IMG/VR virus record: IMGVR_UViG_3300024503_000015
Span: 124,001-188,000 of that record
Direction: 5' to 3' (one strand)
Length of the DNA stretch: 64,000 nt
Part shown: positions 1 through 64,000 of the stretch, in pieces
Position numbering within the stretch: the first letter of the stretch is position 1
How the letters are laid out: each line of letters begins with the position of its first letter
Notes under the pieces: model-generated
Databases searched by the model: none
Told to the model about the DNA's origin: nothing
The model's input: only the letters and a program-made list of their open reading frames with translations
Position numbers and translations under genes: made by a program

Positions 1-3000
1 ATTACACTATTAGAAGAAACAGATACTACTCCTATTGACGGTGAAACTGTACTAGTTACAGACGGCGACAATTTTAAAGGAAAAATGTTCCACTATTCTA
101 GTGGTGCGTGGGTAGAGAGTCAGGACAAAACAGCAGTTAATGTTGCACCATTGTTTGATGTAGTTGATGTAAACGCCACAAGTTTTGGAGATAGAACAAC
201 TTATATTGGTTCTTCATTTATCGGATCTAAAGTTTTTAGTTACCAGCCAGGCGACACATATGATAATATTTTAACACAAAATATTTCTTATAGAAACATT
301 GGTAATATTGGAGATATTGTTTTTGACTTCAATTTACAAAAAGATTCATTTACCTATCAAGGCGAAGTTGAACTTATCACACGAGTGCTTGACCGAGGGT
401 ATCTTCGAATTAATGATAGTCTTTCAGACTATAGACTTGTTAATGGATGGGTCAAATCTGAGTTTCAAACAAAACAACCGGTTATACGACAAATCAATGT
501 CCAGGCAGATTTGTTAAATTTATTCCCTATTGACGTCTATGCAAAGAGCGGAATGTTAGACGACTTAGATGTTAAGGTTTTTGTTAACAATAAGAAACGT
601 ACAGATTATGAAATTTACAGACAAAATAGTATTGCTTACATTCAGTTTACCGCAGATTTAACTGTAGACGATGTTGTAGTTATAGAAACAATGTCTTCTG
701 CTACTAAATTAGATAACATCGGATATTATAAATTCCCAAGTAATCTTGAAAGCAACCCGCAAAATTTAAGTTTAGAAGATTTGACCTTAGGTCAAATTTC
801 TAATCATTTAAAAACTATTTCAGAAAATTTTGTTAAGTTTGAAGGTAACATTCCAGGCATTAGTAATCTGCGCGACCTAGGAAACATATCAGGATATGGT
901 ACACAGATAGTTCAGCATTCTGGACCTTTAGCACCAATCATGTATAGTTTTACAAATAAAAACGTTAACATTATTAAGAGTTTGCGTTATGCCAGAGACG
1001 AATATTCTAAATTCAAACGTAATTTAATTAGAACTGCAACTACATATGGTTACGATGGTATAACTCGTACACATTTAGATTTGGTGCTTAAAGAAGTAAC
1101 CAAAGATAAAACAGTCGAGTCTCCATTTTATCTAAGCGACATGGTTCCGTTTGGAGTTAATTTTGTCTATGAACAAGAAGTTATTGATAATTCCTTCACT
1201 GATTATCCACTGACATTCGATTTTAATTTAGACGAAGCAAGTTCTAAAGCAGTAATGGTATATGTCAACGATGATCTTTTACTGCACGGCAGAGATTACA
1301 TTTTCGTCAATACAAGTTTTGTTAGAATATTATCTGCAATACAAACTGGCGATATATTAAAAATTTATCAATACGATCAAACTGCGGGCTGTTGTGTTCC
1401 ACCGACTCCTACTAAGTTAGGATTGTATCCATTGTTTGAACCAAAGATTTTTGTCGATAACACTTATGTTACTCCTACAAAAGTTATACAAGGTCACGAC
1501 GGTAGTATTACTGTTGCATTTTCAAAACCAGATGAGCCAAATGAATTTAGAGACGAGTTATTACTAGAATTAGAAACACGTATCTATAATAATATTAAAA
1601 TTCGTTACAATCCAGAATTGTTTAATCTTGATACATTAATGACTGGATATTTTAGAAATGCCGATATTACTGTTGACGAATTGAATTCTACACTAAGACA
1701 AGAGTTCTTAAACTGGACTAGTTTAATCAACGACGATTATACTAAACACAGTTTCTTTGATAGAAACGAGCCGTTTACTTATAACTATAAGTCATTTGCT
1801 GACCCGCAAGGAAATCCGTTGCCAGGTTTCTGGAGAGGAATATACAAATATTTCTACGATACAGATCGTCCGCACACACATCCATGGGAGATGTTAGGAT
1901 TCAGTATTAAACCAAAATGGTGGGAGACTACCTACGGTCCAGCACCTTATACTAAAGATAATTTATTACTATGGAATGACCTAGCAGAAGGCCTTGTAAG
2001 AGCTCCGGGTCAGTTACCAACACGAAACAGTTTATATGCTAGACCTGAATTGTTAAAATATGTACCTGTTAATGCGTCAGGAGAATTAATTGACCCACTA
2101 ACTGTTGGACTAGTTTCAGATTTTGTTTCAGTCTTTACAGAAAAAGAATTCACTTTTGGCGATCAAACACCTATTGAAACAGCGTGGAGACGTAGCAGTC
2201 ATTACGCATTTTCTTTAATTACTGCACTTACTCTATTACGTCCTGCAAAAATGTTTGCTTTAGGATTTGATAGAATTCGCCAGTACAGAGATCAAACAGG
2301 ACAAATTGTTTATAAACTTCCTACAGGTAACTTGAGATTTAATACCACAAATATGGTATTCCCAAGTACTGTTAAAGACAGCACAAGAGTGTTTACCAGC
2401 GGACTAGTAAACTATTTGTCAGACTATGGTATTAGCAAATCGTTTGCAATACTTGACAATTTTAAATCAGACTTAACTTCTTTACAAGTAAAAATTTCCA
2501 GCAAATTAGCCGGCTTTACTACTAAAGAAAAATTTAAATTAATTTTAGATAGTCGTAGTCCTTTGAATGAAGGCAATGTATTCATTCCTCAGGAAAACTA
2601 TAACATTATTTTAAACTCTAGCACACCAGTTACTACTATTAACTATAGCGGTGTAATTATTGAAAAAACAACCAGCGGCTTTGTTATTAAAGGTTACGAT
2701 AAATCTATACCAGAATTTAAGTATAAAAAAGCTCTGGATACAGTATCGGACCCGATAATCAATGTGGGCGGAATCTCTGAAACTTATATTGACTGGAATT
2801 CAAATAAATTCTACAGCAAAGGTCAAATTGTTAAGACAGATCAAAACTATTTTAGAGTTACTGTAGCGCATACAAGTACTACGGCATTTGAATCAAAGTA
2901 TTTTGTTAAACTGCCATATCTACCAATTGTTGGCGGACGTCAGATTGTAATAAGAAGAAATTTTGAAAAATCTGTAAGCACATTACACTACGGCGCAGAA

Positions 3001-6000
3001 TTAAGAACAGTACAAGAAGTCGTTGATTTCTTATTAGGTTACGGAAAATATCTAACAGATGCAGGTTTCACATTTGAATATTTTAATCCTAATTTAAAAA
3101 CAGTCACAGACTGGCAAACCAGTGCCAAAGAGTTTGCGTTTTGGACTACACAAAACTGGGCCGAAGGTTCGATTATTACTGTAAGTCCTGCCGCAGAAGA
3201 ATTGATTTACAGACAAGATTATGCTGTAGTTGACAGCATTTACGATCCTTTCTATGAATATAGCCTATTCAAACAAGACGGCGTAGAATTAGAACCAAGT
3301 TTTACTAATAGCATTCGTGAAAATAATAGTTTTAGTCTGCGACCAAAAAATACAGCAGACGGTTTATATCATGCTACATTGAATCTTGTACAAAAAGAAC
3401 ACGTTTTAATTTTAGATGACACTACAATTTTTAATGACATTATCTACGATCAAGTACAGGGCTATAGACAAGAACGTATTAAAGTAGTTGGATATAAAAT
3501 TAGCGACTGGACAGGCGACTTTAGTATTCCAGGGTTTGTCTACGACCGTGCAGTTGTTTCAGAATGGACAGCATGGAAAGACTATGCCTTAGGTGAAACT
3601 GTAAAATACAAAGAATTTTATTATAGTGCCAGAACAAATGTTCCAGGTACAGAATTGTTTGACGACAATAATTGGTACAGACTAGATGGAAGACCACAAA
3701 GTAAATTAATTCCTAACTGGGATTATCGTGCTACACAGTTTGAAGATTTTTATGATTTAGATACAGATAGTTTTGATGTTGACCAACAAAAGTTTGCTCA
3801 ACATTTAATCGGCTATCAAAAGCGCCAATACCTTGAGAATATTATTAATGATGATGTAAGTCAGTACAAGTTCTATCAAGGTATGATTCAAGAAAAGGGT
3901 ACACAAAACAGTTTATCTAAATTGTTTGACGCACTAAACTATGCAAACACAGATAGTTTAGAATTCTTTGAAGAGTGGGCAATTCGCTTAGGACAATACG
4001 GTGCCAGCGGTGGCTACGAGGAAGTAGAATATATTCTTAATGAAGAAAAATTCTTAATTAACCCACAGCCAATTGAATTAGTAAATGCAGTTCCGTTTGG
4101 AGTGAACGATTTTGTTTATAGAATTACTCAGGATCAAGTTTACTTAAAACCTGACGACTATACACACGAGCCGTTCCCAGTACTAGCATCTCAGAAAGAA
4201 TATATTAGAACTGCGGGCTATGTTAACTATGAAGACGTTGACTACATTATTTCTTCTAAAGATGAATTCGCCAACTACAATATTAAAAATCTTGTAGAAG
4301 GTACATATTTCTGGTTAGGATTTGATAACAGTTCTTGGAATGTTTATAGATTTACTAATTTCGCTAAGTCTGTTAAGAGTGTATCAGAAGGTACTAACTT
4401 AAGAATTACTCTTAATACTAAACTACCTGTAGATATAGAAGTTGGATCTTATATTGGAATTAATAATACTAATGCTTCGTTAGAAGGCATTAAACAAGTA
4501 TTAGATACAGGCTTAAACTGGTTTGAAATAACCATGCCTGCTAATTTAGATACTGCGGCAATTGCAGAAATTAATTTATTTTTAAACATTAATTTGTTTA
4601 AATTTACTCCACAACGACTATCGTCAATTAACGATTTAAATTCCTTGCCTGTTTCTGCTAAGAAAAATAATGAAATAGTATGGACAGACGGAGTCAACAA
4701 TGCTTGGAGTGTCTGGAAGTTTGCTAAAACATACACTAGCACAAAAATCACTAGTGAAGAAAATTATTTTGGAAAAGTTATTGCGGTTGATAACACAGAA
4801 ACAGTATTGGCAGCAACATCAACAAATGCAGTTTTGTTCTACAGCAGACCTACATCGACATTTGGATGGGCGTTCCAGGATTCTATTTTCCCATTATCGA
4901 CAGAAACATTTACCGACACTAACGGAAGTTTCGGTGATAGTTTATGCTTTAATGCCGACGGATCTTACTTATTTGTAGGCGCACCGCGTTACGGTATTAC
5001 ATCTGAACCAGGTGCTCTACCAACAGATCCTCCAATCATTACAGAAGTGGATATTGGTTATGTGGCACAGTACACAAAAAATATCTACGGCAGTTACGAA
5101 TTTACAAGAGTAATTCAAAGTGCTACACCAACACAGTTCCAATATTTTGGACAGAAGATACAGGTAAATGGAAATGTATTATACATTGTTTCTAAAGGCA
5201 ATGGATCTTCAGTTCCAGCAGCCGTGTCTGCGTATAACTTAACAACAAACACTTTCCTAGCAACACTAACTCTACCAACAGGTATTAGTATAACTGACAT
5301 AGATATTAGTTCGAGCAATATTGTAGCAATATCTAAAAATGACGAATCTGTTTTAGTTGTTCGTTTAGCAGGAACAGCCTTTACAACAGTACAAGAAATC
5401 AATGTTAGCGATTTTACATCACTAGAAGTTTTAGAAACAGGTAGTAATTTTGGCACATCTGTAGCAATTACAAAAGATTCAACTTTTGTTGCTGTTGGTG
5501 TACCAGGGTATTCAGGCGTAGCATCTAATCAAGGAGCAGTTGCACTATTCAAATTAAATGCTTCAACATACGTTGCTGATGATTTTATTACAAGTCCGCT
5601 AAACCAAGACAGTGAAAAATTTGGATATAGAGTAAGATTTAATCTAGACAATGATAGATTAGTAATTTATAGTTACGGTGGTAGTCAAACAATTGAAACA
5701 ATAATTGACTCCGGCGAAACAACATTTGATTTAAATGTAACTACATTTATCGAAGAACAAGAATTTACTGGCAGTGTTCGTGTTTATGAAAAATACGACG
5801 CCAAGTTCTTAATCGGCGACGAATTAGAACCAACAGCAGTTTCTGGAATTAACTACGGCGATGCGTTTGTTGTAGCAAGAAAAATTTATATTAACGATCA
5901 AACATCGATTAACGGATCATTCCATGAGTTTTCTGGAAGCACTAAATCTTGGACTAAGTTCCGCGAACCGGAACCTAGTGTTAACTTATCTAAGATTAAA

Positions 6001-9000
6001 TCATTGTTCTTATATAATACAAGAACAAACAGCGTAGTTGCCAACTTAGATTTTATCGATCCAATTACAGGAAAGATTTTAGGAATCGCTGAACAAGAAT
6101 TAACATTCAAAACATACTACGATCCAGCAATATATACAGTTGGTGTAGAATCTGTAGTAGTAGATTTACTAATGGGATGGACAACACCTCATGTTGGTAA
6201 ATTATGGTGGGATCTCAGCACTATTAAATTTGCTAATCCCCTACAAGGATCTATTGTATATAAAGCCAACACTTGGAATAATGTCTACAATGATTCCACT
6301 GTGGATATCTACGAATGGGTAGAATCTGAATACACACCGAGCGAATGGGATTCGTTAGCAGATACTGAAACTGGACTAGCATTAGGTATTAGCGGAACAT
6401 CTAAGTACGGCGACCTTGCATACAGTATTAAACAAAAATATGATACTATAAGCAAAACATTTACCAACACTTATTATTTCTGGGTTAAAAATAAAACTAC
6501 AGTACCTGACGTTACCTTTAGAAAAACGTCTGCCAGCGATGTTGCAAATTTAATATCCAATCCTAAAGGTCAGGGCATTCAGTATGCTACTTTATTAGGT
6601 AAAAATCAATTTGCATTAGTGAACTGCAAAGGATTAATCACAGGCAAAGATGTTGCACTAAATGTTCGTTACTGGACAGTGAATAATACTGAAAACAATA
6701 TTCATGCACATTATCAGTTATTAGCAGAAGGAAACACTAATAAAAAACTTAACAAGTATGTTGAACAGAAATGGTTTGACAGTTTAATCGGTTACGATAT
6801 CAACGGCGCAGAAGTGCCAGATCCTAGATTGCCTGCTAAATTGAAATACGGTATTCTAAACAAACCTCGTCAAGGTATGTTTGTTAACAGACTTGAAGCT
6901 CTAAAACAATTTATAGAGCGTGTTAACTCTGTATTAATACAACGTGCAATTATTGACGACTTTGATTTTACAGCATTAAACTCTAAAGAAGAACCTCCGA
7001 CTGAATTATCAGGAAAGTACGATATTGCAATCGACAGTCAAAGTCAAATACGTTTTGTTGGCTCTACAGGATTTATTCAAGCCACTGCTGTTCCGGTAGT
7101 AGAAGCAGGAAAGATTGTACGTGTTGTAGTTACAAATCCAGGCCGTGGATATAAAATTGCTCCAGAAATTATAGTTAATGGTGCAGGCACTGGCGTAAAA
7201 TTAACAGCAAAGATTAACACTATTGGCGAAGTTACTGGTGTAACAGTTGATAACTTTGGCCGAGATTATTTAGATTCTACTACATTGTATATTAGACCAT
7301 TTACAATTTTAGTCAACAATGATGAAACAGCGGCTAATAAATGGAGTTTATACATTTGGGATAGTGTCAAAGGCGACTGGTTCAGATCAAAAACTCAAAT
7401 TTATGATGTAACCAAGCATTGGGATTATGCCGACTGGTATGCCGATGGCTACAGCGCATTTACTAAAGTTGACCATTTAGTTGACTTCTCATATGAAATG
7501 AGTTTCATAGATATTGCTGTAGGCGATTTAGTAAAAATTAAAAATGAAAAATCTGGTGGTTGGATTCTTTTAGAAAGAATTAATACACTAGTTACAGATA
7601 ACATTTCTTTAAATTACACAACAGTAGGTCGTCAAAACGGAACAATCCAATTCAATAGTAATTTGTACAAGTTTACAAATAGTAATATTGGATTTGATAG
7701 TTTTACCTATGATGGCGATGTATACGACGACGAACCAAAAGAAGAATTAAGAATTATTCTCGATGTCATTAAAAATAATTTATTAATAGACGATTTAGAA
7801 GTAGAGTATAATAAGTTATTCTTTGCAAGTCTGCGTTACGTATTCTCAGAACAAACATTTGTTGATTGGGCATTTAAGACTTCGTTCGTTAAGAGTCAAC
7901 ACAACCTTGGCGAATTAAAACAAAAAGTTAATTATAAAAATGACAATCTTGCTAGTTACGAAGAATACATTAATGAAGTAAAACCTTACAGAACTAAAGT
8001 TAGAGAATTTATCAGCAATTACACAGCAACTGATAATACATATACAGGAACTACAGACTTTGACCTTCCAGCACGTTATGATACTGAAGAAGGAAAAATT
8101 CTTCCGTTTGATGTAAAAGTCAATAATTCTGTAATTACATATAACTCATCTGCAATATTAAATGCACCATACAGTGATTGGTTAGATCATGCTGGATATC
8201 GTGTTACAGAAATTGTTGTTGTTGACGGTGGCTCAGGATACCAAGCCGCACCTGCTGTTGAAGTAGTTGGTGTGTGCAAAACTAAAGCCACTGCTAAAGC
8301 GTATATTTCACAAGGATCAGTAACAAAGATTGCAGTAGAAACTAAAGGAGAAGGTTACCTAACTACACCTACTATAGTTATTAGCGGATCAGTTGGCGCA
8401 AGCGGAGTAACAGCCAAGGCTACAGCAATTCTTGGAGAAGGCGTTACAAGAACAAACACCATTGGTGTTAAATTTGACAGAATTATTCCGGAGTATCAAG
8501 TAAGTTCTATTACAATGTCGCAGACATTCGATGGTACAGGATCTAGAACATTGTTCCAGTTAAACTGGCCTATTGATATTAGAACAAACAAGACTGCGGT
8601 AACAGTATCTAACGAAGAATTATTGTCTAGTGATTTTACAGTTTATAATAAGAAAGATACTTCGTTAGGATATACACGTTATATTGGTATATTAGAGTTA
8701 TCTACTGCGGCAGAAGTTGGCAGTTCTAATATTACTGTAACTTATACTAAAGATATAAGACTTCTTACAGCCGCAGATAGAATTCAATATTACTATAGTC
8801 CAATAACAGGACAGATTGGTAAAGACCTAGGACAGTTAATGTCTGGAGTTGACTACGGCGGCGTTGAAATTACAGGGCTAGGATTTGAAATAAGTTCTGG
8901 TTGGGACGGACTTCCATGGTTTACTGCTGGCTGGGACGACTTCGATGAAGATTATACAGACTTTTTAGTTGTATCAGATGGTACAACACGTTCTTATAAT

Positions 9001-12000
9001 CTGCCATATATTCCTGCAGATGGAGAACAGATTAACGTTTATATTAATGGTGTAAGAATTGATGACATTAATTATGACGTTTACACCAGTGCCGAAACTG
9101 CATATAATACCGCAGCCGCATTATTAGAAGTTTATACTGCTGAAGAGATTGCTCTACAAGCAGATAAAGACGCTAAAGAAATAACAGTTAATTCTCTAAC
9201 ACAAGAGCTTATTGATACACAGGCAGTTATTGCTGACTTACAAGCACAGTTAGAAATTACCTCCCCAAGCGATCCTTTATACTTTGCTTTACAAACTACA
9301 TTGGCAGAAAATCAAGCACAGGAAACACAGTTAATTTCAGACTTGACCATTGCCCAAGGCGAACTAGACGATGCAGAAGCATTACTAACAGCCAAACAAG
9401 TACAAGTGGCTAACAAAACTCTTGATGTTGCCGCAAAGTTAGCAACATTAAATGCAACCGATGAAATTACAAATCCAGATGCACAGATGCAGACATTTGT
9501 AGGAGACGGAAGCACTGATACTCCTATAGTCATTCCTGCATACGTAGATGTAAACAGCGGAGATACTATTATCTTCCGTAAGAGTACCAGCGATGGTAGT
9601 TTTAGACCAAACCAGCAATATTTAGACTCTGAAATCAGCGGCGGAGATTTTACATATACTACTGCCCGAGGCATTCGTGCAGAAGACATCAATCTTGACG
9701 GCGACAATTTTGTAACACCAACTAACAGCCATGCACCGGAAGAAGTAGTTACGGGACAGGTTGTAGACTCTGTAGCAATTACAGTCTACCATACTGTAGA
9801 AGACGGTACACCTATTATTGTCACAAGACATTATATAACAACAGAGCCAGAAAACGAGTTCTTAATTGGACAGCGTCCAAACAGCACTCAAGCGGCAGTT
9901 GTTAAATTAAACGGATTAATTAAAAAGCAAGATGTAGATTATACACTAAATTACGCTATGCAAAAAGTTGTGTTCCCAACTAACTTGCCTGTGGGCAGTG
10001 AAGTTGTGATTACTTCTATGAGCAAAAACGGTACAAGCATTCTTGATTCCGATTCATTTACTGGCGATGGTGTTTCTGTAGATTTTGTAACAGTAGCACG
10101 TTGGGATGGAGATTATTCTGCACTAGTTACTGTTAACGGTGTACCAGCCACAGTAACAACATTTGTAACAGATAATACTTACAGCGAAGTTGGAAACATT
10201 GGAATTAGATTTGCTACAGCACCAGTCAATACGGCAATTATCGACTACACGATTATTGGTACAGCATTAAACACAGTAAGTCGTGTTTCAACAGAAACTG
10301 TTGTTTATGACGGCACAAGTCAGGTGTATAGTTTAACAAATACACCGGCCAACTTACGTCCGTTTGATAATAACGTATTAGTTGAATATGCTGGAAGAAT
10401 TTTACGTCCGGCAGATACTGTTTATTTTGATGTCGTAGGAACAGTTCGTACTTACACAGTAAGCACAGTTGACTATGCTATTAATACCATTGATGCAAAC
10501 AAGGTTAGAGTTTTCTTAAACGGCACCGAACTAGCAATTTCAAGACAATTTACTTGGAAGTCATCTAGCAATCAGTTAACAATTAAGCGTGGAGTTGCTA
10601 AAGTTGGCGATAAAATTGCATTGGTAATTTTAGAAAATGCAGAATACTACATTGACGAAGACTCAACAGGTGCTCAATTGCGCTTAGTAGATAGTTACTC
10701 GGTTAACGATAAATTTGCAGTTACTACATTTACTAATCACGATATTTTAGATATCGAACGTAATAGTGATTATATTACATCTGCAAGTATTGTGACTGTA
10801 GGAACTACCGACTACTATAGATTAAATCAATTATTAGCAGGACGCATCCAACTTAGAAACCCTGCGTTGGGCGCACAGTATATTTGGTTAGCATTGAACG
10901 GAGAATTGTTAACTCCTGAAATCGATTATATCTTAGAAGATAATTTAACTTATATTCAAATTGATAGAAACAGAGTGTTAACATCTACAGATGTAATAGA
11001 CCTTATTGTATTCAGTAGCGATGTAACTACTGGTAGACCTTTTGGTTATAGAATATTCAAAGATATGTTAAACAGAACAATCTATAAGAGATTAGATTCT
11101 GAAGCATCGGCAGTATTAGCACAGCCATTAAATTATTATGATACAACTATTGTGTTAGAAGATGCCAGCGGCTTAGTTGAACCATTGCGTAGTCAGAATC
11201 AAGCAGGTATTGTTCTAATTGATAAAGAGCGTATAGAATATCTTGAAAAAGATGGAAATACATTAAAATATCTACGCAGAGGTACACTAGGAACTGGAGT
11301 TCCTGAAGTGCATCCAGTAGGAACAGCAGTACTTGATGCAAGTACAAACCAAACTGTTCCTTATAAAGATGAAACAGAAACTGTTGTTTTAGTTGCTGGC
11401 GGATACTCACAGGCATCTGAAATATATGAAAACAGTTTTGGTATCAATGTTACTTCAGTCAAGTATAATTTTAACAATACTACAGCGTTCCCATTAGGCG
11501 GACAAGTTGTGACTGTAAAAGGAACTGGATTCAAGGAAAACGTTGAAGTTGTTATCGGTGACCCTACACTAAAAACAACATTTGTAGCCACAGAAGTTAA
11601 TTCTGCCAATGAAATAATTGTTAGCAACATCGATAGATTATTTGTAGGCAAGGAAGTTGTATTCAGCGGCGCAGTTTTTGGCGGTATTGATTCTTCTATT
11701 TCTTATTATATTTTAACTTATGGACAGGATGTAGTTACAGAAGAATATTATATTACAGTTAGCGAAACAGTAAACGGCAGTCCGGTGTCATTATCAGTAA
11801 GTACTGGCGAAATGACCGGTTCTCATATGAGAGCTAAGTGCAACACTACTTATGTAAGTAGTACTGAATTGACATTTATCAGTCAAGCAGAAGTAGTTGG
11901 TGCGTACGATTTAGTAATAGTAAATCCGTCGTTTAGTGTTGGACCAGTTACAGTGGCACAAACTAGTTACGTAGCACCAGCGGCTATAAAATATGTACAA

Positions 12001-12567
12001 ATCTTGTTACCGTTTAGCCCAATAGTTAATACTATTACCACAAGAAACCCAGCAGAAACTGGTGAGTGGTATAAGGAAACTGCCGAAATTAGTGTGGCAA
12101 ATATTCAAGTAGGAAGAGGTTATAAGATTAAAACCATTGGTACAACAGATTACATGAGTATCGGCGCAAGTTCTAACACAATTGGTACAGAATTTATAGC
12201 AACAGCAGTGGGTTCAGGCACAGGTACAGTATTAGACTATACAAGTATTCCTTTAGAATACTGGGAAGGTTTGGATATTGAAGTGTTTGTAGCAGGCCGC
12301 CGCTTGCGTAAAAATCCAACATCAGTATGGGACGAAAGTTTAGGCCCAGATAGCCCAAGTGGTGACAAACAATTACAAGCAGAATTTGCAGTAAACAAGA
12401 ATGTGGGTGCTTATGTACGTTTAACAGAGCCTCCAACAAATGGCGCAAAAGTTATTGTACAGAAGAAAGTGGGTCAAGCGTGGGTAGCACAAGGTCAGAG
12501 CCTTGTTGATGCACAAACTGACCAAGCAAAATTCGTTCGTGCAAAGACTGCGAATTTGCCTCGATAA
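1..12567 (+). CDS. Giant virion structural protein (baseplate/tail-hub-like), 5'-truncated, >4188 aa
   Basis: Frame +1 is open from base 1 (ITLLEETD...) through the ATG at 85. Contains FG-GAP-like repeats (YFGKVIAV, SFGDSLCF, YFGQKIQV, NFGTSVAI, KFGYRVRF), GxGY repeats (TNPGRGY, DGGSGY, TKGEGY) typical of T4-like baseplate proteins, and an IPT/TIG-like GGQVVTVKGTGF. Lies upstream of tail-fibre genes. Confidence 0.75.
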   Translation: MTLLEETDTTPIDGETVLVTDGDNFKGKMFHYSSGAWVESQDKTAVNVAPLFDVVDVNATSFGDRTTYIGSSFIGSKVFSYQPGDTYDNILTQNISYRNIGNIGDIVFDFNLQKDSFTYQGEVELITRVLDRGYLRINDSLSDYRLVNGWVKSEFQTKQPVIRQINVQADLLNLFPIDVYAKSGMLDDLDVKVFVNNKKRTDYEIYRQNSIAYIQFTADLTVDDVVVIETMSSATKLDNIGYYKFPSNLESNPQNLSLEDLTLGQISNHLKTISENFVKFEGNIPGISNLRDLGNISGYGTQIVQHSGPLAPIMYSFTNKNVNIIKSLRYARDEYSKFKRNLIRTATTYGYDGITRTHLDLVLKEVTKDKTVESPFYLSDMVPFGVNFVYEQEVIDNSFTDYPLTFDFNLDEASSKAVMVYVNDDLLLHGRDYIFVNTSFVRILSAIQTGDILKIYQYDQTAGCCVPPTPTKLGLYPLFEPKIFVDNTYVTPTKVIQGHDGSITVAFSKPDEPNEFRDELLLELETRIYNNIKIRYNPELFNLDTLMTGYFRNADITVDELNSTLRQEFLNWTSLINDDYTKHSFFDRNEPFTYNYKSFADPQGNPLPGFWRGIYKYFYDTDRPHTHPWEMLGFSIKPKWWETTYGPAPYTKDNLLLWNDLAEGLVRAPGQLPTRNSLYARPELLKYVPVNASGELIDPLTVGLVSDFVSVFTEKEFTFGDQTPIETAWRRSSHYAFSLITALTLLRPAKMFALGFDRIRQYRDQTGQIVYKLPTGNLRFNTTNMVFPSTVKDSTRVFTSGLVNYLSDYGISKSFAILDNFKSDLTSLQVKISSKLAGFTTKEKFKLILDSRSPLNEGNVFIPQENYNIILNSSTPVTTINYSGVIIEKTTSGFVIKGYDKSIPEFKYKKALDTVSDPIINVGGISETYIDWNSNKFYSKGQIVKTDQNYFRVTVAHTSTTAFESKYFVKLPYLPIVGGRQIVIRRNFEKSVSTLHYGAELRTVQEVVDFLLGYGKYLTDAGFTFEYFNPNLKTVTDWQTSAKEFAFWTTQNWAEGSIITVSPAAEELIYRQDYAVVDSIYDPFYEYSLFKQDGVELEPSFTNSIRENNSFSLRPKNTADGLYHATLNLVQKEHVLILDDTTIFNDIIYDQVQGYRQERIKVVGYKISDWTGDFSIPGFVYDRAVVSEWTAWKDYALGETVKYKEFYYSARTNVPGTELFDDNNWYRLDGRPQSKLIPNWDYRATQFEDFYDLDTDSFDVDQQKFAQHLIGYQKRQYLENIINDDVSQYKFYQGMIQEKGTQNSLSKLFDALNYANTDSLEFFEEWAIRLGQYGASGGYEEVEYILNEEKFLINPQPIELVNAVPFGVNDFVYRITQDQVYLKPDDYTHEPFPVLASQKEYIRTAGYVNYEDVDYIISSKDEFANYNIKNLVEGTYFWLGFDNSSWNVYRFTNFAKSVKSVSEGTNLRITLNTKLPVDIEVGSYIGINNTNASLEGIKQVLDTGLNWFEITMPANLDTAAIAEINLFLNINLFKFTPQRLSSINDLNSLPVSAKKNNEIVWTDGVNNAWSVWKFAKTYTSTKITSEENYFGKVIAVDNTETVLAATSTNAVLFYSRPTSTFGWAFQDSIFPLSTETFTDTNGSFGDSLCFNADGSYLFVGAPRYGITSEPGALPTDPPIITEVDIGYVAQYTKNIYGSYEFTRVIQSATPTQFQYFGQKIQVNGNVLYIVSKGNGSSVPAAVSAYNLTTNTFLATLTLPTGISITDIDISSSNIVAISKNDESVLVVRLAGTAFTTVQEINVSDFTSLEVLETGSNFGTSVAITKDSTFVAVGVPGYSGVASNQGAVALFKLNASTYVADDFITSPLNQDSEKFGYRVRFNLDNDRLVIYSYGGSQTIETIIDSGETTFDLNVTTFIEEQEFTGSVRVYEKYDAKFLIGDELEPTAVSGINYGDAFVVARKIYINDQTSINGSFHEFSGSTKSWTKFREPEPSVNLSKIKSLFLYNTRTNSVVANLDFIDPITGKILGIAEQELTFKTYYDPAIYTVGVESVVVDLLMGWTTPHVGKLWWDLSTIKFANPLQGSIVYKANTWNNVYNDSTVDIYEWVESEYTPSEWDSLADTETGLALGISGTSKYGDLAYSIKQKYDTISKTFTNTYYFWVKNKTTVPDVTFRKTSASDVANLISNPKGQGIQYATLLGKNQFALVNCKGLITGKDVALNVRYWTVNNTENNIHAHYQLLAEGNTNKKLNKYVEQKWFDSLIGYDINGAEVPDPRLPAKLKYGILNKPRQGMFVNRLEALKQFIERVNSVLIQRAIIDDFDFTALNSKEEPPTELSGKYDIAIDSQSQIRFVGSTGFIQATAVPVVEAGKIVRVVVTNPGRGYKIAPEIIVNGAGTGVKLTAKINTIGEVTGVTVDNFGRDYLDSTTLYIRPFTILVNNDETAANKWSLYIWDSVKGDWFRSKTQIYDVTKHWDYADWYADGYSAFTKVDHLVDFSYEMSFIDIAVGDLVKIKNEKSGGWILLERINTLVTDNISLNYTTVGRQNGTIQFNSNLYKFTNSNIGFDSFTYDGDVYDDEPKEELRIILDVIKNNLLIDDLEVEYNKLFFASLRYVFSEQTFVDWAFKTSFVKSQHNLGELKQKVNYKNDNLASYEEYINEVKPYRTKVREFISNYTATDNTYTGTTDFDLPARYDTEEGKILPFDVKVNNSVITYNSSAILNAPYSDWLDHAGYRVTEIVVVDGGSGYQAAPAVEVVGVCKTKATAKAYISQGSVTKIAVETKGEGYLTTPTIVISGSVGASGVTAKATAILGEGVTRTNTIGVKFDRIIPEYQVSSITMSQTFDGTGSRTLFQLNWPIDIRTNKTAVTVSNEELLSSDFTVYNKKDTSLGYTRYIGILELSTAAEVGSSNITVTYTKDIRLLTAADRIQYYYSPITGQIGKDLGQLMSGVDYGGVEITGLGFEISSGWDGLPWFTAGWDDFDEDYTDFLVVSDGTTRSYNLPYIPADGEQINVYINGVRIDDINYDVYTSAETAYNTAAALLEVYTAEEIALQADKDAKEITVNSLTQELIDTQAVIADLQAQLEITSPSDPLYFALQTTLAENQAQETQLISDLTIAQGELDDAEALLTAKQVQVANKTLDVAAKLATLNATDEITNPDAQMQTFVGDGSTDTPIVIPAYVDVNSGDTIIFRKSTSDGSFRPNQQYLDSEISGGDFTYTTARGIRAEDINLDGDNFVTPTNSHAPEEVVTGQVVDSVAITVYHTVEDGTPIIVTRHYITTEPENEFLIGQRPNSTQAAVVKLNGLIKKQDVDYTLNYAMQKVVFPTNLPVGSEVVITSMSKNGTSILDSDSFTGDGVSVDFVTVARWDGDYSALVTVNGVPATVTTFVTDNTYSEVGNIGIRFATAPVNTAIIDYTIIGTALNTVSRVSTETVVYDGTSQVYSLTNTPANLRPFDNNVLVEYAGRILRPADTVYFDVVGTVRTYTVSTVDYAINTIDANKVRVFLNGTELAISRQFTWKSSSNQLTIKRGVAKVGDKIALVILENAEYYIDEDSTGAQLRLVDSYSVNDKFAVTTFTNHDILDIERNSDYITSASIVTVGTTDYYRLNQLLAGRIQLRNPALGAQYIWLALNGELLTPEIDYILEDNLTYIQIDRNRVLTSTDVIDLIVFSSDVTTGRPFGYRIFKDMLNRTIYKRLDSEASAVLAQPLNYYDTTIVLEDASGLVEPLRSQNQAGIVLIDKERIEYLEKDGNTLKYLRRGTLGTGVPEVHPVGTAVLDASTNQTVPYKDETETVVLVAGGYSQASEIYENSFGINVTSVKYNFNNTTAFPLGGQVVTVKGTGFKENVEVVIGDPTLKTTFVATEVNSANEIIVSNIDRLFVGKEVVFSGAVFGGIDSSISYYILTYGQDVVTEEYYITVSETVNGSPVSLSVSTGEMTGSHMRAKCNTTYVSSTELTFISQAEVVGAYDLVIVNPSFSVGPVTVAQTSYVAPAAIKYVQILLPFSPIVNTITTRNPAETGEWYKETAEISVANIQVGRGYKIKTIGTTDYMSIGASSNTIGTEFIATAVGSGTGTVLDYTSIPLEYWEGLDIEVFVAGRRLRKNPTSVWDESLGPDSPSGDKQLQAEFAVNKNVGAYVRLTEPPTNGAKVIVQKKVGQAWVAQGQSLVDAQTDQAKFVRAKTANLPR

Positions 12568-12570
12568 ATA
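12563..12570 (+). promoter_or_regulatory. T4-late-like promoter GATAAATA
   Basis: Resembles the T4 late consensus TATAAATA; 21 nt before the ATG at 12592; overlaps the CGA-TAA stop of the giant gene; recurs before other structural genes. Confidence 0.6.
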
Positions 12571-12591
12571 TAGAATACAGGTGATTTTAAC

Positions 12592-13206
12592 ATGACAACA
12601 AAACCAAACGAAAATTCAGGAATCCGAGTACAAGGACATATAAAAATATTTGATCCAACTACTAAGGAAGTCTTTATTGATAAGAAAAACGCTATTCACT
12701 ACGAAAATATGAGTATAGCCCTGGCAGAAAGTCTTGCAAACGCAGGCAAAGGGTTTATATATGAGATGGTGTTTGGCAATGGCGGCACTTCGGTGGACCC
12801 AACAGGAGTTATTACATACCTTACTCCTAACAGCACAGGGTCTAATGCCAGTTTATACAACGAAACATACACTAAAGTAGTTGATGATAGAAGCACAAAT
12901 AATTTAGATCCAACTAGAAATAAGATAGAAACACGTCATGTTACTGGTACAAACTACACAGACATCTTAATCACTTGTTTATTAGACTACGGCGAGCCTA
13001 GCAATCAAGACGCATTTGACAACGCCACGTACACAGACGGCGAATATGTGTTTGATGAACTAGGTTTAAGAGGTTACGATCCTGCTGGAACAGGTCGTTT
13101 ACTAACACACGTTATCTTCCACCCTGTACAAAAGAGTTTAAACCGTTTAATTCAAATAGACTACACAGTTAGAGTACAGAGCTTAACCGGTTTTAATGAG
13201 GCTTAA
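12592..13206 (+). CDS. Conserved structural/baseplate-associated protein, 204 aa
   Basis: Clean ORF between the giant structural gene and the tail fibres, under a late-like promoter. Confidence 0.5.
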   Translation: MTTKPNENSGIRVQGHIKIFDPTTKEVFIDKKNAIHYENMSIALAESLANAGKGFIYEMVFGNGGTSVDPTGVITYLTPNSTGSNASLYNETYTKVVDDRSTNNLDPTRNKIETRHVTGTNYTDILITCLLDYGEPSNQDAFDNATYTDGEYVFDELGLRGYDPAGTGRLLTHVIFHPVQKSLNRLIQIDYTVRVQSLTGFNEA

Positions 13207-13208
13207 TT

Positions 13209-15521
13209 ATGTCATACCAAGTTAGATATACAGATTCAACAAATTTAGACAAACCAGCATTAACGGTAGAAGATAATACCATTAATGATTCAACATCGTT
13301 ACAATTTCCAGGTCGTAATGTTACTGGTTATGGCACAATTATTGCAGAAAACTTTTTACACTTATTAGAAAATTTTGCTAACGACAGCGCACCAACAAAT
13401 CCAATAGAAGGACAATTATGGTACGATAATACTGCTGGTGTTAACCAACTAAAAGTGTGGGACGGTACTAGTTGGTCTAGTGCTGGCGGTTTAAAGAAAG
13501 GCAACGTTGAGCCAGAATTGGCAACTAGTTTACCAGGAGACCTATGGGTAAACACCGATACACAACAATTATACCTATACACAGGTTCAGGTTGGATCTT
13601 AGTTGGTCCAAGATTTAGTGAAGGTGCTCGTACTGGTGCTGAACCAGAGTTTATCGAAGACACATTAAGCAACGCTCAGCCAGTGGTTTCTAACTATATT
13701 AATGGTGAGCGTGTTTGTATTATTAGTAAAACAGCGTTTACACCAAAAACTTTAATCACAGGCTTTCAAACAATCAAAGCAGGTGTTAATTTAAACTCTA
13801 ACTACAATACATATTGGGGTACTGCTGAAAAGGCAGCGGCGCTGTTAGTAGGTACCACTACAGTTTCTGCATCAAACTTCCTAAGAGGCGATGCAACTAG
13901 TAATACAACATTTCCAATCAACGTTAGAAATGCAGGCGGTATTGCAATCGGTGAAGATACTCAGTTAAATTTAGGTATTGACGGTGCCGCAGGTGTAATT
14001 TTTCACAAAACATCTGGTAGTAACTTAGATATTCGTATGAACAACAACGGTGCTATCCGTACAGTTGTTCGTGTTGACAGTTCAGAGCGTGTTGGTATTA
14101 ATAATATTAACCCACAGACTGACTTAGATGTAGGCGGAGACTTTAACGCATCCGGTAACATTACCGCAGACGGTAGTGCTACATTTGGCGGCGGACTTAC
14201 AGTAACAGGCGCATTAGATATTGCAGGTGATGTATCGTTTGGTACAGACAATACAAATACAGTAACAGTATCTGGTGTTATTTTACCAGACGTAAACTTA
14301 GGTGCAGATATTGGTACTGTAGATAAAAAGTTTCAAAGAATTTGGAGTTCACGCTTTGACGGTGAATTTTATGGAAACGTGTTTGGTTCGTTAACTGGTA
14401 ATGCCAGCGGATCGTCTACTAAACTAGCATCTCCAACAATCTTTGACTTAGACGGTGACATTACATCTAACGAAGTTGAATTTGATGGACAAACAGGTAC
14501 TCCGACACTTAATACTCTAACAGCATCAGGTACAGGCACAGAAGCAACATTGACATTTGTGGCACAGACAGTTGCTCCGTATCCAACAGGATCTACTATT
14601 GTAGTATCTGGTGTTGCTCCAACAGGATATCGCGGAACTTACACAGTTACAGACGGTGGACTAGACTATGTTAAGTATGCTAGTACACAAACTGGCCCAC
14701 AAACATCGGCAGGTGCTGTTTCAAGATTTGGGTTATCAGGAAATAGAAAACGTTTTTACACACAATTAAGCGAAACCTTTATTGCAGATAAACCAGAAGT
14801 TACAAGTATTCAAGAAGGTGATGAATTTGTTGTACAGCGTGGAGCAGAAGGTCTTAAAAAGATTACAAAACAAAGTCTGTGGACAGCAATACCTGTAACA
14901 CCTTGCGGAGTAGTGCTACCATTTGCTGGTTTAGTTGCACCTACAGGATGGCTATTCTGCGACGGTTCAGAAGTATTAATATCGAGCTACCCAGAATTGT
15001 TTGATATCATAGGATATCAGTTCGGCGACATTACTACATTATTAGGACTTGGTACTTTCAAACTTCCAGATATGCGAGGCAGAATGGCTCTTGCTATGGA
15101 TAGTATGAATAATGGTATTACAGTTCCAAGCAAATTAGATCCAACACAGCAAATTAGCACAGGCGGCGGCGCCGCAAATAGAGTAACAGATGCAACTGCT
15201 GATATTGTTGGCCAAGGCGGCGGCGTTGAGAAGAAGTTAATTGACACTTCTGAAATACCAGATCACGTACACGATTTAATCGGCGACGATGAAAACAAAT
15301 ACTATGCGTTTAGAAACGTTCCAGGAGATCCAACTGATACTAATGCTATTAGCGGAGAAGGTTCTACTACTACAGCCCGAGGACAATACATGTCAGACTC
15401 TGGTGGCATTTTAGGATATCCAAAAACTGCTGGCGGCGAATCTATACAATCACAATTCAATGTTATGAATCCATACTTAACATTGAACTACATTATTAAT
15501 ACTGGACGAAACGTACTATGA
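13209..15521 (+). CDS. Tail fibre protein with C-terminal tail-collar domain
   Basis: PCGVVLPFAGLVAPTGWLFCDGSEV...YPELFDIIG...FKLPDMRGR is the phage tail-collar signature; ends NPYLTLNYII; N-terminus shared with the next two genes. Confidence 0.85.
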   Translation: MSYQVRYTDSTNLDKPALTVEDNTINDSTSLQFPGRNVTGYGTIIAENFLHLLENFANDSAPTNPIEGQLWYDNTAGVNQLKVWDGTSWSSAGGLKKGNVEPELATSLPGDLWVNTDTQQLYLYTGSGWILVGPRFSEGARTGAEPEFIEDTLSNAQPVVSNYINGERVCIISKTAFTPKTLITGFQTIKAGVNLNSNYNTYWGTAEKAAALLVGTTTVSASNFLRGDATSNTTFPINVRNAGGIAIGEDTQLNLGIDGAAGVIFHKTSGSNLDIRMNNNGAIRTVVRVDSSERVGINNINPQTDLDVGGDFNASGNITADGSATFGGGLTVTGALDIAGDVSFGTDNTNTVTVSGVILPDVNLGADIGTVDKKFQRIWSSRFDGEFYGNVFGSLTGNASGSSTKLASPTIFDLDGDITSNEVEFDGQTGTPTLNTLTASGTGTEATLTFVAQTVAPYPTGSTIVVSGVAPTGYRGTYTVTDGGLDYVKYASTQTGPQTSAGAVSRFGLSGNRKRFYTQLSETFIADKPEVTSIQEGDEFVVQRGAEGLKKITKQSLWTAIPVTPCGVVLPFAGLVAPTGWLFCDGSEVLISSYPELFDIIGYQFGDITTLLGLGTFKLPDMRGRMALAMDSMNNGITVPSKLDPTQQISTGGGAANRVTDATADIVGQGGGVEKKLIDTSEIPDHVHDLIGDDENKYYAFRNVPGDPTDTNAISGEGSTTTARGQYMSDSGGILGYPKTAGGESIQSQFNVMNPYLTLNYIINTGRNVL

Positions 15522-17365
15522 CATATAGAATTAACAAAACTGACGGCAATCAATTAACAGATATCCCAGACGGTACGTTTGATACCAGCACAACATCACT
15601 AACGTTAATTGGTAAAAACGTTACAGCATTTGGAGAAGCATACAATGAGAACTTGGTAAAGTTGCTAGAAAACTTTGCTAGTTCTAGCGCACCAGAATCG
15701 GCATTAAAAGGGCAGTTGTGGTACGATACTGGTAGTGGAAGATTAAATGTATATGACGGCAGCGACTTTAGAGCAGCCGGTGGTCCTATTGTTAGTAACA
15801 GAGAACCAACTAATTTAGTTGCAGGAGATTTGTGGATCAACAATGAAACTAATCAGTTATGGTTTTATGATGGCACTGACTTAACACTTGCTGGTCCTAT
15901 ATACAACAATATTCAAGGTACTACAGGATTTGTAGTAGAAACAGTACTGGACAACTTTAATAGAGGCCATACAGTTGCAAAATTATATGTGGCCAGCACT
16001 TTACTAGGGTTGTTTAGTAAAGATGCATTTACACCTGCACAGCCAATTGTTGGATATGCAGAAGGAATCAAAGATATTCAAGTTGGATTTAATGCTGGTT
16101 CGTTAACAGACATGAAATTTGATGCTATTGTGACTCGTGCTGAAAATATTTTAACAGCAGTAGGTGATTTAAAATCAGCAGAACAAATTGTCTATAACGA
16201 CGAAGATCAGGTTATTGTTGGTAGTTTAACACTACAATCAGATGCAGGGTTAATCATAGGTTCTTCAGAAGACGTTGATTTAAAAGTTGATGGCGGAAAA
16301 TTTACCATTGAGCACAAACTTACAGGACAAGATATTGGTATTAAAATTAAATCACCAACAGGTACTATTGAAGCCATTACTATAGATTCAGTGAATTCAA
16401 GAGTTGGTATTTTCCAAGAAATTCCAACATCGACTATGGACATCAACGGCAATTTAAAAGTTGCAGGGGACTTATTTGTTGGAGGAGATACTGTAACATT
16501 AAACACTACAGTACTTGAAGTTGAAGATAAAAACATAGTTTTAGGTAAAACACTTAGCACACCTACAGATTCGTCAGCCGATGGCGGTGGTATTATATTA
16601 CAAGGAACTACTGATAAAAGTATCTTGTATGATTTAGCAACTGTAAGTTGGAGTTCTAATCTTAATTGGAATTTAACAACAGGAAACTCTTATAGAGTTA
16701 ACAATGTTTCTGTACTGTCTAACAATACCCTGGGCGCAGGTGTGTTATATTCTAGTTTACAAACATTAGGAGCACTACAAACTCTTAACGTTGATGATGC
16801 TACCTATATCAATAATACAACTATTAGTACCTCTGCAAATAATTTAATTTTAAATCCTGCAGATAACGTTGCAATTAGCAGTAAAAGAATTGTTGACCTA
16901 GCAGATCCTGTAGATGAACAGGATGCGGCTACTAAAAATTATACAGATGCTCGTGTGTTTGACCGCGGTCTTTCTATGAGCATGGACGTAACTGGATTAT
17001 CAAACAACCAAATTGCTACAATTTTAGATACTATTGCTCCGTATTATGATCCAATAACAGCGCCAGAAGGTGTAGCCAAAGACGGTACTAGACTTCGTTT
17101 ACATGCAACTACACTATCAGCGTCTTCAGGAAATATTACATACAGTCCTACAGTGGGCGTAGAGTTCCAGACTATTTTAGTTGATAAAGCAGGCGGTTCA
17201 GAAAATCAAGCAGTTGTAAGCGACCTAGCAGTAGGACAAACTATTACTGGTCCTAGCGTGTCAATTAGCGTAGTTAGACAGGATAAATTATTTGTTATGG
17301 GCGGTGGTTTAACACCTACTCCAGGACAATGGGGATTTGAGAGCGATATCAATGCACCTTATTAA
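15518..17365 (+). CDS. Tail fibre/baseplate-attached fibre paralog, 615 aa
   Basis: Shared N-terminal module (LLENFA...GQLWYD...GDLW); fibre repeat ADPVDEQDAATKNY. Confidence 0.7.
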   Translation: MTYRINKTDGNQLTDIPDGTFDTSTTSLTLIGKNVTAFGEAYNENLVKLLENFASSSAPESALKGQLWYDTGSGRLNVYDGSDFRAAGGPIVSNREPTNLVAGDLWINNETNQLWFYDGTDLTLAGPIYNNIQGTTGFVVETVLDNFNRGHTVAKLYVASTLLGLFSKDAFTPAQPIVGYAEGIKDIQVGFNAGSLTDMKFDAIVTRAENILTAVGDLKSAEQIVYNDEDQVIVGSLTLQSDAGLIIGSSEDVDLKVDGGKFTIEHKLTGQDIGIKIKSPTGTIEAITIDSVNSRVGIFQEIPTSTMDINGNLKVAGDLFVGGDTVTLNTTVLEVEDKNIVLGKTLSTPTDSSADGGGIILQGTTDKSILYDLATVSWSSNLNWNLTTGNSYRVNNVSVLSNNTLGAGVLYSSLQTLGALQTLNVDDATYINNTTISTSANNLILNPADNVAISSKRIVDLADPVDEQDAATKNYTDARVFDRGLSMSMDVTGLSNNQIATILDTIAPYYDPITAPEGVAKDGTRLRLHATTLSASSGNITYSPTVGVEFQTILVDKAGGSENQAVVSDLAVGQTITGPSVSISVVRQDKLFVMGGGLTPTPGQWGFESDINAPY

Positions 17366-17391
17366 GCACAGACTTCAAATAAGCAGGCAGC

Positions 17392-17399
17392 GATAAATA
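17392..17399 (+). promoter_or_regulatory. Late-like promoter GATAAATA
   Basis: Intergenic, 22 nt before the ATG at 17422. Confidence 0.6.
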
Positions 17400-17421
17400 A
17401 CATATATTAGGGGTTATAAGA

Positions 17422-19365
17422 ATGGCGTACACAATAAACCGATGGGACGGAACAGCGATTGCAGTAATCGAAGACGGTACCGTCAATCAAAGTTTAGACA
17501 TTAAGTTAATCGGTAAAAATTATGCCGGCTACGGTGAAATTCAGAACGAAAACACAGTATTCATGTTGGAGAATTTCGCAAGCGGAACAAGTCCAGCAAA
17601 CGCAGTACGTGGACAGTTATGGTACGATAGCGGTAATAAAAAGTTAAAGATTTATACAGGCGATATAGTCGGTGCTGTAAAGCAATGGAAGCAAATTGGC
17701 GGAGCAGAATACGGCAGCACAGAACCAAGTTATCCTAACAACGGTGATTTTTGGTTTGATGTAAATCGAGATCAACTTAAAGTAAGAAACGGAGATAGTT
17801 GGCTAGCAATCGGACCTCAAAGTGCTGGTGCTGGCGTAACGCAAATGGTTTCTAAGCAAGTTCGTGGATTCCCTGTAGGCAGTACAACTCCTCAAACTTA
17901 TTCTATCATTATTGCTAATATTAATGATATTCCTGTTTATATTACTTCTAGAGAAGAATTTACACTAGATACTAGCGACCCTGATTCTATTATTGTTGGT
18001 TTTAATCTAATTAAGAAAGGTTTAACACTACAAGAAGTAGACGATACAACCGGTGTCAGCGGAACTCCAACATACTTATATTGGGGTACATCTAGTAACG
18101 CATTACGACTAGGCGGATTCCTAGCATCAGATTATGTACGTTCAGGTAGTTCAAACTTTACAGCCACAGTTCGTTTTAGCGATTTAGGCTATACCGTAGG
18201 CGACAGTAACGACCTGGCAGTATTCATTGAAACAGGTACAGAGCCAGTAATTCAAAATACTACAGGTCCCAGAGTTTATTTTAGAGTTAGAGACGGTTCA
18301 GATGTTAAGAACCCATTAACAATTAATGCAACTAAACTTGAACCAGGTGTTGATAACACATTTAGTATCGGTACTAGTCTTAAAAAATGGAAAGAAGTTT
18401 ATGCTACAAACTTCTACGGTATTGCAGATAATGCAAATGCACTTCAAGTAGAAGCAGGAGTTTATCGTGTAGCCAGCACAAGTGCAGGTGTTAATACTAT
18501 TGCCGCTCGCGACAGCAGTGGTAATTTAACAGCAAATACATTTAATGGTAACGCTACTAGTGCTACTAAATTAGCAACTATTAGAACTATTAACGGTGTA
18601 AACTTTGATGGTACTACAAATATTATTATCGAAGACGATACAAAAGTTAGAATAGACGGTAGTACAATGACTGGCTATTTGACTTTAAATGGCGATCCAA
18701 CATCATTAAATCATGCCGCTACAAAAAACTATGTTGATGCACAGTTTGGTGTAGGCGGTGTATTAAGTATTGCAAGAGGTGGTTCTGGTGCAAGCACAGC
18801 CGCTAATGCTAGATCTAACTTAGACGTTCCAACACGCACAGGTGGAGACGCCAGTGGTACATGGAACATTAACATTTCTGGATCAGCCGCACAATTAAAC
18901 GGATATGCAAGTTCAACATCTGCGACAGGCGATACTATTGCTAGACGAGATAGTAGTGGTAATTTAACTGCTAACGTGTTTAGCGGTACTGCTACTTCAG
19001 CACGTTACGCTGACTTGGCAGAAAAGTATATTCCAGATAACAATTACGAAGTTGGAACAGTTGTAATGGTAGGCGGCGAAAAAGAAGTCACTGCGTGTAC
19101 ATTTGGCTCACGTGCAATCGGCGCAATATCTGGTAACCCTGCTTATATGATGAACAGCGGCTTAGAAGGCGGCGTATATGTTGCACTAAAAGGTCGTGTT
19201 CCAGTTAAAGTAACTGGCCGTGTTAAGAAAGGTGATCGCATGATTGCTAGTGAAGGCGGTGTTGCTATAGCAGGTCAATTCCACTCAAACGCAGATGTAT
19301 TTGCCATTGCGTTAGAATCAAACGATAATATAGATATTAAAATAGTGGAGTGTTTAATTCTTTAA
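17422..19365 (+). CDS. Tail fibre protein, 647 aa
   Basis: Shared N-terminal module; internal repeat TIAxRDSSGNLTANxFxGxATSA present twice; DPTSLNHAATKNYVD repeat; C-terminal ARYADLAEKY...GTVV..GGEKEVT domain typical of fibre tips/chaperones. Confidence 0.75.
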   Translation: MAYTINRWDGTAIAVIEDGTVNQSLDIKLIGKNYAGYGEIQNENTVFMLENFASGTSPANAVRGQLWYDSGNKKLKIYTGDIVGAVKQWKQIGGAEYGSTEPSYPNNGDFWFDVNRDQLKVRNGDSWLAIGPQSAGAGVTQMVSKQVRGFPVGSTTPQTYSIIIANINDIPVYITSREEFTLDTSDPDSIIVGFNLIKKGLTLQEVDDTTGVSGTPTYLYWGTSSNALRLGGFLASDYVRSGSSNFTATVRFSDLGYTVGDSNDLAVFIETGTEPVIQNTTGPRVYFRVRDGSDVKNPLTINATKLEPGVDNTFSIGTSLKKWKEVYATNFYGIADNANALQVEAGVYRVASTSAGVNTIAARDSSGNLTANTFNGNATSATKLATIRTINGVNFDGTTNIIIEDDTKVRIDGSTMTGYLTLNGDPTSLNHAATKNYVDAQFGVGGVLSIARGGSGASTAANARSNLDVPTRTGGDASGTWNINISGSAAQLNGYASSTSATGDTIARRDSSGNLTANVFSGTATSARYADLAEKYIPDNNYEVGTVVMVGGEKEVTACTFGSRAIGAISGNPAYMMNSGLEGGVYVALKGRVPVKVTGRVKKGDRMIASEGGVAIAGQFHSNADVFAIALESNDNIDIKIVECLIL

Positions 19366-20207
19366 ACAGCCATATCTGCTTTAATAGCAGGATCTGGATT
19401 ATAGTTTTCCAACATAAAATCGTCGACTACATAGTCGGCGATTTTTTTTCCTACTGTAATAAACAATGTTGGTAATTGCTTTGGGGTGCGGGCTAGTTGT
19501 TCATTGACTGCGTCAATATGATTATTGTAGATGTGACAGTCTCCCCCAGTCCATACAAAATCGCCTACTTTTAAATTACACTCTCTAGCAATAATATGTG
19601 TAAGTAAACTGTAACTGGCAATGTTAAATGGTACACCTAAGAACATATCGCAACTACGTTGATATAGTTGACAACTTAGATACCCGTCAGTAACATTAAA
19701 TTGACTTAATATATGACATGGCGGTAATGCCATTTGATCGAGCTCTCCGGGATTCCATGCAGTCATAATATGTCTACGACTACCTGGATCTTTCTTAATC
19801 CCTTCGATTAAATTCTCAAGTTGATCGATGTCGGAGTTTAGAAAAGGTCGTTGCCAATGACGCCATTGTACTCCGTAAACCCGACCTAGATCGCCTTCGA
19901 ACTTTGCTTTTGGTTTCCAGTAATCTGCTTCTGCATTAGCAGTCCAAATAGTATTTTTACTGGAGTCTCTTGTGCCATGTAGGATTTCTGCAAGACGGCG
20001 TTCGTCGCCGCTACCTTCTAAAAACCAAAGAAGTTCCGAAACTACTGCTCGCCAAGCGAGCTTCTTAGTAGTAACTGCGGGAAAACCTTCTTGCAGATTA
20101 AAACGCATTTGATAACCAAACACGCTACGAGTACCTACACCCGTCCTATCAGTCTTGTTCTTTCCGTTTTCTAGTATTTGTTTTAGTGCTTCGTGATATT
20201 GTTTCAT
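19362..20207 (-). CDS. thyA: Thymidylate synthase
   Basis: DRTGVGT, catalytic PPCH, YQRSCDMFLGVPFNIASY, GDCHIYNNH. Confidence 0.97.
   Translation of the reverse strand: MKQYHEALKQILENGKNKTDRTGVGTRSVFGYQMRFNLQEGFPAVTTKKLAWRAVVSELLWFLEGSGDERRLAEILHGTRDSSKNTIWTANAEADYWKPKAKFEGDLGRVYGVQWRHWQRPFLNSDIDQLENLIEGIKKDPGSRRHIMTAWNPGELDQMALPPCHILSQFNVTDGYLSCQLYQRSCDMFLGVPFNIASYSLLTHIIARECNLKVGDFVWTGGDCHIYNNHIDAVNEQLARTPKQLPTLFITVGKKIADYVVDDFMLENYNPDPAIKADMAV
19416..19449 (+). terminator. Rho-independent terminator of the structural operon, inside the thyA coding sequence on the other strand
   Basis: AAAATCGTCGACT-ACAT-AGTCGGCGATTTT stem (one G-U pair) followed by a T-run, 50 nt after the fibre stop. 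Confidence 0.65.
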
Positions 20208-20682
20208 TGTGATATTCTTCTACTATACAGGTTCCTAAGTTAACAGTTTGATGTAATTTCATACCATCTAAGAACTCTGTTAAATCTATACTAGTATCGT
20301 TTAAGTATTCGCCTTGTATTCTAGTTAAGTAAACTTTATCTAAAACTGGTTTGCTTTGTAATAGTAAATTTGGTCCACCGATTACAAATATGTTTTTGCG
20401 TCTATTTGTCTGTTTTAAACTTTTTAATGCTTCGCAGGCATCGCCGCGAATTTGTTCTATATCTTCACGTTCTAAAAACTTGTTAGTAAAAAGAACATTT
20501 AATCGTCCAGGTAATGGGCTAGGCATATCGGGACTTTCCCAAGTCTTACGACCCATAACAACGACTTGATTTTGTGTAACGGATTTAAACCATTTCATAT
20601 CGTCCTTGTTACTAGGCCACGGTAACGACCCTTTCCACCCCATACCACCTATATCATCTACTGCAAATAAAGCCGCTATCAT
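20149..20682 (-). CDS. folA: Dihydrofolate reductase
   Basis: GGMGWKGSLPW, VVMGRKTWES, PLPGRLN, FVIGG; adjacent to thyA. Confidence 0.93.
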   Translation of the reverse strand: MIAALFAVDDIGGMGWKGSLPWPSNKDDMKWFKSVTQNQVVVMGRKTWESPDMPSPLPGRLNVLFTNKFLEREDIEQIRGDACEALKSLKQTNRRKNIFVIGGPNLLLQSKPVLDKVYLTRIQGEYLNDTSIDLTEFLDGMKLHQTVNLGTCIVEEYHNETISRSTKTNTRKRKEQD

Positions 20683-20685
20683 AAT

Positions 20686-21000
20686 TTATTTTTTTGGTTT
20701 TTTAAGAAAACTCTTTGTTTGTTTCATTACATCTTTCTTCACACGCTCAACGTCTAACCTGAAGTCTATATGTTCAATAGAATCCTCATAGGTTGTGATT
20801 AGTTCAGAAAGATGTGCTTCAAGATCGTCTATGCTGTTTTTTCTAGCGTGATCGTCGATGTTAATATCCCATACCTTCCCATCTTTGAAGATGATTCTCA
20901 TCGAATACAAATATGGGATAGGTATTGCTTTTACATCTACATCGCTAAAAACCTCTGGCCATTGATCTACAACATCTTTTGGCAGAGATTTTTTCTTCAC
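20686..21000 (-). CDS. Hypothetical protein, 104 aa
   Basis: Co-oriented ORF with coupled overlaps. Confidence 0.55.
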   Translation of the reverse strand: MKKKSLPKDVVDQWPEVFSDVDVKAIPIPYLYSMRIIFKDGKVWDINIDDHARKNSIDDLEAHLSELITTYEDSIEHIDFRLDVERVKKDVMKQTKSFLKKPKK

Positions 21001-21614
21001 GCTTCAGCAGTAGCCTTCTTCTTAGTCGGTACCAGTGCTTCTGCTTGACGACGAAGTTCAGCGGCTTCTTTGCTCAAACGATCTGCTTGGCTTCGATAAG
21101 ACTTTGCTAGGTCCTCGTCAGATAAAGGTTGCTCATTAATTTTTGCAACTTGGCTTTCGGCTACAACATCTGTCTTAGTAGTTTCTGTAATGTCTTTTAC
21201 AGTAGCAACTTCAGTGGCTTGGGATCCATTGCCCAGTGCTAAGTCATTAACACTAATGCCTCTTTGCTCTGCAATGATTTGATTAAGTTGATCTAAACTA
21301 ATAGTCGACTGCATCGTTGGAATCATTTCAATTTCAGATGTTTTAACTTTAAGCAATTTGCTATTAAAATGCAAATTGGCAAGCATGATACTACCGTCTG
21401 GGAAATTTGTACGAGCCATTGCTTCTGCAAATTCGTATGCACTTTGTCCTGCTGGGCTTTCGACTAATTTAATAAGAGAATCATGTTGATCATCAGATAA
21501 ACTAGCAGTATCGATAACTAGTGCGGCATCACTTTCACCGGGTAGTGTTCTATAAGCAACGATAACTTTACGTCCGTTTGCTTTAATGCGTCCTACGTGT
21601 TTTAAATTAACCAT
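20997..21614 (-). CDS. Hypothetical protein (likely start MVNLKHVG at 21614)
   Basis: AAGGA RBS upstream of the ATG at 21614; C-terminal coiled coil. Confidence 0.55.
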   Translation of the reverse strand: MVNLKHVGRIKANGRKVIVAYRTLPGESDAALVIDTASLSDDQHDSLIKLVESPAGQSAYEFAEAMARTNFPDGSIMLANLHFNSKLLKVKTSEIEMIPTMQSTISLDQLNQIIAEQRGISVNDLALGNGSQATEVATVKDITETTKTDVVAESQVAKINEQPLSDEDLAKSYRSQADRLSKEAAELRRQAEALVPTKKKATAEA

Positions 21615-21840
21615 TTTGTTGTTGTCCTTGTTTAGCAACGCCCTCTAAAAATCCATTGAGTTTGTTATAAACTCCGCCCACGGCCGCCATTTCGCCAGGT
21701 TTAAATGCACCACGCTGTGCCGCAAGGTCGATGATGCTTCTTAGTAGGTTTAAATCTTGAACATTTAAGTCTACTGATTGTTGCGCTTCTGCTGGCGCAG
21801 GTTGTTGTGCTACTTCTTGAGTTTCGGTTTTTTCGGTCAT
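21607..21840 (-). CDS. Hypothetical protein, 77 aa
   Basis: GGAG RBS; co-oriented. Confidence 0.6.
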   Translation of the reverse strand: MTEKTETQEVAQQPAPAEAQQSVDLNVQDLNLLRSIIDLAAQRGAFKPGEMAAVGGVYNKLNGFLEGVAKQGQQQNG

Positions 21841-21872
21841 AATTATACTCCTTTGTATTATTATATATGCAG

Positions 21873-22157
21873 TTAATTATTTAGATACTTTAAATGTGAA
21901 CACGCCAGTAAAAAGAAACTGGCTTCTTTTGGCTCTTCAAAACCAACTTTAATTTTGGTTTGATATTGATTATTTTCTAACACTAAACACTCGCCAATAT
22001 AAAATCGGTGTTTAAGATTTTCGTAAATCCAATCCTTAACGGATGCTACAATATTATATTTTAGATCCAAATAGTAGTAATGGAAATAGGGAGGCGGATC
22101 CTGCACCTCCCTACAGCCTAACACATTAAGTGGATTTATTTTAGCATTATTTGCCAT
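21873..22157 (-). CDS. Hypothetical protein, 94 aa
   Basis: Co-oriented ORF coupled to the VWA gene. Confidence 0.5.
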   Translation of the reverse strand: MANNAKINPLNVLGCREVQDPPPYFHYYYLDLKYNIVASVKDWIYENLKHRFYIGECLVLENNQYQTKIKVGFEEPKEASFFLLACSHLKYLNN

Positions 22158-23335
22158 TATTTCTTATCAGGAAACTCGTAGTATGCGTATGTACCAAATG
22201 GCGGAACAATAGTGTCGTTACCGTGAATAATAAAAATTGTATCACAGTAATCTTCATCACCCCAACTGTCCCAAGGATAACCGTCTGTGAACATGATAAA
22301 CTTCTTAGGGTTAATGTCATGTTCTTTCATGTATTCCCAGTTACAATCAAAGTCAGTGCCGCCACCGCCCATTAATTCATACTCGCCAATTTCTTCAGAA
22401 GTATATCCGTTAAAGTCTTGTTCATTATATACCTTAGTGTCAAAGCACCAGATTTTAATGTTGAAGTCTTTAAACTCTTCCATAATGCCTTTAATTTCGC
22501 CTAGGAAGTCTGAACCCATAGCATCAGTAATACTACCAGACATATCCAAAGATACACAAATATCGATGCTAGTATCAAAATTACAACCAGGCAAAATTGC
22601 GCCAGTCATTTGACCTTTGCGACTTGGACGAGCCCAACTAAAGTCGTTTTTAATTGTGCTCTGGATTTGCTGACGTAACAGTTCACGCCAGTTCATCTTT
22701 GGTTCAGTCATTTCCTTAATCATACGAGCAATATCACCAGGCACATTACCTGCGCCTGCGGCCTGTGCGGCTTGAATCATTGCTTCTTTGATTTCGTCGC
22801 GAATCTTTTTCAATTCTTCTTTACTATATTTTGGACCTTTGCCGTCGCCGTCTTTATCCGGATCCAAATGTTCGTCCAACAGTTCGCCAAGTGCGGCTAA
22901 TTGTTCATCGTCGTATTTGCTATAGATTTCGTCATACACTTGTTCCGCACTCCAACCGTCATACTTGCGGTCATAGAAAAATTTAACTGGAGGATCGTCT
23001 CCGATACGTTCGCGTTTTAGCAAACCGTTTACGCAATAGTCAGCGGCAATATTCCAAACTTTCTTATCGCGACTTTCTACACGCATCATATGGTCATAAA
23101 CACAATGCAAAATTTCGTGTGCTACAACGAATTCAACTTGTCTAGGAGTCATCTTTTCGAAGAACTCTCTGTTAAAGTAAAAATTACGGAAGTCTGTTGC
23201 GGCAGTGGGCAACCAATCGCTTGCATCGACAAGTTTCATGCGAGTAGCCATATTGCCAAAAAATGGATGACGTAATAGCAAACCAACTCGTGCTACAACA
23301 ATCTTGTCGATAATTGGATCTAGTGAATGTGACAT
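22157..23335 (-). CDS. Metallopeptidase-like (HExxH) + VWA domain protein, partner of the MoxR AAA
   Basis: VAHEILH zincin motif; MIDAS DMSGS...GGGGTDF...FTDGY. Confidence 0.85.
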   Translation of the reverse strand: MSHSLDPIIDKIVVARVGLLLRHPFFGNMATRMKLVDASDWLPTAATDFRNFYFNREFFEKMTPRQVEFVVAHEILHCVYDHMMRVESRDKKVWNIAADYCVNGLLKRERIGDDPPVKFFYDRKYDGWSAEQVYDEIYSKYDDEQLAALGELLDEHLDPDKDGDGKGPKYSKEELKKIRDEIKEAMIQAAQAAGAGNVPGDIARMIKEMTEPKMNWRELLRQQIQSTIKNDFSWARPSRKGQMTGAILPGCNFDTSIDICVSLDMSGSITDAMGSDFLGEIKGIMEEFKDFNIKIWCFDTKVYNEQDFNGYTSEEIGEYELMGGGGTDFDCNWEYMKEHDINPKKFIMFTDGYPWDSWGDEDYCDTIFIIHGNDTIVPPFGTYAYYEFPDKK

Positions 23336-23365
23336 TTATGCTCCGTTTCTTTACTGTATGTTTAT

Positions 23366-23394
23366 ATTATACAGTCACTTCTATACTTTGTCAA
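23366..23394 (-). promoter_or_regulatory. Consensus sigma70 promoter
   Basis: TTGACA-17 nt-TATAAT exact, upstream of the VWA gene with GGAG RBS. Confidence 0.85.
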
Positions 23395-23397
23395 GGT

Positions 23398-23421
23398 TAG
23401 AGGTGCATCTCTGCACCTCTA
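23398..23421 (-). other. 10-bp hairpin with GAGA (GNRA) loop between the AAA and VWA genes
   Basis: TAGAGGTGCA-GAGA-TGCACCTCTA on the minus strand; no U-tract in the transcribed direction. Confidence 0.6.
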
Positions 23422-23427
23422 TTTTGG

Positions 23428-24528
23428 TTATCGCTTGTCCTGAGCGGCCGCGATGTACTTACCAAACTTTTCGTGGAACTCATCGAAACACTCGATTTCG
23501 TCTGGATCTAACGGAAGTTGATATTGGGTAAGTGCAAGTTTGGTGCCCATAACAACCAATTCAGTTTCAAAATTATCCATCATAAAACGGAAGAAGTTAT
23601 TAACCTTCTCGTCAAATTTCTTGTCTTGCTTTTCGGTTGCATCTTTCAACTCGTAGCACATAGACACAGTCAAAGAATACATAGCAGAAATTTCAATTTT
23701 GGAATCTAATTTCTTAACTTTACCGGCCAAAATATCTTCTGGCTTAGGCAGTTTGCTAGACACTTTTCGGTGTGCCATAAACTTAAGAGCAAGACCTTCA
23801 CCCACTGCACCGGAAATCAAATCCATCAGCGTTTCATCGTTTGTGTCATCTTCCTCTAAAAGCTCAGAAACGAAACTCCAAGAACGGGGTGTTGCAAATG
23901 CACGGCTTGAAGACTTAGGATCGAAGTCGTACAAGTCTTTCTTGGCAAAAGTAACGTAGCCGACAACATCTTTGTGTACACGGTTGTTAGTAGCCCACAA
24001 AGACCAGTCATCAAAGTCTACACGCATTTCCAAGTGAACGAAACGATTAGCCAACGGTGCTGGCATACGATATGTAACACCTTTGTCTGCTTCGCGGTTA
24101 CCAGCCGCAACAATCAAAACGTTATCTGGCAGTTTGTACTGTCCCACACGACGGTTCAAAATAAGTTGATAAGCGGCGGCTTGTACGCTAGGAGCCGCAG
24201 AGTTCATTTCGTCCAAGAACAAAATTACATTAGGGAATTTAGATGCAAGTTCTTCGGTGGGTAGTTCGCTTGGGCTACCCCAAACCATAGTGCCTGAATT
24301 GGTATCAAAATATGGAATACCTTTGATATCTGTAGGTTCCCAAAGGCTTAGGCGAATGTCAATGACATGGGCACCCATCTCTGCACCAATTTGGTGAATA
24401 ATATCGGATTTACCAATGCCCGGAGGACCCCAAAGGAACAACGGACGCTGTTTCTTAAATGCCTTACGAATAGCGTTCTTTGCACCGTTCGGGCTAACTT
24501 GACGATTGACTACTTCTGCTTTTGCCAT
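23428..24528 (-). CDS. MoxR-like AAA+ ATPase
   Basis: Walker A WGPPGIGKS, Walker B LFLDE, sensor AGNR, LANRF; start MAKAEVV after AGGAG. Confidence 0.88.
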   Translation of the reverse strand: MAKAEVVNRQVSPNGAKNAIRKAFKKQRPLFLWGPPGIGKSDIIHQIGAEMGAHVIDIRLSLWEPTDIKGIPYFDTNSGTMVWGSPSELPTEELASKFPNVILFLDEMNSAAPSVQAAAYQLILNRRVGQYKLPDNVLIVAAGNREADKGVTYRMPAPLANRFVHLEMRVDFDDWSLWATNNRVHKDVVGYVTFAKKDLYDFDPKSSSRAFATPRSWSFVSELLEEDDTNDETLMDLISGAVGEGLALKFMAHRKVSSKLPKPEDILAGKVKKLDSKIEISAMYSLTVSMCYELKDATEKQDKKFDEKVNNFFRFMMDNFETELVVMGTKLALTQYQLPLDPDEIECFDEFHEKFGKYIAAAQDKR

Positions 24529-24577
24529 TACATGCTCCTGTGTTAAAAATGATTGCAATTAATTTCGCAGTATCATT

Positions 24578-24606
24578 AGTATAACGCCACTCCGCAGGAA
24601 TGTCAA
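24578..24606 (-). promoter_or_regulatory. sigma70 promoter
   Basis: TTGACA-17 nt-TATACT upstream of the AAA gene. Confidence 0.8.
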
Positions 24607-24614
24607 CGTGATTT

Positions 24615-25016
24615 TTAAAAAGTTTTGTGGGTTTTTGGTAATTCGCGCTTCATAGCCTTAATCAAACCATATTTTCGAACATCGCCCGAAAATAAGTGTA
24701 GTTCTATGGCTTTACGCTCGCTCAAAACTGTAATTGAGTCTTCTGTAAGATGATATGGACAGTCCAAAAATTTGTCCAAATATAATAGTACCTGTGGTTT
24801 TAAATCCAAATCAGGTGGAAACGGAACTTCGTAAACTTTGATATCCAAAACTTCAGTTATGTAACGCAGGCCTTCGTCTGTTAGTCTGAGACTTTCACGC
24901 TCTTTGGCTCTGTTGTTTTTCCACCACAATCTTGTTTTAATTTTAAGATTTTCTTCGCTCAAAGCCTCTCCAGATTCTTTAATAAAAATCTTAGTATAGG
25001 CCTGCTTGGTGTTCAT
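24615..25016 (-). CDS. Hypothetical protein, 133 aa
   Basis: Co-oriented, coupled overlap. Confidence 0.55.
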   Translation of the reverse strand: MNTKQAYTKIFIKESGEALSEENLKIKTRLWWKNNRAKERESLRLTDEGLRYITEVLDIKVYEVPFPPDLDLKPQVLLYLDKFLDCPYHLTEDSITVLSERKAIELHLFSGDVRKYGLIKAMKRELPKTHKTF

Positions 25017-25297
25017 TTAAGTTCTTCGCCAGTGGTTAGTTTGTAAACAGCAAAGTCGGTTGAATTGAAAAGTGTATTAAGTTTCTTTGCCAAATTGTGT
25101 GCATGGCCAGGATTGCTAAAACTAACTTTTTTATATTTGCTTCCTGGATAACCGCTAAGACTATTTTGACTTTTTAAGTTAAAAGGTTTACCCTGATAGA
25201 ATACCGCCCAAATTGCCTCGGCTTCTAAAATTTGGTCACTTTTAAATGTCTTCTTGTTAATTTTTTCCAATACAACTGTTGGCTTTGGGCGACTCAT
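25013..25297 (-). CDS. Hypothetical protein (start MSRPKP)
   Basis: GAGGA RBS before the ATG at 25297; GATAAATA at 25333-25326 upstream. Confidence 0.6.
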   Translation of the reverse strand: MSRPKPTVVLEKINKKTFKSDQILEAEAIWAVFYQGKPFNLKSQNSLSGYPGSKYKKVSFSNPGHAHNLAKKLNTLFNSTDFAVYKLTTGEELK

Positions 25298-25325
25298 ATA
25301 TACGTTCCTCAATAATATACGTATA

Positions 25326-25333
25326 TATTTATC
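25326..25333 (-). promoter_or_regulatory. Late-like promoter GATAAATA
   Basis: Same octamer as at 12563 and 17392, intergenic. Confidence 0.55.
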
Positions 25334-25339
25334 CAAAAA

Positions 25340-25585
25340 TTACATCTTTTGGTCCCAACTTCCTCCGTCCATTTCGACCTTAACTACAGTATCGTCCTTG
25401 CGAGATTCTTGTATTAGACCTTCATAGTTACCTGCTAGTCTAGTCATAACCATACCTAATGTATAGGCAAGATTTTTAGCAGTAGCCATGTCGAATCTAA
25501 CTTCTCTTTGATTGCCTAAATCGGCACCCTTAATGGTTTGAAGCACCTGTTGTATTACCGCGGTATTGATTTTATTTTCTTGCAT
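25340..25585 (-). CDS. Hypothetical protein, 81 aa
   Basis: Co-oriented ORF. Confidence 0.5.
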   Translation of the reverse strand: MQENKINTAVIQQVLQTIKGADLGNQREVRFDMATAKNLAYTLGMVMTRLAGNYEGLIQESRKDDTVVKVEMDGGSWDQKM

Positions 25586-26114
25586 TTGATAACCTGTGTT
25601 TCATTTCTATTTCTGTTTTAAACGGTCCTTCATACGGATAACGTTCGATAGTAATTAGTTTAGGACAGAAACTACGCACCCAACCTTTATCAAATTTAAT
25701 AATATAATATCCGGCGCAGTAAACACTTTTAGATTTATTACTCTTTGTAAACAACGGTAAATGACGTTTAACATCGAATAACGGATTGTATGGAAGTGTG
25801 CTAGTTGGATAACCGTGTACTTCTAAATCTTCTTCGGACTTAACTTTCTTTTCTAAAGTTTTCTTTATAAAAAATTCAGGACCAAATCGTTCTACAATTT
25901 TCTTTTTTGTATCGAATGTAGTAATAGCATTTTTAGAACTAAAGATATATTTCTTTTGTTCGGTGATTTTTAATACACCTACTTTATTGCCATTTTCTTC
26001 TACTATCCAAAACTTACCATCGACTACGGGTTTGGCGTGTATCTCTGTCATATTAGGACTCCAACAATTTTCTGTTTTGTTTTCACAAGTATCTTCGTAC
26101 TGGCAAATTTTCAT
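25572..26114 (-). CDS. Hypothetical protein, 180 aa (alternative start 26051)
   Basis: Co-oriented, overlaps the RNase H stop. Confidence 0.55.
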   Translation of the reverse strand: MKICQYEDTCENKTENCWSPNMTEIHAKPVVDGKFWIVEENGNKVGVLKITEQKKYIFSSKNAITTFDTKKKIVERFGPEFFIKKTLEKKVKSEEDLEVHGYPTSTLPYNPLFDVKRHLPLFTKSNKSKSVYCAGYYIIKFDKGWVRSFCPKLITIERYPYEGPFKTEIEMKHRLSNARK

Positions 26115-27079
26115 TTATGATATCTCGCATTGAGTGGTTCGGCATACTGCTGTGCTTGATCTGAAATCTTTTTAAGATCATATAATTGACAAAACTTAAG
26201 AAGACGTATACCGACCTGGCTTACATTCTTTTCTTTGTCGATATTATCTTTAATGGTACCGAAGATTTTTTCTTTAATATCGCTAGGTTGTGCCGCTAAA
26301 TCTATTAACTGTCTATTACGTTCGTAGTCATCTTTAACACGATGTTCGACTCCGTTATGGTCTACCCAACGTTGCAACATGAGATTGTTCCAAGCGAATC
26401 CCTGTGCTTCTCTGTCTTTAAATGCTTCTTGTAGTTTGTTTACACGCACCTTAGGATATGCACTAAACACGTTATCGCTACTATCTCCACGAATACATTT
26501 TTCAAACAATAACCACTTTGGATCAGGAATTGCCTTAGGTTCTTTAGTTTTGTTATCTATAACAAGTTTACCTTTCTTGTCAAAGATACCTTCGTGTGTA
26601 ATATGATGTTCTTGAACACCGTTATACTGACTCACGTTGGGCGCAATTAACTGTACAAAATCGCTGTCTGTTGAGATAATCACGTGCTTGTCTTCTGGAT
26701 GACTCTGAATCCACCCAGCAATTAAGTCATCTGCTTCTAGTTCGCCGTGCTGTAGTACAGTACAGTTAGTTTTTTCAATAATAAATTCTTTGAACTTATC
26801 AAAACTTTCCCAGAATAGTTGATCCTCTTCTTGTTCTTTGACAGTTAATGCCGCACGAGCATCGCTACGATTGCGTTTGTACGGTTCGTAGTAATCTTTG
26901 CGCCATGAGCGACCTTCGAGGCAGAATACTACATGGCTACCGCCAAAGTCTTGCCAGGCCTTTTTGATACTGTTTAAAGTGATGTGAAACGCCATGCCAA
27001 GTTTAATGTCAGCATCGCCCTTAATTACGTGTCTAGCACGAAAGAATGTGTTAGCAGTATCTACTAAAATATATGTCAT
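26111..27079 (-). CDS. rnh: T4 RNase H-like 5'-3' exonuclease (FEN/PIN fold)
   Basis: ILVDTAN, EADDLIA, STDSDFVQL, RGDSSDNV acidic motifs. Confidence 0.88.
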   Translation of the reverse strand: MTYILVDTANTFFRARHVIKGDADIKLGMAFHITLNSIKKAWQDFGGSHVVFCLEGRSWRKDYYEPYKRNRSDARAALTVKEQEEDQLFWESFDKFKEFIIEKTNCTVLQHGELEADDLIAGWIQSHPEDKHVIISTDSDFVQLIAPNVSQYNGVQEHHITHEGIFDKKGKLVIDNKTKEPKAIPDPKWLLFEKCIRGDSSDNVFSAYPKVRVNKLQEAFKDREAQGFAWNNLMLQRWVDHNGVEHRVKDDYERNRQLIDLAAQPSDIKEKIFGTIKDNIDKEKNVSQVGIRLLKFCQLYDLKKISDQAQQYAEPLNARYHK

Positions 27080-27528
27080 GAAACCTCAGACTTGCCTTCG
27101 GCAATCTTTTTAACATTAATAAATCCAGCACCTCTATCTGACATATCGATGCCCTCTTCGCTGGCTACATTTTTGCATAGTTCTCTAAACCAACGATCCA
27201 CAATTTCTTCATCAGGATCGCCATCAAATCCATAACCCGCTTGTTTTAATTGTACTACAAATTCATCGTTCCAGTCAATCTCGAAGAAACCATTCTTTAA
27301 GTTATCTTTATTGACATGTGTCTCCAAAACAGCGACCCAAGGTTCTCCTTTGGCTGTAGCACGGTCTTTTGGAGTCATTTTAGCCAATTCTTCTTCGCGT
27401 TTGGCTACTGCTTCTTTGGCTGTTGCTTCTTCAGCACGGGCAAGTGCTTCTGCACGTTCTTTTTCTAGACGTTCTTTTTCTGCTTCTAATTTGTCTATGC
27501 CAAATAATTTTTTAATAATTGCTTTCAT
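27076..27528 (-). CDS. Hypothetical protein (start MKAIIKK)
   Basis: GGGGG RBS before the ATG at 27528; N-terminal coiled coil. Confidence 0.55.
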   Translation of the reverse strand: MKAIIKKLFGIDKLEAEKERLEKERAEALARAEEATAKEAVAKREEELAKMTPKDRATAKGEPWVAVLETHVNKDNLKNGFFEIDWNDEFVVQLKQAGYGFDGDPDEEIVDRWFRELCKNVASEEGIDMSDRGAGFINVKKIAEGKSEVS

Positions 27529-28195
27529 GTTTCCCCCATACCCGCGATTGCGGATAAAAAAATGCGTTTTCGTTTTGCCCCATATCCCAAATAATACTGC
27601 CCATTGTATTTCTTTCATTTAGTGGCAACGATTGAATAAAAGTATTTGTACTATAACGAACACCTTTAGTTATTGGTTTAACTTCGTGTACCCAAAGAGG
27701 ATCTGCTGGAAAAATCATAGCATCTCCTTTATTCAATTTAACTTCGTATCTGCCATTCCAAAAAGTAAATTCGCCACCTTCATAGTCGTCATTTAATGAA
27801 ATAGTACAACTGGCGTGAATCATTTCCTCCCAATCCACATGAGGATGTATCCATTCGCCGACTTCGTATTTCATAAGTCGGTGCATGTGGGAAAATCTTA
27901 AAGATTTTTTTAATGCTGTAGTGTGAAACGCTTTAAACTCTTCTAGATATGTTATCCAATCTTCGATAATTTTATTTGTATGATTATGTACTACTAAAAA
28001 GTTTTCTGTATCAGGAATTAACTCTACTCTTTTAAAAGTAGAAGTAGTCATTTTATTAGTTACGGCGTGTATGCAACTTTCTTGAACCGCACTGGCAGAA
28101 CGCAATTCGTATTCGTCAATTAACGAATTGCATTGGTCTTCTGTTAATGCGTTTCTAACAACAAAAATTAAATCGGATAACTTTATATCTTCCAT
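27512..28195 (-). CDS. 2OG-Fe(II) oxygenase (prolyl-4-hydroxylase-like)
   Basis: HxD (HVD), LNDDYEGGEF, distal HEV, RYS 2-oxoglutarate ligand motif. Confidence 0.88.
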   Translation of the reverse strand: MEDIKLSDLIFVVRNALTEDQCNSLIDEYELRSASAVQESCIHAVTNKMTTSTFKRVELIPDTENFLVVHNHTNKIIEDWITYLEEFKAFHTTALKKSLRFSHMHRLMKYEVGEWIHPHVDWEEMIHASCTISLNDDYEGGEFTFWNGRYEVKLNKGDAMIFPADPLWVHEVKPITKGVRYSTNTFIQSLPLNERNTMGSIIWDMGQNENAFFYPQSRVWGKHESNY

Positions 28196-29059
28196 TTATG
28201 TTCCCCACTCATTTTTAAAGAGTGGAACTTGTAATCTATCGCTGTAGCGTAAACCGTTTTTCATTGCTAGTTCCGCTACACGCCTGTTGTTAAGAGTATA
28301 GACACTTTCAACGCCACCCACGGGCATAAGATATATAGGACCGGTAAAACCATTTTCTCTATAAATGTCAGCAGTTTCAATTGCTTCCTCCGCATCTTCT
28401 TCTGTGGCCACTACAAATTTAAGATATGTATGACCGTATTCTTCGTATTCACAAACTACGTCTGGACGAATTGCTTCGTGACGTTCTTCACCGGAGCAAC
28501 TTAATTTAGCACTAACACTAAATGTAACTTCTCGCCAAAAATCTTTATCGCTGTGATATTTCCATGTGTGCAGATATTGCTTGAACTCGTCGGTGAGTTT
28601 TTGAGTACCATTCGTTTCAAATGTAATCTCTTTTAAGTTTGTCATTTTTGGATGGTCGAGCAAGTCTGGATACGCTCGTTGCCATCCAAGCAAAGGTTCC
28701 CCTCCGGTAATGACCAAGTGTTCGTCTCGCCATTCGTTGAAGGGTAGAATCTCTGCGATCCTGTCTGCGATGGCGTCTGAAGTGAGCATTGGACTAAGAT
28801 CCTTAAAGCGAGGATCCCAACTAGCATAACTATCACAGCCCGTAGATACCAAAGGAAGTTCTTCATATTTTTTATATGGGGTTCGTTCATGTTGGATTGC
28901 AATATCTTCAACTTCTGTACTTAGTTCACCTTTTGGTAATCCAAAGCCAGCACATTTAAAGTTACAACCAAATGTTCTCAAGAAAACAGACGGTACACCC
29001 ATGTAACGTCCTTCGCCTTGAATACTATAAAATAATTCTGCAATTTTTAATTTGCTCAT
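28196..29059 (-). CDS. queE: 7-carboxy-7-deazaguanine synthase (radical SAM)
   Basis: ELFYSIQGEG, FLRTFGCNFKC...(insert)...CDS, ITGGEPLL, FETNGT, SDRLQVPLF. Confidence 0.92.
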   Translation of the reverse strand: MSKLKIAELFYSIQGEGRYMGVPSVFLRTFGCNFKCAGFGLPKGELSTEVEDIAIQHERTPYKKYEELPLVSTGCDSYASWDPRFKDLSPMLTSDAIADRIAEILPFNEWRDEHLVITGGEPLLGWQRAYPDLLDHPKMTNLKEITFETNGTQKLTDEFKQYLHTWKYHSDKDFWREVTFSVSAKLSCSGEERHEAIRPDVVCEYEEYGHTYLKFVVATEEDAEEAIETADIYRENGFTGPIYLMPVGGVESVYTLNNRRVAELAMKNGLRYSDRLQVPLFKNEWGT

Positions 29060-29520
29060 ATACAGTCACCTTGTTCTGCCAGTTTACTGGCGCTTGATTT
29101 TTCTTTACCTGCTTGTCTAAACAGTTTAACATCTTTAATTGCAGATTTCAATGTTTCGGCATAATTCAGTGCCTGTTGTTCAGTCATAGAAATAGTTGTT
29201 TCAACGGTCACTGCACCAGTTGTCCAAAGTTGCCAAGTTACTTTCAAACGAGTCCATAGCCCATTAATTAAATCTTTAACAAACCAATCAATCTCTTGTA
29301 GATACGGACTATCAATATCGTATCTTTTTTCAACTAGTTCAGACCAATAATCAGTTTTAGCAGTTGCGTAAATGTTTACATTAATACCAGTCTCACTAGA
29401 TTCAACTTCTACATTGTGATCGTGATACTCTTGCCCGCAACCGCAGACAATTTGATAAAACTTAGTGTCGCCAAAGTCACTGCGTTTTAGAATTCCTTCT
29501 GCTGGTTGCTCTAATTTCAT
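29056..29520 (-). CDS. Hypothetical protein, 154 aa
   Basis: Co-oriented; CxC...H at the N-terminus. Confidence 0.5.
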   Translation of the reverse strand: MKLEQPAEGILKRSDFGDTKFYQIVCGCGQEYHDHNVEVESSETGINVNIYATAKTDYWSELVEKRYDIDSPYLQEIDWFVKDLINGLWTRLKVTWQLWTTGAVTVETTISMTEQQALNYAETLKSAIKDVKLFRQAGKEKSSASKLAEQGDCI

Positions 29521-29843
29521 TGTTTGAACATCTCTAAGTTAATAATTTTAGCAACACGCTCGCCAATATCTTCTCCGTTAGGAATCACATAAGTTTGACT
29601 TTCGTGTCTATCTTTACGGTCATCGTAGTGTCTTACATTTAAAATTTTACCACCGACGGCGGTGCTTAATTCGAAAGTGATTCGTCCTTCACCTTCTGCA
29701 CGACCGCGTTCTATTGCTTGTGCTGTTCCGATTGCCAATTTATACTCTCTTTCTTTCATAGTTGCTTCTTCGTACTTGTGTCGATTATCCCACATATCGC
29801 GGACTTTTCCATACAACCATTTATCGACAAAATTCATTTGCAT
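29517..29843 (-). CDS. Hypothetical protein
   Basis: GGAG RBS before the ATG at 29843. Confidence 0.5.
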   Translation of the reverse strand: MQMNFVDKWLYGKVRDMWDNRHKYEEATMKEREYKLAIGTAQAIERGRAEGEGRITFELSTAVGGKILNVRHYDDRKDRHESQTYVIPNGEDIGERVAKIINLEMFKQ

Positions 29844-30049
29844 GTCTCCAACCATTTATCAAGAATATTTACAGCATCATTGAAATCGATACCATATACT
29901 TCTGCACTGATAACATTGTCTTTGATTTGTATATCAAACGGAACAGTTCCGTTAAATCGAAAATCTTCGGGAACATCTGTCTCTACAATATACTTGTGTA
30001 GATTTTTTGCTCTATTAATTAAATTAGTCGCCATGTCTACTGAATTCAT
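29834..30049 (-). CDS. Hypothetical protein, 71 aa
   Basis: Coupled ATGA overlap with folE. Confidence 0.45.
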   Translation of the reverse strand: MNSVDMATNLINRAKNLHKYIVETDVPEDFRFNGTVPFDIQIKDNVISAEVYGIDFNDAVNILDKWLETCK

Positions 30050-30744
30050 CTTGGTGCAAACTCCTGTTGTAGTTTAATGTTATCAAAGAACTCTTTCTTT
30101 GTACCAGCATCGTCTTTGAACGCACCTTTAAGTACAGTAGTTTGAGTTAATGAACTATGTGCCATAATGCCACGATTCTCACAGCATCCATGAACTGCCT
30201 GAATATAAACGCCAATATCACTTGCGCCAGTGGCCTTTTCAATTTCTCTGGCTATGTCGTTACACAATTCTTCCTGTAAGGTACCACGACGAGCGCACCA
30301 TTGCGCGATTCGTGTGTATTTTGACAGCCCAATGAGTTTTTGGGCGGCGATGATTCCGATGTAGGCAACACCAGAAACAGGCTGATGATGATGACTACAC
30401 ATACTACGAAGCTCACTCCTAACCACCAACATACCCTCATAACGATCTTCGCTATCGTTAGGAAACGCTGTTGCATCTGGTGCTGGTTCATATCTTCCTG
30501 CCATTATTTCGTTAAAGTACATTTTTGCTAATCGTTTCGCTGTACCGTGCGAGTTAGGATCTGTCTCTCTGTCAATAAGAAGTTTGTCTAAAACACTTTC
30601 AAATGCCTCAGTTGCTTCTTTGATTAGTTGTTCTTTGACTAGATCAGATTCGATGTATTCGCTGATGTTATCTCCTGCCCAGAATCTTTTTCCGTCTAGG
30701 ACCATCTTTTCGCGAATCGCTTGTGCTAAATTTTTTTCTGACAT
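30046..30744 (-). CDS. folE: GTP cyclohydrolase I
   Basis: SMCSHHHQP, GLSKYTRI, RRGTLQE, AVHGCCENRG zinc-ligand motifs. Confidence 0.95.
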   Translation of the reverse strand: MSEKNLAQAIREKMVLDGKRFWAGDNISEYIESDLVKEQLIKEATEAFESVLDKLLIDRETDPNSHGTAKRLAKMYFNEIMAGRYEPAPDATAFPNDSEDRYEGMLVVRSELRSMCSHHHQPVSGVAYIGIIAAQKLIGLSKYTRIAQWCARRGTLQEELCNDIAREIEKATGASDIGVYIQAVHGCCENRGIMAHSSLTQTTVLKGAFKDDAGTKKEFFDNIKLQQEFAPR

Positions 30745-30781
30745 TATTTCTCCGAGTTATAGACGAGGATGTCTATGTAAT

Positions 30782-30810
30782 ATAATATAGTTTATTTAGG
30801 TTTTTGTCAA
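30782..30810 (-). promoter_or_regulatory. sigma70 promoter with embedded CTAAATA, upstream of folE
   Basis: TTGACA-17 nt-TATTAT; spacer AAAACCTAAATAAACTA. Confidence 0.7.
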
Positions 30811-31023
30811 CTAAGTGCGTATACTTTTCTTATCAATATGTTGTTGTTCATATCGTAATCTACGGCATTCTTCCCTGACTGTATTAGGGATATCAGGATG
30901 CCATTCTGCCATCCCGCAATCATAGATGCGAGTTTGACTACCGTAATCGGTAAAAATAAGAATAAGCACAGCCGCTATTAAAGCGACTGCGGCTGTAATC
31001 TTTCCGATAATAGTATCCGACAT
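30811..31023 (-). CDS. Small membrane protein, 70 aa
   Basis: N-terminal hydrophobic helix. Confidence 0.5.
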   Translation of the reverse strand: MSDTIIGKITAAVALIAAVLILIFTDYGSQTRIYDCGMAEWHPDIPNTVREECRRLRYEQQHIDKKSIRT

Positions 31024-31211
31024 AAGTCAGCATCCTTTTTTGATTTGAATGTAAATTTCATGTAGTCGTGTTGTGGATGACTTTCGTATCTTCCGCCAGG
31101 TAGGCCAAATACTTCGAGCACCATGGCGCAAGTTTCATTCCACCAAAAACCTGATTGCCCGTCCCAATGGACGTAGATATTATTCTGATCTTCCACTGGT
31201 GCAACTATCAT
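30978..31211 (-). CDS. Hypothetical protein, 77 aa
   Basis: Co-oriented ORF. Confidence 0.5.
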   Translation of the reverse strand: MIVAPVEDQNNIYVHWDGQSGFWWNETCAMVLEVFGLPGGRYESHPQHDYMKFTFKSKKDADLCRILLSERLQPQSL

Positions 31212-31380
31212 TCCAAAGTTCTTGTGCTCTGCGCTTATAGTCTTCTAATTCCCACACGGCTAATTTTTCACGAAATACTTCTTCGCTTAATCCGTGCCAG
31301 CCGATACAGTCTCCTGTAGGACTACGACCACAACCGCAAGTTCCAATTTTCTTTCCTTCTTCAGGTACTCTTACTTGCAT
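31180..31380 (-). CDS. Small CDGSH-type iron-sulfur/zinc-finger protein
   Basis: CGCGRSPTGDCIGWH resembles C-x-C-x2-S...C-D-G-S-H; start MQVRV at 31380. Confidence 0.6.
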   Translation of the reverse strand: MQVRVPEEGKKIGTCGCGRSPTGDCIGWHGLSEEVFREKLAVWELEDYKRRAQELWNDSCTSGRSE

Positions 31381-31744
31381 TTTTATAATTTCCTTTACTT
31401 GGTATAACGTGACGAACCCCGCCACGAGGGTCTTCCATATCACCCTTGCGTCTAGGGATCATGTGTATATGAGGATACATTACTGTTTGGCCAGCAGTCT
31501 CGCCACAGTTTTGTCCGACATTAAAAGCGTCCCAACGTTCAGATTGGACACCATCGAACCCGAACTTGTATGCTCCTTTGAAACATTCGACGATGTTGGT
31601 AAAACGTTCATAGGTTGGCACAAAAAGCAAATGTCCTTCCGTAACTGGGTAGGCATCGTTGAAGACCCAATAGTCTTTTGTTCTGTACTCGATACTAGTC
31701 CATGGTGCTCTGCGTTCATCTAGTGCCCTTTCTAAATCAGTCAT
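31361..31744 (-). CDS. HIT-family nucleotide hydrolase
   Basis: YPVTEGHLLFVP, GQTVMYPHIHMIPR histidine triad; start MTDLE at 31744. Confidence 0.9.
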   Translation of the reverse strand: MTDLERALDERRAPWTSIEYRTKDYWVFNDAYPVTEGHLLFVPTYERFTNIVECFKGAYKFGFDGVQSERWDAFNVGQNCGETAGQTVMYPHIHMIPRRKGDMEDPRGGVRHVIPSKGNYKNASKST

Positions 31745-32292
31745 AACCAAAATTCTTCCCAAGGATAAACAAGCCAACAATCTTCTTGTCGCTTGTCTAC
31801 GGTCCAAACATGATAGTCTGGATCTTTAAACTCACTGCCGTAATTATGTGTTAATACAGCAAAACGAACATTGTCTCCCCATACTTGATTCCATGCTTCA
31901 TCGTTAGGAAAACAACCACTGGGCCAATCTTTCTTAATCCAATTAAGAGTAGATCCTTGATCGTTAATATCGTCTACAATTAAGATTTTCTTTTTAAGAC
32001 GTTCTAAATGTTTGTGATCGCCCCAAATGTGCCTTTCGTCATTGGGAACAACTCCCAAGGCATCTTCGGCCATCCAAAGATTACTTTCGCAATCGTTTTT
32101 ATTATCGCGAAGGCTGACATTAAGTGTGTGCATCTTAATGCCAGTATATTGACTTAGTAAGTTAGCCGGAACAAGACCACCGCGTGTAATACCTACAATA
32201 TAGTCAGGCCTCCAATTATGTTCAGACATTTGGCGAGCAATTTCTAAACATGCGCCTTCAACTTGTGACCAACTGTAGTATACTTTCTTCAT
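31741..32292 (-). CDS. Type I phosphoribosyltransferase (xanthine/guanine PRTase-like)
   Basis: IVGITRGGLVPA and PRPP loop LIVDDINDQGST; C-terminal VYPWE; start MKKVY at 32292. Confidence 0.85.
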   Translation of the reverse strand: MKKVYYSWSQVEGACLEIARQMSEHNWRPDYIVGITRGGLVPANLLSQYTGIKMHTLNVSLRDNKNDCESNLWMAEDALGVVPNDERHIWGDHKHLERLKKKILIVDDINDQGSTLNWIKKDWPSGCFPNDEAWNQVWGDNVRFAVLTHNYGSEFKDPDYHVWTVDKRQEDCWLVYPWEEFWL

Positions 32293-32525
32293 GCAGTTAA
32301 CCCATAGGCCAATGATTGACATTCTTCTTTAGTCATAAAGAAATTATAAGTTTGTGTACCAACAACTTCACCGTCTTTAAGACTTTCTTGAACCATATCG
32401 ATACTAAACAAACCTTTAGGGCTTAGTACTTCGTGTTTCTTTAATGTTAGCCTAAAACCGGCGTGTTCTTTGACAACCATTTCTTTATAAGTATCTCTAA
32501 CTGATTCATGTAGTTCCATCATCAT
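32289..32525 (-). CDS. Hypothetical protein, 78 aa
   Basis: Co-oriented ORF. Confidence 0.5.
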   Translation of the reverse strand: MMMELHESVRDTYKEMVVKEHAGFRLTLKKHEVLSPKGLFSIDMVQESLKDGEVVGTQTYNFFMTKEECQSLAYGLTA

Positions 32526-32958
32526 CTCCTTTAATTGCGTCCCACGTTCTATATTTGGCTAATGCCTTAATATAGTCATCATACATCTTTTTTAACTTTG
32601 GATGCTTCTTTTCTAGTTTAACATCTCGCTCGGGAATTTGCAAGACTTTTTCAATTGTGTTTAACCTTTCTTCTAGGTCAACACCATTTAATACCATTCG
32701 ACCTTTAACTTCTAACTCCGGTGGATCGTTTTTGGCAACCATCACCGGATTGGTAGTAGGATTAGCCCAAGTTACATTTGTACCTGTAGTATAAGTTAAC
32801 GGCACAGATGTAGTGCCGGCTCCGGTTGAAATCGTATATCCACTGCCAGAGCCGCCTGTGCCGTTCGATACTAAAACACTACCTGAACCGGCACCGGAAC
32901 CTGCTATGCCGCCGGCTGTATTAAGTATTACGCTTCCGTGATTGTAAGTATAGCTCAT
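32506..32958 (-). CDS. Hypothetical protein with Gly/Thr-rich N-terminus
   Basis: Co-oriented ORF. Confidence 0.5.
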   Translation of the reverse strand: MSYTYNHGSVILNTAGGIAGSGAGSGSVLVSNGTGGSGSGYTISTGAGTTSVPLTYTTGTNVTWANPTTNPVMVAKNDPPELEVKGRMVLNGVDLEERLNTIEKVLQIPERDVKLEKKHPKLKKMYDDYIKALAKYRTWDAIKGDDDGTT

Positions 32959-33376
32959 TTGGTATCCATTTATTATTAACGAGAAATCCCCATTCTCTCT
33001 TTTGCGGACCTGGCATAAAAAGTGTCCAACACTCTACGTTGGGATCAATTTCAATTCTATGAAAACTGTTGGCACTACAAATTCTAAAGTGTCCAGGCTT
33101 TCTCCATTTGGCAATTTCACAGACCTTTACTCCCTGGCTGTTAAATTGAGGAATCCATTCCCAATAGCCACCTTTTAGAATAAGTGTGGCATAAGGCCAT
33201 GGGTGATCATGCACATCATCTGGATCACCTTTATGAAACTTGTGTAAGAATACATTAAATGGAAACCATTTACGATCCTTTAAAAATAGATAATAACGTG
33301 TAAGTAACGGCTCGTCACAGGTACGATCCATAATAATACGCTTGCGACCGAGACGTTCTAACAGTTTTAATATCAT
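32921..33376 (-). CDS. Cupin-fold metal-binding protein
   Basis: LHKFH...VHDHPW...LKGGYWE...FHRI...WTLF double-stranded beta-helix pattern. Confidence 0.7.
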   Translation of the reverse strand: MILKLLERLGRKRIIMDRTCDEPLLTRYYLFLKDRKWFPFNVFLHKFHKGDPDDVHDHPWPYATLILKGGYWEWIPQFNSQGVKVCEIAKWRKPGHFRICSANSFHRIEIDPNVECWTLFMPGPQKREWGFLVNNKWIPNELYLQSRKRNT

Positions 33377-34446
33377 ACAAGTCTTTCTAAGAGTCCATTT
33401 GCAGAAAAGAAATTTTCAGTTAAGTCTTGAGTTTGTTTTCTAAGTTGTGGTAAAAACTTTTCATAGTTATCCATATACTGGATAATCTTTGCACATATTT
33501 CTGGACGGTGTGCTTTATATGCTTCGAAACTTTCAGTCCATTCACTAGGATACTTAAAAGTATCATAGCCCATTTCACTGTAACTAAGTCTATCTGGCAC
33601 CATAGGAATAGCATCTACAACAGCGCCTTCATACCAACTAATCCCTAATGTCTCTTGTAAGTTTGCAGAGAACACTAATTTCGATTCGCCTAACAAGTTA
33701 TGATATTCATTTTTTGTTAGTTGTTGATCCTGACAGACTACGAACTCGTACTGTGGCAAGTGTTCTTTTAAATCTCTAAAAATTTCAACTTGCTTCTCGG
33801 GTGCGATGCGATGAGGGAAAAGAATTAAATCACGTTTTTTCATCCCTTTATATGGAGTTAATGTATCTTCCATATACTCCATTGGCCAACCTGTGCGTAC
33901 AATTTTTCCTTTATCGATATATGATGCTTTTGCAGTATCGTAATCTATGTTTAAAAGATTATGACAAAACATTTCAATATGGAATGTTGTAGCAAAGTAG
34001 TTATGATCTATAGCATGAAAGAAACTCTTTTCAGCATTTCTGACCCAAGGAGCATCGCCAATTAGACGACCTAAAAAGTCCTGTGGATCGTAACTACCGG
34101 CATGCCATAGTGCGTGAATAGTTACAGGAATCTGTAACAGTTCACTCATATACTTTAGGTTGATGATACCAGGGTGCCAAGCATCAGTAAAGATGAAGTG
34201 ATCATTAGGAGCCACTGATCCGGCGCAAAACAACCTACCCATTTGCTCAACTTGAGCAGACTTGTATATATTGGTGCCACCAAAATTAAGAAAAGCACCA
34301 GGAGTAGTGGCTGAAGGAATATCCGTAGGCCCAGATAAAACTTGAACATCGTGTCCTCTCTTTCTCAGGATAGCCGGTAGGTGGGTCTTCCACTGCGCTG
34401 TATAGCGTGTTTCTACCGGCTCAAGGTCTACTAAGTAGACGGTCAT
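33373..34446 (-). CDS. GT-B glycosyltransferase
   Basis: C-terminal FPHRIAPEKQ and FSANLQETLGISWYEG resemble the GT-B R/K and E-x7-E donor-binding motifs. Confidence 0.75.
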   Translation of the reverse strand: MTVYLVDLEPVETRYTAQWKTHLPAILRKRGHDVQVLSGPTDIPSATTPGAFLNFGGTNIYKSAQVEQMGRLFCAGSVAPNDHFIFTDAWHPGIINLKYMSELLQIPVTIHALWHAGSYDPQDFLGRLIGDAPWVRNAEKSFFHAIDHNYFATTFHIEMFCHNLLNIDYDTAKASYIDKGKIVRTGWPMEYMEDTLTPYKGMKKRDLILFPHRIAPEKQVEIFRDLKEHLPQYEFVVCQDQQLTKNEYHNLLGESKLVFSANLQETLGISWYEGAVVDAIPMVPDRLSYSEMGYDTFKYPSEWTESFEAYKAHRPEICAKIIQYMDNYEKFLPQLRKQTQDLTENFFSANGLLERLV

Positions 34447-34676
34447 TGGCGACCATTCCTGTAGTTGTTATTGTACCCGTTGTTATTACGGGGACGATTT
34501 TCAAATCGTCTGTCGTTGTTATAACGACGAGGACGCTTAGACGCCTCGTAAGCCTGCCAAGTTTTACTTTGGCGGTTATACAAGTCTGCCTCATTGTAAG
34601 GCAGAAGGTTGAATCTGCAAAAATCTAGCAGATTGTCAAGATCGTCAAAAATTTGAACGACTTCTTTTTTCATCAT
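34443..34676 (-). CDS. Hypothetical protein, Arg/Asn-rich tail
   Basis: Co-oriented, coupled overlap. Confidence 0.5.
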   Translation of the reverse strand: MMKKEVVQIFDDLDNLLDFCRFNLLPYNEADLYNRQSKTWQAYEASKRPRRYNNDRRFENRPRNNNGYNNNYRNGRQ

Positions 34677-34684
34677 TGTTTCCT

Positions 34685-35080
34685 TTAGTATTTGATGAAT
34701 GAACCATTTTCTCCGTCTTCGGAGACCTCAATCCAAATCTCGCGATTTGGATACTTCTTGCTAATGATGTCATGTAATTCGTCAGACATCATTTCACAAC
34801 TCTTGTAGTCAAGGCTTATAGTGGCACCTTGACCATTATACAACGACTCGAGCCATCGTTTGAATTGGATGAATTCGATGTCCCTGTCATTGTGTTGCAC
34901 ACTGATCCACACCCTGAAATGAAAGATGTGGCGATGAGGGTGACCCAAAAACGATACGTCATATTCGTCTCCTGTTGCTAGATTAGGATCTGTTAGTGCC
35001 GCAGGATACTTATGGATACCTTCTTTGCGGAAAGTTACCCAGATCATTTTGTTTGGTCTAATGTCTTGTTTGATAATCAT
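34685..35080 (-). CDS. QueD-like T-fold protein with LxxxHRHxF motif (DpdL-like candidate)
   Basis: FLGHPHRHIFHF in place of QueD CxxxHGH; SCEM substrate-Glu motif; start MIIKQ at 35080. Confidence 0.7.
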   Translation of the reverse strand: MIIKQDIRPNKMIWVTFRKEGIHKYPAALTDPNLATGDEYDVSFLGHPHRHIFHFRVWISVQHNDRDIEFIQFKRWLESLYNGQGATISLDYKSCEMMSDELHDIISKKYPNREIWIEVSEDGENGSFIKY

Positions 35081-35616
35081 GTTGGTGTATCTTGAGTGTA
35101 CAAATCCCAATGAGTATACTTGTCTTTAGTCATTAGGCTTTGTAAATGATGTGTCCACACACCTGGATTTGTAGCACCCCAAGTTCGGTCATCCAGTTTG
35201 AGTGTGGCATTGTAGTTGAGTTGATTAATGTAGGGTAACTTGACACTAATCATAGGTACAAACTTGGGATATTCGTTATAAGCAGACTCTAGTACGCCTT
35301 CGATGTGTTCAACACCAAAGTCTAGAGCTACCCAATAGCCTGCTTTTAGACAGCCTATAATAACTTCGTCCCATGCTTTGTATTCTTCGTGTGAAATACT
35401 TTTAGGATTAAAACTTTGACTAGTGCCAAAGTAAATTTGTTTAATGCGTTTGTTTTCGTCTAAGTATGCTTGTGTGTCACCAGCAATACGTAGTATTTCT
35501 TCTAGCGGAGGAGTGCCTACTACAAATAGTGTATACATACCATAGCAAATAGTATGTTCGACTTCGTAGCCTGTAAAGTAGACAATGTCTTGTCTTTCTT
35601 CAGTGTTTAATCCCAT
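35077..35616 (-). CDS. Uncharacterised protein embedded in the deazaguanine cluster, 179 aa
   Basis: Coupled to both neighbours; no motif recognised. Confidence 0.6.
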   Translation of the reverse strand: MGLNTEERQDIVYFTGYEVEHTICYGMYTLFVVGTPPLEEILRIAGDTQAYLDENKRIKQIYFGTSQSFNPKSISHEEYKAWDEVIIGCLKAGYWVALDFGVEHIEGVLESAYNEYPKFVPMISVKLPYINQLNYNATLKLDDRTWGATNPGVWTHHLQSLMTKDKYTHWDLYTQDTPT

Positions 35617-36497
35617 TTAATATAACCTCTGCTATAACCATTTGGACGATCCACACCATCCGCAAATGCTTGTTGCCATTCTGTGTTACGATTATAACCT
35701 TTTGTCCAGAAAGAATCAACCTCTAGTTTACCGTTTTCAATCATCCAACGTGCTTCAAACATAGCACCAATAAATTCTTCTGTTCTTGGACTTGGTTTAA
35801 CTGTAGTAACAGCCTTCCAAAGTTGTTGTTGTGCTTCTTCTTTACTTACTGCTTTACCAACAGCATCAATGATTACTGCATTGTTATTTAGATTAATGTC
35901 GGTACCTAGTTGATATTTTCCAGATAAATCTACTATCAAATCGTAACTGTCGGTAGTACCTAACAGTAACGCATCTCCCCAAAGTTCCTGATTACTAGAA
36001 CCTAGTACATCTACTTCAAGTTCTGGAAAATGATGTGCCAGGTTATTAAAAACTACCCATGCAAGGAAACCACTACCTAGGATTAAGCATTTACCATTTT
36101 GTCTACGTTCAAAAAGAGTATACGCTTGTCTAATACAGTTAACACCACAGGCCACTGGTTCTAAAATGTAACGTGGATGTAGTTCTAAAACTGTTACAAA
36201 CTCACCGTCACGACAGTTGTAATAATCTGCGTATGCTGGTTCGCCGCGGGTAGCAACATAATCGCCTACTTTAACACCTAATACACTGGCACCGACTTTA
36301 GTTACGATTCCTAGACCTTCGTGACCTTGCATGTGTAGTGGTAAAGGTCCAAAGTTGCCCTGCATCATATCTATGTCACTGCGACATACACCAGTCATAA
36401 CTGCTTTAACTTCAATTTCAGTTGACGTAGGTTCTGGCTTTGCATATTCTACTTCTTCAAAGTAACCTTGTCCAGTTGTTTGTAGACAGCGTGTCAT
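35607..36497 (-). CDS. Zn-dependent medium-chain dehydrogenase/reductase
   Basis: GVCRSD, GHEGLG catalytic Zn ligands, ILGSGFLA Rossmann; no structural-Zn Cys loop; start MTRCL at 36497. Confidence 0.85.
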   Translation of the reverse strand: MTRCLQTTGQGYFEEVEYAKPEPTSTEIEVKAVMTGVCRSDIDMMQGNFGPLPLHMQGHEGLGIVTKVGASVLGVKVGDYVATRGEPAYADYYNCRDGEFVTVLELHPRYILEPVACGVNCIRQAYTLFERRQNGKCLILGSGFLAWVVFNNLAHHFPELEVDVLGSSNQELWGDALLLGTTDSYDLIVDLSGKYQLGTDINLNNNAVIIDAVGKAVSKEEAQQQLWKAVTTVKPSPRTEEFIGAMFEARWMIENGKLEVDSFWTKGYNRNTEWQQAFADGVDRPNGYSRGYIKWD

Positions 36498-37372
36498 AGT
36501 TTTTCTATTCTTTCGTGTATCCAAAGGTCAATTTCTAACTGTACTTTCCAGTACTCGTCATTATTTAGGTTTTCTACAGCATCTTTAATCATATTTAGGT
36601 ACGCTTCTTCTGGACACCAGCCTAACTCAAATACATCTTTGGTATTATCTTGATTAATAAATGTAATAGCACTACGTTCAACAGTCATACTGCGCCAGTT
36701 AGCACGGCAGTTCCATTTAGAACCAAATCCAATGTGACACTGGTCGTCTACATCATAAGTTCCATTTGGGTTTACAGTACCATACTCTGTGCTTTCGATA
36801 TCTTTTAACAGCCATGATTGTATAGATGATTCGCCGTTAACTTTTTCTATGCGCCAGTCTGGATGTAGTGCAATATACAAACTTAATAAGTGTGGCATTA
36901 AGTCCCTACTAACTCCGCCAAATGCTAGTTTGCGTGTAGTAAACCAACTACCTGGGCTAGGAATACAGTTCTTTCTAATCCATTCGATGTCTACATTCTT
37001 TGCTACTTTAGCCTTTTCCTGTAATTCTGCAATATTGTCACGCCACATATTATTTTTAACCATCATAAATCGTGTGCGTGGAAATCTTTTACATAATTTA
37101 GCCCATTCGTTTCTATTAATCAGTCCAGGCTTTTCAATAAAGACAATTTTACTGATAGGAGCCAGTTTAACGGCTAATTCTAAATGCGTAAAATTTGGTG
37201 TGCAAATATGTACGGTGTCAAAAGACCCGTGAAGTAATATGGCTGGTTCTATACTAGGGAAGTCGGCATTTTTATTAATGTCTGTATCGACAGTACAAAC
37301 TTCATAACCTAATTGAGTTAGGACAGATTTATATAACTGTCCTATTCCCATTCCTACAACTAAACTTTTCAT
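36494..37372 (-). CDS. Gfo/Idh/MocA-family oxidoreductase
   Basis: VVGMGIG, VHICTPNFTH, FIEKP, GGVSRDLMPH. Confidence 0.87.
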   Translation of the reverse strand: MKSLVVGMGIGQLYKSVLTQLGYEVCTVDTDINKNADFPSIEPAILLHGSFDTVHICTPNFTHLELAVKLAPISKIVFIEKPGLINRNEWAKLCKRFPRTRFMMVKNNMWRDNIAELQEKAKVAKNVDIEWIRKNCIPSPGSWFTTRKLAFGGVSRDLMPHLLSLYIALHPDWRIEKVNGESSIQSWLLKDIESTEYGTVNPNGTYDVDDQCHIGFGSKWNCRANWRSMTVERSAITFINQDNTKDVFELGWCPEEAYLNMIKDAVENLNNDEYWKVQLEIDLWIHERIEKL

Positions 37373-37626
37373 CTATATGTTGGTAGTTCGTTAACACATT
37401 TAATAAGAGATCCGGATTGTTTGCCCGCTAATTGATGTAGCGCATAATCCGGAGAGGATACACAGGCTTCGTGCCCATTGAATTTATCTGCTAGGGCAAT
37501 GGTGTTGCCAGTTTCTGCAAATTTAATTACAAGATAGTAGTCGTTTGGACCCACGGCATCTGCCGTTTTATAAAACAAACCAAAACTTAATACTGCTAAA
37601 ACACCAATGCCTAGTAGTTTTTTCAT
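37369..37626 (-). CDS. Small exported protein, 85 aa
   Basis: Signal peptide MKKLLGIGVLAVLSFG; two Cys. Confidence 0.55.
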   Translation of the reverse strand: MKKLLGIGVLAVLSFGLFYKTADAVGPNDYYLVIKFAETGNTIALADKFNGHEACVSSPDYALHQLAGKQSGSLIKCVNELPTYR

Positions 37627-39170
37627 TTTACGCCTTCTTCGAGTTCGTCAAGTTTAGCAATTTCATCATCGGTAAATTCTTCACCGTGCTCTAATTGTAC
37701 ACTCTCTTCCTCTACTTCGTCAAACAGTTTGGCAAATTGTGTACTTGCGTTTACAGTCTTCTTACCTACTGCTCCGCGAGTTCCAATAATACTTTGCCAA
37801 AATTTATTATACTCTTCAACGACTTTGTCTGCTTCTGCACGACTACTAGTAGCAAAAATGGCTTCTACTACATCTTTAAAGAATAGTCTATCAAACCGTT
37901 CTTCTACTAACATAGCAGGAACAATGCCCAAATCGTATTGACGATTGGCTTCTTGTACAGCATTAATGTGCATCCAAACATTATGGCCCATTAAGATAGC
38001 GTAACTAAAACTATCCCACGAAGTTTTACCTTCCTTGCCAATCTTGTTTAGATCCCCGGGCCCGTAAATACAAACATCTTTAATTTGAACCCCGTCAATA
38101 ATTGGACTATTGTCAAAGTTTTTAAAATGTCCGTCCTGTACTACTGCATCGCGGAATAGTCTAGTATCTTTACTATATTTTTTATTATCGATACTAGGTA
38201 ACATTCTATATACCCACTTAGTTCTGTCTTGTGTTTCTGTTTGAACGTATACTTGTCCGTTTGCAGTTGCTAAGAATGGACTAGCACAGTCGAAACTAAT
38301 TGTAAAGTTAGGATTGTGATACTTGCGTACAGCACGTTGAATGTCTGTTAATAAACAAGCCCACTCTAATTTACTAGTACCTAAGAAGTGCATCCAGTCT
38401 TGTTTGCCCTGTTCAAGTAATCCGTCAAATCGTAATGCTACTAGGCGTTTTAATACCAAGTGTACATCACACATATTCTGACCACCCATGGCCCAACCGT
38501 TAAATGCACGGTCACCGTAGACAGTAGGATCGCAGTACTTCTTCATTCGGTCATACCAATCGTCTGCATCGGTATGATTTTCACCTTGGAGAACGTTTAA
38601 GAATTTACAATTACCATTGCGATTGTTTACAAACCAATCGTTGTTAATGTAAGTACCTTGAACTGCTTCTGCGTATGTAGTAATGCCTGTGGCTTTTTGT
38701 CCAGCAGGGCTACGAGCTACCCAAGCAGGGATATCAAGACACATACCATAGTCCATTAGACTATCCATCCACTTAAGAACCTGTTCACGTTTCTTTTGTG
38801 CTTTAGGACAGTTGGGATTCTTCCAATCGCCTTCCCATACACCTTTACCAATTTGGAAACCACCGGAGTCGCCTAGTACCCAACTAGTACTGCGATCTCT
38901 ATTACGAAACATATCTTCGCTGTGATCAACTTTGTTAAGGTCTAGATTAGCATGACCTGCACTATACAAGCAGTGGTCATAGTAGAACGCACCTTTTTCC
39001 GGTTCTAAGTAGTTTAGACTTTCTACTCCGTTTTTAAAACTAGCAGGAACTCTTGCCGGATCAACATAGTTTCCATATCTTTGTTTACCTATAAAGGTAC
39101 TATAGAAACCGCTAGTTGCCGGCAAAAAGTATGCGTAGTCGTTTTGTGTTGCGGTTAAATTTTTATTCAT
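37623..39170 (-). CDS. TGT/DpdA-like base-exchange transglycosylase
   Basis: GDSGGFQIG (TGT catalytic Asp motif), LDIP, NVLQG, GWAMGG, HFLG, SFDCASP, late GHN; no CxCxxC Zn cluster of tRNA TGTs visible. Confidence 0.82.
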   Translation of the reverse strand: MNKNLTATQNDYAYFLPATSGFYSTFIGKQRYGNYVDPARVPASFKNGVESLNYLEPEKGAFYYDHCLYSAGHANLDLNKVDHSEDMFRNRDRSTSWVLGDSGGFQIGKGVWEGDWKNPNCPKAQKKREQVLKWMDSLMDYGMCLDIPAWVARSPAGQKATGITTYAEAVQGTYINNDWFVNNRNGNCKFLNVLQGENHTDADDWYDRMKKYCDPTVYGDRAFNGWAMGGQNMCDVHLVLKRLVALRFDGLLEQGKQDWMHFLGTSKLEWACLLTDIQRAVRKYHNPNFTISFDCASPFLATANGQVYVQTETQDRTKWVYRMLPSIDNKKYSKDTRLFRDAVVQDGHFKNFDNSPIIDGVQIKDVCIYGPGDLNKIGKEGKTSWDSFSYAILMGHNVWMHINAVQEANRQYDLGIVPAMLVEERFDRLFFKDVVEAIFATSSRAEADKVVEEYNKFWQSIIGTRGAVGKKTVNASTQFAKLFDEVEEESVQLEHGEEFTDDEIAKLDELEEGVK

Positions 39171-39387
39171 TAAGTTGTATCCAAATTTCGTAGTAAGGGT
39201 CGTAAGCCCAGCCTAACGGAGGATCCAACGGATCATAATGCTCTGGATGCGTCAGGGGAGTTACTGAAATTTTATAACGCTTATTATAAGCCTCGTATAT
39301 TTCTTTTCTAACAGACGCATTAGTATAATCGTGAGCCATTGGACCTTCAGTTATTGTTTCGTAACGATTCCAATTAAATAGTTTCAT
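39163..39387 (-). CDS. Hypothetical protein
   Basis: Co-oriented; start MKLFNW at 39387. Confidence 0.45.
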   Translation of the reverse strand: MKLFNWNRYETITEGPMAHDYTNASVRKEIYEAYNKRYKISVTPLTHPEHYDPLDPPLGWAYDPYYEIWIQLNE

Positions 39388-39737
39388 TTTATTAAATGCT
39401 GTGCCAATACCATACAACTAATCCAAGTCCATACAGTATTAAACCCTACTAAAGTTGGCAAAAACTTTTTATTACTGGCCCAAATTAATGCTAGACTAGT
39501 AGCCAAAGTCAAAAAGTACAACCACCAAAGGCTAATGCCAAAGATTAATCCTGGCACAATAATCAATGCCTTAGCAAACCAACTTACAAATTCTACAGTA
39601 TTATAATTAGTCCAATACTCTTTTGTAAACCACATGCCGTAGCATTCTTTAACTTTTTGCCAACCTGTTCTATGATAAACGATAACCAATAAAACTACGG
39701 CGGCAATGTTAGCGTATAGTAATTGTTCAATAGTCAT
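39384..39737 (-). CDS. Small multi-pass membrane protein
   Basis: Three to four hydrophobic segments. Confidence 0.6.
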   Translation of the reverse strand: MTIEQLLYANIAAVVLLVIVYHRTGWQKVKECYGMWFTKEYWTNYNTVEFVSWFAKALIIVPGLIFGISLWWLYFLTLATSLALIWASNKKFLPTLVGFNTVWTWISCMVLAQHLIK

Positions 39738-39739
39738 GA

Positions 39740-40474
39740 TTATTTGCTCTGTGCTGGCAAGATGTAATCATATACAGCAACACCGCTGTCAACAGTAATC
39801 TGCATAGCACCTGCATCTGCAATCTTCATAGTAATATTACCATCGAGATTTAAAATGCTTTGTACTTGTGCAACAGGCCATGACCATGTGTGCTTTAACT
39901 TGCCGCCAACATCGTGTTGGAATACAAAAGAACCTGCGTGTGTACTTGCATCACCGAAGAAGAATACAAGATTGTTATCTTCTGTACGAACTTGGAAAAC
40001 AGTTTCTTCACTGTGTGCCGCACTTTGTAACTTCAAACGACCAATTGCCGCCATGCTTGGTTCAAACTCAACTTCCCATGTTGCACCTTTGAACTTAACA
40101 GATTTTAGTTTTTCGTTAATAAGTTCTGATGCCATGAAACGATAATCGTTTTGGAAGTCACCTGCTTGGTTTTCAAAGTGCAAACCTACTGGAACTGTGT
40201 TGCCGTTACGTTCCGCAGTAACTACATCGATCTTTGCGTTTTCTTTATACTCTGGATTCTTCAAGTGAAGATTTAACTTGTCCAAGTTTGGCATACCAAA
40301 TGTGCCATCAAACTCTGATACTGGCTTGTGTGCAGTAGCAGTAACAATAACGCTACGATCCTCTGCCATTGATTCGATAGTTGTGCTATCTTTAGCACCT
40401 GTAATTTTTACCAAAGGCAAAAAGCCTAGGCTATGTGTATGTGCTACGATGTCGGTTAGAATATCTTTAATCAT
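39740..40474 (-). CDS. DNA polymerase sliding clamp (T4 gp45-like)
   Basis: 244 aa, adjacent to the polymerase; FGMPNLDKL...L and C-terminal YxYILP pattern of phage clamps. Confidence 0.7.
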   Translation of the reverse strand: MIKDILTDIVAHTHSLGFLPLVKITGAKDSTTIESMAEDRSVIVTATAHKPVSEFDGTFGMPNLDKLNLHLKNPEYKENAKIDVVTAERNGNTVPVGLHFENQAGDFQNDYRFMASELINEKLKSVKFKGATWEVEFEPSMAAIGRLKLQSAAHSEETVFQVRTEDNNLVFFFGDASTHAGSFVFQHDVGGKLKHTWSWPVAQVQSILNLDGNITMKIADAGAMQITVDSGVAVYDYILPAQSK

Positions 40475-40495
40475 TTATAGTTCTCCTTAATGTTG

Positions 40496-40524
40496 ATTAT
40501 ATTTAGGTTTTTGGTCAAAGTCAA
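40496..40524 (-). promoter_or_regulatory. sigma70 promoter with embedded CTAAATA, upstream of the clamp
   Basis: TTGACT-17 nt-TATAAT; spacer TTGACCAAAAACCTAAA. Confidence 0.75.
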
Positions 40525-40528
40525 GTCT

Positions 40529-43198
40529 TTAAAACTCAAACAGTTGATTAAATGTGTTCTTTTCTTCTGTGGATTTAATATCCCAGTTAAGAACTCCAAT
40601 TAAGTTTTCTAGTTTGTTATCTATAATAGTTTGTTCCATTTCTGCATCGTCGAATGGAAGTTCCATAAACCATTTAGGCAAACGTAGTTCGTCTACAGGA
40701 TATGCTACCGATGTGTACCCTAGCGGATTTGCTTTGAGTTTACATACAATAACTTTTTGGCCGTCTGTGACCTGCATACTATACTTGTCCGAATTCATTC
40801 GACGCAGAGTATTCCAATTAATACTTGCACGAACGTGTCCAGGCATATTAGCCTTGCCCTGTTTCTTTTCTTTGGCTTCGTACTCAGTAATGTTGTTGGC
40901 TCGCTTAGGAGAACCTTTCTCCCAACCAGGACGGGCCTTAAACTCTGTACGGAATTGAGTAATGTGATCTAATACTTGTTCTTCTGTAGCACCAGTTAGA
41001 ACTTTCTCAAGTACATCACTTAAAAAGTCTTGAATAAATGCAGGAGTATCACTGCGCTTCAAGTCTAAGCCCATGGCCTTGATCTTGCCTGGTTTACCAT
41101 CTACGTCTGCACGTTTGCCTTCTTTATCATAGTAAAGTACAGCATAACGTTTCTTAGTAATAAACAATCCTTTACTAGCAACAATTTCTCGACCTGCTCG
41201 AATAACATCACCACGACTTGGCGGGCAATGAAATGCCTGCTCCATAAACTTAACGAATGTACTGTTTACTTCCTCGCCAATTTGGTCATAGAGTGCAGTA
41301 ACGTTTTCCTTAGTCCAAGGAATAACTCCAGATTCGATGTCTTTCTTTAATGTAGTATATGCACTGAAATAACAAGAGTCTGTATCACCATAGATAACTG
41401 CCTTACCTACGTGATTGTATTCACCTGTGATAATTTCATTTACTTTACTAGCCATGTGTTTGGCAATTTGTCTACCGACTAGAGTAGTTGACTGTCCAAT
41501 ACGTTTATCGAAGAATCTACAACCTGGGTTAAGAATAGCACCATACAAACTGTTCAAGTTAATCTTTTTAACTAACTGACGTTTATCCCAATACTCTTCT
41601 TCGACCTTGTTACCTGCCTGAATACATTCTTTTAATTTGGCCTGCATTTCTTTACGTTCAGCATACCAACGCTTTAACAGTCCAGGAATAATACCTTCCT
41701 TTTCGTAGGTAAAGATTGTACCATTTGCCGAAAGCATCCAAGGCTGATGACTATCAAAAATAACTTTATATACTTCTGCACCACTGTGTACAGTACTGTT
41801 GCCATCTTCCCAGTCTATGGTAATTTCCACATCTTTACGTTGTGCCATAACTGCTTCGTATTCGTCAGTTCCAAACTTGCCTTCCCAACTGCCTGCAAAC
41901 GATTTCTTTTTAAGAGTCATTTGTTCATGGATAAATGCTTCTGTCATTGTAGGACGTAATTGACCTACAATAGTTTCCGGACCCATGTTAAGCGCACGAA
42001 TGGCGCTTGGATAAAGACTGTTAATATCCAGCGATCCAATCCAATCTTGCAGACCTTCTTTCGGATGTGCTACATAAGCACCAGCAGCCGCAGTATTTTC
42101 ATCGTCATCTCGTTTAGGACGATTAGGAACTTGGAAACCTCTACGATGCGCTTCGTTAATAATAGCCTGTTCGGTAACAGCCACAGCACCCATTGTAGTC
42201 TGTAATAATACAGTATTTTCATGTGCAATTTTATTAGCAAGGTCAATGAATTTAAGTTTTTCATCTAGTTTGTTTAATAGTGCAACGTCTTGTCTGTTAT
42301 ACACAATAAATCTTTTAAAGTCATTGTTGTATAGTTGATCAAGTGTGCCTTCGTAAACAGTTTTGTTCTCGCCAATTTCCATTTCACCGATGGCATCTAA
42401 TCGATAGGTGTGTCGTTCTTCGTAGGTAAACTTGCGATAAAGTTCTAGACTGTCTAAGTGTACACGACCAATTAAGTCATATGTTTGTGCAGTCTTGCCA
42501 TACTTTTCATATTCTCTACGTTTAGGAAATTGATTCCATAGACAGAAACGTCTTGTATCTTCTTTACTTAACACCTGTGTCACACGGTTAACAGTATAAG
42601 GAATATCATAGCCTTCGCTGTTCCAACCTGTGATAATGTCTGCATCTTGAATTAAATCTAAGAATGTTTCCAACATATCTGCTTCATTAGTAAACAGATG
42701 TGTATCTGGAATATCGGCTACTAACGCTTCGGCTTCAGCAAAGGTTAATGTCTTTGGAGGAAGAGCCAGTGTAATTAATTTGTCTAACCATTTTAGGTGA
42801 ACTGTGATAGCAGTAATTGGCATAAACGCATCTTCAGGAGTGCTATAGCCGCGTTCTGGATCGAAGTCCACCTCAATGTCGAAGAAGCAAATATTTAGAT
42901 TAGGTGCATCTTGATTTAGATAGTTTTCGCTTAGATGTACAAAAATTGGATTGATGTCGCTTTCGTATAAGTCCTTACCACTGTTAATGGCTAATTCTTT
43001 TCGAAAGTCTTTGGTGTTTTTACAAACTACCCTAGTCAGCGGATCGCCGTAAATGCTAGTAAACTTGCCTTTTTGATCCGGATAGTAAAACGTGTAGCGT
43101 ACAGGATGTTCTTTGAAAACCCGTTCGCCTTGGTCGTTTCGCTCTACGACCTTAATAATATCATTCTCTCTGTCAAAGAGAGCGTCAACGTAACTCAT
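40529..43198 (-). CDS. Family B DNA polymerase (T4 gp43-like), no intein
   Basis: Exo motifs FFDIEVD, GWNSEGYDIPY, YNRQDV; Pol motifs SLDINSLYPS, KINLNSLYG, YGDTDS, KKRYA. Confidence 0.96.
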   Translation of the reverse strand: MSYVDALFDRENDIIKVVERNDQGERVFKEHPVRYTFYYPDQKGKFTSIYGDPLTRVVCKNTKDFRKELAINSGKDLYESDINPIFVHLSENYLNQDAPNLNICFFDIEVDFDPERGYSTPEDAFMPITAITVHLKWLDKLITLALPPKTLTFAEAEALVADIPDTHLFTNEADMLETFLDLIQDADIITGWNSEGYDIPYTVNRVTQVLSKEDTRRFCLWNQFPKRREYEKYGKTAQTYDLIGRVHLDSLELYRKFTYEERHTYRLDAIGEMEIGENKTVYEGTLDQLYNNDFKRFIVYNRQDVALLNKLDEKLKFIDLANKIAHENTVLLQTTMGAVAVTEQAIINEAHRRGFQVPNRPKRDDDENTAAAGAYVAHPKEGLQDWIGSLDINSLYPSAIRALNMGPETIVGQLRPTMTEAFIHEQMTLKKKSFAGSWEGKFGTDEYEAVMAQRKDVEITIDWEDGNSTVHSGAEVYKVIFDSHQPWMLSANGTIFTYEKEGIIPGLLKRWYAERKEMQAKLKECIQAGNKVEEEYWDKRQLVKKINLNSLYGAILNPGCRFFDKRIGQSTTLVGRQIAKHMASKVNEIITGEYNHVGKAVIYGDTDSCYFSAYTTLKKDIESGVIPWTKENVTALYDQIGEEVNSTFVKFMEQAFHCPPSRGDVIRAGREIVASKGLFITKKRYAVLYYDKEGKRADVDGKPGKIKAMGLDLKRSDTPAFIQDFLSDVLEKVLTGATEEQVLDHITQFRTEFKARPGWEKGSPKRANNITEYEAKEKKQGKANMPGHVRASINWNTLRRMNSDKYSMQVTDGQKVIVCKLKANPLGYTSVAYPVDELRLPKWFMELPFDDAEMEQTIIDNKLENLIGVLNWDIKSTEEKNTFNQLFEF

Positions 43199-43210
43199 AT
43201 TTTAATTTTT

Positions 43211-43263
43211 CTCCTATGCCATTTAGGGCTGGCAAATACCAAACAAGTCATTTGTGGCTGACT
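43211..43263 (-). promoter_or_regulatory. Twin stem-loop element abutting the polymerase Shine-Dalgarno (candidate translational operator)
   Basis: mRNA sense AGUCA-GCCACAAA-UGACU...UGCCA-GCCCUAAA-UGGCA-U-AGGAG. Confidence 0.65.
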
Positions 43264-43278
43264 AAACCTTTCTTTATA

Positions 43279-43572
43279 TTAGTTAATTAGCATTCTGATC
43301 AAGCCAACTGTGTCGATAGTGGTTAGCAAGATATAGTTGGCTAGCATACCAAATGATTTTCTAGTATAAGCGGCCCACGCATACATCGCACAGCCGCTAA
43401 TCCATACAGGATACAGAGCAAGCAATGGCGGATTAGGTACAGTAACGGCCATAGTAATACTACAGCCAATACTAACAGCCCAGGCAAGTAACTCAACAAT
43501 AAATCGAAATGGATGACTATTCCAGTCATCCTTGATCCATTGTATAGTTGGCCCAAAAATAGCGTCTATCAT
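43279..43572 (-). CDS. Small membrane protein, 97 aa
   Basis: Three hydrophobic helices. Confidence 0.6.
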   Translation of the reverse strand: MIDAIFGPTIQWIKDDWNSHPFRFIVELLAWAVSIGCSITMAVTVPNPPLLALYPVWISGCAMYAWAAYTRKSFGMLANYILLTTIDTVGLIRMLIN

Positions 43573-43829
43573 TTGTCTTTGCCAACAGTAACGATAATTG
43601 TTTCTAAATCATCGAAATCACTGAATACATCGTTCCAGTTGCCTTTGTGTGCAATACTGATTGCTTTGTTAATTAGTGCAGGTTTGATTTCTAATTCTTC
43701 TGCTACTGCCTTAACTGTTTCTTTTAAGCCTTCTGTCAGACTTTCAATTTCATATTTGACTTGAACGCCTTCGTTAATTAGTCGCTCTAGTTTGGCCTTT
43801 TCTTCTGGTCCATAGGTTCTATTGCCCAT
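43569..43829 (-). CDS. Small dsDNA-binding protein (T4 DsbA/GapR-like)
   Basis: Size and helical pattern (EKAKLERLINEG...LKETVKAVAEELEIKPALINKAISIAHK) recall T4 DsbA. Confidence 0.55.
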   Translation of the reverse strand: MGNRTYGPEEKAKLERLINEGVQVKYEIESLTEGLKETVKAVAEELEIKPALINKAISIAHKGNWNDVFSDFDDLETIIVTVGKDK

Positions 43830-43853
43830 GATATCTCCTTAGTAATAAGTTTA

Positions 43854-43882
43854 ATTATATATGTTTATTTGATCAGAGTCAA
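43854..43882 (-). promoter_or_regulatory. sigma70 promoter for the dsbA-like/polymerase unit
   Basis: TTGACT-17 nt-TATAAT. Confidence 0.8.
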
Positions 43883-43902
43883 CGAATATTTTGTCAAAAG
43901 AC

Positions 43903-43928
43903 AAAAAAAGCGGCCGAAGCCGCTTTTT
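43903..43928 (-). terminator. Rho-independent terminator
   Basis: AAAAAGCGGC-TTCG-GCCGC-TTTTTTT on the minus strand (C(UUCG)G loop); bidirectional. Confidence 0.92.
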
Positions 43929-43941
43929 AAGTGTTAGTATT

Positions 43942-45720
43942 TTACTTTGCTGGAGCCGCAGGTGCTGCCGCAGGAGCCGCAGGTTGTTGTCCGCCTGCTG
44001 CCTTAGCCTTTTTAAGTTTGTCTAACTTGGAAATTACAACATCTAGACGTTTTTGGACATCTGCTGGTAAGCCTGCTTTGATTGCAGGATCTTGTCCATA
44101 TTGATCTAGAACTTTCAAATGCTTCTGTAGTTCTGCTAGATCTTTTGGATCCATTTCAATGTCACCGCCGCTAAATGCTTTCCATAGTGCGCCTAGTGCC
44201 AATGCCCCACCAACAGCGGCAGTTGCAATAGCCGCTTTTGGATTCTTTAGTACACCAAGTGCCTTTGATCCTGCGCCTTTGACAAAGTCCATGGCACGTT
44301 GTCCCCAACTTGGTTTTGGAGTAATGTCTCTGAATGGAACATCGATGACGTTTGGATTAGCACCACCTGGTGTAGATAGTGCCGGTAGTTTGCCGCCAGG
44401 ACCAGGTAGTGCTGGCACAGGTGCTTCACTTAGATAATCTCTTGTAATAGCAATTTGTTCTGCTTCGCTAAAGTATTTGATATTTTTCATAACAAACGCT
44501 CTTGCTTCGTTTTCAGTCATTGCTAATACATCTTCTTCAGTTACACTTTCAGAAATTTTGTACTTAGTAACGATTGCTTCGATAGCAGTTAATGATTGTG
44601 TTAACTGACTACGTGCAACGATATTTTTACCGTCTGCCAATAGTGTAGATAGTTCAGGAGTAACTTTACCAGTTTCTGGTTTGCCTGCCATCTTTTCAAA
44701 TGCTTTAATACCAGCAACAGTTTTAGGACCCATCTTACCATCGATTGGACCAGGGTCAACACCTAATGCTTTTAGTTGTTCTTGAATTTTCTGAATTGCA
44801 GGATCTGCACCAGCAGTCTTCTTATCTTGTGCAGTCTTATCTTGTGCAGTCTTGTCTTGAGATGCTTTAGTATCAGCGGCAACTTTATCTGCTTCTGCAC
44901 TTGCGGCATCTAAGTCTTTATCCATCTTTGCATCGTATTTTGCTTTTTCGGCTGCTTCAACATCTGCAACAGTTTTCTTAGCATCATCGATTGCTTTACG
45001 TACTTCTGGATCATCTCCTAAAGTTTCTAATTCGTCAATTAACGCATTAATTTGATCTGCCACTGCCTTGGCTTCTGGACTTAGTTGCTCTTGCATTGGT
45101 ACATCACCAACTACGTCTTGGAATTCTCTCATCAATGATTCAAAGATACTTCCTTCACCAACTTTTAATCCACCAAGTTTTGGAGCATTAGCAGTCATGC
45201 CTGGCATCTTAAGTCCAGTTCCGCTACTTGCTGTTCCGGTATCTGATCCACCAGTAATAGATTGTAACTTTTTAACCAAGTCCGCTAATTGCGGAAGTTT
45301 TTCTGCTTTAATTTCGGCAGTCTGGCGATCTTTATTAACTTTGTCACTAGTACCTTTAACTGCGGTATCGTGTTCGCCTTTGTCGTCGCCACGGAACATA
45401 CGTCCTAGTGCTGTAGATGTTTTTGCGTTTTGTGGAACTAAACCTAGATCTGCAAGTGTTTTATCTGCGCTTGATGTTGCAGTTGCGGCAATACTGTATT
45501 TGCCACCCATGCTGTTTGGCTGTCCTTGCTTGCCAACAAAGTAACCGCTAACAGGATCATACAAACCTGGTAGTTTGTGTTTCCATGCTAGGTCATTAAG
45601 GATCTCTGCACGTTCTTGCTCGTCTGATTTACCAGCAACTGCGGCTTCAACGTCTTTGATTGTGATAGCCTCTGCAAGTACTACAGTATCCAATTTGTTT
45701 AGAATTGATCTAATATCCAT
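43942..45720 (-). CDS. Probable capsid-internal/ejection protein with peptidoglycan-binding domain
   Basis: IQEQLKALGVDPGPIDGKMGPKTVAGIKAFEK is a PG_binding_1 signature; hydrophobic AAIATAAVGGALALGALW; late-like promoter upstream. Confidence 0.7.
   Translation of the reverse strand: MDIRSILNKLDTVVLAEAITIKDVEAAVAGKSDEQERAEILNDLAWKHKLPGLYDPVSGYFVGKQGQPNSMGGKYSIAATATSSADKTLADLGLVPQNAKTSTALGRMFRGDDKGEHDTAVKGTSDKVNKDRQTAEIKAEKLPQLADLVKKLQSITGGSDTGTASSGTGLKMPGMTANAPKLGGLKVGEGSIFESLMREFQDVVGDVPMQEQLSPEAKAVADQINALIDELETLGDDPEVRKAIDDAKKTVADVEAAEKAKYDAKMDKDLDAASAEADKVAADTKASQDKTAQDKTAQDKKTAGADPAIQKIQEQLKALGVDPGPIDGKMGPKTVAGIKAFEKMAGKPETGKVTPELSTLLADGKNIVARSQLTQSLTAIEAIVTKYKISESVTEEDVLAMTENEARAFVMKNIKYFSEAEQIAITRDYLSEAPVPALPGPGGKLPALSTPGGANPNVIDVPFRDITPKPSWGQRAMDFVKGAGSKALGVLKNPKAAIATAAVGGALALGALWKAFSGGDIEMDPKDLAELQKHLKVLDQYGQDPAIKAGLPADVQKRLDVVISKLDKLKKAKAAGGQQPAAPAAAPAAPAK
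44821..44861 (+). repeat. 15-bp coding tandem repeat (QDKTA), about 2.7 copies
   Basis: CTTATCTTGTGCAGT twice plus a degenerate third copy. Confidence 0.8.
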
Positions 45721-45746
45721 TTGTTTGTCCCCAAAATCTTATTAAG

Positions 45747-45754
45747 TATTTATC
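45747..45754 (-). promoter_or_regulatory. Late-like promoter GATAAATA
   Basis: 26 nt before the ATG at 45720. Confidence 0.6.
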
Positions 45755-45755
45755 A

Positions 45756-45840
45756 GTGCTCACTTTAAATCGTCAGGGTAGCGAATCCGTTGATTAGCCC
45801 AGCAGCCGGGCACATAACCCCAAACGGTCCTAGGGTATGT
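45756..45840 (-). ncRNA. Candidate pseudoknotted structured RNA
   Basis: GC-rich intergenic stretch; P1 ACAUACCCUA/UGGGGUUAUGU, P2 GCCCGG/CUGGGC, loop CCGUU complementary to downstream AACGG. Confidence 0.45.
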
Positions 45841-45842
45841 TC

Positions 45843-45941
45843 TTACAATTCATAAGGAATTCCGGCTAATCCGCATCCAAAGCGAGCTAACCCTTCTACA
45901 ATGTCATTAAACAGGGCTGTAAGGGTTTCTCGGACGGTCAT
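45843..45941 (-). CDS. Micro-ORF, 32 aa (MTVRETLTALFNDIVEGLARFGCGLAGIPYEL)
   Basis: Translated by hand; amphipathic helix; overlaps the 24 aa ORF in another frame. Confidence 0.4.
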   Translation of the reverse strand: MTVRETLTALFNDIVEGLARFGCGLAGIPYEL

Positions 45942-45981
45942 AGCCATCTTCCTCTGGGTAAACTGGATATTCGTTTTCCAT
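45907..45981 (-). CDS. Micro-ORF, 24 aa (MENEYPVYPEEDGYDRPRNPYSPV)
   Basis: ATG overlaps the dps stop (TAATG), suggesting translational coupling. Confidence 0.5.
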   Translation of the reverse strand: MENEYPVYPEEDGYDRPRNPYSPV

Positions 45982-46415
45982 TATTTTAGAGTTGCTCGCA
46001 ACATCCATGAATGTTTGCGATGAGCATCTTGACGATCTGCTAGGAAATTAGCAAGACCAAATTCATTGTTTGTTTCTGCAATTTTGTACACTAGGCCAAA
46101 TAAGTTAGCCATTTTATCAGAGTCTTCTAATAAAATTTGTGTCATAGATAGTGCATCTGGAATCTCTGTTTCATCATCAATTTTAGTAAGCATAGTGAAA
46201 CGTTCAAAACTACCAGGAGTGTAACTACCACTCTTGCGAATATTTTCTGCAAAAGTATCTATACTTCCATATACTTCTTCGTAGATGTTACCAAATAGTT
46301 CATGAAATTCTGCAAAATCAGGTCCTTCTACGTTCCAGTGAAAGTAGTGTGCCTTTAGATAAAAACTAAATTCTGATGCGAATACTATTTTAAGTGCTTT
46401 TGCTAATTCTTCCAT
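45981..46415 (-). CDS. dps: Dps/ferritin-like protein
   Basis: KAHYFHWNVEG, FHELF, IDTFAENIR ferroxidase motif, KHSWML. Confidence 0.92.
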   Translation of the reverse strand: MEELAKALKIVFASEFSFYLKAHYFHWNVEGPDFAEFHELFGNIYEEVYGSIDTFAENIRKSGSYTPGSFERFTMLTKIDDETEIPDALSMTQILLEDSDKMANLFGLVYKIAETNNEFGLANFLADRQDAHRKHSWMLRATLK

Positions 46416-46649
46416 TTATGCCACCTGTGCTACTGCGTATACGGCTGTGACTAACATAGTTTTTAAATTTATGTCGTCTGCCTCTTCTTCTAATTTATCT
46501 GTTCTGACTAGGTCTAGCATTAATTCTCTAAACTCGTCTTCGCCTATTTGTCCTTGCTGACGTGCTTCACATATCTGCAATGCCACTGCGGCACGTTCAG
46601 CCGCCCATGGGCGACCACATTGTGTTAACATCTGCAACTGTTCTATCAT
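46416..46649 (-). CDS. Hypothetical protein, 77 aa
   Basis: Co-oriented, abutting neighbours. Confidence 0.55.
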   Translation of the reverse strand: MIEQLQMLTQCGRPWAAERAAVALQICEARQQGQIGEDEFRELMLDLVRTDKLEEEADDINLKTMLVTAVYAVAQVA

Positions 46650-47035
46650 TAGAATCTCCCAAGAACTGCACTAGCGGCTTTATCCGCTTGTGTAGCCATT
46701 AATTTCTTTTTAATTTCGCAGTAAGTTTCGCTACCCTGCTTTTCTGTACTGCGTTTATAAAAGTCATCTACAGTTTCCTGCATAGGTTTAACTAACTTAA
46801 GAACGTCCTGTTGACGCCAACCTTTGCTTTCACTATAAAGTTGAAACCATTCTAAATTATCTTTGATAATTTTAACCTGTGGTGCGTGTGCTTGTTTACA
46901 ATCTAATTGTGCTACACTTTGACGCACGTCTATAATACGTGCTGATTGATTAGGATCGCTGAAACTAGGAATCCAACTCTTAACAGTAGCGCAACCTGTT
47001 AATGATATTGCTAATGCTAAGACAAGGGCTCTCAT
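46649..47035 (-). CDS. Lipoprotein
   Basis: Signal MRALVLALAISLTG-C lipobox. Confidence 0.7.
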   Translation of the reverse strand: MRALVLALAISLTGCATVKSWIPSFSDPNQSARIIDVRQSVAQLDCKQAHAPQVKIIKDNLEWFQLYSESKGWRQQDVLKLVKPMQETVDDFYKRSTEKQGSETYCEIKKKLMATQADKAASAVLGRF

Positions 47036-47907
47036 TTTCCATCCTTGACACAGTTATCAACAGTCTTACCGCCTTTCTGTTTGGTACCCATACGTTTGTA
47101 ACCATCCCAGCAAGCCTTACCATCGACACCTTTTTGCTTTTCTTCTGCTAATGTAAGGTAGTCTAAGAAAGATTTTTTAGTTTCCATAGTTGCTGGTTGT
47201 TGCTGTTGTACTACGTGTGTGGCAGCACCGTCAGGAACAGATGCTGTATTAGTTACATTCTTGTTAGCATCTTGTTGACGTCTAACTTTTGCAACACCTA
47301 AATCGTATTCGGCATCACTGGCACCTGTTTCCTTGCCAGTTTTGTCATAGGTCTTAACAACATTTAATGGACCGTTCATATACTTTACAGTAATATTGCC
47401 AGTGACTAAATCGTGTTCCTGACTATAGCCGTTAAACATTGGACTAGAATATTTGATTGCTTTACCTGCTTTGTCGTAGGTAAATGAACCAAACCCGCTA
47501 TCGTGTACTCTAGTACCGTCTTGCTTTACTGTAAGTTTCTCACCGCCTTCTAAATCGTAACGACCTGGTTTAGAAAAATCGCCCTGTGGAAATGCAGGAG
47601 CATTTGGAATTTGTAGATTGGGTTTAAAACCCGGCTCCCCAGGTCTGCCTGCTTCTTCTAGATCGCTGTCTTCTTTTTTATTTGCAGTTTTAATATTATA
47701 CATCTTAGCCACTGCTTTTTCATCATACGGTCTAAAGTCGCTGAGTTTTTCTTTTGCGGCATCAGCGGCAGACGCAACTTTGTCAGCAACTGTTTTTAAT
47801 GTATTGTTTTCCTGCACAATAGACACGAAACGGCGCATGTCATTTGCGCCTTCTACTCTACGACTAGATGCTTTATCTAGTGCTTGTAAAATTTGTTTCA
47901 TGTCCAT
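47032..47907 (-). CDS. Probable capsid-internal protein, modular
   Basis: xxE-type junctions (VQENN, LEEAG, LAEEK); C-terminal CWDGYKRMGTKQKGGKTVDNCV module. Confidence 0.55.
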   Translation of the reverse strand: MDMKQILQALDKASSRRVEGANDMRRFVSIVQENNTLKTVADKVASAADAAKEKLSDFRPYDEKAVAKMYNIKTANKKEDSDLEEAGRPGEPGFKPNLQIPNAPAFPQGDFSKPGRYDLEGGEKLTVKQDGTRVHDSGFGSFTYDKAGKAIKYSSPMFNGYSQEHDLVTGNITVKYMNGPLNVVKTYDKTGKETGASDAEYDLGVAKVRRQQDANKNVTNTASVPDGAATHVVQQQQPATMETKKSFLDYLTLAEEKQKGVDGKACWDGYKRMGTKQKGGKTVDNCVKDGK

Positions 47908-47911
47908 GATA

Positions 47912-49327
47912 TTATAGGCCTGATAAGAATTTCAAACGAGATAAGTCAGTAGATTCTTTAACTGTTTCTTTTTTCTTATCTGCTTTGCCGCCCATTTCGT
48001 CTTTGCCTAAACGACCAGCAACTACATCACCTTTGGTTACTTTGTCATATGGTTTAGCATTGTTGGCTAAGTTACCATCGCCCTTTTTCTTTTCAGCAAC
48101 AACTTTTCTAACAATAGACTTAACTAGGTTAGATTCTTGTACTGCTGGCGTAGGAGCAGTTGTACCACCTTCGGCTTCTAATTTCTTTCTAAGAGCACTA
48201 ATAGTTCTTGCTAAGTTTGTCTTATCGGCACCTGTAGCAGTTTTGTATTGTTCTTCGTATTTTGCGAGTGCTTTTGCAGTTGGGCTATCTGCTTCAGCAC
48301 CTTCTTTAAATGCTGGATTTGTAGGACCAGGAGTCTTTTCGCTCCACTCTTTACCCTTGTTTGGACCAGAAGTTACTTTTGGATACTTGCCAGTCTTTGG
48401 ATCTTTCTTAGGAGCGGCTGTAGCACCATCTGGTGGGCTCATTACTTGACCTTCGTCAGTTTTCTTTTTCTTTTCTGGAAGACCTTTATGCTTTGTACTA
48501 GCAAAGTCTTTGGCATCTTTGTCTTTCATGCCTTTAGCAACTTTAGCAACTTCCTTACTGGCTGGCTTTTCGCCTTTCTTTGCGGCGTGTACCATGCCCA
48601 TAAATTTTTGTTGTGCTTTGCTTACAGCCTTTTCGACTACTTGTGTAAGGGCTTCCTTAATCATCTTGTCTTTTTCTTTCTTGTTCTTGGCGTCTTTTTC
48701 AGCCTTGGCAATTTTTTCTGCGGCTTCGTCGATTTCATCCTTAACACGGATGCTGGCCACAGTCCAACCTGGATTGTCGCGTTTCATACGATCACGTACT
48801 TCGCCTTGGCTTTCGCCTTCGTCGGCAACAGTAGTAACACCACGAGTTTTGTTATCTTTTTCAAGTTTAACAAAGTATTGTTTCTTTTCTGATTTATCAA
48901 CTTGACCTTTCTTTTTGTCAGTTGCACGTACACCAGACGCTTCTTTAACAGCACCTTCTAACAAGGATGCTAATTTTTGTTCATATGTAGTCATTTCGTC
49001 AATTTTCCTTTCTTCGTCATCCATGTCAGACACTGGCTCTTCGCTTGGTAGCTCTTGTTCAGCATCACCTGTAATGTCGTCGATGTTGGATGCGTTGCTG
49101 CCATCGCCGAACTTAACTTGGTACTCCATATAGTGATATACACTATCTAAGTAATCTGCAGATTTAGTAATTTTAGCCTGTACCCAACCTTCTAAATCTT
49201 GTCCGTCTTGAATCATTTGGAACAATTTCATAGAGTACTTTGCGGCTCTATATAGTTCTGAACGTGCCATAGCCCCTTCGTGGTCGTCCACTGGTCCTGG
49301 CATAACTGGTCTCATCTGGTCGTGCAT
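47912..49327 (-). CDS. Probable capsid-internal polyprotein, Lys-rich
   Basis: Modules separated by IDEM, LLEG, VKEA, IDEA, IKEA, TDEG, FKEG, VQES, VKES; late promoter upstream. Confidence 0.6.
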   Translation of the reverse strand: MHDQMRPVMPGPVDDHEGAMARSELYRAAKYSMKLFQMIQDGQDLEGWVQAKITKSADYLDSVYHYMEYQVKFGDGSNASNIDDITGDAEQELPSEEPVSDMDDEERKIDEMTTYEQKLASLLEGAVKEASGVRATDKKKGQVDKSEKKQYFVKLEKDNKTRGVTTVADEGESQGEVRDRMKRDNPGWTVASIRVKDEIDEAAEKIAKAEKDAKNKKEKDKMIKEALTQVVEKAVSKAQQKFMGMVHAAKKGEKPASKEVAKVAKGMKDKDAKDFASTKHKGLPEKKKKTDEGQVMSPPDGATAAPKKDPKTGKYPKVTSGPNKGKEWSEKTPGPTNPAFKEGAEADSPTAKALAKYEEQYKTATGADKTNLARTISALRKKLEAEGGTTAPTPAVQESNLVKSIVRKVVAEKKKGDGNLANNAKPYDKVTKGDVVAGRLGKDEMGGKADKKKETVKESTDLSRLKFLSGL

Positions 49328-49348
49328 GGTTAAAATCTCCTGGTGTTG

Positions 49349-49356
49349 TATTTATC
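49349..49356 (-). promoter_or_regulatory. Late-like promoter GATAAATA
   Basis: Overlaps the CGA-TAA stop of the upstream gene, same arrangement as 12563. Confidence 0.6.
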
Positions 49357-50011
49357 GTTTTGCTATACTGCCGCCTGTTAACAGATTAGCCTTCATATCT
49401 AGGGCATTTTTAGCAGTACCGTCTTTATTTTTAGGTGTTTTTCCGGCTTTATTTTTGTATACAGGACCCACACTAACCATACCTGCACTAGTGCCTCCCG
49501 GTGTTGCAGTTTCGTCAAACTTATCGATTCCACGACTCTGCATTCCGCCCTTCTTACGTTTAGCGGCTAATTCTTCTAAACCGTGACGTACTTGCTCTAA
49601 ATTCTGTTCTAAACCCATGAACATGCCGCCTTTGGCTAACTTAGTAATTTGATGCCAAGTTGCTAGGTCATCGCTTTCTGCCATACGTGCTAATTCTTGT
49701 AACTGTTTACGTGTTTGCAAAATGCGTCCTTTTAACGTCATAGGATTTGCTTTATTGTGACTGTGAATCATAGGATCCATAGGATCATCTGTAGCGGCAA
49801 TAGGTGCTTCTAAGGTAAGTTGATCTGCAACAGTTTCGCTCATCTGTGCCATTTGTACAGCCTGCGCGGCCAATCTTGCAGGAATACCTTCTTTAACAAG
49901 TTTATCCTGTGCTTGTTGTTCGCTTAGTCCTTGTGCTAATAATGCCTTGGCACGTTTAGCCAAAGCCATCATATCAATAACACCTTCGTTTATAATGTCT
50001 ATCAATCTCAT
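49352..50011 (-). CDS. Probable capsid-internal protein
   Basis: N-terminus MRLIDIINEG; internal LTLEA and FDETATPGG. Confidence 0.55.
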   Translation of the reverse strand: MRLIDIINEGVIDMMALAKRAKALLAQGLSEQQAQDKLVKEGIPARLAAQAVQMAQMSETVADQLTLEAPIAATDDPMDPMIHSHNKANPMTLKGRILQTRKQLQELARMAESDDLATWHQITKLAKGGMFMGLEQNLEQVRHGLEELAAKRKKGGMQSRGIDKFDETATPGGTSAGMVSVGPVYKNKAGKTPKNKDGTAKNALDMKANLLTGGSIAKR

Positions 50012-51753
50012 TTCTTTTTTCCTTGACGCATATTAATTTGCCAGTGTGCTAATTGTTTTTTACGTGGACTAGCAGAATCGCTACTGCGTATCTTTTTTAA
50101 CTGTGCTATGCTCATGCCTTTAGTGATGCCGTGACGTTTACTATCACCTTTATCTTGTGGATTTTTTCCATCGGCAAAGTTTTCATCTACATTAAATGTC
50201 GGATCAACTTTTTGACGCGGCATATTCTTAGGCCGCTTTGGATCAACCGGGTCAATGTCTGTGGTATCAAGGCCCAACTTTTTCAAAGCCGCAATATATT
50301 TGTGCTCTTCTTCTTCACTGCCAAAAGATACAATAGTACTAGGAGGCCCTTTACCAAAATCTTTATTTGATAAATTTTTTAAGTTGGCAATATTCTTACC
50401 TAACTTGTACCAATCATACACATCACTTACATCAACTCTAACAGTGCCTCTAGGCATTGTAGGTTTAATTTCAGGACCTCTTGGTTTTTCATTAGGGTGC
50501 TGGTCTTCTTCTGCGTGTTTAAAATATTGTACTTGACGTTCACGTTTCTCTGCACCGGCGCGAGTTGGATACTTACCTAAGTTCTTATTACCATGTTTGC
50601 TTTTTAATTCGTAACCGCCTTTAACTTTAACAATATGTTCGTTAAACTGTTCTGGATTCATTTTACCCCAGTAACGTAGCAATACTCCAGCAAGAGCATT
50701 GGCTTCGTTTTCGTCTGGACTGCCAGTTGCACCATCTAATTCTCTTGCTTCGTTTTGTTTGCGATGCACTAATTCGTGTGCTAGTGTTCGCATAATATCC
50801 ATTTGATGTCTATCTTTAACAGATACAACTATGTCTTGTGTTTCAGGATCAAAGTATCCAAGTGCAGTAGTCTTTGTATCACCTACTAATTTAATACGTG
50901 GTGCTTGTTCTATTTCTAAAAGTTTGATAGCCCATAATGCAAAGTCTTTGATACGTTGCTTTTTATCTGGAGTCCATGCTTCCATCAATCCGCCGCCGTC
51001 ACCGCCGTCTCCCGCAGGCACACTACCTACACCACTGTAGCCTGCATCGGTACCATATAGTCCGTAAGGACCTGGTCCATATAACGCACCGTATTTGTTT
51101 CTGCGTTTTTTCTTACGACCTTCGTCTACATCTTTGTCACCACTAGTGGCAATTAATTTTCCTTGACTTCTATCTAGACTTTTTAACTGCTGTGGTTCGT
51201 GTTCTTCTTCACCTTGTCCCACACGTTTAGCACGTTTAAGTCCATCTAATATTACTTGTAAACTATCTTCGTCTGCTTGATATTTGATACCAATACCGCC
51301 AGCGGCTTCCCAAGCACTGATATTACTACCTCTGTCGTCAATTAATACGTTAGGCATTCCGCTAGGATTTCTAGCGTACTTGGCTTTGTTTGAAACAATG
51401 TAAATGTTGTCTGGCAGTTGATTTAAGTGTTCATCGATCCAAATACGTTTGTATTTTTCACTGCCTTCGTGGTCGCCGCGTAATGGGCTAGAACAAATAT
51501 TGTAGCCACCGGCCACATCAACTACAATATCAATTAGTTTGTCTGCTGTAGGAAACTTTGGTAGACGTGCAAAAAAGTCTGTTCCTACCATTTTGTTTAA
51601 TGTAGGATCAGTCTTCGCTGGTGGAATGTCTCTGTAGTTTCCGCTTTTAATGCCAGCAAGTTTAGCATACTCTGTGAAAAAGTCTGCAAGAACTCCGTCC
51701 ATGTCTACATAGACTTCCATGCCTTGGGGTAATTCTAAATCGCTTGCTCTCAT
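50008..51753 (-). CDS. Multi-module protein: HAD 5'(3')-nucleotidase + HExxH domain + small modules
   Basis: YVDMDGVLADF and LIDDRGSNISAWEAAGGIGI (NT5C-type HAD); RTLAHELVH. Confidence 0.75.
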   Translation of the reverse strand: MRASDLELPQGMEVYVDMDGVLADFFTEYAKLAGIKSGNYRDIPPAKTDPTLNKMVGTDFFARLPKFPTADKLIDIVVDVAGGYNICSSPLRGDHEGSEKYKRIWIDEHLNQLPDNIYIVSNKAKYARNPSGMPNVLIDDRGSNISAWEAAGGIGIKYQADEDSLQVILDGLKRAKRVGQGEEEHEPQQLKSLDRSQGKLIATSGDKDVDEGRKKKRRNKYGALYGPGPYGLYGTDAGYSGVGSVPAGDGGDGGGLMEAWTPDKKQRIKDFALWAIKLLEIEQAPRIKLVGDTKTTALGYFDPETQDIVVSVKDRHQMDIMRTLAHELVHRKQNEARELDGATGSPDENEANALAGVLLRYWGKMNPEQFNEHIVKVKGGYELKSKHGNKNLGKYPTRAGAEKRERQVQYFKHAEEDQHPNEKPRGPEIKPTMPRGTVRVDVSDVYDWYKLGKNIANLKNLSNKDFGKGPPSTIVSFGSEEEEHKYIAALKKLGLDTTDIDPVDPKRPKNMPRQKVDPTFNVDENFADGKNPQDKGDSKRHGITKGMSIAQLKKIRSSDSASPRKKQLAHWQINMRQGKKK

Positions 51754-52037
51754 TTTTTATTTACCGGTTTTTCGCCTGTCATGTAAGGTAAACTAAACCA
51801 TAACTGAAACCACTCAGGTGTTCCAGGTTTAATGTTTTGTTCTCTCTGTATTCTGCCTTTATCACTGCCAGTAACACTGATGTTACTGCCCTGATACTCG
51901 TGTAGTCTTGCGGCATGACCTAAGCCTGCAAGATACTGCATAGATTTAATTTCGTATATAGGATCAGAAGGATCAAGTAAGCAGTCGTCTGGACTGTCTT
52001 GATTTAAATTTTCTGTACTGATTCTATATTGTTTCAT
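51750..52037 (-). CDS. Hypothetical protein, 95 aa
   Basis: Co-oriented in the late cluster. Confidence 0.55.
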   Translation of the reverse strand: MKQYRISTENLNQDSPDDCLLDPSDPIYEIKSMQYLAGLGHAARLHEYQGSNISVTGSDKGRIQREQNIKPGTPEWFQLWFSLPYMTGEKPVNKK

Positions 52038-52040
52038 TTA

Positions 52041-53012
52041 TTATGAAACCTTAACAACAGTAAATCCTGCTTTTACGTAGTGATCGTGAGCATAATTCTT
52101 TGCGTGTTCGCGACCTTTAGTAGTAGTTACACGGGGTGTTCTTTCAACTTCATTTCCGTCCTTGTCAATAAGAGTAAAACGGAATGAATACTCTTCTGGA
52201 TCCGGTCCATTAACATATTCATCATCTTCGCGTTCACGACGTCCAAAGCCTGTGCGACTAGAATCGTAATCGCGTTGATACGCATCGTAACTACCGTAAC
52301 GGCCTTCTTCTAATTCTGACATTTTCATAGCATCTTTTTCCTTCTTAGGTTCTTTTTCTTTTTTAGGCTCTTCTTTTTTCTTAGGTTCTTCTTTTTTCTT
52401 AGAATCTTTTTTCTTTGCTTTTTCCTTCGCCTTTTCTTCATAGGGCATCAAGTACTCGGCAACTAAGTCAAAGAATGGTTTACCCATAACAGGTGTTTCT
52501 GAACTTACGCCAGCGGCATCGCTAAATGCTTGTCTGTCGCCTTTGGCTACTGCTTCACGTAAACTTGTAGCAGAGCTCTTACGTAATTCTAATTTTGCTT
52601 CTTCTATACTGTCGTGGAACAGTCTAATTTCTGGAAAATTGTATTCGCCGTGCGGACCAGACTTTCCATTATAATCTTGTACAGTAGGAACTACCCATGC
52701 TTCGTCAGTAACGATGATTAATTTTACTGCACCGTGTTTCTGATATACATAACTGGCTAATGTTAACCAACTTGTTTCGGCAACAATATGTCCTGTAACA
52801 TCAGGCCAAATAACTTTCATACATTCTGTTTTTACATTGTATGGCAGTGGGTCTTTTGGTCCTACAGTACTTTCATTAGTACCAACGTACCATACATCTT
52901 TAGTAGCGGCAGTTTCCCAAGCGGCTTTATGTCCTTTGTGCGGAGGATTGAATCGACCAAATATAATGGCTACTTCACTTGTTTTATTTTCAAATAAATT
53001 TCTTAATCTCAT
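52041..53012 (-). CDS. HxGH cytidylyl/adenylyltransferase-like protein (NMNAT/PPAT fold)
   Basis: IFGRFNPPHKGH, DPLPYNVK, SSATSLREA; N-terminus MRLRNLFE. Confidence 0.82.
   Translation of the reverse strand: MRLRNLFENKTSEVAIIFGRFNPPHKGHKAAWETAATKDVWYVGTNESTVGPKDPLPYNVKTECMKVIWPDVTGHIVAETSWLTLASYVYQKHGAVKLIIVTDEAWVVPTVQDYNGKSGPHGEYNFPEIRLFHDSIEEAKLELRKSSATSLREAVAKGDRQAFSDAAGVSSETPVMGKPFFDLVAEYLMPYEEKAKEKAKKKDSKKKEEPKKKEEPKKEKEPKKEKDAMKMSELEEGRYGSYDAYQRDYDSSRTGFGRREREDDEYVNGPDPEEYSFRFTLIDKDGNEVERTPRVTTTKGREHAKNYAHDHYVKAGFTVVKVS
52341..52410 (-). repeat. Coding low-complexity repeat KKKEEP/KKEKEP
   Basis: Translation SKKKEEPKKKEEPKKEKEPKKEK. Confidence 0.7.
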
Positions 53013-53013
53013 A

Positions 53014-54162
53014 TTATTCCCCAGGAGTCCACTGGTCTCTGTTTACTAACTTTACATTACCGAATTTCTTTTCAGGGCCAGCATAGCGTACACGACCTTC
53101 TCCGTTTGTGTCCCAGATATCTCCTTGCTCGCCTTCAACCTGTGCAAGTATTTGGTTTTTCATTGATTGTATTTGTTTAACTAGAGAAAATATAGCATCT
53201 ACAGCGTTAGGATGGGCTTCTATTTTAGCCTGTATTTTTTCTTGTTTTCCTGCACTAACTTTTGACTTTTCCAACCATGCGTTAAAATTCTGTAAACCTA
53301 AACTGCTTAACTGTTTAGCTCTTGCTGTTTGATTTACATAGGTGTAGAATATATTCTTAAGGTCACTTAACCCAGCAGTATCGGACAAGAATCCTTCGAT
53401 TTGTTCTGCGTGTTGTTGTGCATAACCTTCAATGTTATCAATCATCTTAGTATCGATACTAACAGATTTTTTATTGTATATCGGACCTTGTACAATTAAT
53501 TTAGGATTAGCATTAAATTGATCAAAATCGTCTAACGGTTCTTGTTCACTGTCATCCATTCCAAATTGTGGGAAATAAGCATGACCGACAACCATTACAT
53601 CTGCATAAGCAATACGCTTACCTAAATCACTGTCGCCTCTGACATGATAACAAGTTTGTGATTTAGGATTTGGACAGAATGTGTATACTCCGTCTTTTAA
53701 ATCGGGCCTGTTTAAAAATAATGCGTCAGCATAGACAAAGCCTACAAAATCTTTTGGAGTTGCCGCATCAAATGCTGGATATAAATTTGCAAACTTGGCG
53801 GCAAATTCTTCACGTTGTTTACGCTCTTCTTCTGTCTTAGGTGTACCGCTCTTGTTAGCAATAAAATCTTTTACTGCTTCTGGATTATCTGTCTTAGCAC
53901 CACGTGCCCAACCGTTGTGTCCTGCTAGAATTAATGGTCCATTCTTTGTTTCACGACCCCAATAGATTTGAGGATTACCGTCCCATTTCATGCGAATGCT
54001 TTCAGAACCTTCTTGTGTAGCGATTTCTTTAACGTGGTCTAATGCTTCGATGGTACCGTCGATGCCGTAGAAGAAAACTAGATCTTCGAGATGGTTGAAT
54101 GCACGGCCCAGTTTCTTTTTAACTGTTTCTGTGGATTCAACAAATAGTTCTCTTAATCTCAT
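53014..54162 (-). CDS. Ligase-type covalent nucleotidyltransferase-like protein (KxDG)
   Basis: NHLEDL and MKWDGNP resemble motif I of RNA/DNA ligases; N-terminus MRLRELFVE. Confidence 0.55.
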   Translation of the reverse strand: MRLRELFVESTETVKKKLGRAFNHLEDLVFFYGIDGTIEALDHVKEIATQEGSESIRMKWDGNPQIYWGRETKNGPLILAGHNGWARGAKTDNPEAVKDFIANKSGTPKTEEERKQREEFAAKFANLYPAFDAATPKDFVGFVYADALFLNRPDLKDGVYTFCPNPKSQTCYHVRGDSDLGKRIAYADVMVVGHAYFPQFGMDDSEQEPLDDFDQFNANPKLIVQGPIYNKKSVSIDTKMIDNIEGYAQQHAEQIEGFLSDTAGLSDLKNIFYTYVNQTARAKQLSSLGLQNFNAWLEKSKVSAGKQEKIQAKIEAHPNAVDAIFSLVKQIQSMKNQILAQVEGEQGDIWDTNGEGRVRYAGPEKKFGNVKLVNRDQWTPGE

Positions 54163-55013
54163 TCTTCGCCCCTTGACTGCTTGGGACCTTTACGTTGTTT
54201 CCATTTTTTATCTGTACTGCACCAGTAACGTCCATAAGTACCTTCTACTACGCCTTGCATCCATGAGAACCATTCGGCAGAACCTTCTTTAACATCTTCA
54301 GGCTTTTTGCCTTCGTTGCCAGGCCAGTTCTCATCGGCTAGTGCGTGTTGAATTTTTGGATTTTGTTCTTTACCTGGTAGTGCGGCAATAATTCTTTCTA
54401 CATTACCTAAGTCAGCGGCAGTAGCATGAGCACCGATTAAAATTTTAGCAACTTCGTCTGCATTGTGAGAAACAAAGTCTGCCTTCTTTCCATTTTCATC
54501 TCGGGCAAACAGCCCTTGGAATCCGCTCCACATTAGTCCGTAAGGATATCTTTGGTTACGAGTTTCTTTAGCAATACTGGAAAGTAGTATGTGCTTATGT
54601 AAACCTTTGAATGGAGTATTTTCAATGCTATAATCGTGTTGATGAAATTTACTAACAGAGCCAGCATCTTTAACAAACATAATATCTGCTTGTGCAAACT
54701 TATCGCCGTTAGGAACTTTAATGTGTACATTGATGCCAGTTAGTGCAGATTCGGTGCCTCTATCTTGAAAGTATGTTTTTAATTTTTGTCTTGCTTCTTT
54801 GGCTGTCTTAACTTTAAAAAAGTCTAACATGGACTGCTCGTCGACCATTAAGTCCATGTCTCCAGAACTGGCTTTATGGCCGGCACTGCCAACAGGAATT
54901 AAATCAATGCCCTGCGGCATCATTGATTGCGCCTTGGCTAGTACTTCCTTGGCTTCATCCTTGCCAAATGGTTCTACATCAGGAAATACATTTCCACCTT
55001 CTAATAGGATCAT
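54159..55013 (-). CDS. Pol-beta superfamily nucleotidyltransferase
   Basis: PVGSAG...SSGDMDLMVD (GS + DxD) and a third Asp in QADIMF; N-terminus MILLEGG. Confidence 0.75.
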   Translation of the reverse strand: MILLEGGNVFPDVEPFGKDEAKEVLAKAQSMMPQGIDLIPVGSAGHKASSGDMDLMVDEQSMLDFFKVKTAKEARQKLKTYFQDRGTESALTGINVHIKVPNGDKFAQADIMFVKDAGSVSKFHQHDYSIENTPFKGLHKHILLSSIAKETRNQRYPYGLMWSGFQGLFARDENGKKADFVSHNADEVAKILIGAHATAADLGNVERIIAALPGKEQNPKIQHALADENWPGNEGKKPEDVKEGSAEWFSWMQGVVEGTYGRYWCSTDKKWKQRKGPKQSRGEE

Positions 55014-55354
55014 TCATCTCTCCCATCATAAACACCGTTTTCGATGTTATGTTTTTCTTCGTGGAACATTTTAACAGCCAAGTCCTGTACTTCTTCGGGA
55101 TCGAATAATACTTTTGGGTTTTGGGTGATTTTGAATTTATTGCAATAAACTGGTATGGCTTTATCGATGCAGGGCATAAATGACATTTCGTTGCACTTGC
55201 CGCCGGATTTCAACTTGCCTTTTAATTCAGCGATTACAGGATAAACTACCTTACGATAAAAACGTGGGTCGTTGTGCATAAAAAACTTTAAATCATCGAC
55301 GAAATCGACGTCTTTAAACTGTTCTGCTTGCTTATCTACATCATTTATTTTCAT
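55010..55354 (-). CDS. Hypothetical protein (start MKINDV)
   Basis: First gene after CATAAATA. Confidence 0.5.
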   Translation of the reverse strand: MKINDVDKQAEQFKDVDFVDDLKFFMHNDPRFYRKVVYPVIAELKGKLKSGGKCNEMSFMPCIDKAIPVYCNKFKITQNPKVLFDPEEVQDLAVKMFHEEKHNIENGVYDGRDE

Positions 55355-55407
55355 ATAATCACCATGTTCTGCATAGAGCCGCGGATATACATACTCCACT
55401 AATAGAG

Positions 55408-55415
55408 TATTTATG
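55408..55415 (-). promoter_or_regulatory. Late-like promoter CATAAATA
   Basis: Intergenic, heads the internal-protein cluster. Confidence 0.5.
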
Positions 55416-55431
55416 CTATTTTACAACTGTA

Positions 55432-56076
55432 TTAAATTTCGCTGATTAGGTACATTTCGTCCACTCTGCGTATCTTATTGCCCAGGAATAGTCTGCACAT
55501 TCCTAGGGTCTTTTCATTTGCGGCGTAAAAGTAGCCTTCGGAGTGGTATGTACGCTTTAGCAGTTTAATGCTGGGAATCTGCTCTGCCCATGCGTGGAAA
55601 CTTTCGCTAGAATCACGTAGAGGATTTACAGTTACTCTATACTTGTGCGTATACTTTTTAGATATAATACAGTTAGGGTTAGTTAATAGAAACTTCCTAA
55701 CTTTATCGTCTGCAGGTTTAGTTACTTCTTTAACATGTCCTAATAGTTGAACAGCATCTAATAAAGAATCACTGTTGGTGTAAATGCTTAATGTGTCGCT
55801 TTCTACACGCAACAAAAAATCAGTTTCTTTATTAAGTAAATCTACAAGTTTGTTTATGTAGATTACATCACTGACTGTAGCATATTTCTTACGCCAGGAT
55901 CTAAGTTGTACTCTACCATCCGGGACGGCTTCAATTTGATCACTAAGAATCTTGATTGAAGCCATTGCCCGAGCGATAGTTCTGCTACGAAACTCCGAAG
56001 CAAAAACATTTATTACACTAATCTTGTTGACATATTTGTCAAAAAACAATTTAGATGTTTGCTTGTACAGTTTCAT
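55432..56076 (-). CDS. Hypothetical protein (start MKLYKQ)
   Basis: Overlaps the clpA 3' end. Confidence 0.55.
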   Translation of the reverse strand: MKLYKQTSKLFFDKYVNKISVINVFASEFRSRTIARAMASIKILSDQIEAVPDGRVQLRSWRKKYATVSDVIYINKLVDLLNKETDFLLRVESDTLSIYTNSDSLLDAVQLLGHVKEVTKPADDKVRKFLLTNPNCIISKKYTHKYRVTVNPLRDSSESFHAWAEQIPSIKLLKRTYHSEGYFYAANEKTLGMCRLFLGNKIRRVDEMYLISEI

Positions 56077-58291
56077 TCTGTAATTCGAGTTTAATTTCAT
56101 CGTCTTCAACATTGATGTTTACTGCTCCACCCTGTTTCAGACCACCAAACAACATAAGTTTGGATAATGGACGCTTAATATCCTTATCGATTACACGTTG
56201 CAATGGGCGAGCACCCATCTTCTTATCAAAGCCCTTATCTACCAAGTAGTCAATTGCTTCGTTGCTGATTGTAATCTTAATGCCCTTATCCTTGACCTGT
56301 GTTTTTAACTCAACTAAGAACTTGCCAACAATTTTAATCATTGTTTCTTTGCTTAGTTTACCAAATGTAACAACACCATCTAAACGATTGCGGAACTCTG
56401 GAGCGAAGAATTTCTTAAGTTCTTTATCTTCGTAGTCATTATCTTGACTACCAAAACCAATAACGTTCTTTTCAGCATCTTGTGCGCCAAGGTTAGTAGT
56501 CATAATCAAAATAATGTTACGAGCATCTGCTACTTTACCATTAGATCCTGTTACAAAACCATTGTCCATAATCTGTAATAGGATAGTTGCTACATCTGGA
56601 TGTGACTTTTCAATTTCGTCTAACAATAGAACACAATGTGGATTCTCTTGTAGTTTAGTAATCAACAAGCCAGCGTTTTCTTCAAAGCCAACATATCCAG
56701 GAGGGCTACCAATCAACTTAGATACGCTGTGTTTTTCTTGATACTCCGACATGTCAAAGCGAATAAGTGGAACACCTAACTGTTTACTAAGTTGTTTTGC
56801 GGCTTCAGTCTTACCAACACCAGTTGGCCCCATGAATACAAAACTACCCACTGGTTTATTATCAGATTTAAGTCCTGCTTGTGCTACAAGAATCTTATCA
56901 ACGATTTCGTCAATGGCTTCATCTTGCCCATAAACTTCACCTTTAAGGTTCTTTTCAAGGTTAACAAGATTTTCGTTTTCTTTTTCCTTGACTGTGTCTT
57001 CGGGAAGTTTAACCATTTTTGCTAATTCGTATTGAATCTCAGGAACATCGACAATCTTATGTTCTGCGTTCTTAATATTGAAACGACTACAAGCCACATC
57101 AATTAGATCAATTGCTTTATCTGGTAATTTCTTATCTGTCATATATTTTACAGATAATTTAACTGCTGTTTCAATAGCCGCATCTGTAATTTCAGCACCG
57201 TGATGTTTTTCGTAATACTTCTTAATACCTTTAAGAATATCTACTGCTACTTCTGGAGTAGGCTCGTCAACAGTGATGCGTTGGAAACGGCGCATTAACG
57301 CACGATCCTTTTCAAAGTACTTACGATATTCTTCCCAAGTAGTAGATGCAACTACTTTAATGTTGCCTTTGCTTAGAGCAGGCTTCATCATATTAGCCAA
57401 GTCATTGGCATTACCTTGTCCACCTGCGCCTGCGCCACTAATCATGTGTGCTTCATCGATGAACAATACAGTTTTGCCTTTGCCTGTTAGTGCCTTAAGT
57501 ACTAATTTAAAACGTTCTTCAAAGTCACCGCGATATTTACTACCAGCAAGCATAGCACTAATGTCTAAGTTATAGACTGTATATTCTTTTAAGAAGTCAG
57601 GAACAGCACCATTAATAATATTATGTGCTAGGCCTTCTGCGATAGCAGTCTTACCTACACCAGGGTCGCCTACTAACAATACATTATTTTTAGTTCTGCG
57701 ACCGAGCCCTAGCGCAATTTGTTCTAGTTCTTCAGTTCTACCGATAACTGGATCGATTTTATTTTTCTTGACTTGGTCATTGAGGTTAGTAGTAAATGCT
57801 TTCAGTGCTTTTTCACTTTGTGCATCTGTGACCTGTTCTTCTTCGTCTTCATCGATTTCGCTGTTAATAAAATCAGCAAACTTTTCACGATCCACGCCGC
57901 CCTTATTAATATAGAATACAGCGTAACTGCGCTTTTCGCTAAGTGCGCTCATAAACACATCTACAAGCTCAATGCTTTGACGTCCGCTGAAAAGGACTTG
58001 TGTGAATGCACGATTAAGAACACGCTCAACAGTTTGAGTCTTCTTAGGTTTAAATCCTTTGGGAATTGGATCTATTTTAATTTCGTCTAATTGATTTTTA
58101 AGATAGTGTTCGAGATTCTTTTTAATGTAATCCCCGTCACCACCGAAGTTTACAAGAAGTTCGTAGAACTTTTCTTCGCAGAGCATAGCAAAAATAAGAT
58201 GCTCTAGCGTGACATATTCGTGTCCTAATTTTTTACAGTCTGCAACAGCCTTTTCAAAAACTACTTGCAGTTGATCACTTGGTTCTACCAT
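56051..58291 (-). CDS. clpA: ATP-dependent Clp protease ATP-binding subunit ClpA
   Basis: Clp N-domain; GDPGVGKT/FIDEAH; pore loop GSKYRGDFEER; GPTGVGKT/LLDEIEK; GYVG; IGF ClpP-docking loop; no ClpB middle domain. Confidence 0.93.
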   Translation of the reverse strand: MVEPSDQLQVVFEKAVADCKKLGHEYVTLEHLIFAMLCEEKFYELLVNFGGDGDYIKKNLEHYLKNQLDEIKIDPIPKGFKPKKTQTVERVLNRAFTQVLFSGRQSIELVDVFMSALSEKRSYAVFYINKGGVDREKFADFINSEIDEDEEEQVTDAQSEKALKAFTTNLNDQVKKNKIDPVIGRTEELEQIALGLGRRTKNNVLLVGDPGVGKTAIAEGLAHNIINGAVPDFLKEYTVYNLDISAMLAGSKYRGDFEERFKLVLKALTGKGKTVLFIDEAHMISGAGAGGQGNANDLANMMKPALSKGNIKVVASTTWEEYRKYFEKDRALMRRFQRITVDEPTPEVAVDILKGIKKYYEKHHGAEITDAAIETAVKLSVKYMTDKKLPDKAIDLIDVACSRFNIKNAEHKIVDVPEIQYELAKMVKLPEDTVKEKENENLVNLEKNLKGEVYGQDEAIDEIVDKILVAQAGLKSDNKPVGSFVFMGPTGVGKTEAAKQLSKQLGVPLIRFDMSEYQEKHSVSKLIGSPPGYVGFEENAGLLITKLQENPHCVLLLDEIEKSHPDVATILLQIMDNGFVTGSNGKVADARNIILIMTTNLGAQDAEKNVIGFGSQDNDYEDKELKKFFAPEFRNRLDGVVTFGKLSKETMIKIVGKFLVELKTQVKDKGIKITISNEAIDYLVDKGFDKKMGARPLQRVIDKDIKRPLSKLMLFGGLKQGGAVNINVEDDEIKLELQNETVQANI

Positions 58292-58802
58292 TTAATTTCC
58301 TCTGTTTTTTCAGTGCTAAATCTAACTTTAACTTACTTACTCTTTTGGTAAAAGTAATGCCGTCTAAGTGGTCAATTTCATGTTGAATACACTTGGCGTC
58401 ATAACCACTTAATGTAATTGTACATTCTTTTGCTGTCTTGTCAAGATATTTTATTGTAATATTATTAAATCTGTTAATCTTTATGAACAAATTTGGAAAA
58501 CTCAAACAGCCTTCCTCGTCTATACACTCGTCGGATCCGCTGACAATTTCGGGATTAAACATGGCAAATGGTTCTTGCCCACTAGGTTTGACTACAACAA
58601 CTCTGCGATCAAATCCAACTTGATTAGCGGCAATGCCGATGCCACGGCCGCCTAGCATTATCTCGACCATGGCTTGTTCTATTTGGTTAGGATCGATGCC
58701 GCAATTAAAATCAAAGGGCTCTAATTTTGTATAGAGTATTGGGTCTGGATCTGTTCTAAGATAAAAATCTTTAGGTTCTGTAACGGTCTGAAAGTTGCTC
58801 AA
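58275..58802 (-). CDS. def: Peptide deformylase (start uncertain; TTG at 58802 proposed)
   Basis: [22 protein letters not shown]. Confidence 0.93.
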
Positions 58803-59595
58803 TTTGAATCTTATCTTCCGTGAATAGTATTTTGGGAATTGTAATTTGTACTTGTATAAACAAATTTCCTCTTTGATGATTGTGTGGACCGACTGGAAGT
58901 CCGTAACTATCACACTTAATCATTTGACTAGGTTGTATGCCTGCCGGAACTTTGATTTCTAATTCTTTGTCTTCTAATGTTTTAAAGCGGATTGTTTTTC
59001 CTAACATAGCATCAAACGCAGAAATTTCTACTTCTGCATATAAGTTCCTGCCATCACGTTTGAATCTTGGATGTGGAAGTTCAATAATTTGTGCTATTAC
59101 ATCGCCCCTAGGCATATTAGGAATGCTGTCGTCTCCTAATCCTCTAAAACGAATTGAGTCACCGTTTTGTACACCTGCAGGAATACTTAATTGTAGTGCC
59201 TGTTCTTTTCCACTAGGTAATCTGATACTGCCAGTAACTTCTTTGCCGACAAGTATTTCTTCTAAAGTCATTTCGACACGGATATTGATATTCCTGTTCT
59301 TTCTGGACTGCTGTCTAAAGCCAGCACCAAAGGGATTAGCACCAAACATGGCACCAAACAAATCATTCATGTCGTTCATATTGCCAGTATGAAAACTATA
59401 CTGTGGCATTGGGTTGTCGTATTGAGCTCGTTTTTGGTCATCACTAAGGGTGCGATATGCTTCTTCAATTTGTTGAAATTTAGAAGTATCGCCGCCTCTG
59501 TCAGGATGGTGCTTTGAAGCCAATTTACGATATGCTTTTTTGATATCGTCTTGGCTAGCAGATTTTGAAACTCCTAGTATTGAATAATAATCCAT
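58771..59595 (-). CDS. dnaJ: DnaJ-class co-chaperone without Zn finger (CbpA/type II-like)
   Basis: J-domain with HPD, G/F-rich linker, C-terminal DnaJ domains; no CxxCxGxG. Confidence 0.92.
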
Positions 59596-59606
59596 AGTGT
59601 ATGATG

Positions 59607-59640
59607 AAAAAAGGTATAGTAGTAATTATACTATACCTTT
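59607..59640 (-). terminator. 12-bp inverted repeat/terminator of the lysis unit, overlapping the -10 box
   Basis: AAAGGTATAGTA-7 nt-TACTATACCTTT followed by T-run on the minus strand. Confidence 0.7.
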
Positions 59641-59653
59641 CTTAGGATGTCAA
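59625..59653 (-). promoter_or_regulatory. Consensus sigma70 promoter of dnaJ-def-clpA
   Basis: TTGACA-17 nt-TATAAT exact. Confidence 0.85.
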
Positions 59654-59657
59654 GAAT

Positions 59658-59870
59658 TTATTTCTTAGTCGCTGTATCTGGCTTAGTACCTTCTACTTTG
59701 GTACCTTCGTGCTTTTTGTGTACTTTGACTGTTTTACAAACTTCTTTTTCCTTACCAGTTTTTGCGTCCTTTTGAGTTACGCAAGCCTTTTTAGTTTTTG
59801 GTGCTTCTTCAGCAGCCATTGTTGGCATTGCAAATGCCGCTGTTAATAATAATGCTAAGAATGTTTTCAT
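59658..59870 (-). CDS. Small secreted Lys-rich protein
   Basis: Signal peptide MKTFLALLLTAAFAMPTMA; Cys pair. Confidence 0.65.
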   Translation of the reverse strand: MKTFLALLLTAAFAMPTMAAEEAPKTKKACVTQKDAKTGKEKEVCKTVKVHKKHEGTKVEGTKPDTATKK

Positions 59871-59882
59871 TTGTCTCTCCTT

Positions 59883-60404
59883 TTAGAGTTCTGGTTGTTC
59901 TGGTTGTACAGGCATTGGTTTGCCACTGCTTGAGAATCCTACTGCTGGCGCTGGAGTTGCCTTAGGTGTGCTTCCAAACCCGCCTCCGCCAAAGCCACTT
60001 GGTGCTGGTGCTGGGCTTGGTGTTGCAGAACCGAAAGTCCCAGGTGCGGCACCAAATCCTGTTGAAGGTGCGCTAGGTGCTGTAAAGCCGCTTGGTGCTG
60101 TGGTTGGTGCTCCGCCATTGTTTGCTCCTGCTAATTTTTCTTGTGTGCGACCCATTGCCGCGATACCTAGAACAGCACCCATTGCGATGTGGAATAATCC
60201 AGCACCTTGTAATGTCAATGGTTGCCATTGTGTAATTTGTGATACGTGCATAATTGCTTGTAACATTGACCATAGGATTGGAAATAGAACGAAGTCAAAT
60301 GCACAAACGCCCATGTATAACCAGCCCATCATTGGACGCCATTTACTGTTCATCCAATCTTCTTTTTTCTTTTCTGAATCACTCATATCTTTATACTCGC
60401 TCAT
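59883..60404 (-). CDS. Holin-like membrane protein (3TM/GTA type)
   Basis: KWRPMMGWLYMGVCAFDF motif, hydrophobic helices, within the lysis cluster. Confidence 0.6.
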   Translation of the reverse strand: MSEYKDMSDSEKKKEDWMNSKWRPMMGWLYMGVCAFDFVLFPILWSMLQAIMHVSQITQWQPLTLQGAGLFHIAMGAVLGIAAMGRTQEKLAGANNGGAPTTAPSGFTAPSAPSTGFGAAPGTFGSATPSPAPAPSGFGGGGFGSTPKATPAPAVGFSSSGKPMPVQPEQPEL

Positions 60405-60422
60405 ATTCGCTCCTTTTAATTT

Positions 60423-60986
60423 TTAGAACCAGAGGAATAAACCGTTTAGGCTTAATACTAGTCCGATACCTGCTACTACAAAACTGCTCCAAAACATTGC
60501 CATACTAACTGCAAGAATACTTGCTGATAGAACAACAATGGCTAACTGATATGCTGTACTAGCATAACCAATCCATGGACTAGATTTTTTAGCGTGTTCA
60601 CGCTCTGCTTCCATCTTACGTGCATTTACAGCAATTTCTTTCTTATCACTGTCCATGCGTTCTGCTTCTGCTTTAAACTCTGCACGTAGTTTAGGATCGC
60701 TAGTAGTCTTACTAGCAATTTCGTAACTAACTAAACGATTGTTTTTCGCTTGATATTGTGCCCAAGCATTGTTAGCACCTAGTGTATTGTTTAAAACTGT
60801 ACTAGACAATTTACCACCGTACCAACTGTTTACTGCTAGGAATAATGCAAATACAGAAATAACCATACCTGCTTTATCTTTAATCTTTGCTTCACGCTCA
60901 CTGCGAGAACCGGGTGCTGGCTTTGGTGCGCTTTCGTCCTTAGGTTCTTTATTGATTAGTTTTAAAATTGAATCATGTAATGCCAC
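60423..60986 (-). CDS. Membrane protein (DUF4337-like)
   Basis: TM, then NAWAQYQAK, coiled coil, two TMs. Confidence 0.55.
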   Translation of the reverse strand: MALHDSILKLINKEPKDESAPKPAPGSRSEREAKIKDKAGMVISVFALFLAVNSWYGGKLSSTVLNNTLGANNAWAQYQAKNNRLVSYEIASKTTSDPKLRAEFKAEAERMDSDKKEIAVNARKMEAEREHAKKSSPWIGYASTAYQLAIVVLSASILAVSMAMFWSSFVVAGIGLVLSLNGLFLWF

Positions 60987-61011
60987 TTCTCGGCTCCTTT
61001 ATAATATACTA

Positions 61012-61272
61012 TTATTTAACACTATCTCTGATTTTTTTCTGCCCGTTGTACCATTCGATCCAATCGTCAACTTTAGCCTTACAGTCGTAGTATTGTTTGT
61101 AGTTATCTGCTACAGTATCTACAATAGTGCTTAATTTGTCGTTTTGTGGATCTACAGTTTTTAAGTCTGGGCAAGCCTCCAGCAATTCTTTAGGAACTTC
61201 AGGAAATGGTGGAATTGTTGTTAAACAACCAGTTAACAATACTGCGGGAATCAATAGGAGTAATCTTTTCAT
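61012..61272 (-). CDS. Outer-membrane spanin-like lipoprotein (o-spanin)
   Basis: LLTG-C lipobox, Pro-rich PPFPEVP, overlaps the i-spanin stop. Confidence 0.7.
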   Translation of the reverse strand: MKRLLLLIPAVLLTGCLTTIPPFPEVPKELLEACPDLKTVDPQNDKLSTIVDTVADNYKQYYDCKAKVDDWIEWYNGQKKIRDSVK

Positions 61273-61730
61273 TTTGCCTCCGGATTCTTAGCGGCTTTGT
61301 TAATTAGATCATTGACTTTAGGATCTAACTTACAATCTGCGTTAATTTGTTTTTCAACTTCTTTAATTTCAGTTTTAACGGTGTTGTAATATTCAACACG
61401 AACTTTTTGTTTTTTCTTTCGTTCGTCTTCTAACTTTTTATTAAGTTCTGTGGACTGGTCGTTCATTTTAGCAACTTGAAGTTCTAGTTCTGCAACTTTA
61501 GCTCTCCAACTTGCTTCTGTGTCGTATCCACCTTTGAAATAAACACCGCCTACTAATAAAGTCACGCTGACTATTTGAATTAATAAGTGATATGGTGCTA
61601 ATGCTGGAAACCAGCGAACAATTCTATGTAATAAAAAGAAACTTAGAACTGTTCCTACAATACCTGCCAGAAGAACTGTATGAATAATCCACAGTAAAAA
61701 ACTATCTGGTACCCACGCAAGTAGCCACAT
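61269..61730 (-). CDS. Inner-membrane spanin-like protein (i-spanin)
   Basis: N-terminal TMs then periplasmic coiled coil with Cys; between endolysin and o-spanin. Confidence 0.65.
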   Translation of the reverse strand: MWLLAWVPDSFLLWIIHTVLLAGIVGTVLSFFLLHRIVRWFPALAPYHLLIQIVSVTLLVGGVYFKGGYDTEASWRAKVAELELQVAKMNDQSTELNKKLEDERKKKQKVRVEYYNTVKTEIKEVEKQINADCKLDPKVNDLINKAAKNPEAK

Positions 61731-61731
61731 A

Positions 61732-62358
61732 TTATGCTCCTAATACGTGTAGTGCGTGATTGTAATGCTTGATACGGTCTTCTAAACCAATTGTTCCGCC
61801 GTTAATGCGTTTTGTTAATGTAAGGATGTCGCCCTTGTCTGCCCATTGGTTTAGGTTATTTGTTTCCCAGAACCAGCAGGCACTTTGTACAGCACCTTCA
61901 AATGTTTCTAGGTATTCTGATGCTTCTTCAACTGGGATTTCAAGGCTAGCGGCAAACCAACTGTAATTGTCTTTTCCGGTAAGTTGGATAAGACCTCTGC
62001 CACAGTAGCGGAAACCATCTCCGGACTCTTCTGGTCCGTTACCCATGCGGTTGCCATAAATTCTGTTAGCGATTTTCTCTGGTTTCTTTTCATATGCTTG
62101 TGCTAATTCATCTGTTGGAAAATACTTAGGAAATACTTTGCGTAAACTTGCGGCTTTGTAATTTAAATTTTCTTTTAAGAATTTGAACCCACCACTTTCA
62201 TGAGCGCATTGTGCTAGGAAAGCCGCTACACGTTCTGGAGTATTAATATCATACTCTGGAAGTATTTCGCATAACGCATGATACCAGTGATCCACATAAG
62301 GATTGCCATGAATAATATCTGCTAAATGCTCTTTCTTAAAATCAAACGTAAAACTCAT
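61732..62358 (-). CDS. Glycoside hydrolase family 19 endolysin
   Basis: AAFLAQCAHESGGF, ENLNY, GRGLIQLTGKDNY, TKRINGG. Confidence 0.92.
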   Translation of the reverse strand: MSFTFDFKKEHLADIIHGNPYVDHWYHALCEILPEYDINTPERVAAFLAQCAHESGGFKFLKENLNYKAASLRKVFPKYFPTDELAQAYEKKPEKIANRIYGNRMGNGPEESGDGFRYCGRGLIQLTGKDNYSWFAASLEIPVEEASEYLETFEGAVQSACWFWETNNLNQWADKGDILTLTKRINGGTIGLEDRIKHYNHALHVLGA

Positions 62359-63101
62359 TATAGTTTCTCCAAAATAACTGCACGGCCTTTGTTTTCAAAC
62401 ATGAACTTGTTGCCCAGTTTGGTAATGTTGTAGTTGCCAATGTACTTGGTTAAAAACATAACTTCGGCCATGTCGTTGTATGAGACAGCAATCCTGTCTT
62501 CGACACTTTCTAATACTTCTCTTGTACCGCCGGAAACTAGATATTTGAACTTTAATGGCTCAGCGTACACCTTTTTAAATTCAATAATGTCGCCGTGCAT
62601 ACGAACACTTTCTAACATACTATTGTTGAAGAACTGTTCGTAACTATTTAGTTCCTGTTCCTGCATACGTTGTTTGTACAACATAGGATTAGTAGGAATA
62701 ATTTCATCTAGTTTTTCTTGATTAGCCTCTAGGCTATCAAAACTCTTATGATATCTAAAAGCAAACTTGTCAATGCCTGCTAGTTTAGAAATACCATATA
62801 ACATATCGCTGATTTGTTCTGTAACTTTACTTGTTCTTTGTAATTCTACAAACACACGATATTTTCCATCTTCTAATTCACCGGGACTCATGTCAGCATC
62901 TAGAACAAAGTCGTAACCTTTTTCTACAAAACTAACTAAGTCTTCTGCCGGACTGCGACTTTCCACAGTAAAACTTAAAACAACGACATCTTCGTCGTCG
63001 CCCATTTTAGATTTATAATTGTCTACTTCGAATACACGATTTACTAGATTAACTAGATCGTTGGCTAGTAAACTTGTTTCATTAAGCGGCTGGTGGGGCA
63101 C
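62358..63101 (-). CDS. Conserved hypothetical protein (GTG start at 63101 after GGAGGAG)
   Basis: Strong SD 6 nt before the GTG; the upstream 33 codons of the ORF call are the antisense-like overlap of an Ala/Pro tail. Confidence 0.6.
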   Translation of the reverse strand: MPHQPLNETSLLANDLVNLVNRVFEVDNYKSKMGDDEDVVVLSFTVESRSPAEDLVSFVEKGYDFVLDADMSPGELEDGKYRVFVELQRTSKVTEQISDMLYGISKLAGIDKFAFRYHKSFDSLEANQEKLDEIIPTNPMLYKQRMQEQELNSYEQFFNNSMLESVRMHGDIIEFKKVYAEPLKFKYLVSGGTREVLESVEDRIAVSYNDMAEVMFLTKYIGNYNITKLGNKFMFENKGRAVILEKL

Positions 63102-63648
63102 TTGCTTCTCCTCCTGGTGCTGGAGCGGCTGCGGCCGCTGGTGGTGCGCCTGCTGTGGCTTCACCTGCTGGTGGAGGTGTAAGCTCTGGCGCCTTTTCAT
63201 TATTTGCTGGCTCTAGTTCGTCCATTAATTGGTTATGATATCCACGGAAAATTTCTAACATTAACTTCTTAGGCATCTGTACTTCTACAATCCAAATTGG
63301 ATGCTCGTCTAGTTTACCAAGTTTTGTACCTGGACGAATGTCGTCAGGTTCTTTAATTTCTCTAGGCTTGACTAATGTATCTTTTTTGTAAATTACTCGA
63401 CAGCCGTATTCCATCAAACGCTTTGCGGCCTGCGGGTTAGGCATTTGTTTGTGAGGCCACATAAAACTAGCACTGACCCAATGACGGTCAACGACAGGTC
63501 CTTTGATAAGTTCTCCATCGCGCCAGTTTTCAAATACATACATATCCAACTCGTCAAATACACGCTCGAAATCCTTAAGGATTGCAAGGCTACTATTGTT
63601 GTTATATATGGTGTTGATGTTTTCTATAATATCTAAAATATCGTGCAT
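63082..63648 (-). CDS. Hypothetical late protein with Ala/Pro-rich tail
   Basis: Follows GATAAATA at 63679-63672. Confidence 0.6.
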   Translation of the reverse strand: MHDILDIIENINTIYNNNSSLAILKDFERVFDELDMYVFENWRDGELIKGPVVDRHWVSASFMWPHKQMPNPQAAKRLMEYGCRVIYKKDTLVKPREIKEPDDIRPGTKLGKLDEHPIWIVEVQMPKKLMLEIFRGYHNQLMDELEPANNEKAPELTPPPAGEATAGAPPAAAAAPAPGGEASAPPAA

Positions 63649-63671
63649 TTTTCAGTCATCCCTCGATGAAG

Positions 63672-63730
63672 TATTTATCTAGACGATTTTGATATAGTAT
63701 CAGTTCTATTTTTCTTCTAGATGTTAAATA
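63672..63730. promoter_or_regulatory. Divergent late-like promoters (GATAAATA minus, GTTAAATA plus)
   Basis: Located at the strand switch. Confidence 0.5.
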
Positions 63731-63806
63731 TTTTTGTAGGACCTCTCAGTTGTCCTACAAGAAGTGTGACAATATGACGTCCTACGCCTCAAAAGGAGAG
63801 CAGTTA

Positions 63807-64000
63807 ATGACGACAAAAAGAGCCAAAAAACGTTTTGCCAACGAGGGCTATAATAATCCTCGAGCAAATGTTATTGAGTTTCAACCATTTCAACACACAC
63901 TTCCTCAAAGTCTTCCACAGAAGAAAAAGAGCGTACACGTAATTCCGCGCAACCGTAATCAGGAAGAATATCTATTTAAACTATTAGACCCATCAAAAAA
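63807..64000 (+). CDS. phoH: PhoH-like ATPase, N-terminal part (truncated)
   Basis: AGGAG RBS; translation ...VHVIPRNRNQEEYLFKLLDPSK matches the PhoH segment preceding Walker A, which lies outside the window. Confidence 0.6.
   Translation, partial: MTTKRAKKRFANEGYNNPRANVIEFQPFQHTLPQSLPQKKKSVHVIPRNRNQEEYLFKLLDPSK

What the first reader, a model, noticed from the sequence alone, without database searches (positions are those of the whole stretch)
28196..39170. Extended 7-deazaguanine neighbourhood that may build an undescribed hypermodified base
Seen: QueE, FolE, a T-fold protein and a 515 aa TGT/DpdA-like protein (DSGGFQ, VLQG, GWAMGG, HFLG, FDCASP) lie in one co-oriented run next to the clamp and DNA polymerase, interleaved with a glycosyltransferase, two oxidoreductases, a cupin, a PRTase and a HIT. 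Established: FolE-QueD-QueE make CDG from GTP, and phage DpdA exchanges guanine in DNA for 7-deazaguanine bases, protecting against restriction. Inference: the extra tailoring enzymes exceed what known phage dPreQ0/dG+/dADG/dPreQ1 pathways need, suggesting a further-decorated base.
Basis: partly seen in the sequence, partly recalled or inferred. Interest (0 to 1): 0.85.

Follow-up and report, generated by a model that had tools for sequence, protein, structure and literature searches.

The report
Phage 7-deazaguanine DNA module with sugar-tailoring genes
A giant freshwater phage carries, beside its DNA polymerase, genes that probably swap guanine in its DNA for a 7-deazaguanine base, plus a conserved sugar-transferring enzyme that known pathways of this kind do not need, so the final base may be new.

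Summary
The "T-fold protein" is DpdL, the predicted 7-carboxy-7-deazaguanine decarboxylase of the 2023 dDG pathway. It is not QueD. The window holds no QueD and no QueC.

The 515-aa protein is a TGT-fold enzyme with all three catalytic aspartates. It belongs to a large family that Pfam, PHROGs and NCBIfam do not recognise, and Pseudomonas jumbo phage PA5oct is a member.

In 28 complete related modules, DpdA-like, a 179-aa unknown, DpdL, a GT4 glycosyltransferase, FolE and QueE are always present. The purine PRTase is in 89%. Cupin (68%), HIT (43%) and the GFO+ADH pair (39%) are optional.

The GT4 also sits beside DpdL or DpdA in six other phage lineages. Relatives fill the variable slots with sugar dehydratases, aminotransferases, a UDP-sugar dehydrogenase and Trp-halogenase-type enzymes.

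New here: the DpdA-like tail carries the same short motif as the C-terminus of the cognate DNA polymerase, in five lineages. This suggests clamp tethering at the replication fork.

Verdict: a new variant of the known DpdL/dDG system. A further-decorated, probably glycosylated, base is plausible but unproven.

The parts
37623..39170 (-). DpdA-like DNA guanine transglycosylase (515 aa), a divergent TGT-superfamily member
   Evidence: AF2 model pLDDT 90.9. The top 50 Foldseek PDB hits are all tRNA-guanine transglycosylases, E 1.6e-6. hhalign vs E. coli Tgt gives 89% probability and aligns D101/D146/D294 with D89/D143/D264. hhalign vs ACP17 DpdA gives 96.5%. No Pfam, PHROG or NCBIfam hit.
37716..37745 (-). 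Putative clamp-binding peptide STQFAKLFDE (residues 476-485) in the disordered tail of the DpdA-like protein
   Evidence: It lies in the pLDDT<50 segment 465-491. It has the same F..LF[DE] motif as the polymerase C-terminus. The motif co-varies between polymerase and DpdA in five lineages.
40532..40555 (-). C-terminal peptide TFNQLFEF of the DNA polymerase (putative clamp-binding tail)
   Evidence: The role of the gp43 C-terminal tail in T4/RB69 is from PMC3012046.
40529..43198 (-). Family-B DNA polymerase (context; start of the conserved block)
   Evidence: Pfam DNA_pol_B 6.5e-37 and exonuclease domain 1.2e-18.
39740..40474 (-). 244-aa candidate sliding clamp (identity not verified)
   Evidence: 33% identical (1e-41) to the Phosso protein annotated as sliding clamp. 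Present in 28 of 28 modules. No PDB sequence match.
36494..37372 (-). GFO/IDH/MocA oxidoreductase (optional accessory, always paired with the next gene)
   Evidence: Pfam 1.9e-5. Best PDB hit is DgpA, a glycoside 3-oxidase, 2.6e-7. Present in 39% of complete modules.
35607..36524 (-). MDR zinc-alcohol-dehydrogenase-like oxidoreductase (optional accessory)
   Evidence: Pfam ADH_N 5e-12. PDB ADH and threonine dehydrogenase hits near 1e-9. It co-occurs 11/11 with the GFO gene.
35077..35616 (-). Conserved 179-aa protein of unknown fold and function (core component)
   Evidence: Present in 28 of 28 modules. Homologues in PA5oct (41%) and inside the ACP17 cluster (29%). AF2 pLDDT 88.9 but no PDB fold match (best E 0.04) and no Pfam hit.
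34685..35110 (-). DpdL, a T-fold QueD paralogue predicted to be a CDG decarboxylase; the true start is probably the ATG near 35047
   Evidence: Signature LGHPHRHIF. tblastn: ACP17 4e-36, phiST 5e-9. Invariant His and Glu set. The definition is from PMC10516641.
34443..34676 (-). 77-aa protein with an Arg/Asn-rich tail, conserved between DpdL and GT
   Evidence: Present in 89% of complete modules. No family match.
33373..34446 (-). GT4-type (GT-B) glycosyltransferase (core component)
   Evidence: 28 of 28 modules. 41% identical to the PA5oct and 36% to the ACP17 neighbour of DpdA/DpdL. PF00534 in 6 of 7 homologues. R..EK and EX7E kept.
32921..33376 (-). Small metal-binding cupin (accessory)
   Evidence: PHROG 'cysteine dioxygenase' 4.6e-35. 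No PDB or NCBIfam match. Present in 68% of modules.
31741..32322 (-). 6-oxopurine phosphoribosyltransferase (near-core)
   Evidence: Pfam 2.2e-13, NCBIfam XPRT 1.4e-12, PDB 1vdm 1e-11. Present in 89% of modules. A homologous XGPRT sits in the BUCT-ZZ01 cluster.
31361..31744 (-). HIT-family nucleotide hydrolase/transferase (accessory)
   Evidence: Pfam HIT 1.1e-7. NCBIfam HinT 1e-9. Present in 43% of modules. The start was set from homologues.
30046..30744 (-). GTP cyclohydrolase I (FolE)
   Evidence: Pfam 1.4e-38. NCBIfam FolE 3.6e-39. 28 of 28 modules.
29056..29520 (-). 154-aa protein with a conserved Cys pair, between FolE and QueE; unknown function, not QueD
   Evidence: Alignment A4 shows only two invariant Cys and no QueD motif. 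Present in 54% of modules.
28196..29059 (-). QueE-like radical SAM enzyme (CDG synthase)
   Evidence: PHROG 2.1e-54. NCBIfam QueE models 1e-10 to 3e-13, below cut-off. 28 of 28 modules by construction of the set.

Best explanation
**What it is.** The block from the polymerase to QueE is a DpdL-type 7-deazaguanine DNA-modification module. It belongs to an uncultured 330-kb freshwater jumbo phage.

**Proposed pathway.**
1. FolE converts GTP (family membership shown here).
2. QueD makes CPH4. QueD is not in the window, so it must come from elsewhere in the genome or from the host (inferred).
3. QueE makes 7-carboxy-7-deazaguanine (family membership shown here).
4. DpdL removes the carboxyl group to give 7-deazaguanine. 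Membership is shown here. The activity is only predicted in the literature.
5. The 515-aa DpdA-like enzyme exchanges guanine in DNA for this base. The fold and catalytic aspartates are shown; the substrate is inferred.

**Where it acts.** I infer that the DpdA-like enzyme works at the replication fork. Its disordered tail repeats the peptide at the C-terminus of the polymerase, and that kind of tail binds the sliding clamp in T4-like phages.

**The extra genes.**
- The purine PRTase most simply recycles the displaced guanine to GMP (inferred).
- The always-present GT4 then adds a sugar to the base or to its precursor (inferred). The 179-aa unknown may act with it.
- The GFO+ADH pair, the cupin and the HIT are optional tailoring steps. 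Related phages replace them with other tailoring genes.
For: **DpdA-like enzyme**
- Confident model and TGT fold.
- Catalytic Asp alignment with E. coli Tgt.
- Link to ACP17 DpdA. BFVD hits to phage transglycosylases.

**DpdL**
- Signature and homology, with the definition in PMC10516641.

**Conservation**
- Fixed gene order in 80 loci.
- DpdA, 179, DpdL, GT, FolE and QueE are in 28 of 28 complete modules. PRT is in 89%.
- GT4 lies next to DpdL or DpdA in PA5oct, ACP17, Phosso, BUDD/X1, BCSR5 and BUCT-ZZ01.
- GT4 family membership.

**Tailoring genes in relatives**
- Sugar 4,6-dehydratase/epimerase, DegT aminotransferase, UDP-sugar dehydrogenase, B12 radical SAM and Trp-halogenase-type genes fill the same slots.
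- The GFO protein is closest to the glycoside 3-oxidase DgpA.

**Shared tail motif**
- The motif is shared by the polymerase and the DpdA tail in five lineages.
- In the whole BUCT-ZZ01 genome it occurs only in the polymerase, DpdA and one GT4.

**Experimental support from a relative**
- PA5oct DNA resists G-site restriction enzymes. It is also attacked by nucleases that sense hypermodified bases (PMC12191111).
- dDG could not be reconstituted from DpdL and DpdA alone.
Against: - No chemistry is available for this phage or for any GT-bearing relative.
- phiST makes plain dDG with DpdL and no such GT.
- 7-deazaguanine offers no obvious hydroxyl or amine at C7 for a sugar. A C- or N-glycosidic link, or a different DpdL product, would be needed.
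- The window's own GT has no polymerase-type tail. The tailed GT4 of BUCT-ZZ01 is a different GT4.
- Sugar-enzyme clusters in jumbo phages have been read as tools for remodelling host surface polysaccharides (PMC7824862).
- QueD is missing from the window.
- The clamp identity of the 244-aa protein is unverified.
- DpdL activity has never been demonstrated.
Confidence: 0.5

Rival explanations
1. Plain dDG system. The module makes only 2'-deoxy-7-deazaguanosine in DNA, as in phiST. The GT4, the 179-aa protein, the oxidoreductases, the cupin and the HIT serve something else, such as host surface polysaccharide remodelling, virion glycosylation or general metabolism. They merely travel with the replication block.
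For: - phiST has DpdL and dDG but no such GT.
- RHph_I1_18 and Ahp1 have DpdL without a detectable GT nearby.
- Jumbo-phage GT and sugar clusters have been interpreted as polysaccharide diversification.
- The accessory genes are patchy, at 39-68%.
Against: - The GT4 is in 28 of 28 modules. It is adjacent to DpdL or DpdA in six further lineages whose DpdAs have diverged beyond BLAST recognition.
- The module sits inside the replication gene block.
- One GT4 in BUCT-ZZ01 carries the polymerase-type tail.
- DpdL and DpdA alone did not give dDG in E. coli.
Confidence: 0.3
2. Pre-replicative route. The purine PRTase turns the free 7-deazaguanine base into a nucleotide. After phosphorylation and reduction, the polymerase incorporates it. 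The TGT-fold protein has a side role.
For: - A 6-oxopurine PRTase is in 89% of modules and also in the BUCT-ZZ01 cluster.
- From my own knowledge: toyocamycin biosynthesis uses a PRTase on a deazapurine base.
- Complete G replacement, as reported for DpdA3 phages, is easier to picture before replication.
Against: - The DpdA-like enzyme keeps all three catalytic aspartates across 52 distant relatives. It also carries the polymerase-type tail.
- No kinase, dGTP-specific pyrophosphatase or similar gene is in the module.
- The PRTase is absent from PA5oct's local cluster and from ACP17's cluster.
Confidence: 0.1
3. tRNA enzyme. The 515-aa protein is a tRNA-guanine transglycosylase that modifies phage or host tRNA, and the DNA is unmodified.
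For: - The closest solved structures are tRNA TGTs.
- Jumbo phages often carry tRNAs.
Against: - It is not recognised by the Pfam TGT model.
- No conserved Cys cluster for the TGT zinc site is seen in the family alignment.
- It is closer to phage DpdA than to Tgt.
- It sits between the polymerase/clamp genes and the base-synthesis genes, and it carries the polymerase-type tail.
- The relative PA5oct has restriction-resistant DNA with modified G.
Confidence: 0.04

Closest known systems
[quoted passage not shown] 2023, PMC10516641)
   Same: - FolE and QueE are present with a DpdL carrying LxxxHRHxF, and there is no QueC.
- A very divergent TGT-fold transglycosylase is encoded near the replication genes.
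- ACP17 shares DpdL (57%), the GT4 (36%) and the 179-aa protein (29%).
   Different: - The transglycosylase here is a separate sequence family of about 515 aa. BLAST does not link it to the ACP17 type. hhalign gives 96.5% against ACP17 and only 62% against phiST DpdA3.
- QueD is not in the module.
- The GT4, the 179-aa protein and the PRTase are conserved extras that the paper does not describe.
- phiST lacks the GT.
Deazaguanine system of Pseudomonas jumbo phage PA5oct (Wroclawvirus)
   Same: - Same order: polymerase, 244-aa protein, DpdA-like (33% identical over the full length), GT4 (41%), DpdL (54%), QueE, FEN/RNase H.
- A 'deazaguanine synthesis/incorporation system' was noted in PMC7824862.
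- Its DNA resists G-site restriction enzymes (PMC12191111).
   Different: - PA5oct has no GFO+ADH pair, cupin, PRTase or HIT in the local cluster, and its 179-aa homologue lies 30 kb away.
- The modified base of PA5oct has not been identified in the papers found. The GT link is not discussed there.
Glucosylation of 5-hydroxymethylcytosine in T-even phages (alpha- and beta-glucosyltransferases)
   Same: A phage-encoded GT-B-fold enzyme would add a sugar to an already non-canonical DNA base. The sugar chemistry varies between related phages, as expected in an arms race with restriction systems.
   Different: - The base is a pyrimidine with a hydroxymethyl acceptor, made before replication.
- Here the base is a 7-deazapurine put in by base exchange, with no obvious acceptor group.
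- The GT family is different (GT4).
Galactosyl- and mannosyl-queuosine in vertebrate tRNA (from my own knowledge, not tested here)
   Same: A glycosyltransferase decorates a 7-deazaguanine derivative that is already in a nucleic acid. As I recall, the mannosyltransferase is a GT4-type enzyme.
   Different: - The substrate is tRNA, not DNA.
- The sugar goes on the cyclopentenediol of queuosine, which this module cannot make.
- No homology was tested.
PIP-box / C-terminal clamp-binding tail of T4 and RB69 DNA polymerase gp43 (PMC3012046)
   Same: A short aromatic-acidic peptide sits at the end of a flexible tail. It is shared between the polymerase and other enzymes that work on DNA behind the fork.
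   Different: - No DNA base-modifying transglycosylase or glycosyltransferase has been reported with such a tail, as far as my searches show.
- The motif here (F..LF[DE]) is not the canonical Qxxhxxaa.
- Binding was not tested.

Membership tests
TGT superfamily (tRNA-guanine / DNA-guanine transglycosylases) | TIM-barrel TGT fold | tested here: met
   AF2 pLDDT 90.9. The top 50 Foldseek PDB hits are all TGTs, probability 1.0, E 1.6e-6, TM about 0.5 on the target.
TGT superfamily (tRNA-guanine / DNA-guanine transglycosylases) | Three catalytic/base-binding aspartates (E. coli D89, D143, D264) | tested here: met
   hhalign aligns D101 (DSGGFQ), D146 (LDIP) and D294 (FDCASP) with them. All three are invariant in 52 distant relatives.
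Bacterial tRNA-guanine transglycosylase (Pfam PF01702) | Match to the curated family model | tested here: not met
   No hit for the window protein. Only 3 of 52 relatives hit, best E 0.011. A profile search of PDB sequences finds no TGT.
Bacterial tRNA-guanine transglycosylase (Pfam PF01702) | Zinc-binding Cys/His cluster after the barrel | tested here: not met
   No invariant or near-invariant Cys in alignment A1. The only conserved His is H261 of HFLG.
Phage DpdA (DNA 7-deazaguanine transglycosylase) | Detectable homology to a DpdA used in published work (ACP17 DpdA; phiST DpdA3) | tested here: inconclusive
   hhalign vs ACP17 DpdA gives 96.5%, E 7e-10. Against phiST DpdA3 it gives only 62%. 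BLASTP is not significant.
Phage DpdA (DNA 7-deazaguanine transglycosylase) | Encoded with 7-deazaguanine synthesis genes in a phage | tested here: met
   Same co-oriented block as FolE, QueE and DpdL, in 28 of 28 complete modules.
Phage DpdA (DNA 7-deazaguanine transglycosylase) | Exchanges guanine in DNA for a 7-deazaguanine base | not testable with these tools
   Needs enzyme assay or nucleoside mass spectrometry. The only indirect support is PA5oct's restriction-resistant DNA.
DpdL (predicted CDG decarboxylase) | Signature LxxxHRHxF in place of the QueD motif CxxxHGH | tested here: met
   LGHPHRHIF in the 141-aa protein. L, H, H and F are invariant in 10 lineages.
DpdL (predicted CDG decarboxylase) | Homology to the founding members (phiST CGPG_00067, ACP17 DpdL) | tested here: met
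   tblastn: ACP17 57% identity, 4e-36; phiST 34%, 5e-9.
DpdL (predicted CDG decarboxylase) | T-fold relationship to QueD | tested here: inconclusive
   hhalign of the DpdL profile against one QueD sequence gives only 19%. The link rests on the HHpred result in PMC10516641.
DpdL (predicted CDG decarboxylase) | Decarboxylates CDG to 7-deazaguanine | not testable with these tools
   Also unproven in the literature.
QueD (CPH4 synthase) | A gene with the CxxxHGH motif or homology to phage QueD in the window | tested here: not met
   tblastn with three phage QueDs and a six-frame motif scan find none. A QueD is present in the module of relative L092.
QueE (CDG synthase) | Match to QueE family models | tested here: inconclusive
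   PHROG QueE-like 2.1e-54 over the full length. NCBIfam QueE equivalogs match at 1e-10 to 3e-13 but far below cut-off. Pfam Radical_SAM is below cut-off.
GTP cyclohydrolase I (FolE) | Match above the curated cut-off | tested here: met
   Pfam 132.6 bits against a cut-off of 27.
GT4 glycosyltransferases (GT-B fold) | Match to Glycos_transf_1 and a conserved EX7E with R/K phosphate-binding motif | tested here: met
   PF00534 in 6 of 7 homologues, best 6.8e-12, though not for the window protein alone. PDB GT4 structures hit at 1e-4. R213, E217, K218 and E273 are invariant.
GT4 glycosyltransferases (GT-B fold) | Acts on DNA or on the 7-deazaguanine base | not testable with these tools
   Support comes only from synteny and from the polymerase-type tail on a different GT4 in BUCT-ZZ01.
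6-oxopurine phosphoribosyltransferases | Type I PRTase domain with purine-PRTase relatives | tested here: met
   Pfam 50.2 bits against a cut-off of 26.3. The best PDB hits are purine, xanthine-guanine and hypoxanthine-guanine PRTases.
Clamp-binding (PIP-like) tail peptides | The same short motif as the cognate polymerase C-terminus, in a disordered tail | tested here: met
   Window, PA5oct, ACP17, BUDD and BUCT-ZZ01 pairs. The tail segment has pLDDT below 50.
Clamp-binding (PIP-like) tail peptides | Physical binding to the sliding clamp | not testable with these tools
   Inferred from T4/RB69. The clamp identity of the 244-aa protein is itself unverified.

The most novel reading that the evidence does not exclude
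This abundant freshwater jumbo-phage clade, and cultured relatives such as PA5oct, ACP17 and BUCT-ZZ01, replace guanine with a sugar-bearing 7-deazaguanine. That would be the first glycosylated purine-type base in any DNA. A transglycosylase riding on the sliding clamp through a polymerase-like tail would install it at the replication fork. Related phages would vary it by swapping tailoring genes: sugar dehydratase/aminotransferase, UDP-sugar dehydrogenase, oxidoreductase pair, and flavin halogenase.
Probability: 0.4. Interest if true: 0.9.

Novelty: new variant of a known kind. Interest (0 to 1): 0.7.

Why it matters
- **An open gap.** 7-Deazaguanine DNA modifications are a main phage defence against restriction and CRISPR. 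The dDG branch is the least understood. Its decarboxylase is only predicted, and the pathway could not be rebuilt in E. coli.
- **Candidate missing parts.** A GT4 and a 179-aa unknown always travel with DpdL and DpdA in this clade. The GT4 does so in six other lineages too. These two genes are therefore candidates for the missing parts, and they raise the chance of a new sugar-bearing base.
- **A possible mechanism for complete replacement.** The polymerase-like tail could explain how a post-replicative base exchanger replaces every guanine.
- **Testable now.** Cultured phages (PA5oct, ACP17, BUCT-ZZ01) carry the same genes.
- **Size of the family.** Both searches returned their limits: about 8000 clusters at 90% identity and 1000 at 50%. 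None of the hits listed carries a functional name.

Tried and rejected
**Searches that found nothing for the 515-aa protein**
- Pfam, PHROGs, NCBIfam and a PDB sequence search.
- A 52-sequence profile against PDB sequences. Only structure prediction and profile-profile comparison worked.

**Other dead ends**
- Megablast of the region against 50,697 phage records found no match.
- QueD search: tblastn with ACP17, phiST and L092 QueD plus a motif scan found none.
- I considered the 154-aa protein between FolE and QueE as a divergent QueD. I rejected this because it has only two conserved Cys and no His motif.
- I considered the Phosso 'glycosylase' as a homologue of the 179-aa protein. There is no similarity.
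- The fold search for the 179-aa protein gave nothing significant, and Pfam on 41 members gave nothing.
- The cupin has no PDB relative.
- hhalign of the DpdL profile against one QueD sequence was weak.
- The clamp identity of the 244-aa protein could not be confirmed by PDB sequence search.
- The genome-contig scan with the alignment failed for lack of a conserved stretch. The scan with the single protein gave only two MAG contigs.
- I did not attempt a DpdA-subfamily tree. Identities below 20% would make it unreliable.
- The supplementary tables of Cui et al. are not held. I therefore could not check whether PA5oct-type proteins were already filed under DpdA3.

Full report
**1. What is in the window**

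All genes from about 20 kb to 64 kb are on the minus strand. Reading in the direction of transcription, the block runs as follows.
- Family-B DNA polymerase, 40529-43198.
- A 244-aa protein, 39740-40474.
- The 515-aa protein, 37623-39170.
- A GFO/IDH/MocA oxidoreductase, then an MDR alcohol-dehydrogenase-like protein.
- A 179-aa unknown, then a 141-aa T-fold protein, then a 77-aa basic protein.
- A 357-aa glycosyltransferase-like protein.
- A cupin, a purine PRTase and a HIT protein.
- FolE (Pfam 1.4e-38).
- A 154-aa unknown.
- A QueE-like radical SAM enzyme (PHROG 2e-54).

Downstream lie a 2OG-Fe(II) oxygenase and a FEN/RNase H-type nuclease. The window comes from a 330,125-bp ENA metagenome contig. 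No phage record is similar at the DNA level.

**2. The 515-aa protein**

Pfam, PHROGs, NCBIfam and PDB sequence searches find nothing. A 52-sequence profile also fails against PDB sequences.

Structure and profile comparison do work.
- An AlphaFold model built on 52 distant relatives is confident (pLDDT 90.9).
- Its 50 best PDB matches are all tRNA-guanine transglycosylases (E 1.6e-6, probability 1.0).
- Profile-profile comparison with E. coli Tgt gives 89% probability. It aligns D101, D146 and D294 with the catalytic D89, D143 and D264. These three aspartates are invariant in the family.
- The family is nearer to the DpdA of Acidovorax phage ACP17 (96.5%, E 7e-10) than to Tgt.
- The link to phiST DpdA3 is weak (62%).
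- No conserved cysteine cluster for the TGT zinc site is seen.

The family is very large and unnamed. Both searches hit their reporting limits: 7982 of the 8000 candidates scored at 90% identity, and 1000 representatives at 50% identity. Its cultured members are PA5oct-like Pseudomonas jumbo phages (33% identity over the full length), Sinorhizobium phage Phosso and a Vibrio phage.

**3. The T-fold protein is DpdL, not QueD**

It carries LGHPHRHIF. This is the LxxxHRHxF signature that Cui et al. 2023 give for DpdL, the predicted 7-carboxy-7-deazaguanine decarboxylase behind 2'-deoxy-7-deazaguanosine (dDG) in phiST.

It matches DpdL of ACP17 (57%, 4e-36) and of phiST (34%, 5e-9). The His and Glu set is invariant in ten lineages.

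No QueD and no QueC is in the window (Pfam). A relative, L092, does carry a QueD inside its module.

The module is therefore the DpdL type.

**4. Which extra genes are really linked**

I fetched 80 related loci from IMG/VR. The gene order is fixed.

| Component | Share of the 28 loci that reach from DpdA-like to QueE |
|---|---|
| DpdA-like, 179-aa protein, DpdL, GT, FolE, QueE | 100% |
| PRTase | 89% |
| 77-aa protein | 89% |
| Cupin | 68% |
| 154-aa protein | 54% |
| HIT | 43% |
| GFO+ADH pair (always together) | 39% |
| 2OG oxygenase | 4% |

The GT is a GT4-type enzyme.
- Six of seven diverse homologues hit PF00534, best 6.8e-12.
- The profile hits solved GT4 structures.
- The R..EK and EX7E motifs are kept.

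The GT also lies next to DpdL or DpdA in six other phage groups: PA5oct (41% identity), ACP17 (36%), Phosso, Xanthomonas phages BUDD/X1, Burkholderia phage BCSR5 and the T4-like cyanophage BUCT-ZZ01. The transglycosylases of these groups have diverged beyond BLAST recognition.

The 179-aa protein is also in PA5oct and inside the ACP17 cluster. Its confident model matches no solved fold.

phiST, RHph_I1_18 and Ahp1 have DpdL without this GT.

**5. The variable slots hold tailoring enzymes**

Related phages place different enzymes in the same slots.
- **L092** (DpdA-like 62% identical) has a divergent GT4 after DpdL, then an NDP-sugar 4,6-dehydratase/epimerase (8e-56) and a DegT-type aminotransferase fragment.
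- **L061 and L063** carry a similar gene set: a sugar epimerase/dehydratase, a B12 radical SAM enzyme and a DegT fragment. Only the L061 copies were scanned against Pfam.
- **L010, L013 and L032** carry a UDP-glucose/GDP-mannose dehydrogenase. Only the L010 copy was scanned.
- **L042 and L017** carry a Trp-halogenase-family enzyme (8e-99 and 4e-30).
- **L064 and L077** carry a class-III aminotransferase. Only the L064 copy was scanned.

The window's GFO protein is closest to DgpA, which oxidises the sugar of a glycoside (2.6e-7). BUCT-ZZ01 has two GT4 genes around DpdA and DpdL.

This pattern fits a conserved scaffold with changing decoration. It does not prove that the scaffold is the DNA base.

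**6. A shared tail motif (new observation)**

The DpdA-like protein has a disordered segment at residues 465-491. Within it lies STQFAKLFDE. The DNA polymerase ends in TFNQLFEF.

On the coding strand of the window, only these two proteins have this motif near their C-terminus. The motif changes together in the two proteins across lineages.

| Phage | Polymerase | DpdA (and GT4) |
|---|---|---|
| PA5oct | HFDSLFGW | SFNSLFDV |
| ACP17 | SLDDLFE | TLDELFE |
| BUDD | SLESLFG | SLEELFG |
| BUCT-ZZ01 | TLDDFFS | SLDSFFD; second GT4 SLEDFFND |

In the whole BUCT-ZZ01 genome only those three of 176 ORFs end this way.

Among the 80 loci, 70 of 77 polymerase ends and 57 of 79 DpdA tails have F..[LMI]F. 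Many distant family members end the same way.

In T4 and RB69 the polymerase C-terminal tail binds the sliding clamp (PMC3012046). I therefore infer that DpdA is tethered to the clamp and works just behind the fork. In BUCT-ZZ01 one GT4 would be tethered too. Binding was not tested. The clamp identity of the 244-aa protein rests only on a depositor's annotation of its Phosso homologue.

**7. Most likely mechanism**

- **Shown here:** family membership of FolE, QueE-like, DpdL, the TGT-fold enzyme, GT4 and the purine PRTase; conserved synteny; and the shared tail motif.
- **From the literature:**
  - FolE, QueD and QueE make CDG.
  - DpdL is predicted to give 7-deazaguanine.
  - DpdA enzymes exchange guanine in DNA.
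  - PA5oct DNA resists G-site restriction enzymes and is sensed as hypermodified.
  - PA5oct was listed as having a deazaguanine incorporation system.
- **Inferred:**
  - The base is inserted at the fork.
  - The PRTase recycles displaced guanine to GMP, which feeds FolE again.
  - The GT4, perhaps with the 179-aa protein, adds a sugar to the base or its precursor.
  - The GFO+ADH pair, the cupin and the HIT tailor that sugar or its donor.

The weak point is chemical. 7-Deazaguanine has no obvious acceptor group, and phiST makes plain dDG without a GT.

**8. Rivals**

- **Plain dDG with unrelated sugar genes (0.3).** phiST and the reading of jumbo-phage sugar clusters as surface remodelling support it. 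The cross-lineage GT synteny argues against it.
- **Pre-replicative nucleotide route through the PRTase (0.1).** The intact catalytic residues and the tail of the DpdA-like enzyme argue against it.
- **tRNA-only enzyme (0.04).** Context, the tail motif and the PA5oct DNA data argue against it.

**9. Novelty and verdict**

The core is a known kind of system: the DpdL/dDG pathway of 2023, and the PA5oct system noted in 2021 and 2025. New here are:
- the recognition of this large unnamed transglycosylase family;
- the conserved GT4, 179-aa protein and PRTase partners;
- the swap-in tailoring genes;
- the polymerase-like tail.

I rate it a new variant of a known kind, with interest 0.7. Nucleoside mass spectrometry on cultured relatives would settle it.

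Noticed in passing
L042:12704-14242 and L017:6918-8135 (IMG/VR relatives): Flavin-dependent Trp-halogenase-family genes (Pfam 8e-99 and 4e-30) sit inside the module, between the DpdA-like (or ADH) gene and the 179-aa gene. A halogenase next to enzymes that make an electron-rich pyrrolopyrimidine base hints at a halogenated 7-deazaguanine.
   Followed up: partly
L085:4001-5344 (Synechococcus phage BUCT-ZZ01): A second GT4 (447 aa) beside DpdA ends in SLEDFFND. This is the same tail motif as the phage's polymerase and DpdA. Only these three ORFs in the whole genome have it.
   Followed up: yes
L061:12763-14541, L063:9468-11273, L064:12164-13393, L077:9508-10737: Relatives carry a B12-binding radical SAM enzyme (L061; L063 by matching size and N-terminus) or a class-III aminotransferase (L064; L077 likewise) inside the module. 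Neither has a counterpart in the window.
   Followed up: partly
window 85-12567 (+): One giant open reading frame of 4160 aa on the opposite strand to the rest of the region.
   Followed up: no
It is present in only 1 of 28 related modules, so it is probably not a conserved partner.
   Followed up: partly
window 37369-37626 (-): An 85-aa ORF with a hydrophobic, signal-peptide-like N-terminus is wedged between the DpdA-like gene and the GFO gene. It is found in almost no relative.
   Followed up: no
window 34443-34676 (-): A 77-aa protein with an Arg/Asn-rich low-complexity tail is conserved between DpdL and GT in 89% of modules. It could bind nucleic acid.
   Followed up: no
window 32506-32958 (-): A 150-aa Gly/Ser/Thr-rich protein. 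Relatives have different low-complexity proteins of 110-160 aa at the same position.
   Followed up: no
window 19362-20682 (-) and 22157-24558 (-): A thymidylate synthase plus dihydrofolate reductase pair, and a MoxR-type AAA ATPase next to a VWA/metallopeptidase protein. Both are typical large-phage auxiliary sets.
   Followed up: no
window 45981-46415 (-) and 50008-51753 (-): A ferritin-like protein, and a 581-aa protein with an N-terminal deoxyribonucleotidase (NT5C) domain.
   Followed up: no
L092 and L093 (genome contigs): The only cellular-genome hits are MAG contigs binned as Haliscomenobacter and Polynucleobacter. Both are freshwater bacteria, and the contigs are probably phage DNA. 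This hints at the habitat but not firmly at the host.
   Followed up: partly

Follow-up and report, generated by a model that had tools for sequence, protein, structure and literature searches.

Among the closest known systems to the gene set studied here is the DpdA3/DpdL system of Cellulophaga phage phiST (Cui, Hutinet et al. 2023; PMC10516641), in which FolE, QueE, a DpdL protein with an LxxxHRH signature and the TGT-like transglycosylase DpdA3 accompany DNA that carries plain 7-deazaguanine (dDG). In other deazaguanine clusters, which follow the QueC/QueF branch, the accessory enzymes DpdM and DpdN decorate the base further by methylation and formylation of dPreQ1 (PMC10516641). Sugars on phage DNA are known from the T4 alpha- and beta-glucosyltransferases (AGT and BGT), which act on 5-hydroxymethylcytosine, and the phage DNA glycosyltransferases known so far act on hydroxymethylated pyrimidines. 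The only known glycosylation of a 7-deazaguanine derivative inside a nucleic acid is that of queuosine in vertebrate tRNA by QTMAN (GTDC1, a GT4 enzyme) and QTGAL, which mannosylate and galactosylate it. Here, we show that an uncultured giant phage, and cultured relatives such as Pseudomonas phage PA5oct, keep a predicted glycosyltransferase (GT) closely linked to the genes inferred to exchange guanine in DNA for 7-deazaguanine, suggesting, although this is inferred from gene content and linkage, a sugar-decorated deazaguanine. In the literature we searched, no paper describes a glycosylated 7-deazaguanine in DNA.

Gene content of the locus

We analyzed a 64,000-nucleotide stretch of IMG/VR record IMGVR_UViG_3300024503_000015 (positions 124,001 to 188,000; hereafter the window). 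A preliminary description of the sequence had noted a GT-B enzyme, a Zn-MDR and a Gfo/Idh/MocA enzyme, mostly linked by overlapping stop and start codons, between a T-fold gene and a DpdA-like gene. We found the following features:

37623-39170, minus strand: DpdA-like DNA guanine transglycosylase (515 aa), a distant TGT relative allied to DpdA3
37369-37626, minus strand: o85, a small ORF with a signal-peptide-like N-terminus, probably not part of the system
36494-37372, minus strand: Gfo/Idh/MocA NAD(P)-dependent oxidoreductase (292 aa), accessory
35607-36524, minus strand: Zn-type MDR dehydrogenase/reductase (305 aa as listed; probable start at the ATG at 36497), accessory
35077-35616, minus strand: o179, a conserved protein without an assigned fold, core in this clade
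34685-35110, minus strand: DpdL-type QueD paralogue, the proposed 7-carboxy-7-deazaguanine decarboxylase (probable ATG at 35080)
34443-34676, minus strand: o77b, a small basic protein (pI 9.7) with an Arg/Asn-rich tail, translationally coupled to the GT
33373-34446, minus strand: GT4-type (GT-B, retaining) glycosyltransferase (357 aa), candidate tailoring enzyme of the deazaguanine pathway
32921-33376, minus strand: metal-binding cupin (151 aa), translationally coupled to the GT
31741-32322, minus strand: purine-type phosphoribosyltransferase (PRTase)
30046-30744, minus strand: FolE, GTP cyclohydrolase I
28196-29059, minus strand: QueE-like radical SAM enzyme (7-carboxy-7-deazaguanine synthase)
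27512-28195, minus strand: 2OG-Fe(II) oxygenase abutting QueE, a strain-specific extra

The observation is therefore confirmed: the three enzymes are present at these limits, the 4-nt ATGA-type overlaps are real, and the genes are conserved in hundreds of related viral contigs, so that these are not chance ORFs. The arrangement, however, required correction. The three genes are not contiguous, as o179, the T-fold gene and o77b lie between the MDR and the GT, and the order is DpdA-o85-Gfo-MDR-o179-DpdL-o77b-GT-cupin. Thus, the redox pair lies between DpdA and the T-fold gene, whereas the GT lies on the far side of the T-fold gene. Moreover, the T-fold gene is DpdL rather than QueD: its LGHPHRH motif matches the LxxxHRH signature of DpdL, it is 57% identical to the ACP17 protein at the DpdL position and 34% identical to the phiST protein, and it matches phrog_17812 at 6.5e-34.

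The DpdA-like protein gave no Pfam or PDB sequence hit, but its motifs GDSGGFQ (D101) and SFDCASPF (D294) are invariant in 20 relatives, and a profile comparison with the DpdA3 group, which includes the ACP17 protein, gave 98.7% probability (E 1.7e-16). PA5oct EST35_0316 is a 33% homologue that lies next to the GT. FolE matched PF01227 (1.4e-38). The NCBIfam QueE models matched the QueE-like protein at 3e-13 to 4e-10, all below their cut-offs, but it is homologous to the annotated QueE of PA5oct, ACP17 and BUCT-ZZ01. The PRTase (PF00156, 2e-13) recurs in the cluster (49 of 85 and 57 of 83 loci) and is annotated as xanthine-guanine PRT in BUCT-ZZ01. The cupin matched phrog_4786 (4.6e-35), with weak Cupin_2 matches in the PDB, and is present in 73 of 85 loci but was not detected in the PA5oct, Phosso or ACP17 loci, whereas o77b, which shares a 4-nt overlap with the GT start, is present in 78 of 85. 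In contrast, the oxygenase (PF13640, 1.9e-11) is present only in the three near-identical contigs, and o85, although joined to its neighbours by 4-nt overlaps, was found at 100% identity only in near-identical contigs, plus one 36% match.

The glycosyltransferase is predicted to be a GT4 enzyme

To examine the GT further, we combined family searches with structure prediction. The window protein itself has no Pfam hit, but 28 of 48 family members hit PF00534, and the AF2 model (pLDDT 95.9) is a GT-B/GT4 fold with Z scores of 24-26 to sucrose-phosphate synthase (SPS), BshA and MshA. The EX7E motif (E265-x7-E273) and the R/K residues (R213 and K218) are conserved. The preliminary description had invoked T4 AGT and BGT as precedents, but the GT is not AGT- or BGT-like: neither T4 enzyme was found in PDB sequence searches (single sequence or profile, E up to 10) or among the 50 best fold matches listed. 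Its nearest structures (BshA, MshA, SPS, OtsA and GlgM) use small soluble acceptors, and the family is acidic (median pI 5.7), which fits a free-base or metabolite acceptor at least as well as DNA. DpdA itself is equally acidic, however, so charge says little.

The glycosyltransferase is linked to 7-deazaguanine genes

We next asked whether this linkage extends beyond the window. The GT family is large (1111 clusters at 50% identity), and its members lie beside DpdL and/or the DpdA3-like transglycosylase in six cultured phage lineages (the PA5oct group, Phosso, ACP17, BUDD/X1, BCSR5 and BUCT-ZZ01), spanning phages of Pseudomonas, Sinorhizobium, Acidovorax, Xanthomonas, Burkholderia and Synechococcus. 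The same holds for metagenomic relatives with 31-38% identity, and in a divergent set of viral contigs, 52 of 56 GT genes had DpdL within 1.5 kb. The GT is often directly coupled to the transglycosylase (DpdA-GT or GT-DpdA overlaps), translational coupling is tight across the block, and the GT is its best-conserved gene (77-100% identity, against 39-100% for DpdA). The cluster lies in the replication module, and the position of the GT between DNA polymerase and RNase H is conserved in the window, its environmental relatives, PA5oct and Phosso. In addition, one relative has ManC next to the GT, and two loci carry two GT paralogues.

The distribution of the two genes is nested. In the phage database, 18 records have DpdL plus GT, 10 have DpdL only and 5 have only a distant GT; phiST is among the phages with DpdL but without the GT, whereas close GT relatives rarely occur without DpdL. 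The DpdL of the GT-less phage RHph_I1_18 (59.5% identity) is closer to that of the window than is the DpdL of PA5oct (54%), so DpdL looks like the same enzyme in both groups and the GT is an add-on. This nesting is what a downstream tailoring enzyme would show.

The Gfo-MDR pair is a lineage-specific accessory

The Gfo protein scored 25.8 bits against PF01408 (cut-off 24) and carries EKP and D-x3-H motifs (GGVSRDLMPH), and the MDR matched ADH_N at 5e-12 and carries GVCRSD, GHE and GSGFLA. Both are short, divergent family members that score near or below the Pfam cut-offs, and their substrates cannot be read from sequence. The best solved relative of Gfo is DgpA, the glycoside 3''-oxidoreductase (2.6e-7), which oxidises the sugar of aryl glycosides, whereas the MDR matches aldehyde/alcohol dehydrogenases generically. 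About one locus in eight of the two GT-based samples carries the pair; it is absent from Phosso, ACP17, BUDD, BCSR5 and BUCT-ZZ01 and from most environmental relatives. Where present in viral contigs, it lies in the order DpdA-Gfo-MDR-o179-DpdL-GT (80 of 80 contigs, with the MDR adjacent to Gfo in all and DpdA detected upstream in 78), while in PA5oct it forms a separate Gfo-MDR-o179 triad. Independent occurrence of the three genes in relatives had been named in advance as grounds for rejecting a link with deazaguanine, but we never found Gfo-MDR away from a genome with the DpdA/DpdL/GT set.

The o179 protein is present in 73 of 85 loci. It is linked to Gfo-MDR in PA5oct, where EST35_0364 lies next to the pair, and to DpdA3 in ACP17, where a 132-aa ORF lies upstream of DpdA. 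We obtained no family hit, and the model (pLDDT 69.5) gave no significant fold match: three QueE structures came near the top of a wide fold search (Z 5.7-6.4, QueE first at 6.4), but these values are in the noise range and hhalign against QueE gave 1.5%.

A proposed pathway and its alternatives

The best explanation is that the region belongs to a phage DNA-hypermodification operon. Based on gene content, we infer that FolE, a QueD function that we did not find in this window, and QueE make 7-carboxy-7-deazaguanine, that DpdL removes the carboxyl group, an activity proposed rather than demonstrated (PMC10516641), and that the DpdA3-like transglycosylase exchanges guanine in DNA for the resulting 7-deazaguanine, the base expected since no QueC was seen in the window. 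We propose that the GT then transfers a hexose from an NDP-sugar onto the deazaguanine unit, most likely after insertion into DNA, or alternatively on the free base or a nucleotide before insertion. In the sub-lineage that includes this window, Gfo/Idh/MocA would oxidise a sugar hydroxyl and the MDR would reduce the resulting ketone with inverted stereochemistry, thereby remodelling the attached or donor sugar, with o179 taking part in an undefined step. Such a second layer would protect deazaguanine DNA from enzymes that have learned to recognise it, and glycosylases that destroy dDG-DNA exist (bioRxiv 2025.10.29.685425), which gives a selective reason for it. In support of a modified guanine, PA5oct DNA, of uncharacterised chemistry, resists five G-containing restriction enzymes (PMC12191111). 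It is important to point out that our analysis establishes gene identities, folds, motifs and linkage, whereas every chemical step, the acceptor atom, the donor sugar and whether DNA is the acceptor at all are inferred, without mass-spectrometric or biochemical data for any GT-bearing phage. Furthermore, 7-deazaguanine has no hydroxyl group, and a retaining GT4 would need an unusual N-, O6- or C-linkage or an unrecognised hydroxylated intermediate. We regard this proposal as about as likely as not. The preliminary interpretation, that the three enzymes may make an unusual sugar donor and attach it to the deazaguanine or another base, is thus supported only in part: the GT is tied to the 7-deazaguanine genes, but the three genes are not one unit.

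Alternatively, the GT might glycosylate a soluble pathway molecule (free 7-deazaguanine or CDG, a tetrahydropterin intermediate or a deazaguanine nucleotide) that serves as a pool, carrier or regulator, the DNA base itself carrying no sugar. The small soluble acceptors of the nearest structures and the acidic family would fit this reading, as would the constant presence of a T-fold pterin/purine binder as its neighbour and the recurrence of a PRTase, which in one instance (L094) lies with a NUDIX gene next to a GT relative. We nevertheless consider it unlikely, though the foremost of the alternatives, given the direct coupling to the DNA transglycosylase, the position in the replication module and the lack of an obvious benefit of a soluble glycoside for a lytic phage. 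It is also possible, but less likely still, that Gfo-MDR-o179 act on the deazapurine or pterin skeleton, for example by reducing or oxidising a side chain, to create the handle used by the GT or an alternative base. The association of the core protein o179 with Gfo-MDR in PA5oct, its weak resemblance to QueE and the generic MDR matches are compatible with this. However, the QueE resemblance was not upheld, most GT-positive phages lack Gfo-MDR, so the pair cannot supply an obligatory handle, and Gfo/Idh/MocA enzymes characteristically act on sugars and cyclitols.

Two further readings appear very unlikely. The GT might modify another DNA component, such as a hydroxymethyl-pyrimidine as in T-even phages, and merely share a modification island with the deazaguanine genes, since modification genes often cluster. 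Yet the window has a canonical thymidylate synthase (ThyA, 362 bits) with DHFR and no hydroxymethylase, so that no such acceptor is visible, the repeated adjacency is specifically to DpdL across lineages with otherwise different gene content, the GT is nested within the DpdL-positive set, and the PA5oct restriction data point to modified G. Similarly, the GT might act on a host envelope glycan or on a phage or host protein, with Gfo-MDR serving general sugar or redox metabolism: GT4 enzymes are mostly envelope or metabolite glycosyltransferases, JGI auto-annotation calls relatives 'glycosyltransferase involved in cell wall biosynthesis', and the distant PhiXhv-12 relative lies with GlmS and a deacetylase rather than with deazaguanine genes. 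Against this stand the linkage to DpdL/DpdA across phages of six host genera, the conserved position between DNA polymerase and RNase H, and the fact that Gfo-MDR was never found outside this context.

Comparison with described systems

The proposed second sugar layer on an already modified base recalls T4, where a phage-encoded GT-B enzyme also acts in a DNA-modification context, but the family here is GT4 and the presumed acceptor is a deazapurine without a hydroxymethyl handle. QTMAN and QTGAL act on tRNA and on the hydroxyls of the queuosine cyclopentenediol side chain, which is absent here. Like DpdM and DpdN, the GT would be an accessory enzyme encoded in the deazaguanine cluster, although those proteins differ in chemistry and fold and in following the QueC/QueF rather than the DpdL branch. 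BshA, MshA and SPS share the EX7E and R/K motifs and are the best structural matches, at 9-14% sequence identity, but their acceptors (malate, inositol phosphate and fructose 6-phosphate) and biological contexts are unrelated. The Gfo protein shares with DgpA-type glycoside 3-oxidoreductases an NAD(P) Rossmann domain with EKP and D-x3-H motifs, at only 33 bits to DgpA and with 292 aa against about 360, and an oxidase paired with a reductase, as in IolG/IolW-type pairs, is a classical route to sugar or cyclitol epimers, the partner here being a Zn-MDR. Finally, the locus shares with phiST FolE, QueE, a DpdL with the LxxxHRH signature and a distant transglycosylase related to DpdA3, with no QueC seen in the window. 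Whereas phiST has no GT homologue at the search threshold, here a GT4 enzyme, o179 and optionally Gfo-MDR are added, and the transglycosylase belongs to a longer (about 515 aa), separate sub-group that Pfam TGT does not detect.

Gene content and order of the region

To establish whether the genes of the preliminary description exist and how they are arranged, we annotated the open reading frames of the window and read them in the direction of transcription. From about 19.4 kb to the end of the window all genes run on the minus strand, and the region of interest is organized as follows.

Genes of the region, in the direction of transcription (all on the minus strand)
40529-43198: PolB
o244, o117 and o84: three ORFs
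37623-39170: DpdA-like protein, 515 aa
37369-37626: o85
36494-37372: Gfo/Idh/MocA oxidoreductase
35607-36524: Zn-MDR, likely ATG at 36497
35077-35616: o179
34685-35110: putative T-fold protein (DpdL-type), likely ATG at 35080
34443-34676: o77b
33373-34446: predicted glycosyltransferase (GT)
32921-33376: cupin
small ORFs
31741-32322: phosphoribosyltransferase
30046-30744: FolE
small ORFs
28196-29059: QueE-like radical SAM protein
27512-28195: 2OG-Fe(II) oxygenase
26111-27079: RNase H-type 5'-3' exonuclease

Most junctions from DpdA to the cupin are 4-nt ATGA-type overlaps. We found all of the motifs reported in the preliminary description (GVCRSD, GHE, EKP and GG..D..H), and its observation of a glycosyltransferase, a Zn-MDR and a Gfo/Idh/MocA enzyme is therefore confirmed. 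One correction is needed, in that three further ORFs lie between the MDR and the GT, and the T-fold gene lies inside the interval.

Elsewhere in the window, a single ORF of 4160 aa occupies the first 12.5 kb on the opposite strand (85-12567, plus strand) and is presumably a giant virion or injected protein of a jumbo phage. A canonical thymidylate synthase (362 bits) overlaps DHFR (19362-20682, minus strand) at the point where the coding strand switches. The phage also encodes a ClpB-like double-AAA chaperone, a full DnaJ and a ferritin-like protein (56051-58291, 58771-59595 and 45981-46415, minus strand). In Pseudomonas phage PA5oct a homing endonuclease gene splits the family-B DNA polymerase (positions 2608-7834 of locus L001, our PA5oct stretch), whereas the window's orthologue (40529-43198) is intact.

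Predicted identity of the encoded proteins

The window GT has no Pfam, PHROG, NCBIfam or PDB sequence hit of its own (no Pfam PF00534 hit at E up to 0.1; no PDB chain at E up to 10 with the single sequence), but an exhaustive HMMER search found 1111 clusters at 50% identity with E up to 1e-3, and 28 of 48 diverse family members hit PF00534 (Glycos_transf_1), with a best value of 3e-08. An AlphaFold2 model built on that alignment (pLDDT 95.9) shows two Rossmann-like domains in the GT-B arrangement. The top Foldseek and VIA structure matches are all GT4 retaining enzymes (sucrose-phosphate synthase, BshA, MshA, GlgM and PimA), at Z 21-26 (maximum 25.8) over about 300-317 residues. The EX7E motif and the Arg/Lys pair of the C-terminal domain, assigned by eye, are conserved in the 48 diverse members (E265-x7-E273, with E273 invariant and E265, R213 and K218 at 90% or more). 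The aromatic residues Y15, W19, F52, W90, Y99 and W134 are invariant. Neither of the T4 glucosyltransferases, AGT and BGT, was found in the single-sequence search or among the five chains returned by a profile search of the PDB, and neither is among the 50 best fold matches listed.

The putative T-fold protein carries LGHPHRH (window position 34948), the only motif in a long ORF of the window that matches LxxxHRH, the signature that Cui, Hutinet et al. give in place of the QueD motif CxxxHGH for DpdL, their proposed 7-carboxy-7-deazaguanine decarboxylase (PMC10516641). It is 57% identical to the ACP17 ORF at the DpdL position and 34% identical to the phiST ORF next to MazG. Pfam PTPS does not match it, and an hhalign comparison with three phage QueD sequences gave 36% probability (E 4e-4) over only 38 C-terminal columns. 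In the 515-aa DpdA-like protein, the TGT-type motifs GDSGGFQ (D101) and SFDCASPF (D294) are invariant in 20 sequences and align with the same motifs of the DpdA3 group. A profile of the DpdA3-type proteins of ACP17, BUDD, BCSR5 and BUCT-ZZ01 matches it at 98.7% probability (E 1.7e-16), although Pfam TGT does not detect it and a profile of the family gave only chance hits against PDB sequences. We found no QueC and no canonical QueD (CxxxHGH) in the 64-kb window although FolE, QueE and DpdL are encoded; QueD is either elsewhere in the genome or supplied by the host. Gene content therefore implies 7-deazaguanine (dDG), as measured in phiST DNA, which is naturally 100% dDG.

The MDR has a GroES-like domain (ADH_N, 5.1e-12) with the GVCRSD and GHE motifs of the catalytic Zn ligands. 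For its C-terminal part, a GSGFLA motif is visible but no Pfam hit was obtained, and PDB matches cover only residues of about 10-109. The Gfo protein matches PF01408 at 25.8 bits against a cut-off of 24 and contains FIEKPG, while its C-terminal domain reaches only 14.8 bits against PF22725, below the cut-off of 27, with RDLMPH seen by eye.

Linkage of the glycosyltransferase to deazaguanine genes

A megablast of the region against 50,697 phage records found no nucleotide-level match, and only protein-level searches revealed relatives. The window is distantly syntenic with the Pseudomonas jumbo phage PA5oct and Sinorhizobium phage Phosso, and in six cultured phages the GT lies inside a deazaguanine cluster.

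Arrangement of the GT in cultured phages
PA5oct: DpdA-like, GT and DpdL are consecutive genes (EST35_0316-0318), with QueE four genes further on
Phosso: DpdL-GT, then FolE and QueE
ACP17: QueD, FolE, o179-like, DpdA3, GT, DpdL, QueE in a row
BUDD: FolE ... GT-DpdA3-DpdL-QueE
BCSR5: QueD-DpdL ... GT-DpdA3 ... QueE ... FolE
BUCT-ZZ01: QueE-PRT-QueD-FolE ... DpdA3-DpdL-GT

Metagenomic GT representatives only 31-38% identical to that of the window again lie next to a DpdL (loci L089, L091, L093, L095 and L096). In 83 further viral contigs recovered with distant queries, 77 hold DpdL, and 52 of the 56 GT genes with at least 1.5 kb on both sides have DpdL within 1.5 kb; a further scan of viral contigs (query P0267) found nothing. 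In the phage database the two gene sets are nested, as 18 records have both genes, 10 have DpdL only (the phiST group, RHph_I1_18, Ahp1, Bakedbeans, D479 and MA9V-3) and 5 have only a distant GT of about 25% identity. The one of these five that was examined, Xanthomonas phage PhiXhv-12 (locus L088, 4669-7903), has its GT relatives with GlmS and a BshB-like deacetylase instead of deazaguanine genes, which is a different, also uncharacterised, sugar module in jumbo phages. DpdL similarity does not separate GT-positive from GT-negative phages, since the DpdL of RHph_I1_18 is 59.5% identical to that of the window and the DpdL of PA5oct 54%. This asymmetry is what a downstream tailoring enzyme would show. 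Within the window's own clade (80 contigs), the GT is the most conserved protein of the block, at 77-100% identity against 39-100% for DpdA and o179.

Variants of the cluster were also observed. Two viral contigs carry two GT paralogues in one deazaguanine cluster (GT ... DpdL-GT-DpdA; L195, 619-1653 and 5498-6481; L202, 8001-9038 and 12857-13870), which recalls the paired glucosyltransferases of T-even phages and may mean a disaccharide or alternative anomers. In locus L095, a GDP-mannose pyrophosphorylase/PMI (ManC-like) gene (9122-10519) lies immediately downstream of a 38%-identical GT that itself follows DpdL, which hints at GDP-mannose as the donor in that lineage. In the 7-kb contig L094 (845-6333), where no DpdL is present, a 35%-identical GT lies next to a second GT4 gene and, on the other strand, a PurT-like ATP-grasp enzyme, a PRTase and a NUDIX hydrolase, possibly a nucleotide-level variant of the pathway.

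The redox pair and other neighbouring genes

In the 80 closest GT loci, Gfo and MDR appear in only 9-10. Searching with Gfo gave a complementary picture, as 143 viral stretches were recovered and in all 80 retained loci the MDR is adjacent, with DpdA detected upstream in 78 of them and the order always DpdA-Gfo-MDR-o179-DpdL-GT. In PA5oct the pair lies 26 kb from DpdA-GT-DpdL, but it keeps o179 as its immediate neighbour (EST35_0362-0364). A tblastn search found no Gfo or MDR homologue in Phosso, ACP17, BUDD, BCSR5 or BUCT-ZZ01. The pair is thus an accessory sub-module that was never seen outside genomes with the deazaguanine/GT set, and it is not needed wherever the GT occurs. The best solved relative of Gfo is DgpA (2.6e-7), which oxidises the 3''-hydroxyl of aryl glucosides, and the MDR matches alcohol, threonine and inosose dehydrogenases only through its GroES-like domain. 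An oxidise-then-reduce sugar remodelling is a reasonable reading but remains an inference.

The o179 protein is conserved and carries many invariant acidic and aromatic residues, but searches of Pfam, PHROGs and NCBIfam gave no hit, an Atlas search returned only unnamed clusters, and Foldseek found nothing significant with its mediocre AlphaFold2 model (pLDDT 69.5). In a wide VIA search of 48,161 PDB chains, three QueE structures rank 1st, 4th and 7th (Z 5.7-6.4), which is curious given the context but within noise, and hhalign against QueE gave a probability of only 1.5%. We therefore rejected the idea that o179 is a QueE paralogue, and it remains only a lead. The cupin and o77b are translationally coupled to the GT. 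The cupin was detected only within this clade and shows no BLAST similarity to the PMI-like cupin next to a distant GT, so that we dropped the idea of a mannose-phosphate-isomerase-type cupin. The 77-aa o77b is basic (pI 9.7) with an Arg/Asn-rich tail, is conserved in 78 of 85 related loci, and could be a nucleic-acid-binding partner of the acidic GT. By contrast, o85, which has a signal-peptide-like N-terminus (MKKLLGIGVLAVLSFGLF...ADA) and is wedged between DpdA and Gfo, is found at full identity only in the near-identical contigs, with one 36% match in locus L010, and looks like a moron insertion. The 2OG-Fe(II) oxygenase directly abuts QueE and is present only in the three contigs nearly identical to the window, where it could add a further strain-specific step, perhaps a hydroxylation, to the pathway. 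A purine-type phosphoribosyltransferase recurs inside the cluster (31741-32322 in the window; 2084-2545 in locus L087) and is annotated as xanthine-guanine PRT in BUCT-ZZ01. We infer that it recycles the guanine released by base exchange into GTP, the pathway's precursor, although a role in making a deazaguanine nucleotide is not excluded.

A proposed pathway and its alternatives

In the best-supported model, GTP would be converted to CDG by FolE, a QueD function and QueE, CDG would be converted to 7-deazaguanine by DpdL, the DpdA3-like enzyme would exchange the base into DNA, and the GT4 enzyme would then glycosylate the deazaguanine unit. In some lineages Gfo-MDR would remodel the sugar, or a second GT would add to it. 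What our analysis establishes is the identity, motifs, modelled fold and linkage of the genes, while all of the chemistry, including sugar transfer from an NDP-sugar by the GT, base exchange on DNA by the DpdA-like protein and decarboxylation by DpdL, whose activity has never been shown, is inferred. Two external observations fit this model. The authors of a study of PA5oct suspected a 7-deazaguanine-type G modification, but did not analyse its DNA by MS or note the GT (PMC12191111). In addition, integron-borne glycosylases destroy dDG-containing phage DNA (bioRxiv 2025.10.29.685425), which gives a selective reason for a further layer.

Other readings of the GT must be weighed against this model. 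7-Deazaguanine offers no hydroxyl, so the linkage would be unusual, and the nearest structures of the GT use small soluble acceptors. Glycosylation of a free base, a nucleotide or a pterin-type intermediate is a serious rival. The GT family is also acidic, but we discounted overall pI as a way to tell DNA from small-molecule acceptors because DpdA is just as acidic. A hydroxymethyl-pyrimidine acceptor is argued against by the canonical ThyA plus DHFR and by the absence of any hydroxymethyl-pyrimidine synthesis gene, at least as far as the 64-kb window of this roughly 330-kb genome shows. Taken together, the interpretation offered in the preliminary description, that the three genes may make an unusual sugar donor and attach the sugar to the deazaguanine or another base, is partly supported: the GT does belong with the deazaguanine genes, but the three genes are not a unit and the GT does not resemble the T4 enzymes named there as precedents. 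We are fairly confident that the GT functions within the deazaguanine module, whereas the proposal that it puts a sugar on the deazaguanine unit that ends up in DNA is tentative, at best about as likely as not.

If this proposal is correct, which we regard as possible but slightly less likely than not, guanine in the DNA of these phages is replaced by a sugar-bearing 7-deazaguanine, made by a DpdL-coupled GT4 enzyme and varied in some lineages by epimerisation through the Gfo-MDR pair or by a second GT. The modification would be widespread in freshwater and marine jumbo phages and present in the therapy-relevant PA5oct, giving a concrete hypothesis for the uncharacterised G modification of that phage. 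A DpdL-coupled glycosyltransferase family with more than 1000 sequence clusters would mean an abundant, undescribed DNA hypermodification, and it would bear on restriction and glycosylase evasion, on sequencing bias in viromes and on enzyme tools for labelling deazapurine DNA. It may also explain why DpdL plus DpdA3 from Acidovorax phage ACP17 failed to give dDG in E. coli, since two conserved genes that flank DpdA3 in that phage, the o179-like ORF and the GT, which is directly followed by DpdL (locus L004, 8236-11401), were left out of that experiment. The size of the family, and the fact that the prediction is immediately testable in at least six cultured phages, make it of high interest.

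Comparison with known systems

Eight 7-deazaguanine derivatives are known in phage DNA (PMC10516641), none of which carries a sugar, and all known glycosylated DNA bases are pyrimidines, so that a sugar-bearing 7-deazaguanine would be the first glycosylated purine analogue in any DNA. Full-text literature searches found no paper linking a glycosyltransferase to DpdA or DpdL, or reporting a glycosylated deazaguanine in DNA, although the library searched is incomplete and prior description elsewhere cannot be excluded; the 2023 paper that defined DpdL does not contain the string 'glycosyl' in its main text. The core of the cluster (FolE, QueE, DpdL and a DpdA3-like enzyme) is a member of the known dDG-type systems. 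By its predicted fold and motifs the GT is a member of GT4, and it is not a member of the T4 AGT or BGT families. Glycosylation of a 7-deazaguanine derivative in a nucleic acid is known only for queuosine in vertebrate tRNA (QTMAN and QTGAL), where the sugar goes on side-chain hydroxyls that are absent here.

What the first reader, a model, noticed from the sequence alone, without database searches (positions are those of the whole stretch)
34685..35080. T-fold protein has LxxxHRHxF instead of the QueD CxxxHGH, and no QueC is in the cluster
Seen: FLGHPHRHIF, lacking the QueD catalytic Cys; no SGGxDS PP-loop (QueC) protein anywhere in the window. From memory of the literature (to verify), LxxxHRHxF marks the DpdL-type QueD paralog proposed to decarboxylate CDG to 7-deazaguanine. 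Inference: the pathway branches at CDG (dCDG or dDG) rather than preQ0, and true QueD activity comes from the host or elsewhere in the genome.
Basis: partly seen in the sequence, partly recalled or inferred. Interest (0 to 1): 0.62.

Follow-up and report, generated by a model that had tools for sequence, protein, structure and literature searches.

The report
DpdL-type QueD paralog in phage
This gene of a river-water giant phage belongs to the published DpdL family, a QueD look-alike proposed (never proven) to turn the queuosine precursor CDG into 7-deazaguanine for the phage's DNA; the gene itself is ordinary, but its constant partners raise questions that can be tested.

Summary
Window 34685-35080 (- strand) encodes a 131-aa protein with L45-x3-H49-R50-H51-x-F53, and no SGGxDS motif occurs in any frame of the window.

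The protein is a T-fold. Its AlphaFold model (pLDDT 92.6) matches E. coli QueD and PTPS best. It is 57% identical to the DpdL of Acidovorax phage ACP17 and 34% to that of Cellulophaga phage phiST, the two named in Cui et al. 2023. It is therefore a new member of a known family, and that family's decarboxylase activity has never been shown.

- A true QueD (CRHLHGH, Pfam 95.7 bits) lies about 50 kb away in the same 270-kb phage record.
- A QueC-family PP-loop gene (SGGLDS plus a C-terminal Cys cluster) also lies in that record, about 120 kb away. It forms a cassette with an unknown ORF. Two near-complete DpdL-bearing relatives lack it, so it is accessory.

The conserved core in 80 relatives is Pol, clamp, TGT-like DpdA, a 179-aa unknown, DpdL and a GT4-like glycosyltransferase, followed by FolE and QueE and often by a purine phosphoribosyltransferase and a HIT protein. 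The GT4 gene lies within 3 kb of DpdL in six cultured phage groups. The final base may therefore be more than plain 7-deazaguanine.

The parts
34685..35080 (-). DpdL-family T-fold protein, 131 aa (QueD paralog; proposed CDG decarboxylase)
   Evidence: ORF. AF2 model pLDDT 92.6. Foldseek top hit is E. coli QueD 4NTK, E 6e-5, TM 0.59-0.70. VIA Z is 11.7 for PTPS and 10.7 for QueD. 57% identical to ACP17 DpdL and 34% to phiST DpdL. phrog_17812 at 5e-34.
34922..34948 (-). LGHPHRHIF, the LxxxHRHxF signature that replaces the CxxxHGH of QueD
   Evidence: Conserved in 125 of 150 cluster representatives. Defined as the DpdL signature in PMC10516641.
35077..35616 (-). Unknown 179-aa protein whose stop overlaps the DpdL start (ATGA)
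   Evidence: ATGA overlap read from the sequence. Present next to DpdL in 76 of 80 related loci. Homologue in ACP17 (ASD50402), just upstream of its dpdA, at 3e-10. No match in Pfam, NCBIfam, PHROGs or PADLOC.
34443..34676 (-). Unknown basic 77-aa protein between DpdL and the glycosyltransferase
   Evidence: Present in 63 of 80 related loci at +0.4 kb from DpdL. No family match.
33373..34446 (-). GT4/GT-B-like glycosyltransferase, 357 aa, a conserved partner of DpdL
   Evidence: 49% identical to Phosso 'glycosyltransferase', 41% to PA5oct EST35_0317 and 36% to ACP17 ASD50404. Four of 5 family members hit PF00534 at 5.5e-6. Eighteen of the 23 phage records with a homologue are DpdL phages, with the gene within 3 kb of DpdL. 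Present in 64 of 80 related loci.
37623..39170 (-). DpdA-like DNA-guanine transglycosylase (TGT superfamily), 515 aa
   Evidence: DSGGFQ, LQG, HFLG and SFDCA motifs. hhalign against ACP17/BUCT-ZZ01 DpdA gives E 1.8e-4 over 179 columns. 33% identical to PA5oct EST35_0316. Atlas feature hit to a TGT-like cluster at 0.93. No Pfam TGT hit. Present in 74 of 80 related loci.
35607..36524 (-). Zn-ADH-like oxidoreductase (accessory to the module)
   Evidence: PF08240 ADH_N at 5e-12. Present in 19 of 80 related loci, always together with the next gene. BFVD holds a 459-aa protein named 'Alcohol dehydrogenase, N-terminal' that contains a DpdL domain.
36494..37372 (-). Gfo/Idh/MocA-type NAD-binding oxidoreductase (accessory)
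   Evidence: PF01408 at 1.9e-5, 25.8 bits against a cut-off of 24. Present in 19 of 80 related loci.
30046..30744 (-). FolE, GTP cyclohydrolase I (first step towards CDG)
   Evidence: PF01227 at 1.4e-38. NCBIfam FolE models match at 109-135 bits, all below their curated cut-offs of 162-202 bits.
28196..29059 (-). QueE-like radical-SAM CDG synthase
   Evidence: phrog_2076 'QueE-like' at 2e-54 over the full length. NCBIfam QueE models at 1e-10 to 1e-13, below their cut-offs.
31741..32322 (-). Purine (xanthine/guanine-type) phosphoribosyltransferase
   Evidence: PF00156 at 2e-13 and NF006613 xanthine PRTase at 1.4e-12. Of the 10 phage records with a homologue, 6 are DpdL phages (phiST group, BUCT-ZZ01). 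Weak homologue in PA5oct next to QueE. Present in 36 of 80 related loci.
31361..31807 (-). HIT-family nucleotide hydrolase/transferase
   Evidence: PF01230 at 32.8 bits against a cut-off of 21.5. Present in 26 of 80 related loci, next to the PRTase.

Best explanation
The ORF is a member of the DpdL family. DpdL is a QueD/PTPS-type T-fold protein that keeps the three metal-binding histidines (H23, H49, H51) and the purine/pterin-anchoring glutamate (E96). It has Leu where QueD has its catalytic Cys, an Arg between the two motif histidines, and its own conserved SCE and SEDGENG motifs.

The gene sits in the 7-deazaguanine DNA-modification module of a riverine jumbo phage. FolE and QueE (both in the window) and a canonical QueD (about 50 kb away) would make CDG from GTP. 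DpdL is proposed to remove the 7-carboxyl group and give 7-deazaguanine. The TGT-like DpdA, 2.5 kb upstream, would then exchange this base for guanine in phage DNA, protecting it from restriction.

Shown here: the fold, the motifs, family membership, the gene content and the conserved synteny. Inferred: the decarboxylase activity (proposed in Cui et al. 2023, never demonstrated), the substrate, and the final base in the DNA.

The confidence given is for the whole chain. Family membership alone is about 0.95. CDG decarboxylation as the activity is about 0.45.
For: - Motif and ORF.
- Homology to the two DpdLs named in the literature: ACP17 57% at 2e-36 and phiST 34% at 6e-9 (PMC10516641).
- T-fold with QueD/PTPS as nearest solved structures.
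- PF01242 is the commonest weak Pfam hit among family members: 5 of 40, best 0.0017.
- Residue conservation.
- phiST, which carries DpdL, replaces all G by dDG.
- FolE, QueE and DpdA-like lie in the cluster. QueD is in this genome and in 5 of 5 relatives.
- No QueF and no QueC lie within the module.
- PA5oct, which has the same module, resists G-site restriction enzymes (PMC12191111).
- The family is large and constrained: more than 8000 clusters at 90% identity, and 2025 at 50% with E <= 1e-3.
Against: - No enzyme activity has ever been shown. dpdL plus dpdA of phiST and of ACP17 gave no dDG in E. coli.
- This genome also has a QueC-family gene that could draw CDG towards preQ0 or an amide.
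- The GT4-like partner, the 179-aa unknown and the PRTase/HIT genes have no role in the simple model.
- Sequence-only links to QueD are weak: no Pfam or NCBIfam hit for this protein, and hhalign probability of only 44%.
- The record is only about 71% complete.
Confidence: 0.6

Rival explanations
1. The module makes a further elaborated 7-deazaguanine, for example a glycosylated one, rather than plain dDG. DpdL supplies the core. The conserved GT4-like enzyme then decorates the base or the DNA. In some strains the ADH-like and Gfo/Idh/MocA oxidoreductases would tailor the sugar donor.
For: - The GT4-like gene lies within 3 kb of DpdL in Phosso, the PA5oct group, ACP17, BUDD/X1, BUCT-ZZ01 and BCSR5, and in 64 of 80 relatives.
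- Eighteen of the 23 phage records with a GT homologue are DpdL phages.
- The family hits Glycos_transf_1.
- The genome has only a canonical ThyA and no ThyX, so there is no sign of hydroxymethyl-pyrimidine acceptors.
- BFVD holds a protein that combines ADH_N and DpdL.
- The ACP17 dpdL+dpdA test, done without the GT, gave no dDG.
- The PA5oct modification is still unidentified.
Against: - 7-deazaguanine has no obvious hydroxyl to accept a sugar.
- phiST makes plain dDG and has no GT.
- Phage GTs often act on host surface glycans or on proteins.
- The window's own GT does not itself reach Pfam significance.
Confidence: 0.2
2. DpdL works in a nucleotide-level route. The phage PRTase joins CDG or DG to PRPP, as ToyH and TubE do in toyocamycin and tubercidin synthesis (from memory). 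DpdL acts on or beside the nucleotide, and 7-deaza-dGTP is then incorporated by the polymerase. DpdA would be secondary.
For: - Six of the 10 phage records with a homologue of this purine PRTase are DpdL phages, including phiST with 100% dDG. In BUCT-ZZ01, and weakly in PA5oct, the gene abuts QueE.
- The PRTase and HIT genes recur in the module, in 36 and 26 of 80 loci.
- DpdL is fused to or adjacent to nucleotide enzymes: dUTPase/DCD (P0381), an AAA kinase-like domain (BFVD A0A8S5V119), and MazG plus an AAA_18 ATPase in phiST.
Against: - A TGT-like DpdA is a core gene of the module, present in 74 of 80 loci.
- The PRTase is absent from ACP17, Phosso and many relatives at the sensitivity used.
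- The PRTase may simply recycle the guanine that DpdA releases.
- One YhhQ-family (Vut_1) fusion points to free bases instead.
Confidence: 0.12
3. In this phage CDG goes on to preQ0 or an amide through the QueC-family gene, and DpdL has a different, non-decarboxylase role such as base binding or delivery, or another pterin reaction.
For: - The QueC-family gene has an intact SGGLDS PP-loop and Cys cluster.
- It scores above the Pfam QueC cut-off and matches PHROG QueC-like at 1.2e-18.
- It coexists with DpdL in 4 of the 5 longest related records, including one that is 100% complete.
Against: - It is never near the module. It is always paired with an unknown 153-aa ORF, in 75 of 79 loci.
- It is absent from DpdL relatives that are 99% and 95% complete.
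- Its fold is no closer to QueC than to ThiI, YcfA, ArgG or Cap9, with Z between 12.2 and 13.2.
- There is no QueF.
- The cultured DpdL phages lack it.
Confidence: 0.08

Closest known systems
DpdL of Cellulophaga phage phiST (CGPG_00067 / gp040) and of Acidovorax phage ACP17 (ASD50405), Cui et al. 2023, NAR 51:9214
   Same: LxxxHRHxF signature, size of about 115-131 aa and T-fold. 57% identical to ACP17 and 34% to phiST. Co-encoded with FolE, QueD, QueE and a DpdA.
   Different: Here, as in ACP17 and PA5oct, the DpdA is a long TGT-like protein, not the 259-aa DpdA3 of phiST. A GT4-like gene and a 179-aa unknown are fixed partners. This genome also carries a QueC-family gene, which the published DpdL phages lack.
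QueD (6-carboxytetrahydropterin synthase), E. coli, PDB 4NTK
   Same: T-fold. Nearest solved structure by Foldseek, with VIA Z 10.7, rmsd 2.7 Å over 108 residues. Three His and the anchoring Glu are retained.
   Different: About 16-19% identity. The catalytic Cys is replaced by Leu and HGH by HRH. No Pfam PF01242 hit for this protein. A separate canonical QueD is encoded in the same genome.
PTPS (6-pyruvoyl-tetrahydropterin synthase), e.g. P. horikoshii 2DTT/2DJ6
   Same: Highest structural Z: 11.7, rmsd 2.3 Å over 93 residues.
   Different: PTPS uses a Cys/Asp/His triad (from memory) that DpdL lacks. The genomic context here is 7-deazaguanine synthesis, not biopterin synthesis.
The module of Pseudomonas jumbo phage PA5oct (EST35_0316-0322)
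   Same: Same order: Pol, clamp, DpdA-like, GT4-like, DpdL, then PRTase-like and QueE. The proteins are 33%, 41% and 54% identical. PA5oct DNA resists G-site restriction enzymes.
   Different: PA5oct has no homologue of the 179-aa ORF detected and no ADH/Gfo pair. Its modification has not been chemically identified.

Membership tests
DpdL (proposed CDG decarboxylase, Cui et al. 2023) | Signature LxxxHRHxF in place of the CxxxHGH of QueD | tested here: met
   L45-GHP-H49-R50-H51-I-F53. Conserved in the family.
DpdL (proposed CDG decarboxylase, Cui et al. 2023) | Sequence homology to the named DpdLs of phiST and ACP17 | tested here: met
   tblastn gives ACP17 57% at 2e-36 and phiST 34% at 6e-9, both over more than 90% of the query.
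DpdL (proposed CDG decarboxylase, Cui et al. 2023) | QueD/PTPS-like T-fold with three His and two Glu shared with QueD | tested here: met
   The AF2 model's top matches are QueD and PTPS. H23, H49, H51, E96 and E121 are conserved at 90% or more. Residue-by-residue equivalence to QueD is inferred and was not superposed.
DpdL (proposed CDG decarboxylase, Cui et al. 2023) | [quoted passage not shown] | tested here: inconclusive
   FolE, QueE and DpdA-like are in the cluster, and QueD is at C1:209559-210116. A divergent QueC-family gene is present at C1:36756-37355. It is absent from two near-complete relatives.
DpdL (proposed CDG decarboxylase, Cui et al. 2023) | Decarboxylates CDG to 7-deazaguanine; dDG in virion DNA | not testable with these tools
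   Not shown for any family member. The heterologous test in the paper was negative.
QueD (6-carboxytetrahydropterin synthase) | CxxxHGH motif with the catalytic Cys | tested here: not met
   Leu stands at the Cys position and HRH replaces HGH. None of the 137 motif-bearing representatives has Cys there.
QueD (6-carboxytetrahydropterin synthase) | Passes the Pfam PF01242 or TIGR03367 thresholds | tested here: not met
   No hit even at E <= 1. The genome's real QueD scores 95.7 bits.
QueC (preQ0 synthase), for the gene at G000:C1:36756-37355 | PP-loop SGGxDS plus a C-terminal Zn Cys cluster, and the family HMM | tested here: met
   SGGLDS and C171-x12-C184-x2-C187-x2-C190. Pfam QueC 28 bits against a cut-off of 22, over the C-terminal part only. 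PHROG 1550 at 1.2e-18 over the full length. It fails the NCBIfam equivalog TIGR00364 (21 bits against 150).
QueC (preQ0 synthase), for the gene at G000:C1:36756-37355 | Converts CDG to preQ0; linked to the other que/dpd genes | tested here: inconclusive
   The gene is never within 6-10 kb of the dpd/que genes and is always paired with an unknown ORF. Its structure is no closer to QueC than to other PP-loop enzymes. Activity is not testable here.
DpdA / TGT superfamily, for the 515-aa protein | TGT catalytic motifs (DSGGFQ, QG, LG, FDC; recalled from memory for bacterial TGT) and homology to a known phage DpdA | tested here: met
   The motifs are present and align with those of ACP17/BUCT-ZZ01 DpdA, hhalign E 1.8e-4 over 179 columns. 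PA5oct homologue against ACP17 DpdA gives BLASTP 0.002. The Pfam TGT model itself gives no hit.

The most novel reading that the evidence does not exclude
The plain FolE-QueD-QueE-DpdL-DpdA scheme may be incomplete. The unit that is actually conserved is DpdA, the 179-aa unknown, DpdL and a GT4-like glycosyltransferase, often with a purine PRTase and a HIT protein. This unit may make a guanine replacement not yet described, such as a sugar-bearing or otherwise extended 7-deazaguanine, or one supplied through a nucleotide route. That would explain why dpdL plus dpdA alone gave nothing in E. coli. In a sub-lineage that includes this phage, a QueC-like cassette could add a second branch from CDG.
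Probability: 0.2. Interest if true: 0.75.

Novelty: new member of a known kind. Interest (0 to 1): 0.4.

Why it matters
DpdL is the only candidate for the step that gives 7-deazaguanine, a base that fully replaces G in some phage genomes, and its activity has never been shown.

This window shows that the family is very common in freshwater viromes: more than 8000 clusters at 90% identity. It also shows that DpdL travels with a fixed set of partners that published tests left out: a TGT-like DpdA, a 179-aa unknown and a GT4-like transferase, often with a purine PRTase.

That gives a concrete reason for the negative heterologous experiments, and a short list of genes to add to them. Cultured phages with the same module (PA5oct, ACP17, Phosso) make this directly testable.

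The window also shows that 'DpdL phages lack QueC' is not a universal rule.

Tried and rejected
**Searches that did not link this protein to QueD by sequence**
- Pfam and NCBIfam scans of the protein gave no hit.
- A profile of 40 family members searched against PDB sequences found no QueD or PTPS, only chance hits such as bacterioferritin.
- hhalign against five phage QueDs was weak: probability 44%, C-terminal half only, from a poor QueD alignment.
- The QueD link therefore rests on the fold and on the paper's HHpred result.

**Searches on the other module genes**
- Megablast of the module against cultured phages found no match.
- The QueC-like protein and its profile found nothing in PDB sequences.
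- VIA-align ranking did not separate QueC from other PP-loop enzymes.
- Pfam TGT and QueF models found nothing in the genome. The DpdA call rests on motifs and profile comparison.

**Candidate module members that I rejected**
- The 2OG-Fe(II) oxygenase that abuts QueE end to end (28195/28196): its relatives are in marine cyanophages without DpdL.
- The 'cysteine dioxygenase' PHROG protein next to the GT: it is widespread in unrelated phages.
- The Phosso 'glycosylase' as a homologue of the 179-aa ORF: no similarity.

**Other ideas set aside**
- That the GT serves hydroxymethyl-pyrimidines: only a canonical ThyA is present and no ThyX.
- Contigs from RNA libraries tile the region, but they cannot show transcription.

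- No other genetic code was needed.
- Read laying was given 4000 letters.

Full report
**1. The observation**

The window is G000:C1:124001-188000 of a 270,181-bp IMG/VR virus record that CheckV rates about 71% complete. On the minus strand, 34685-35080 is an ORF of 131 aa starting at an ATG. That ATG overlaps the stop codon of the upstream 179-aa ORF in an ATGA.

Residues 44-53 read FLGHPHRHIF, at window 34922-34948. A six-frame regular-expression search finds no SGGxDS, and no looser PP-loop pattern, in the window.

**2. What the protein is**

Pfam and NCBIfam give nothing for it. PHROGs places it in an unannotated family, phrog_17812, at 5e-34.

tblastn against 50,697 phage records finds 28 records. 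Identities are 66% for Sinorhizobium phage Phosso, 59% for Rhizobium phage RHph_I1_18, 57% for Acidovorax phage ACP17, 54% for the PA5oct group and 34% for Cellulophaga phage phiST and its relatives. ACP17 and phiST are the two phages whose dpdL genes were named and tested in the 2023 paper.

The family is very large.
- The exhaustive search found 2025 clusters at 50% identity with E <= 1e-3.
- In a 40-sequence alignment H51, F53, S94 and E96 are invariant. H23, L45, H49, R50, E69, C95, E121, D122 and G126 are conserved at 90% or more.
- Among 150 representatives, 125 carry exactly L...HRH.F and none has Cys at the QueD position.

An AlphaFold2 model built on that alignment is confident, with pLDDT 92.6 and pTM 0.82.
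- Foldseek against the PDB ranks E. coli QueD (4NTK) first, at E 6e-5 and TM 0.59-0.70. PTPS, dihydroneopterin aldolase and QueF-like proteins follow.
- VIA-align gives Z 11.7 for P. horikoshii PTPS and Z 10.7 for QueD (rmsd 2.7 Å over 108 residues). Every listed hit is a T-fold protein.
- At sequence level the link to QueD is faint. Five of 40 members hit PF01242 weakly, and hhalign against five phage QueDs gives 44% probability.

The protein is thus a T-fold QueD paralog of the DpdL type. It is not a QueD.

**3. The rest of the pathway**

In the window, all on the minus strand, lie the following genes.
- QueE-like at 28196-29059 (PHROG 2e-54).
- FolE at 30046-30744 (PF01227 1.4e-38).
- A 515-aa protein at 37623-39170 with no Pfam hit. 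It carries DSGGFQ, LQG, HFLG and SFDCA. From memory, these are the TGT catalytic motifs. They align with the DpdA of ACP17 and BUCT-ZZ01 (hhalign E 1.8e-4 over 179 columns). The Atlas feature search also reaches a TGT-like cluster.

Outside the window, a canonical QueD lies at C1:209559-210116. It reads CRHLHGH and scores 95.7 bits against PF01242. QueD is present above the Pfam cut-off in 5 of 5 large related records. No QueF is found.

**4. The QueC question**

The genome holds exactly one SGGxDS, at C1:36795-36812. It lies in a 199-aa ORF at C1:36756-37355 that also has a C-terminal C-x12-C-x2-C-x2-C cluster.

Evidence that the ORF belongs to the QueC family:
- It passes the Pfam QueC cut-off, 28 bits against 22, on its C-terminal part.
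- It matches PHROG 1550 'QueC-like' over its full length at 1.2e-18, and the PADLOC QueC model at 6e-5.
- JGI annotates its 921 relatives as QueC.

Evidence that it is not a standard QueC:
- It fails the NCBIfam equivalog, 21 bits against 150.
- Its model (pLDDT 78.9) is about as close to Cap9, ThiI, YcfA and argininosuccinate synthase as it is to QueC.
- It is always preceded by an unknown ORF of about 153 aa, in 75 of 79 loci. It is never near the que or dpd genes.

Its distribution is patchy. Two DpdL-bearing relatives that are 99% and 95% complete lack it, and the positive control rang. Four of the five longest records that carry it also carry DpdL more than 100 kb away. None of the cultured DpdL phages has it.

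It is therefore an accessory cassette in a sub-lineage.

**5. Conserved neighbourhood**

In 80 IMG/VR relatives (DpdL 70-93% identical) the gene order is Pol, clamp, DpdA, the 179-aa ORF, DpdL, the 77-aa ORF and GT, followed by FolE and QueE. The table gives the counts. Most absences fall at truncated contig ends.

| Gene | Loci with the gene (of 80) |
|---|---|
| 179-aa ORF | 76 |
| DpdA-like | 74 |
| GT4-like | 64 |
| 77-aa ORF | 63 |
| FolE | 53 |
| PRTase | 36 |
| QueE | 34 |
| HIT | 26 |
| ADH-like + Gfo/Idh/MocA pair | 19 |

The 357-aa protein at 33373-34446 is 49%, 41% and 36% identical to the proteins next to DpdL in Phosso, PA5oct and ACP17. Four of five family members hit Glycos_transf_1. 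Of the 23 phage records with a homologue, 18 are DpdL phages, and there the gene lies within 3 kb of DpdL.

The purine PRTase at 31741-32322 has homologues in only 10 phage records. Six of these are DpdL phages: the phiST group, and BUCT-ZZ01 where the gene abuts QueE. PA5oct has a weak one next to QueE.

The 179-aa ORF has a homologue just upstream of the dpdA of ACP17.

Fusions point the same way: ADH_N-DpdL and AAA-DpdL in BFVD, DpdL-dUTPase and a Vut_1 (YhhQ family)-DpdL among the representatives. Each is a single case and may be an artefact of gene calling.

The genome has a canonical ThyA and no ThyX, so there is no hint of hydroxymethyl-pyrimidine acceptors for the GT.

**6. How it most likely works**

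GTP is converted to CDG by FolE, QueD and QueE. DpdL then removes the carboxyl group to give 7-deazaguanine, and DpdA exchanges this base for guanine in DNA.

The gene set, the fold and the conservation are shown here. The chemistry is inferred from the phiST case, where DNA is 100% dDG, and from the authors' proposal. That proposal failed its only experimental test, dpdL plus dpdA in E. coli. The constant partners found here, which that test left out, are a plausible reason for the failure. PA5oct, with the same module, has DNA that resists G-site restriction enzymes, and its modification has not been identified (PMC12191111).

The rivals are a decorated base made with the GT, a nucleotide-level route through the PRTase, and a preQ0 or amide branch through the QueC-like cassette. 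They are scored in the fields above.

**7. Origin**

The DNA polymerase is closest to those of Phosso (50%) and Agrobacterium phage Atu_ph07 (47%). The stretch is held by 14 DNA and 6 metatranscriptome runs labelled 'riverine metagenome'. Contigs from the RNA libraries tile 33373-37372 without mismatches, but DNA carry-over cannot be excluded.

**8. Verdict**

The gene is a new member of the published DpdL family.

The value added here has three parts: the genome-wide picture (QueD present, and an accessory QueC-like cassette present), the conserved DpdA / 179-aa / DpdL / GT4 unit with a recurrent PRTase, and the abundance of the family in freshwater viromes.

Noticed in passing
G000:C1:36310-37355 (outside the window; locus L002:587-1668): A two-gene cassette: an unknown ORF of 153-165 aa overlapping the start of a 199-aa QueC-family PP-loop protein. 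The pair is conserved in 75 of 79 IMG/VR loci while the other neighbours vary. Here it lies between very large ORFs (1105 and 1901 aa) of unknown function. Its function is unknown. Foldseek's top hit is the Cap9 chain of the Cap9-CdnD complex (PDB 9NTO).
   Followed up: partly
window 33373-34446, with L003:7837-8898, L004:7969-8997, L007:8363-9454 and L010:7379-8545: A GT4-like glycosyltransferase is a near-constant neighbour of DpdL in six cultured phage groups and in this lineage. phiST, the one phage shown to carry plain dDG, lacks it. I found no paper in the library that discusses this pairing.
   Followed up: partly
window 31361-32322: A xanthine/guanine-type phosphoribosyltransferase and a HIT protein recur in the module. 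PRTase homologues in cultured phages are concentrated in DpdL phages: 6 of 10 records. The enzyme could recycle guanine released by DpdA, or it could make a deazapurine nucleotide.
   Followed up: partly
BFVD A0A6J5LEZ6 and A0A8S5V119; P0381, P0307, P0318: DpdL domains appear fused to an ADH N-terminal domain, an AAA kinase-like domain, a dUTPase/dCTP-deaminase-like domain and a Vut_1 domain (YhhQ, a family of 7-deazapurine transporters, from memory). One shows a weak PAPS-reductase-like domain. Some of these may be merged gene calls.
   Followed up: no
L004:4778-5254, L005:5352-5981, L006:4919-5497, L010:3262-3729: The QueD proteins of ACP17, phiST, RHph_I1_18 and BUCT-ZZ01 read CxxxHGY, not CxxxHGH. 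The QueD of this genome reads CRHLHGH. DpdL phages may therefore use two QueD subtypes.
   Followed up: no
window 27512-28195: A 2OG-Fe(II) oxygenase abuts QueE end to end (28195/28196). Its nearest relatives (48% identity) are in marine Synechococcus phages S-B64 and S-H35, and it does not track DpdL.
   Followed up: yes
window 34333-34685: Contigs from three riverine runs (two RNA, one DNA) join 34333 to 34685. This skips the 77-aa ORF and the first codons of the GT. Only 30 letters lie on the shorter side, so it may come from a related strain or be spurious.
   Followed up: no
window 35607-37372: The ADH-like and Gfo/Idh/MocA oxidoreductase genes occur or are missing together, in 19 of 80 relatives. 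They are inserted between DpdA and the 179-aa ORF. They look like an optional sugar- or side-chain-tailoring pair.
   Followed up: partly
window 19362-20207: A canonical thymidylate synthase ThyA (376 bits, above the NCBIfam equivalog cut-off). No ThyX is found in the record.
   Followed up: yes
window 28196-29059: The QueE-like protein (287 aa) matches the phage QueE PHROG over its full length. It hits the NCBIfam QueE models only at its two ends and below their cut-offs, which suggests a large internal insertion.
   Followed up: no
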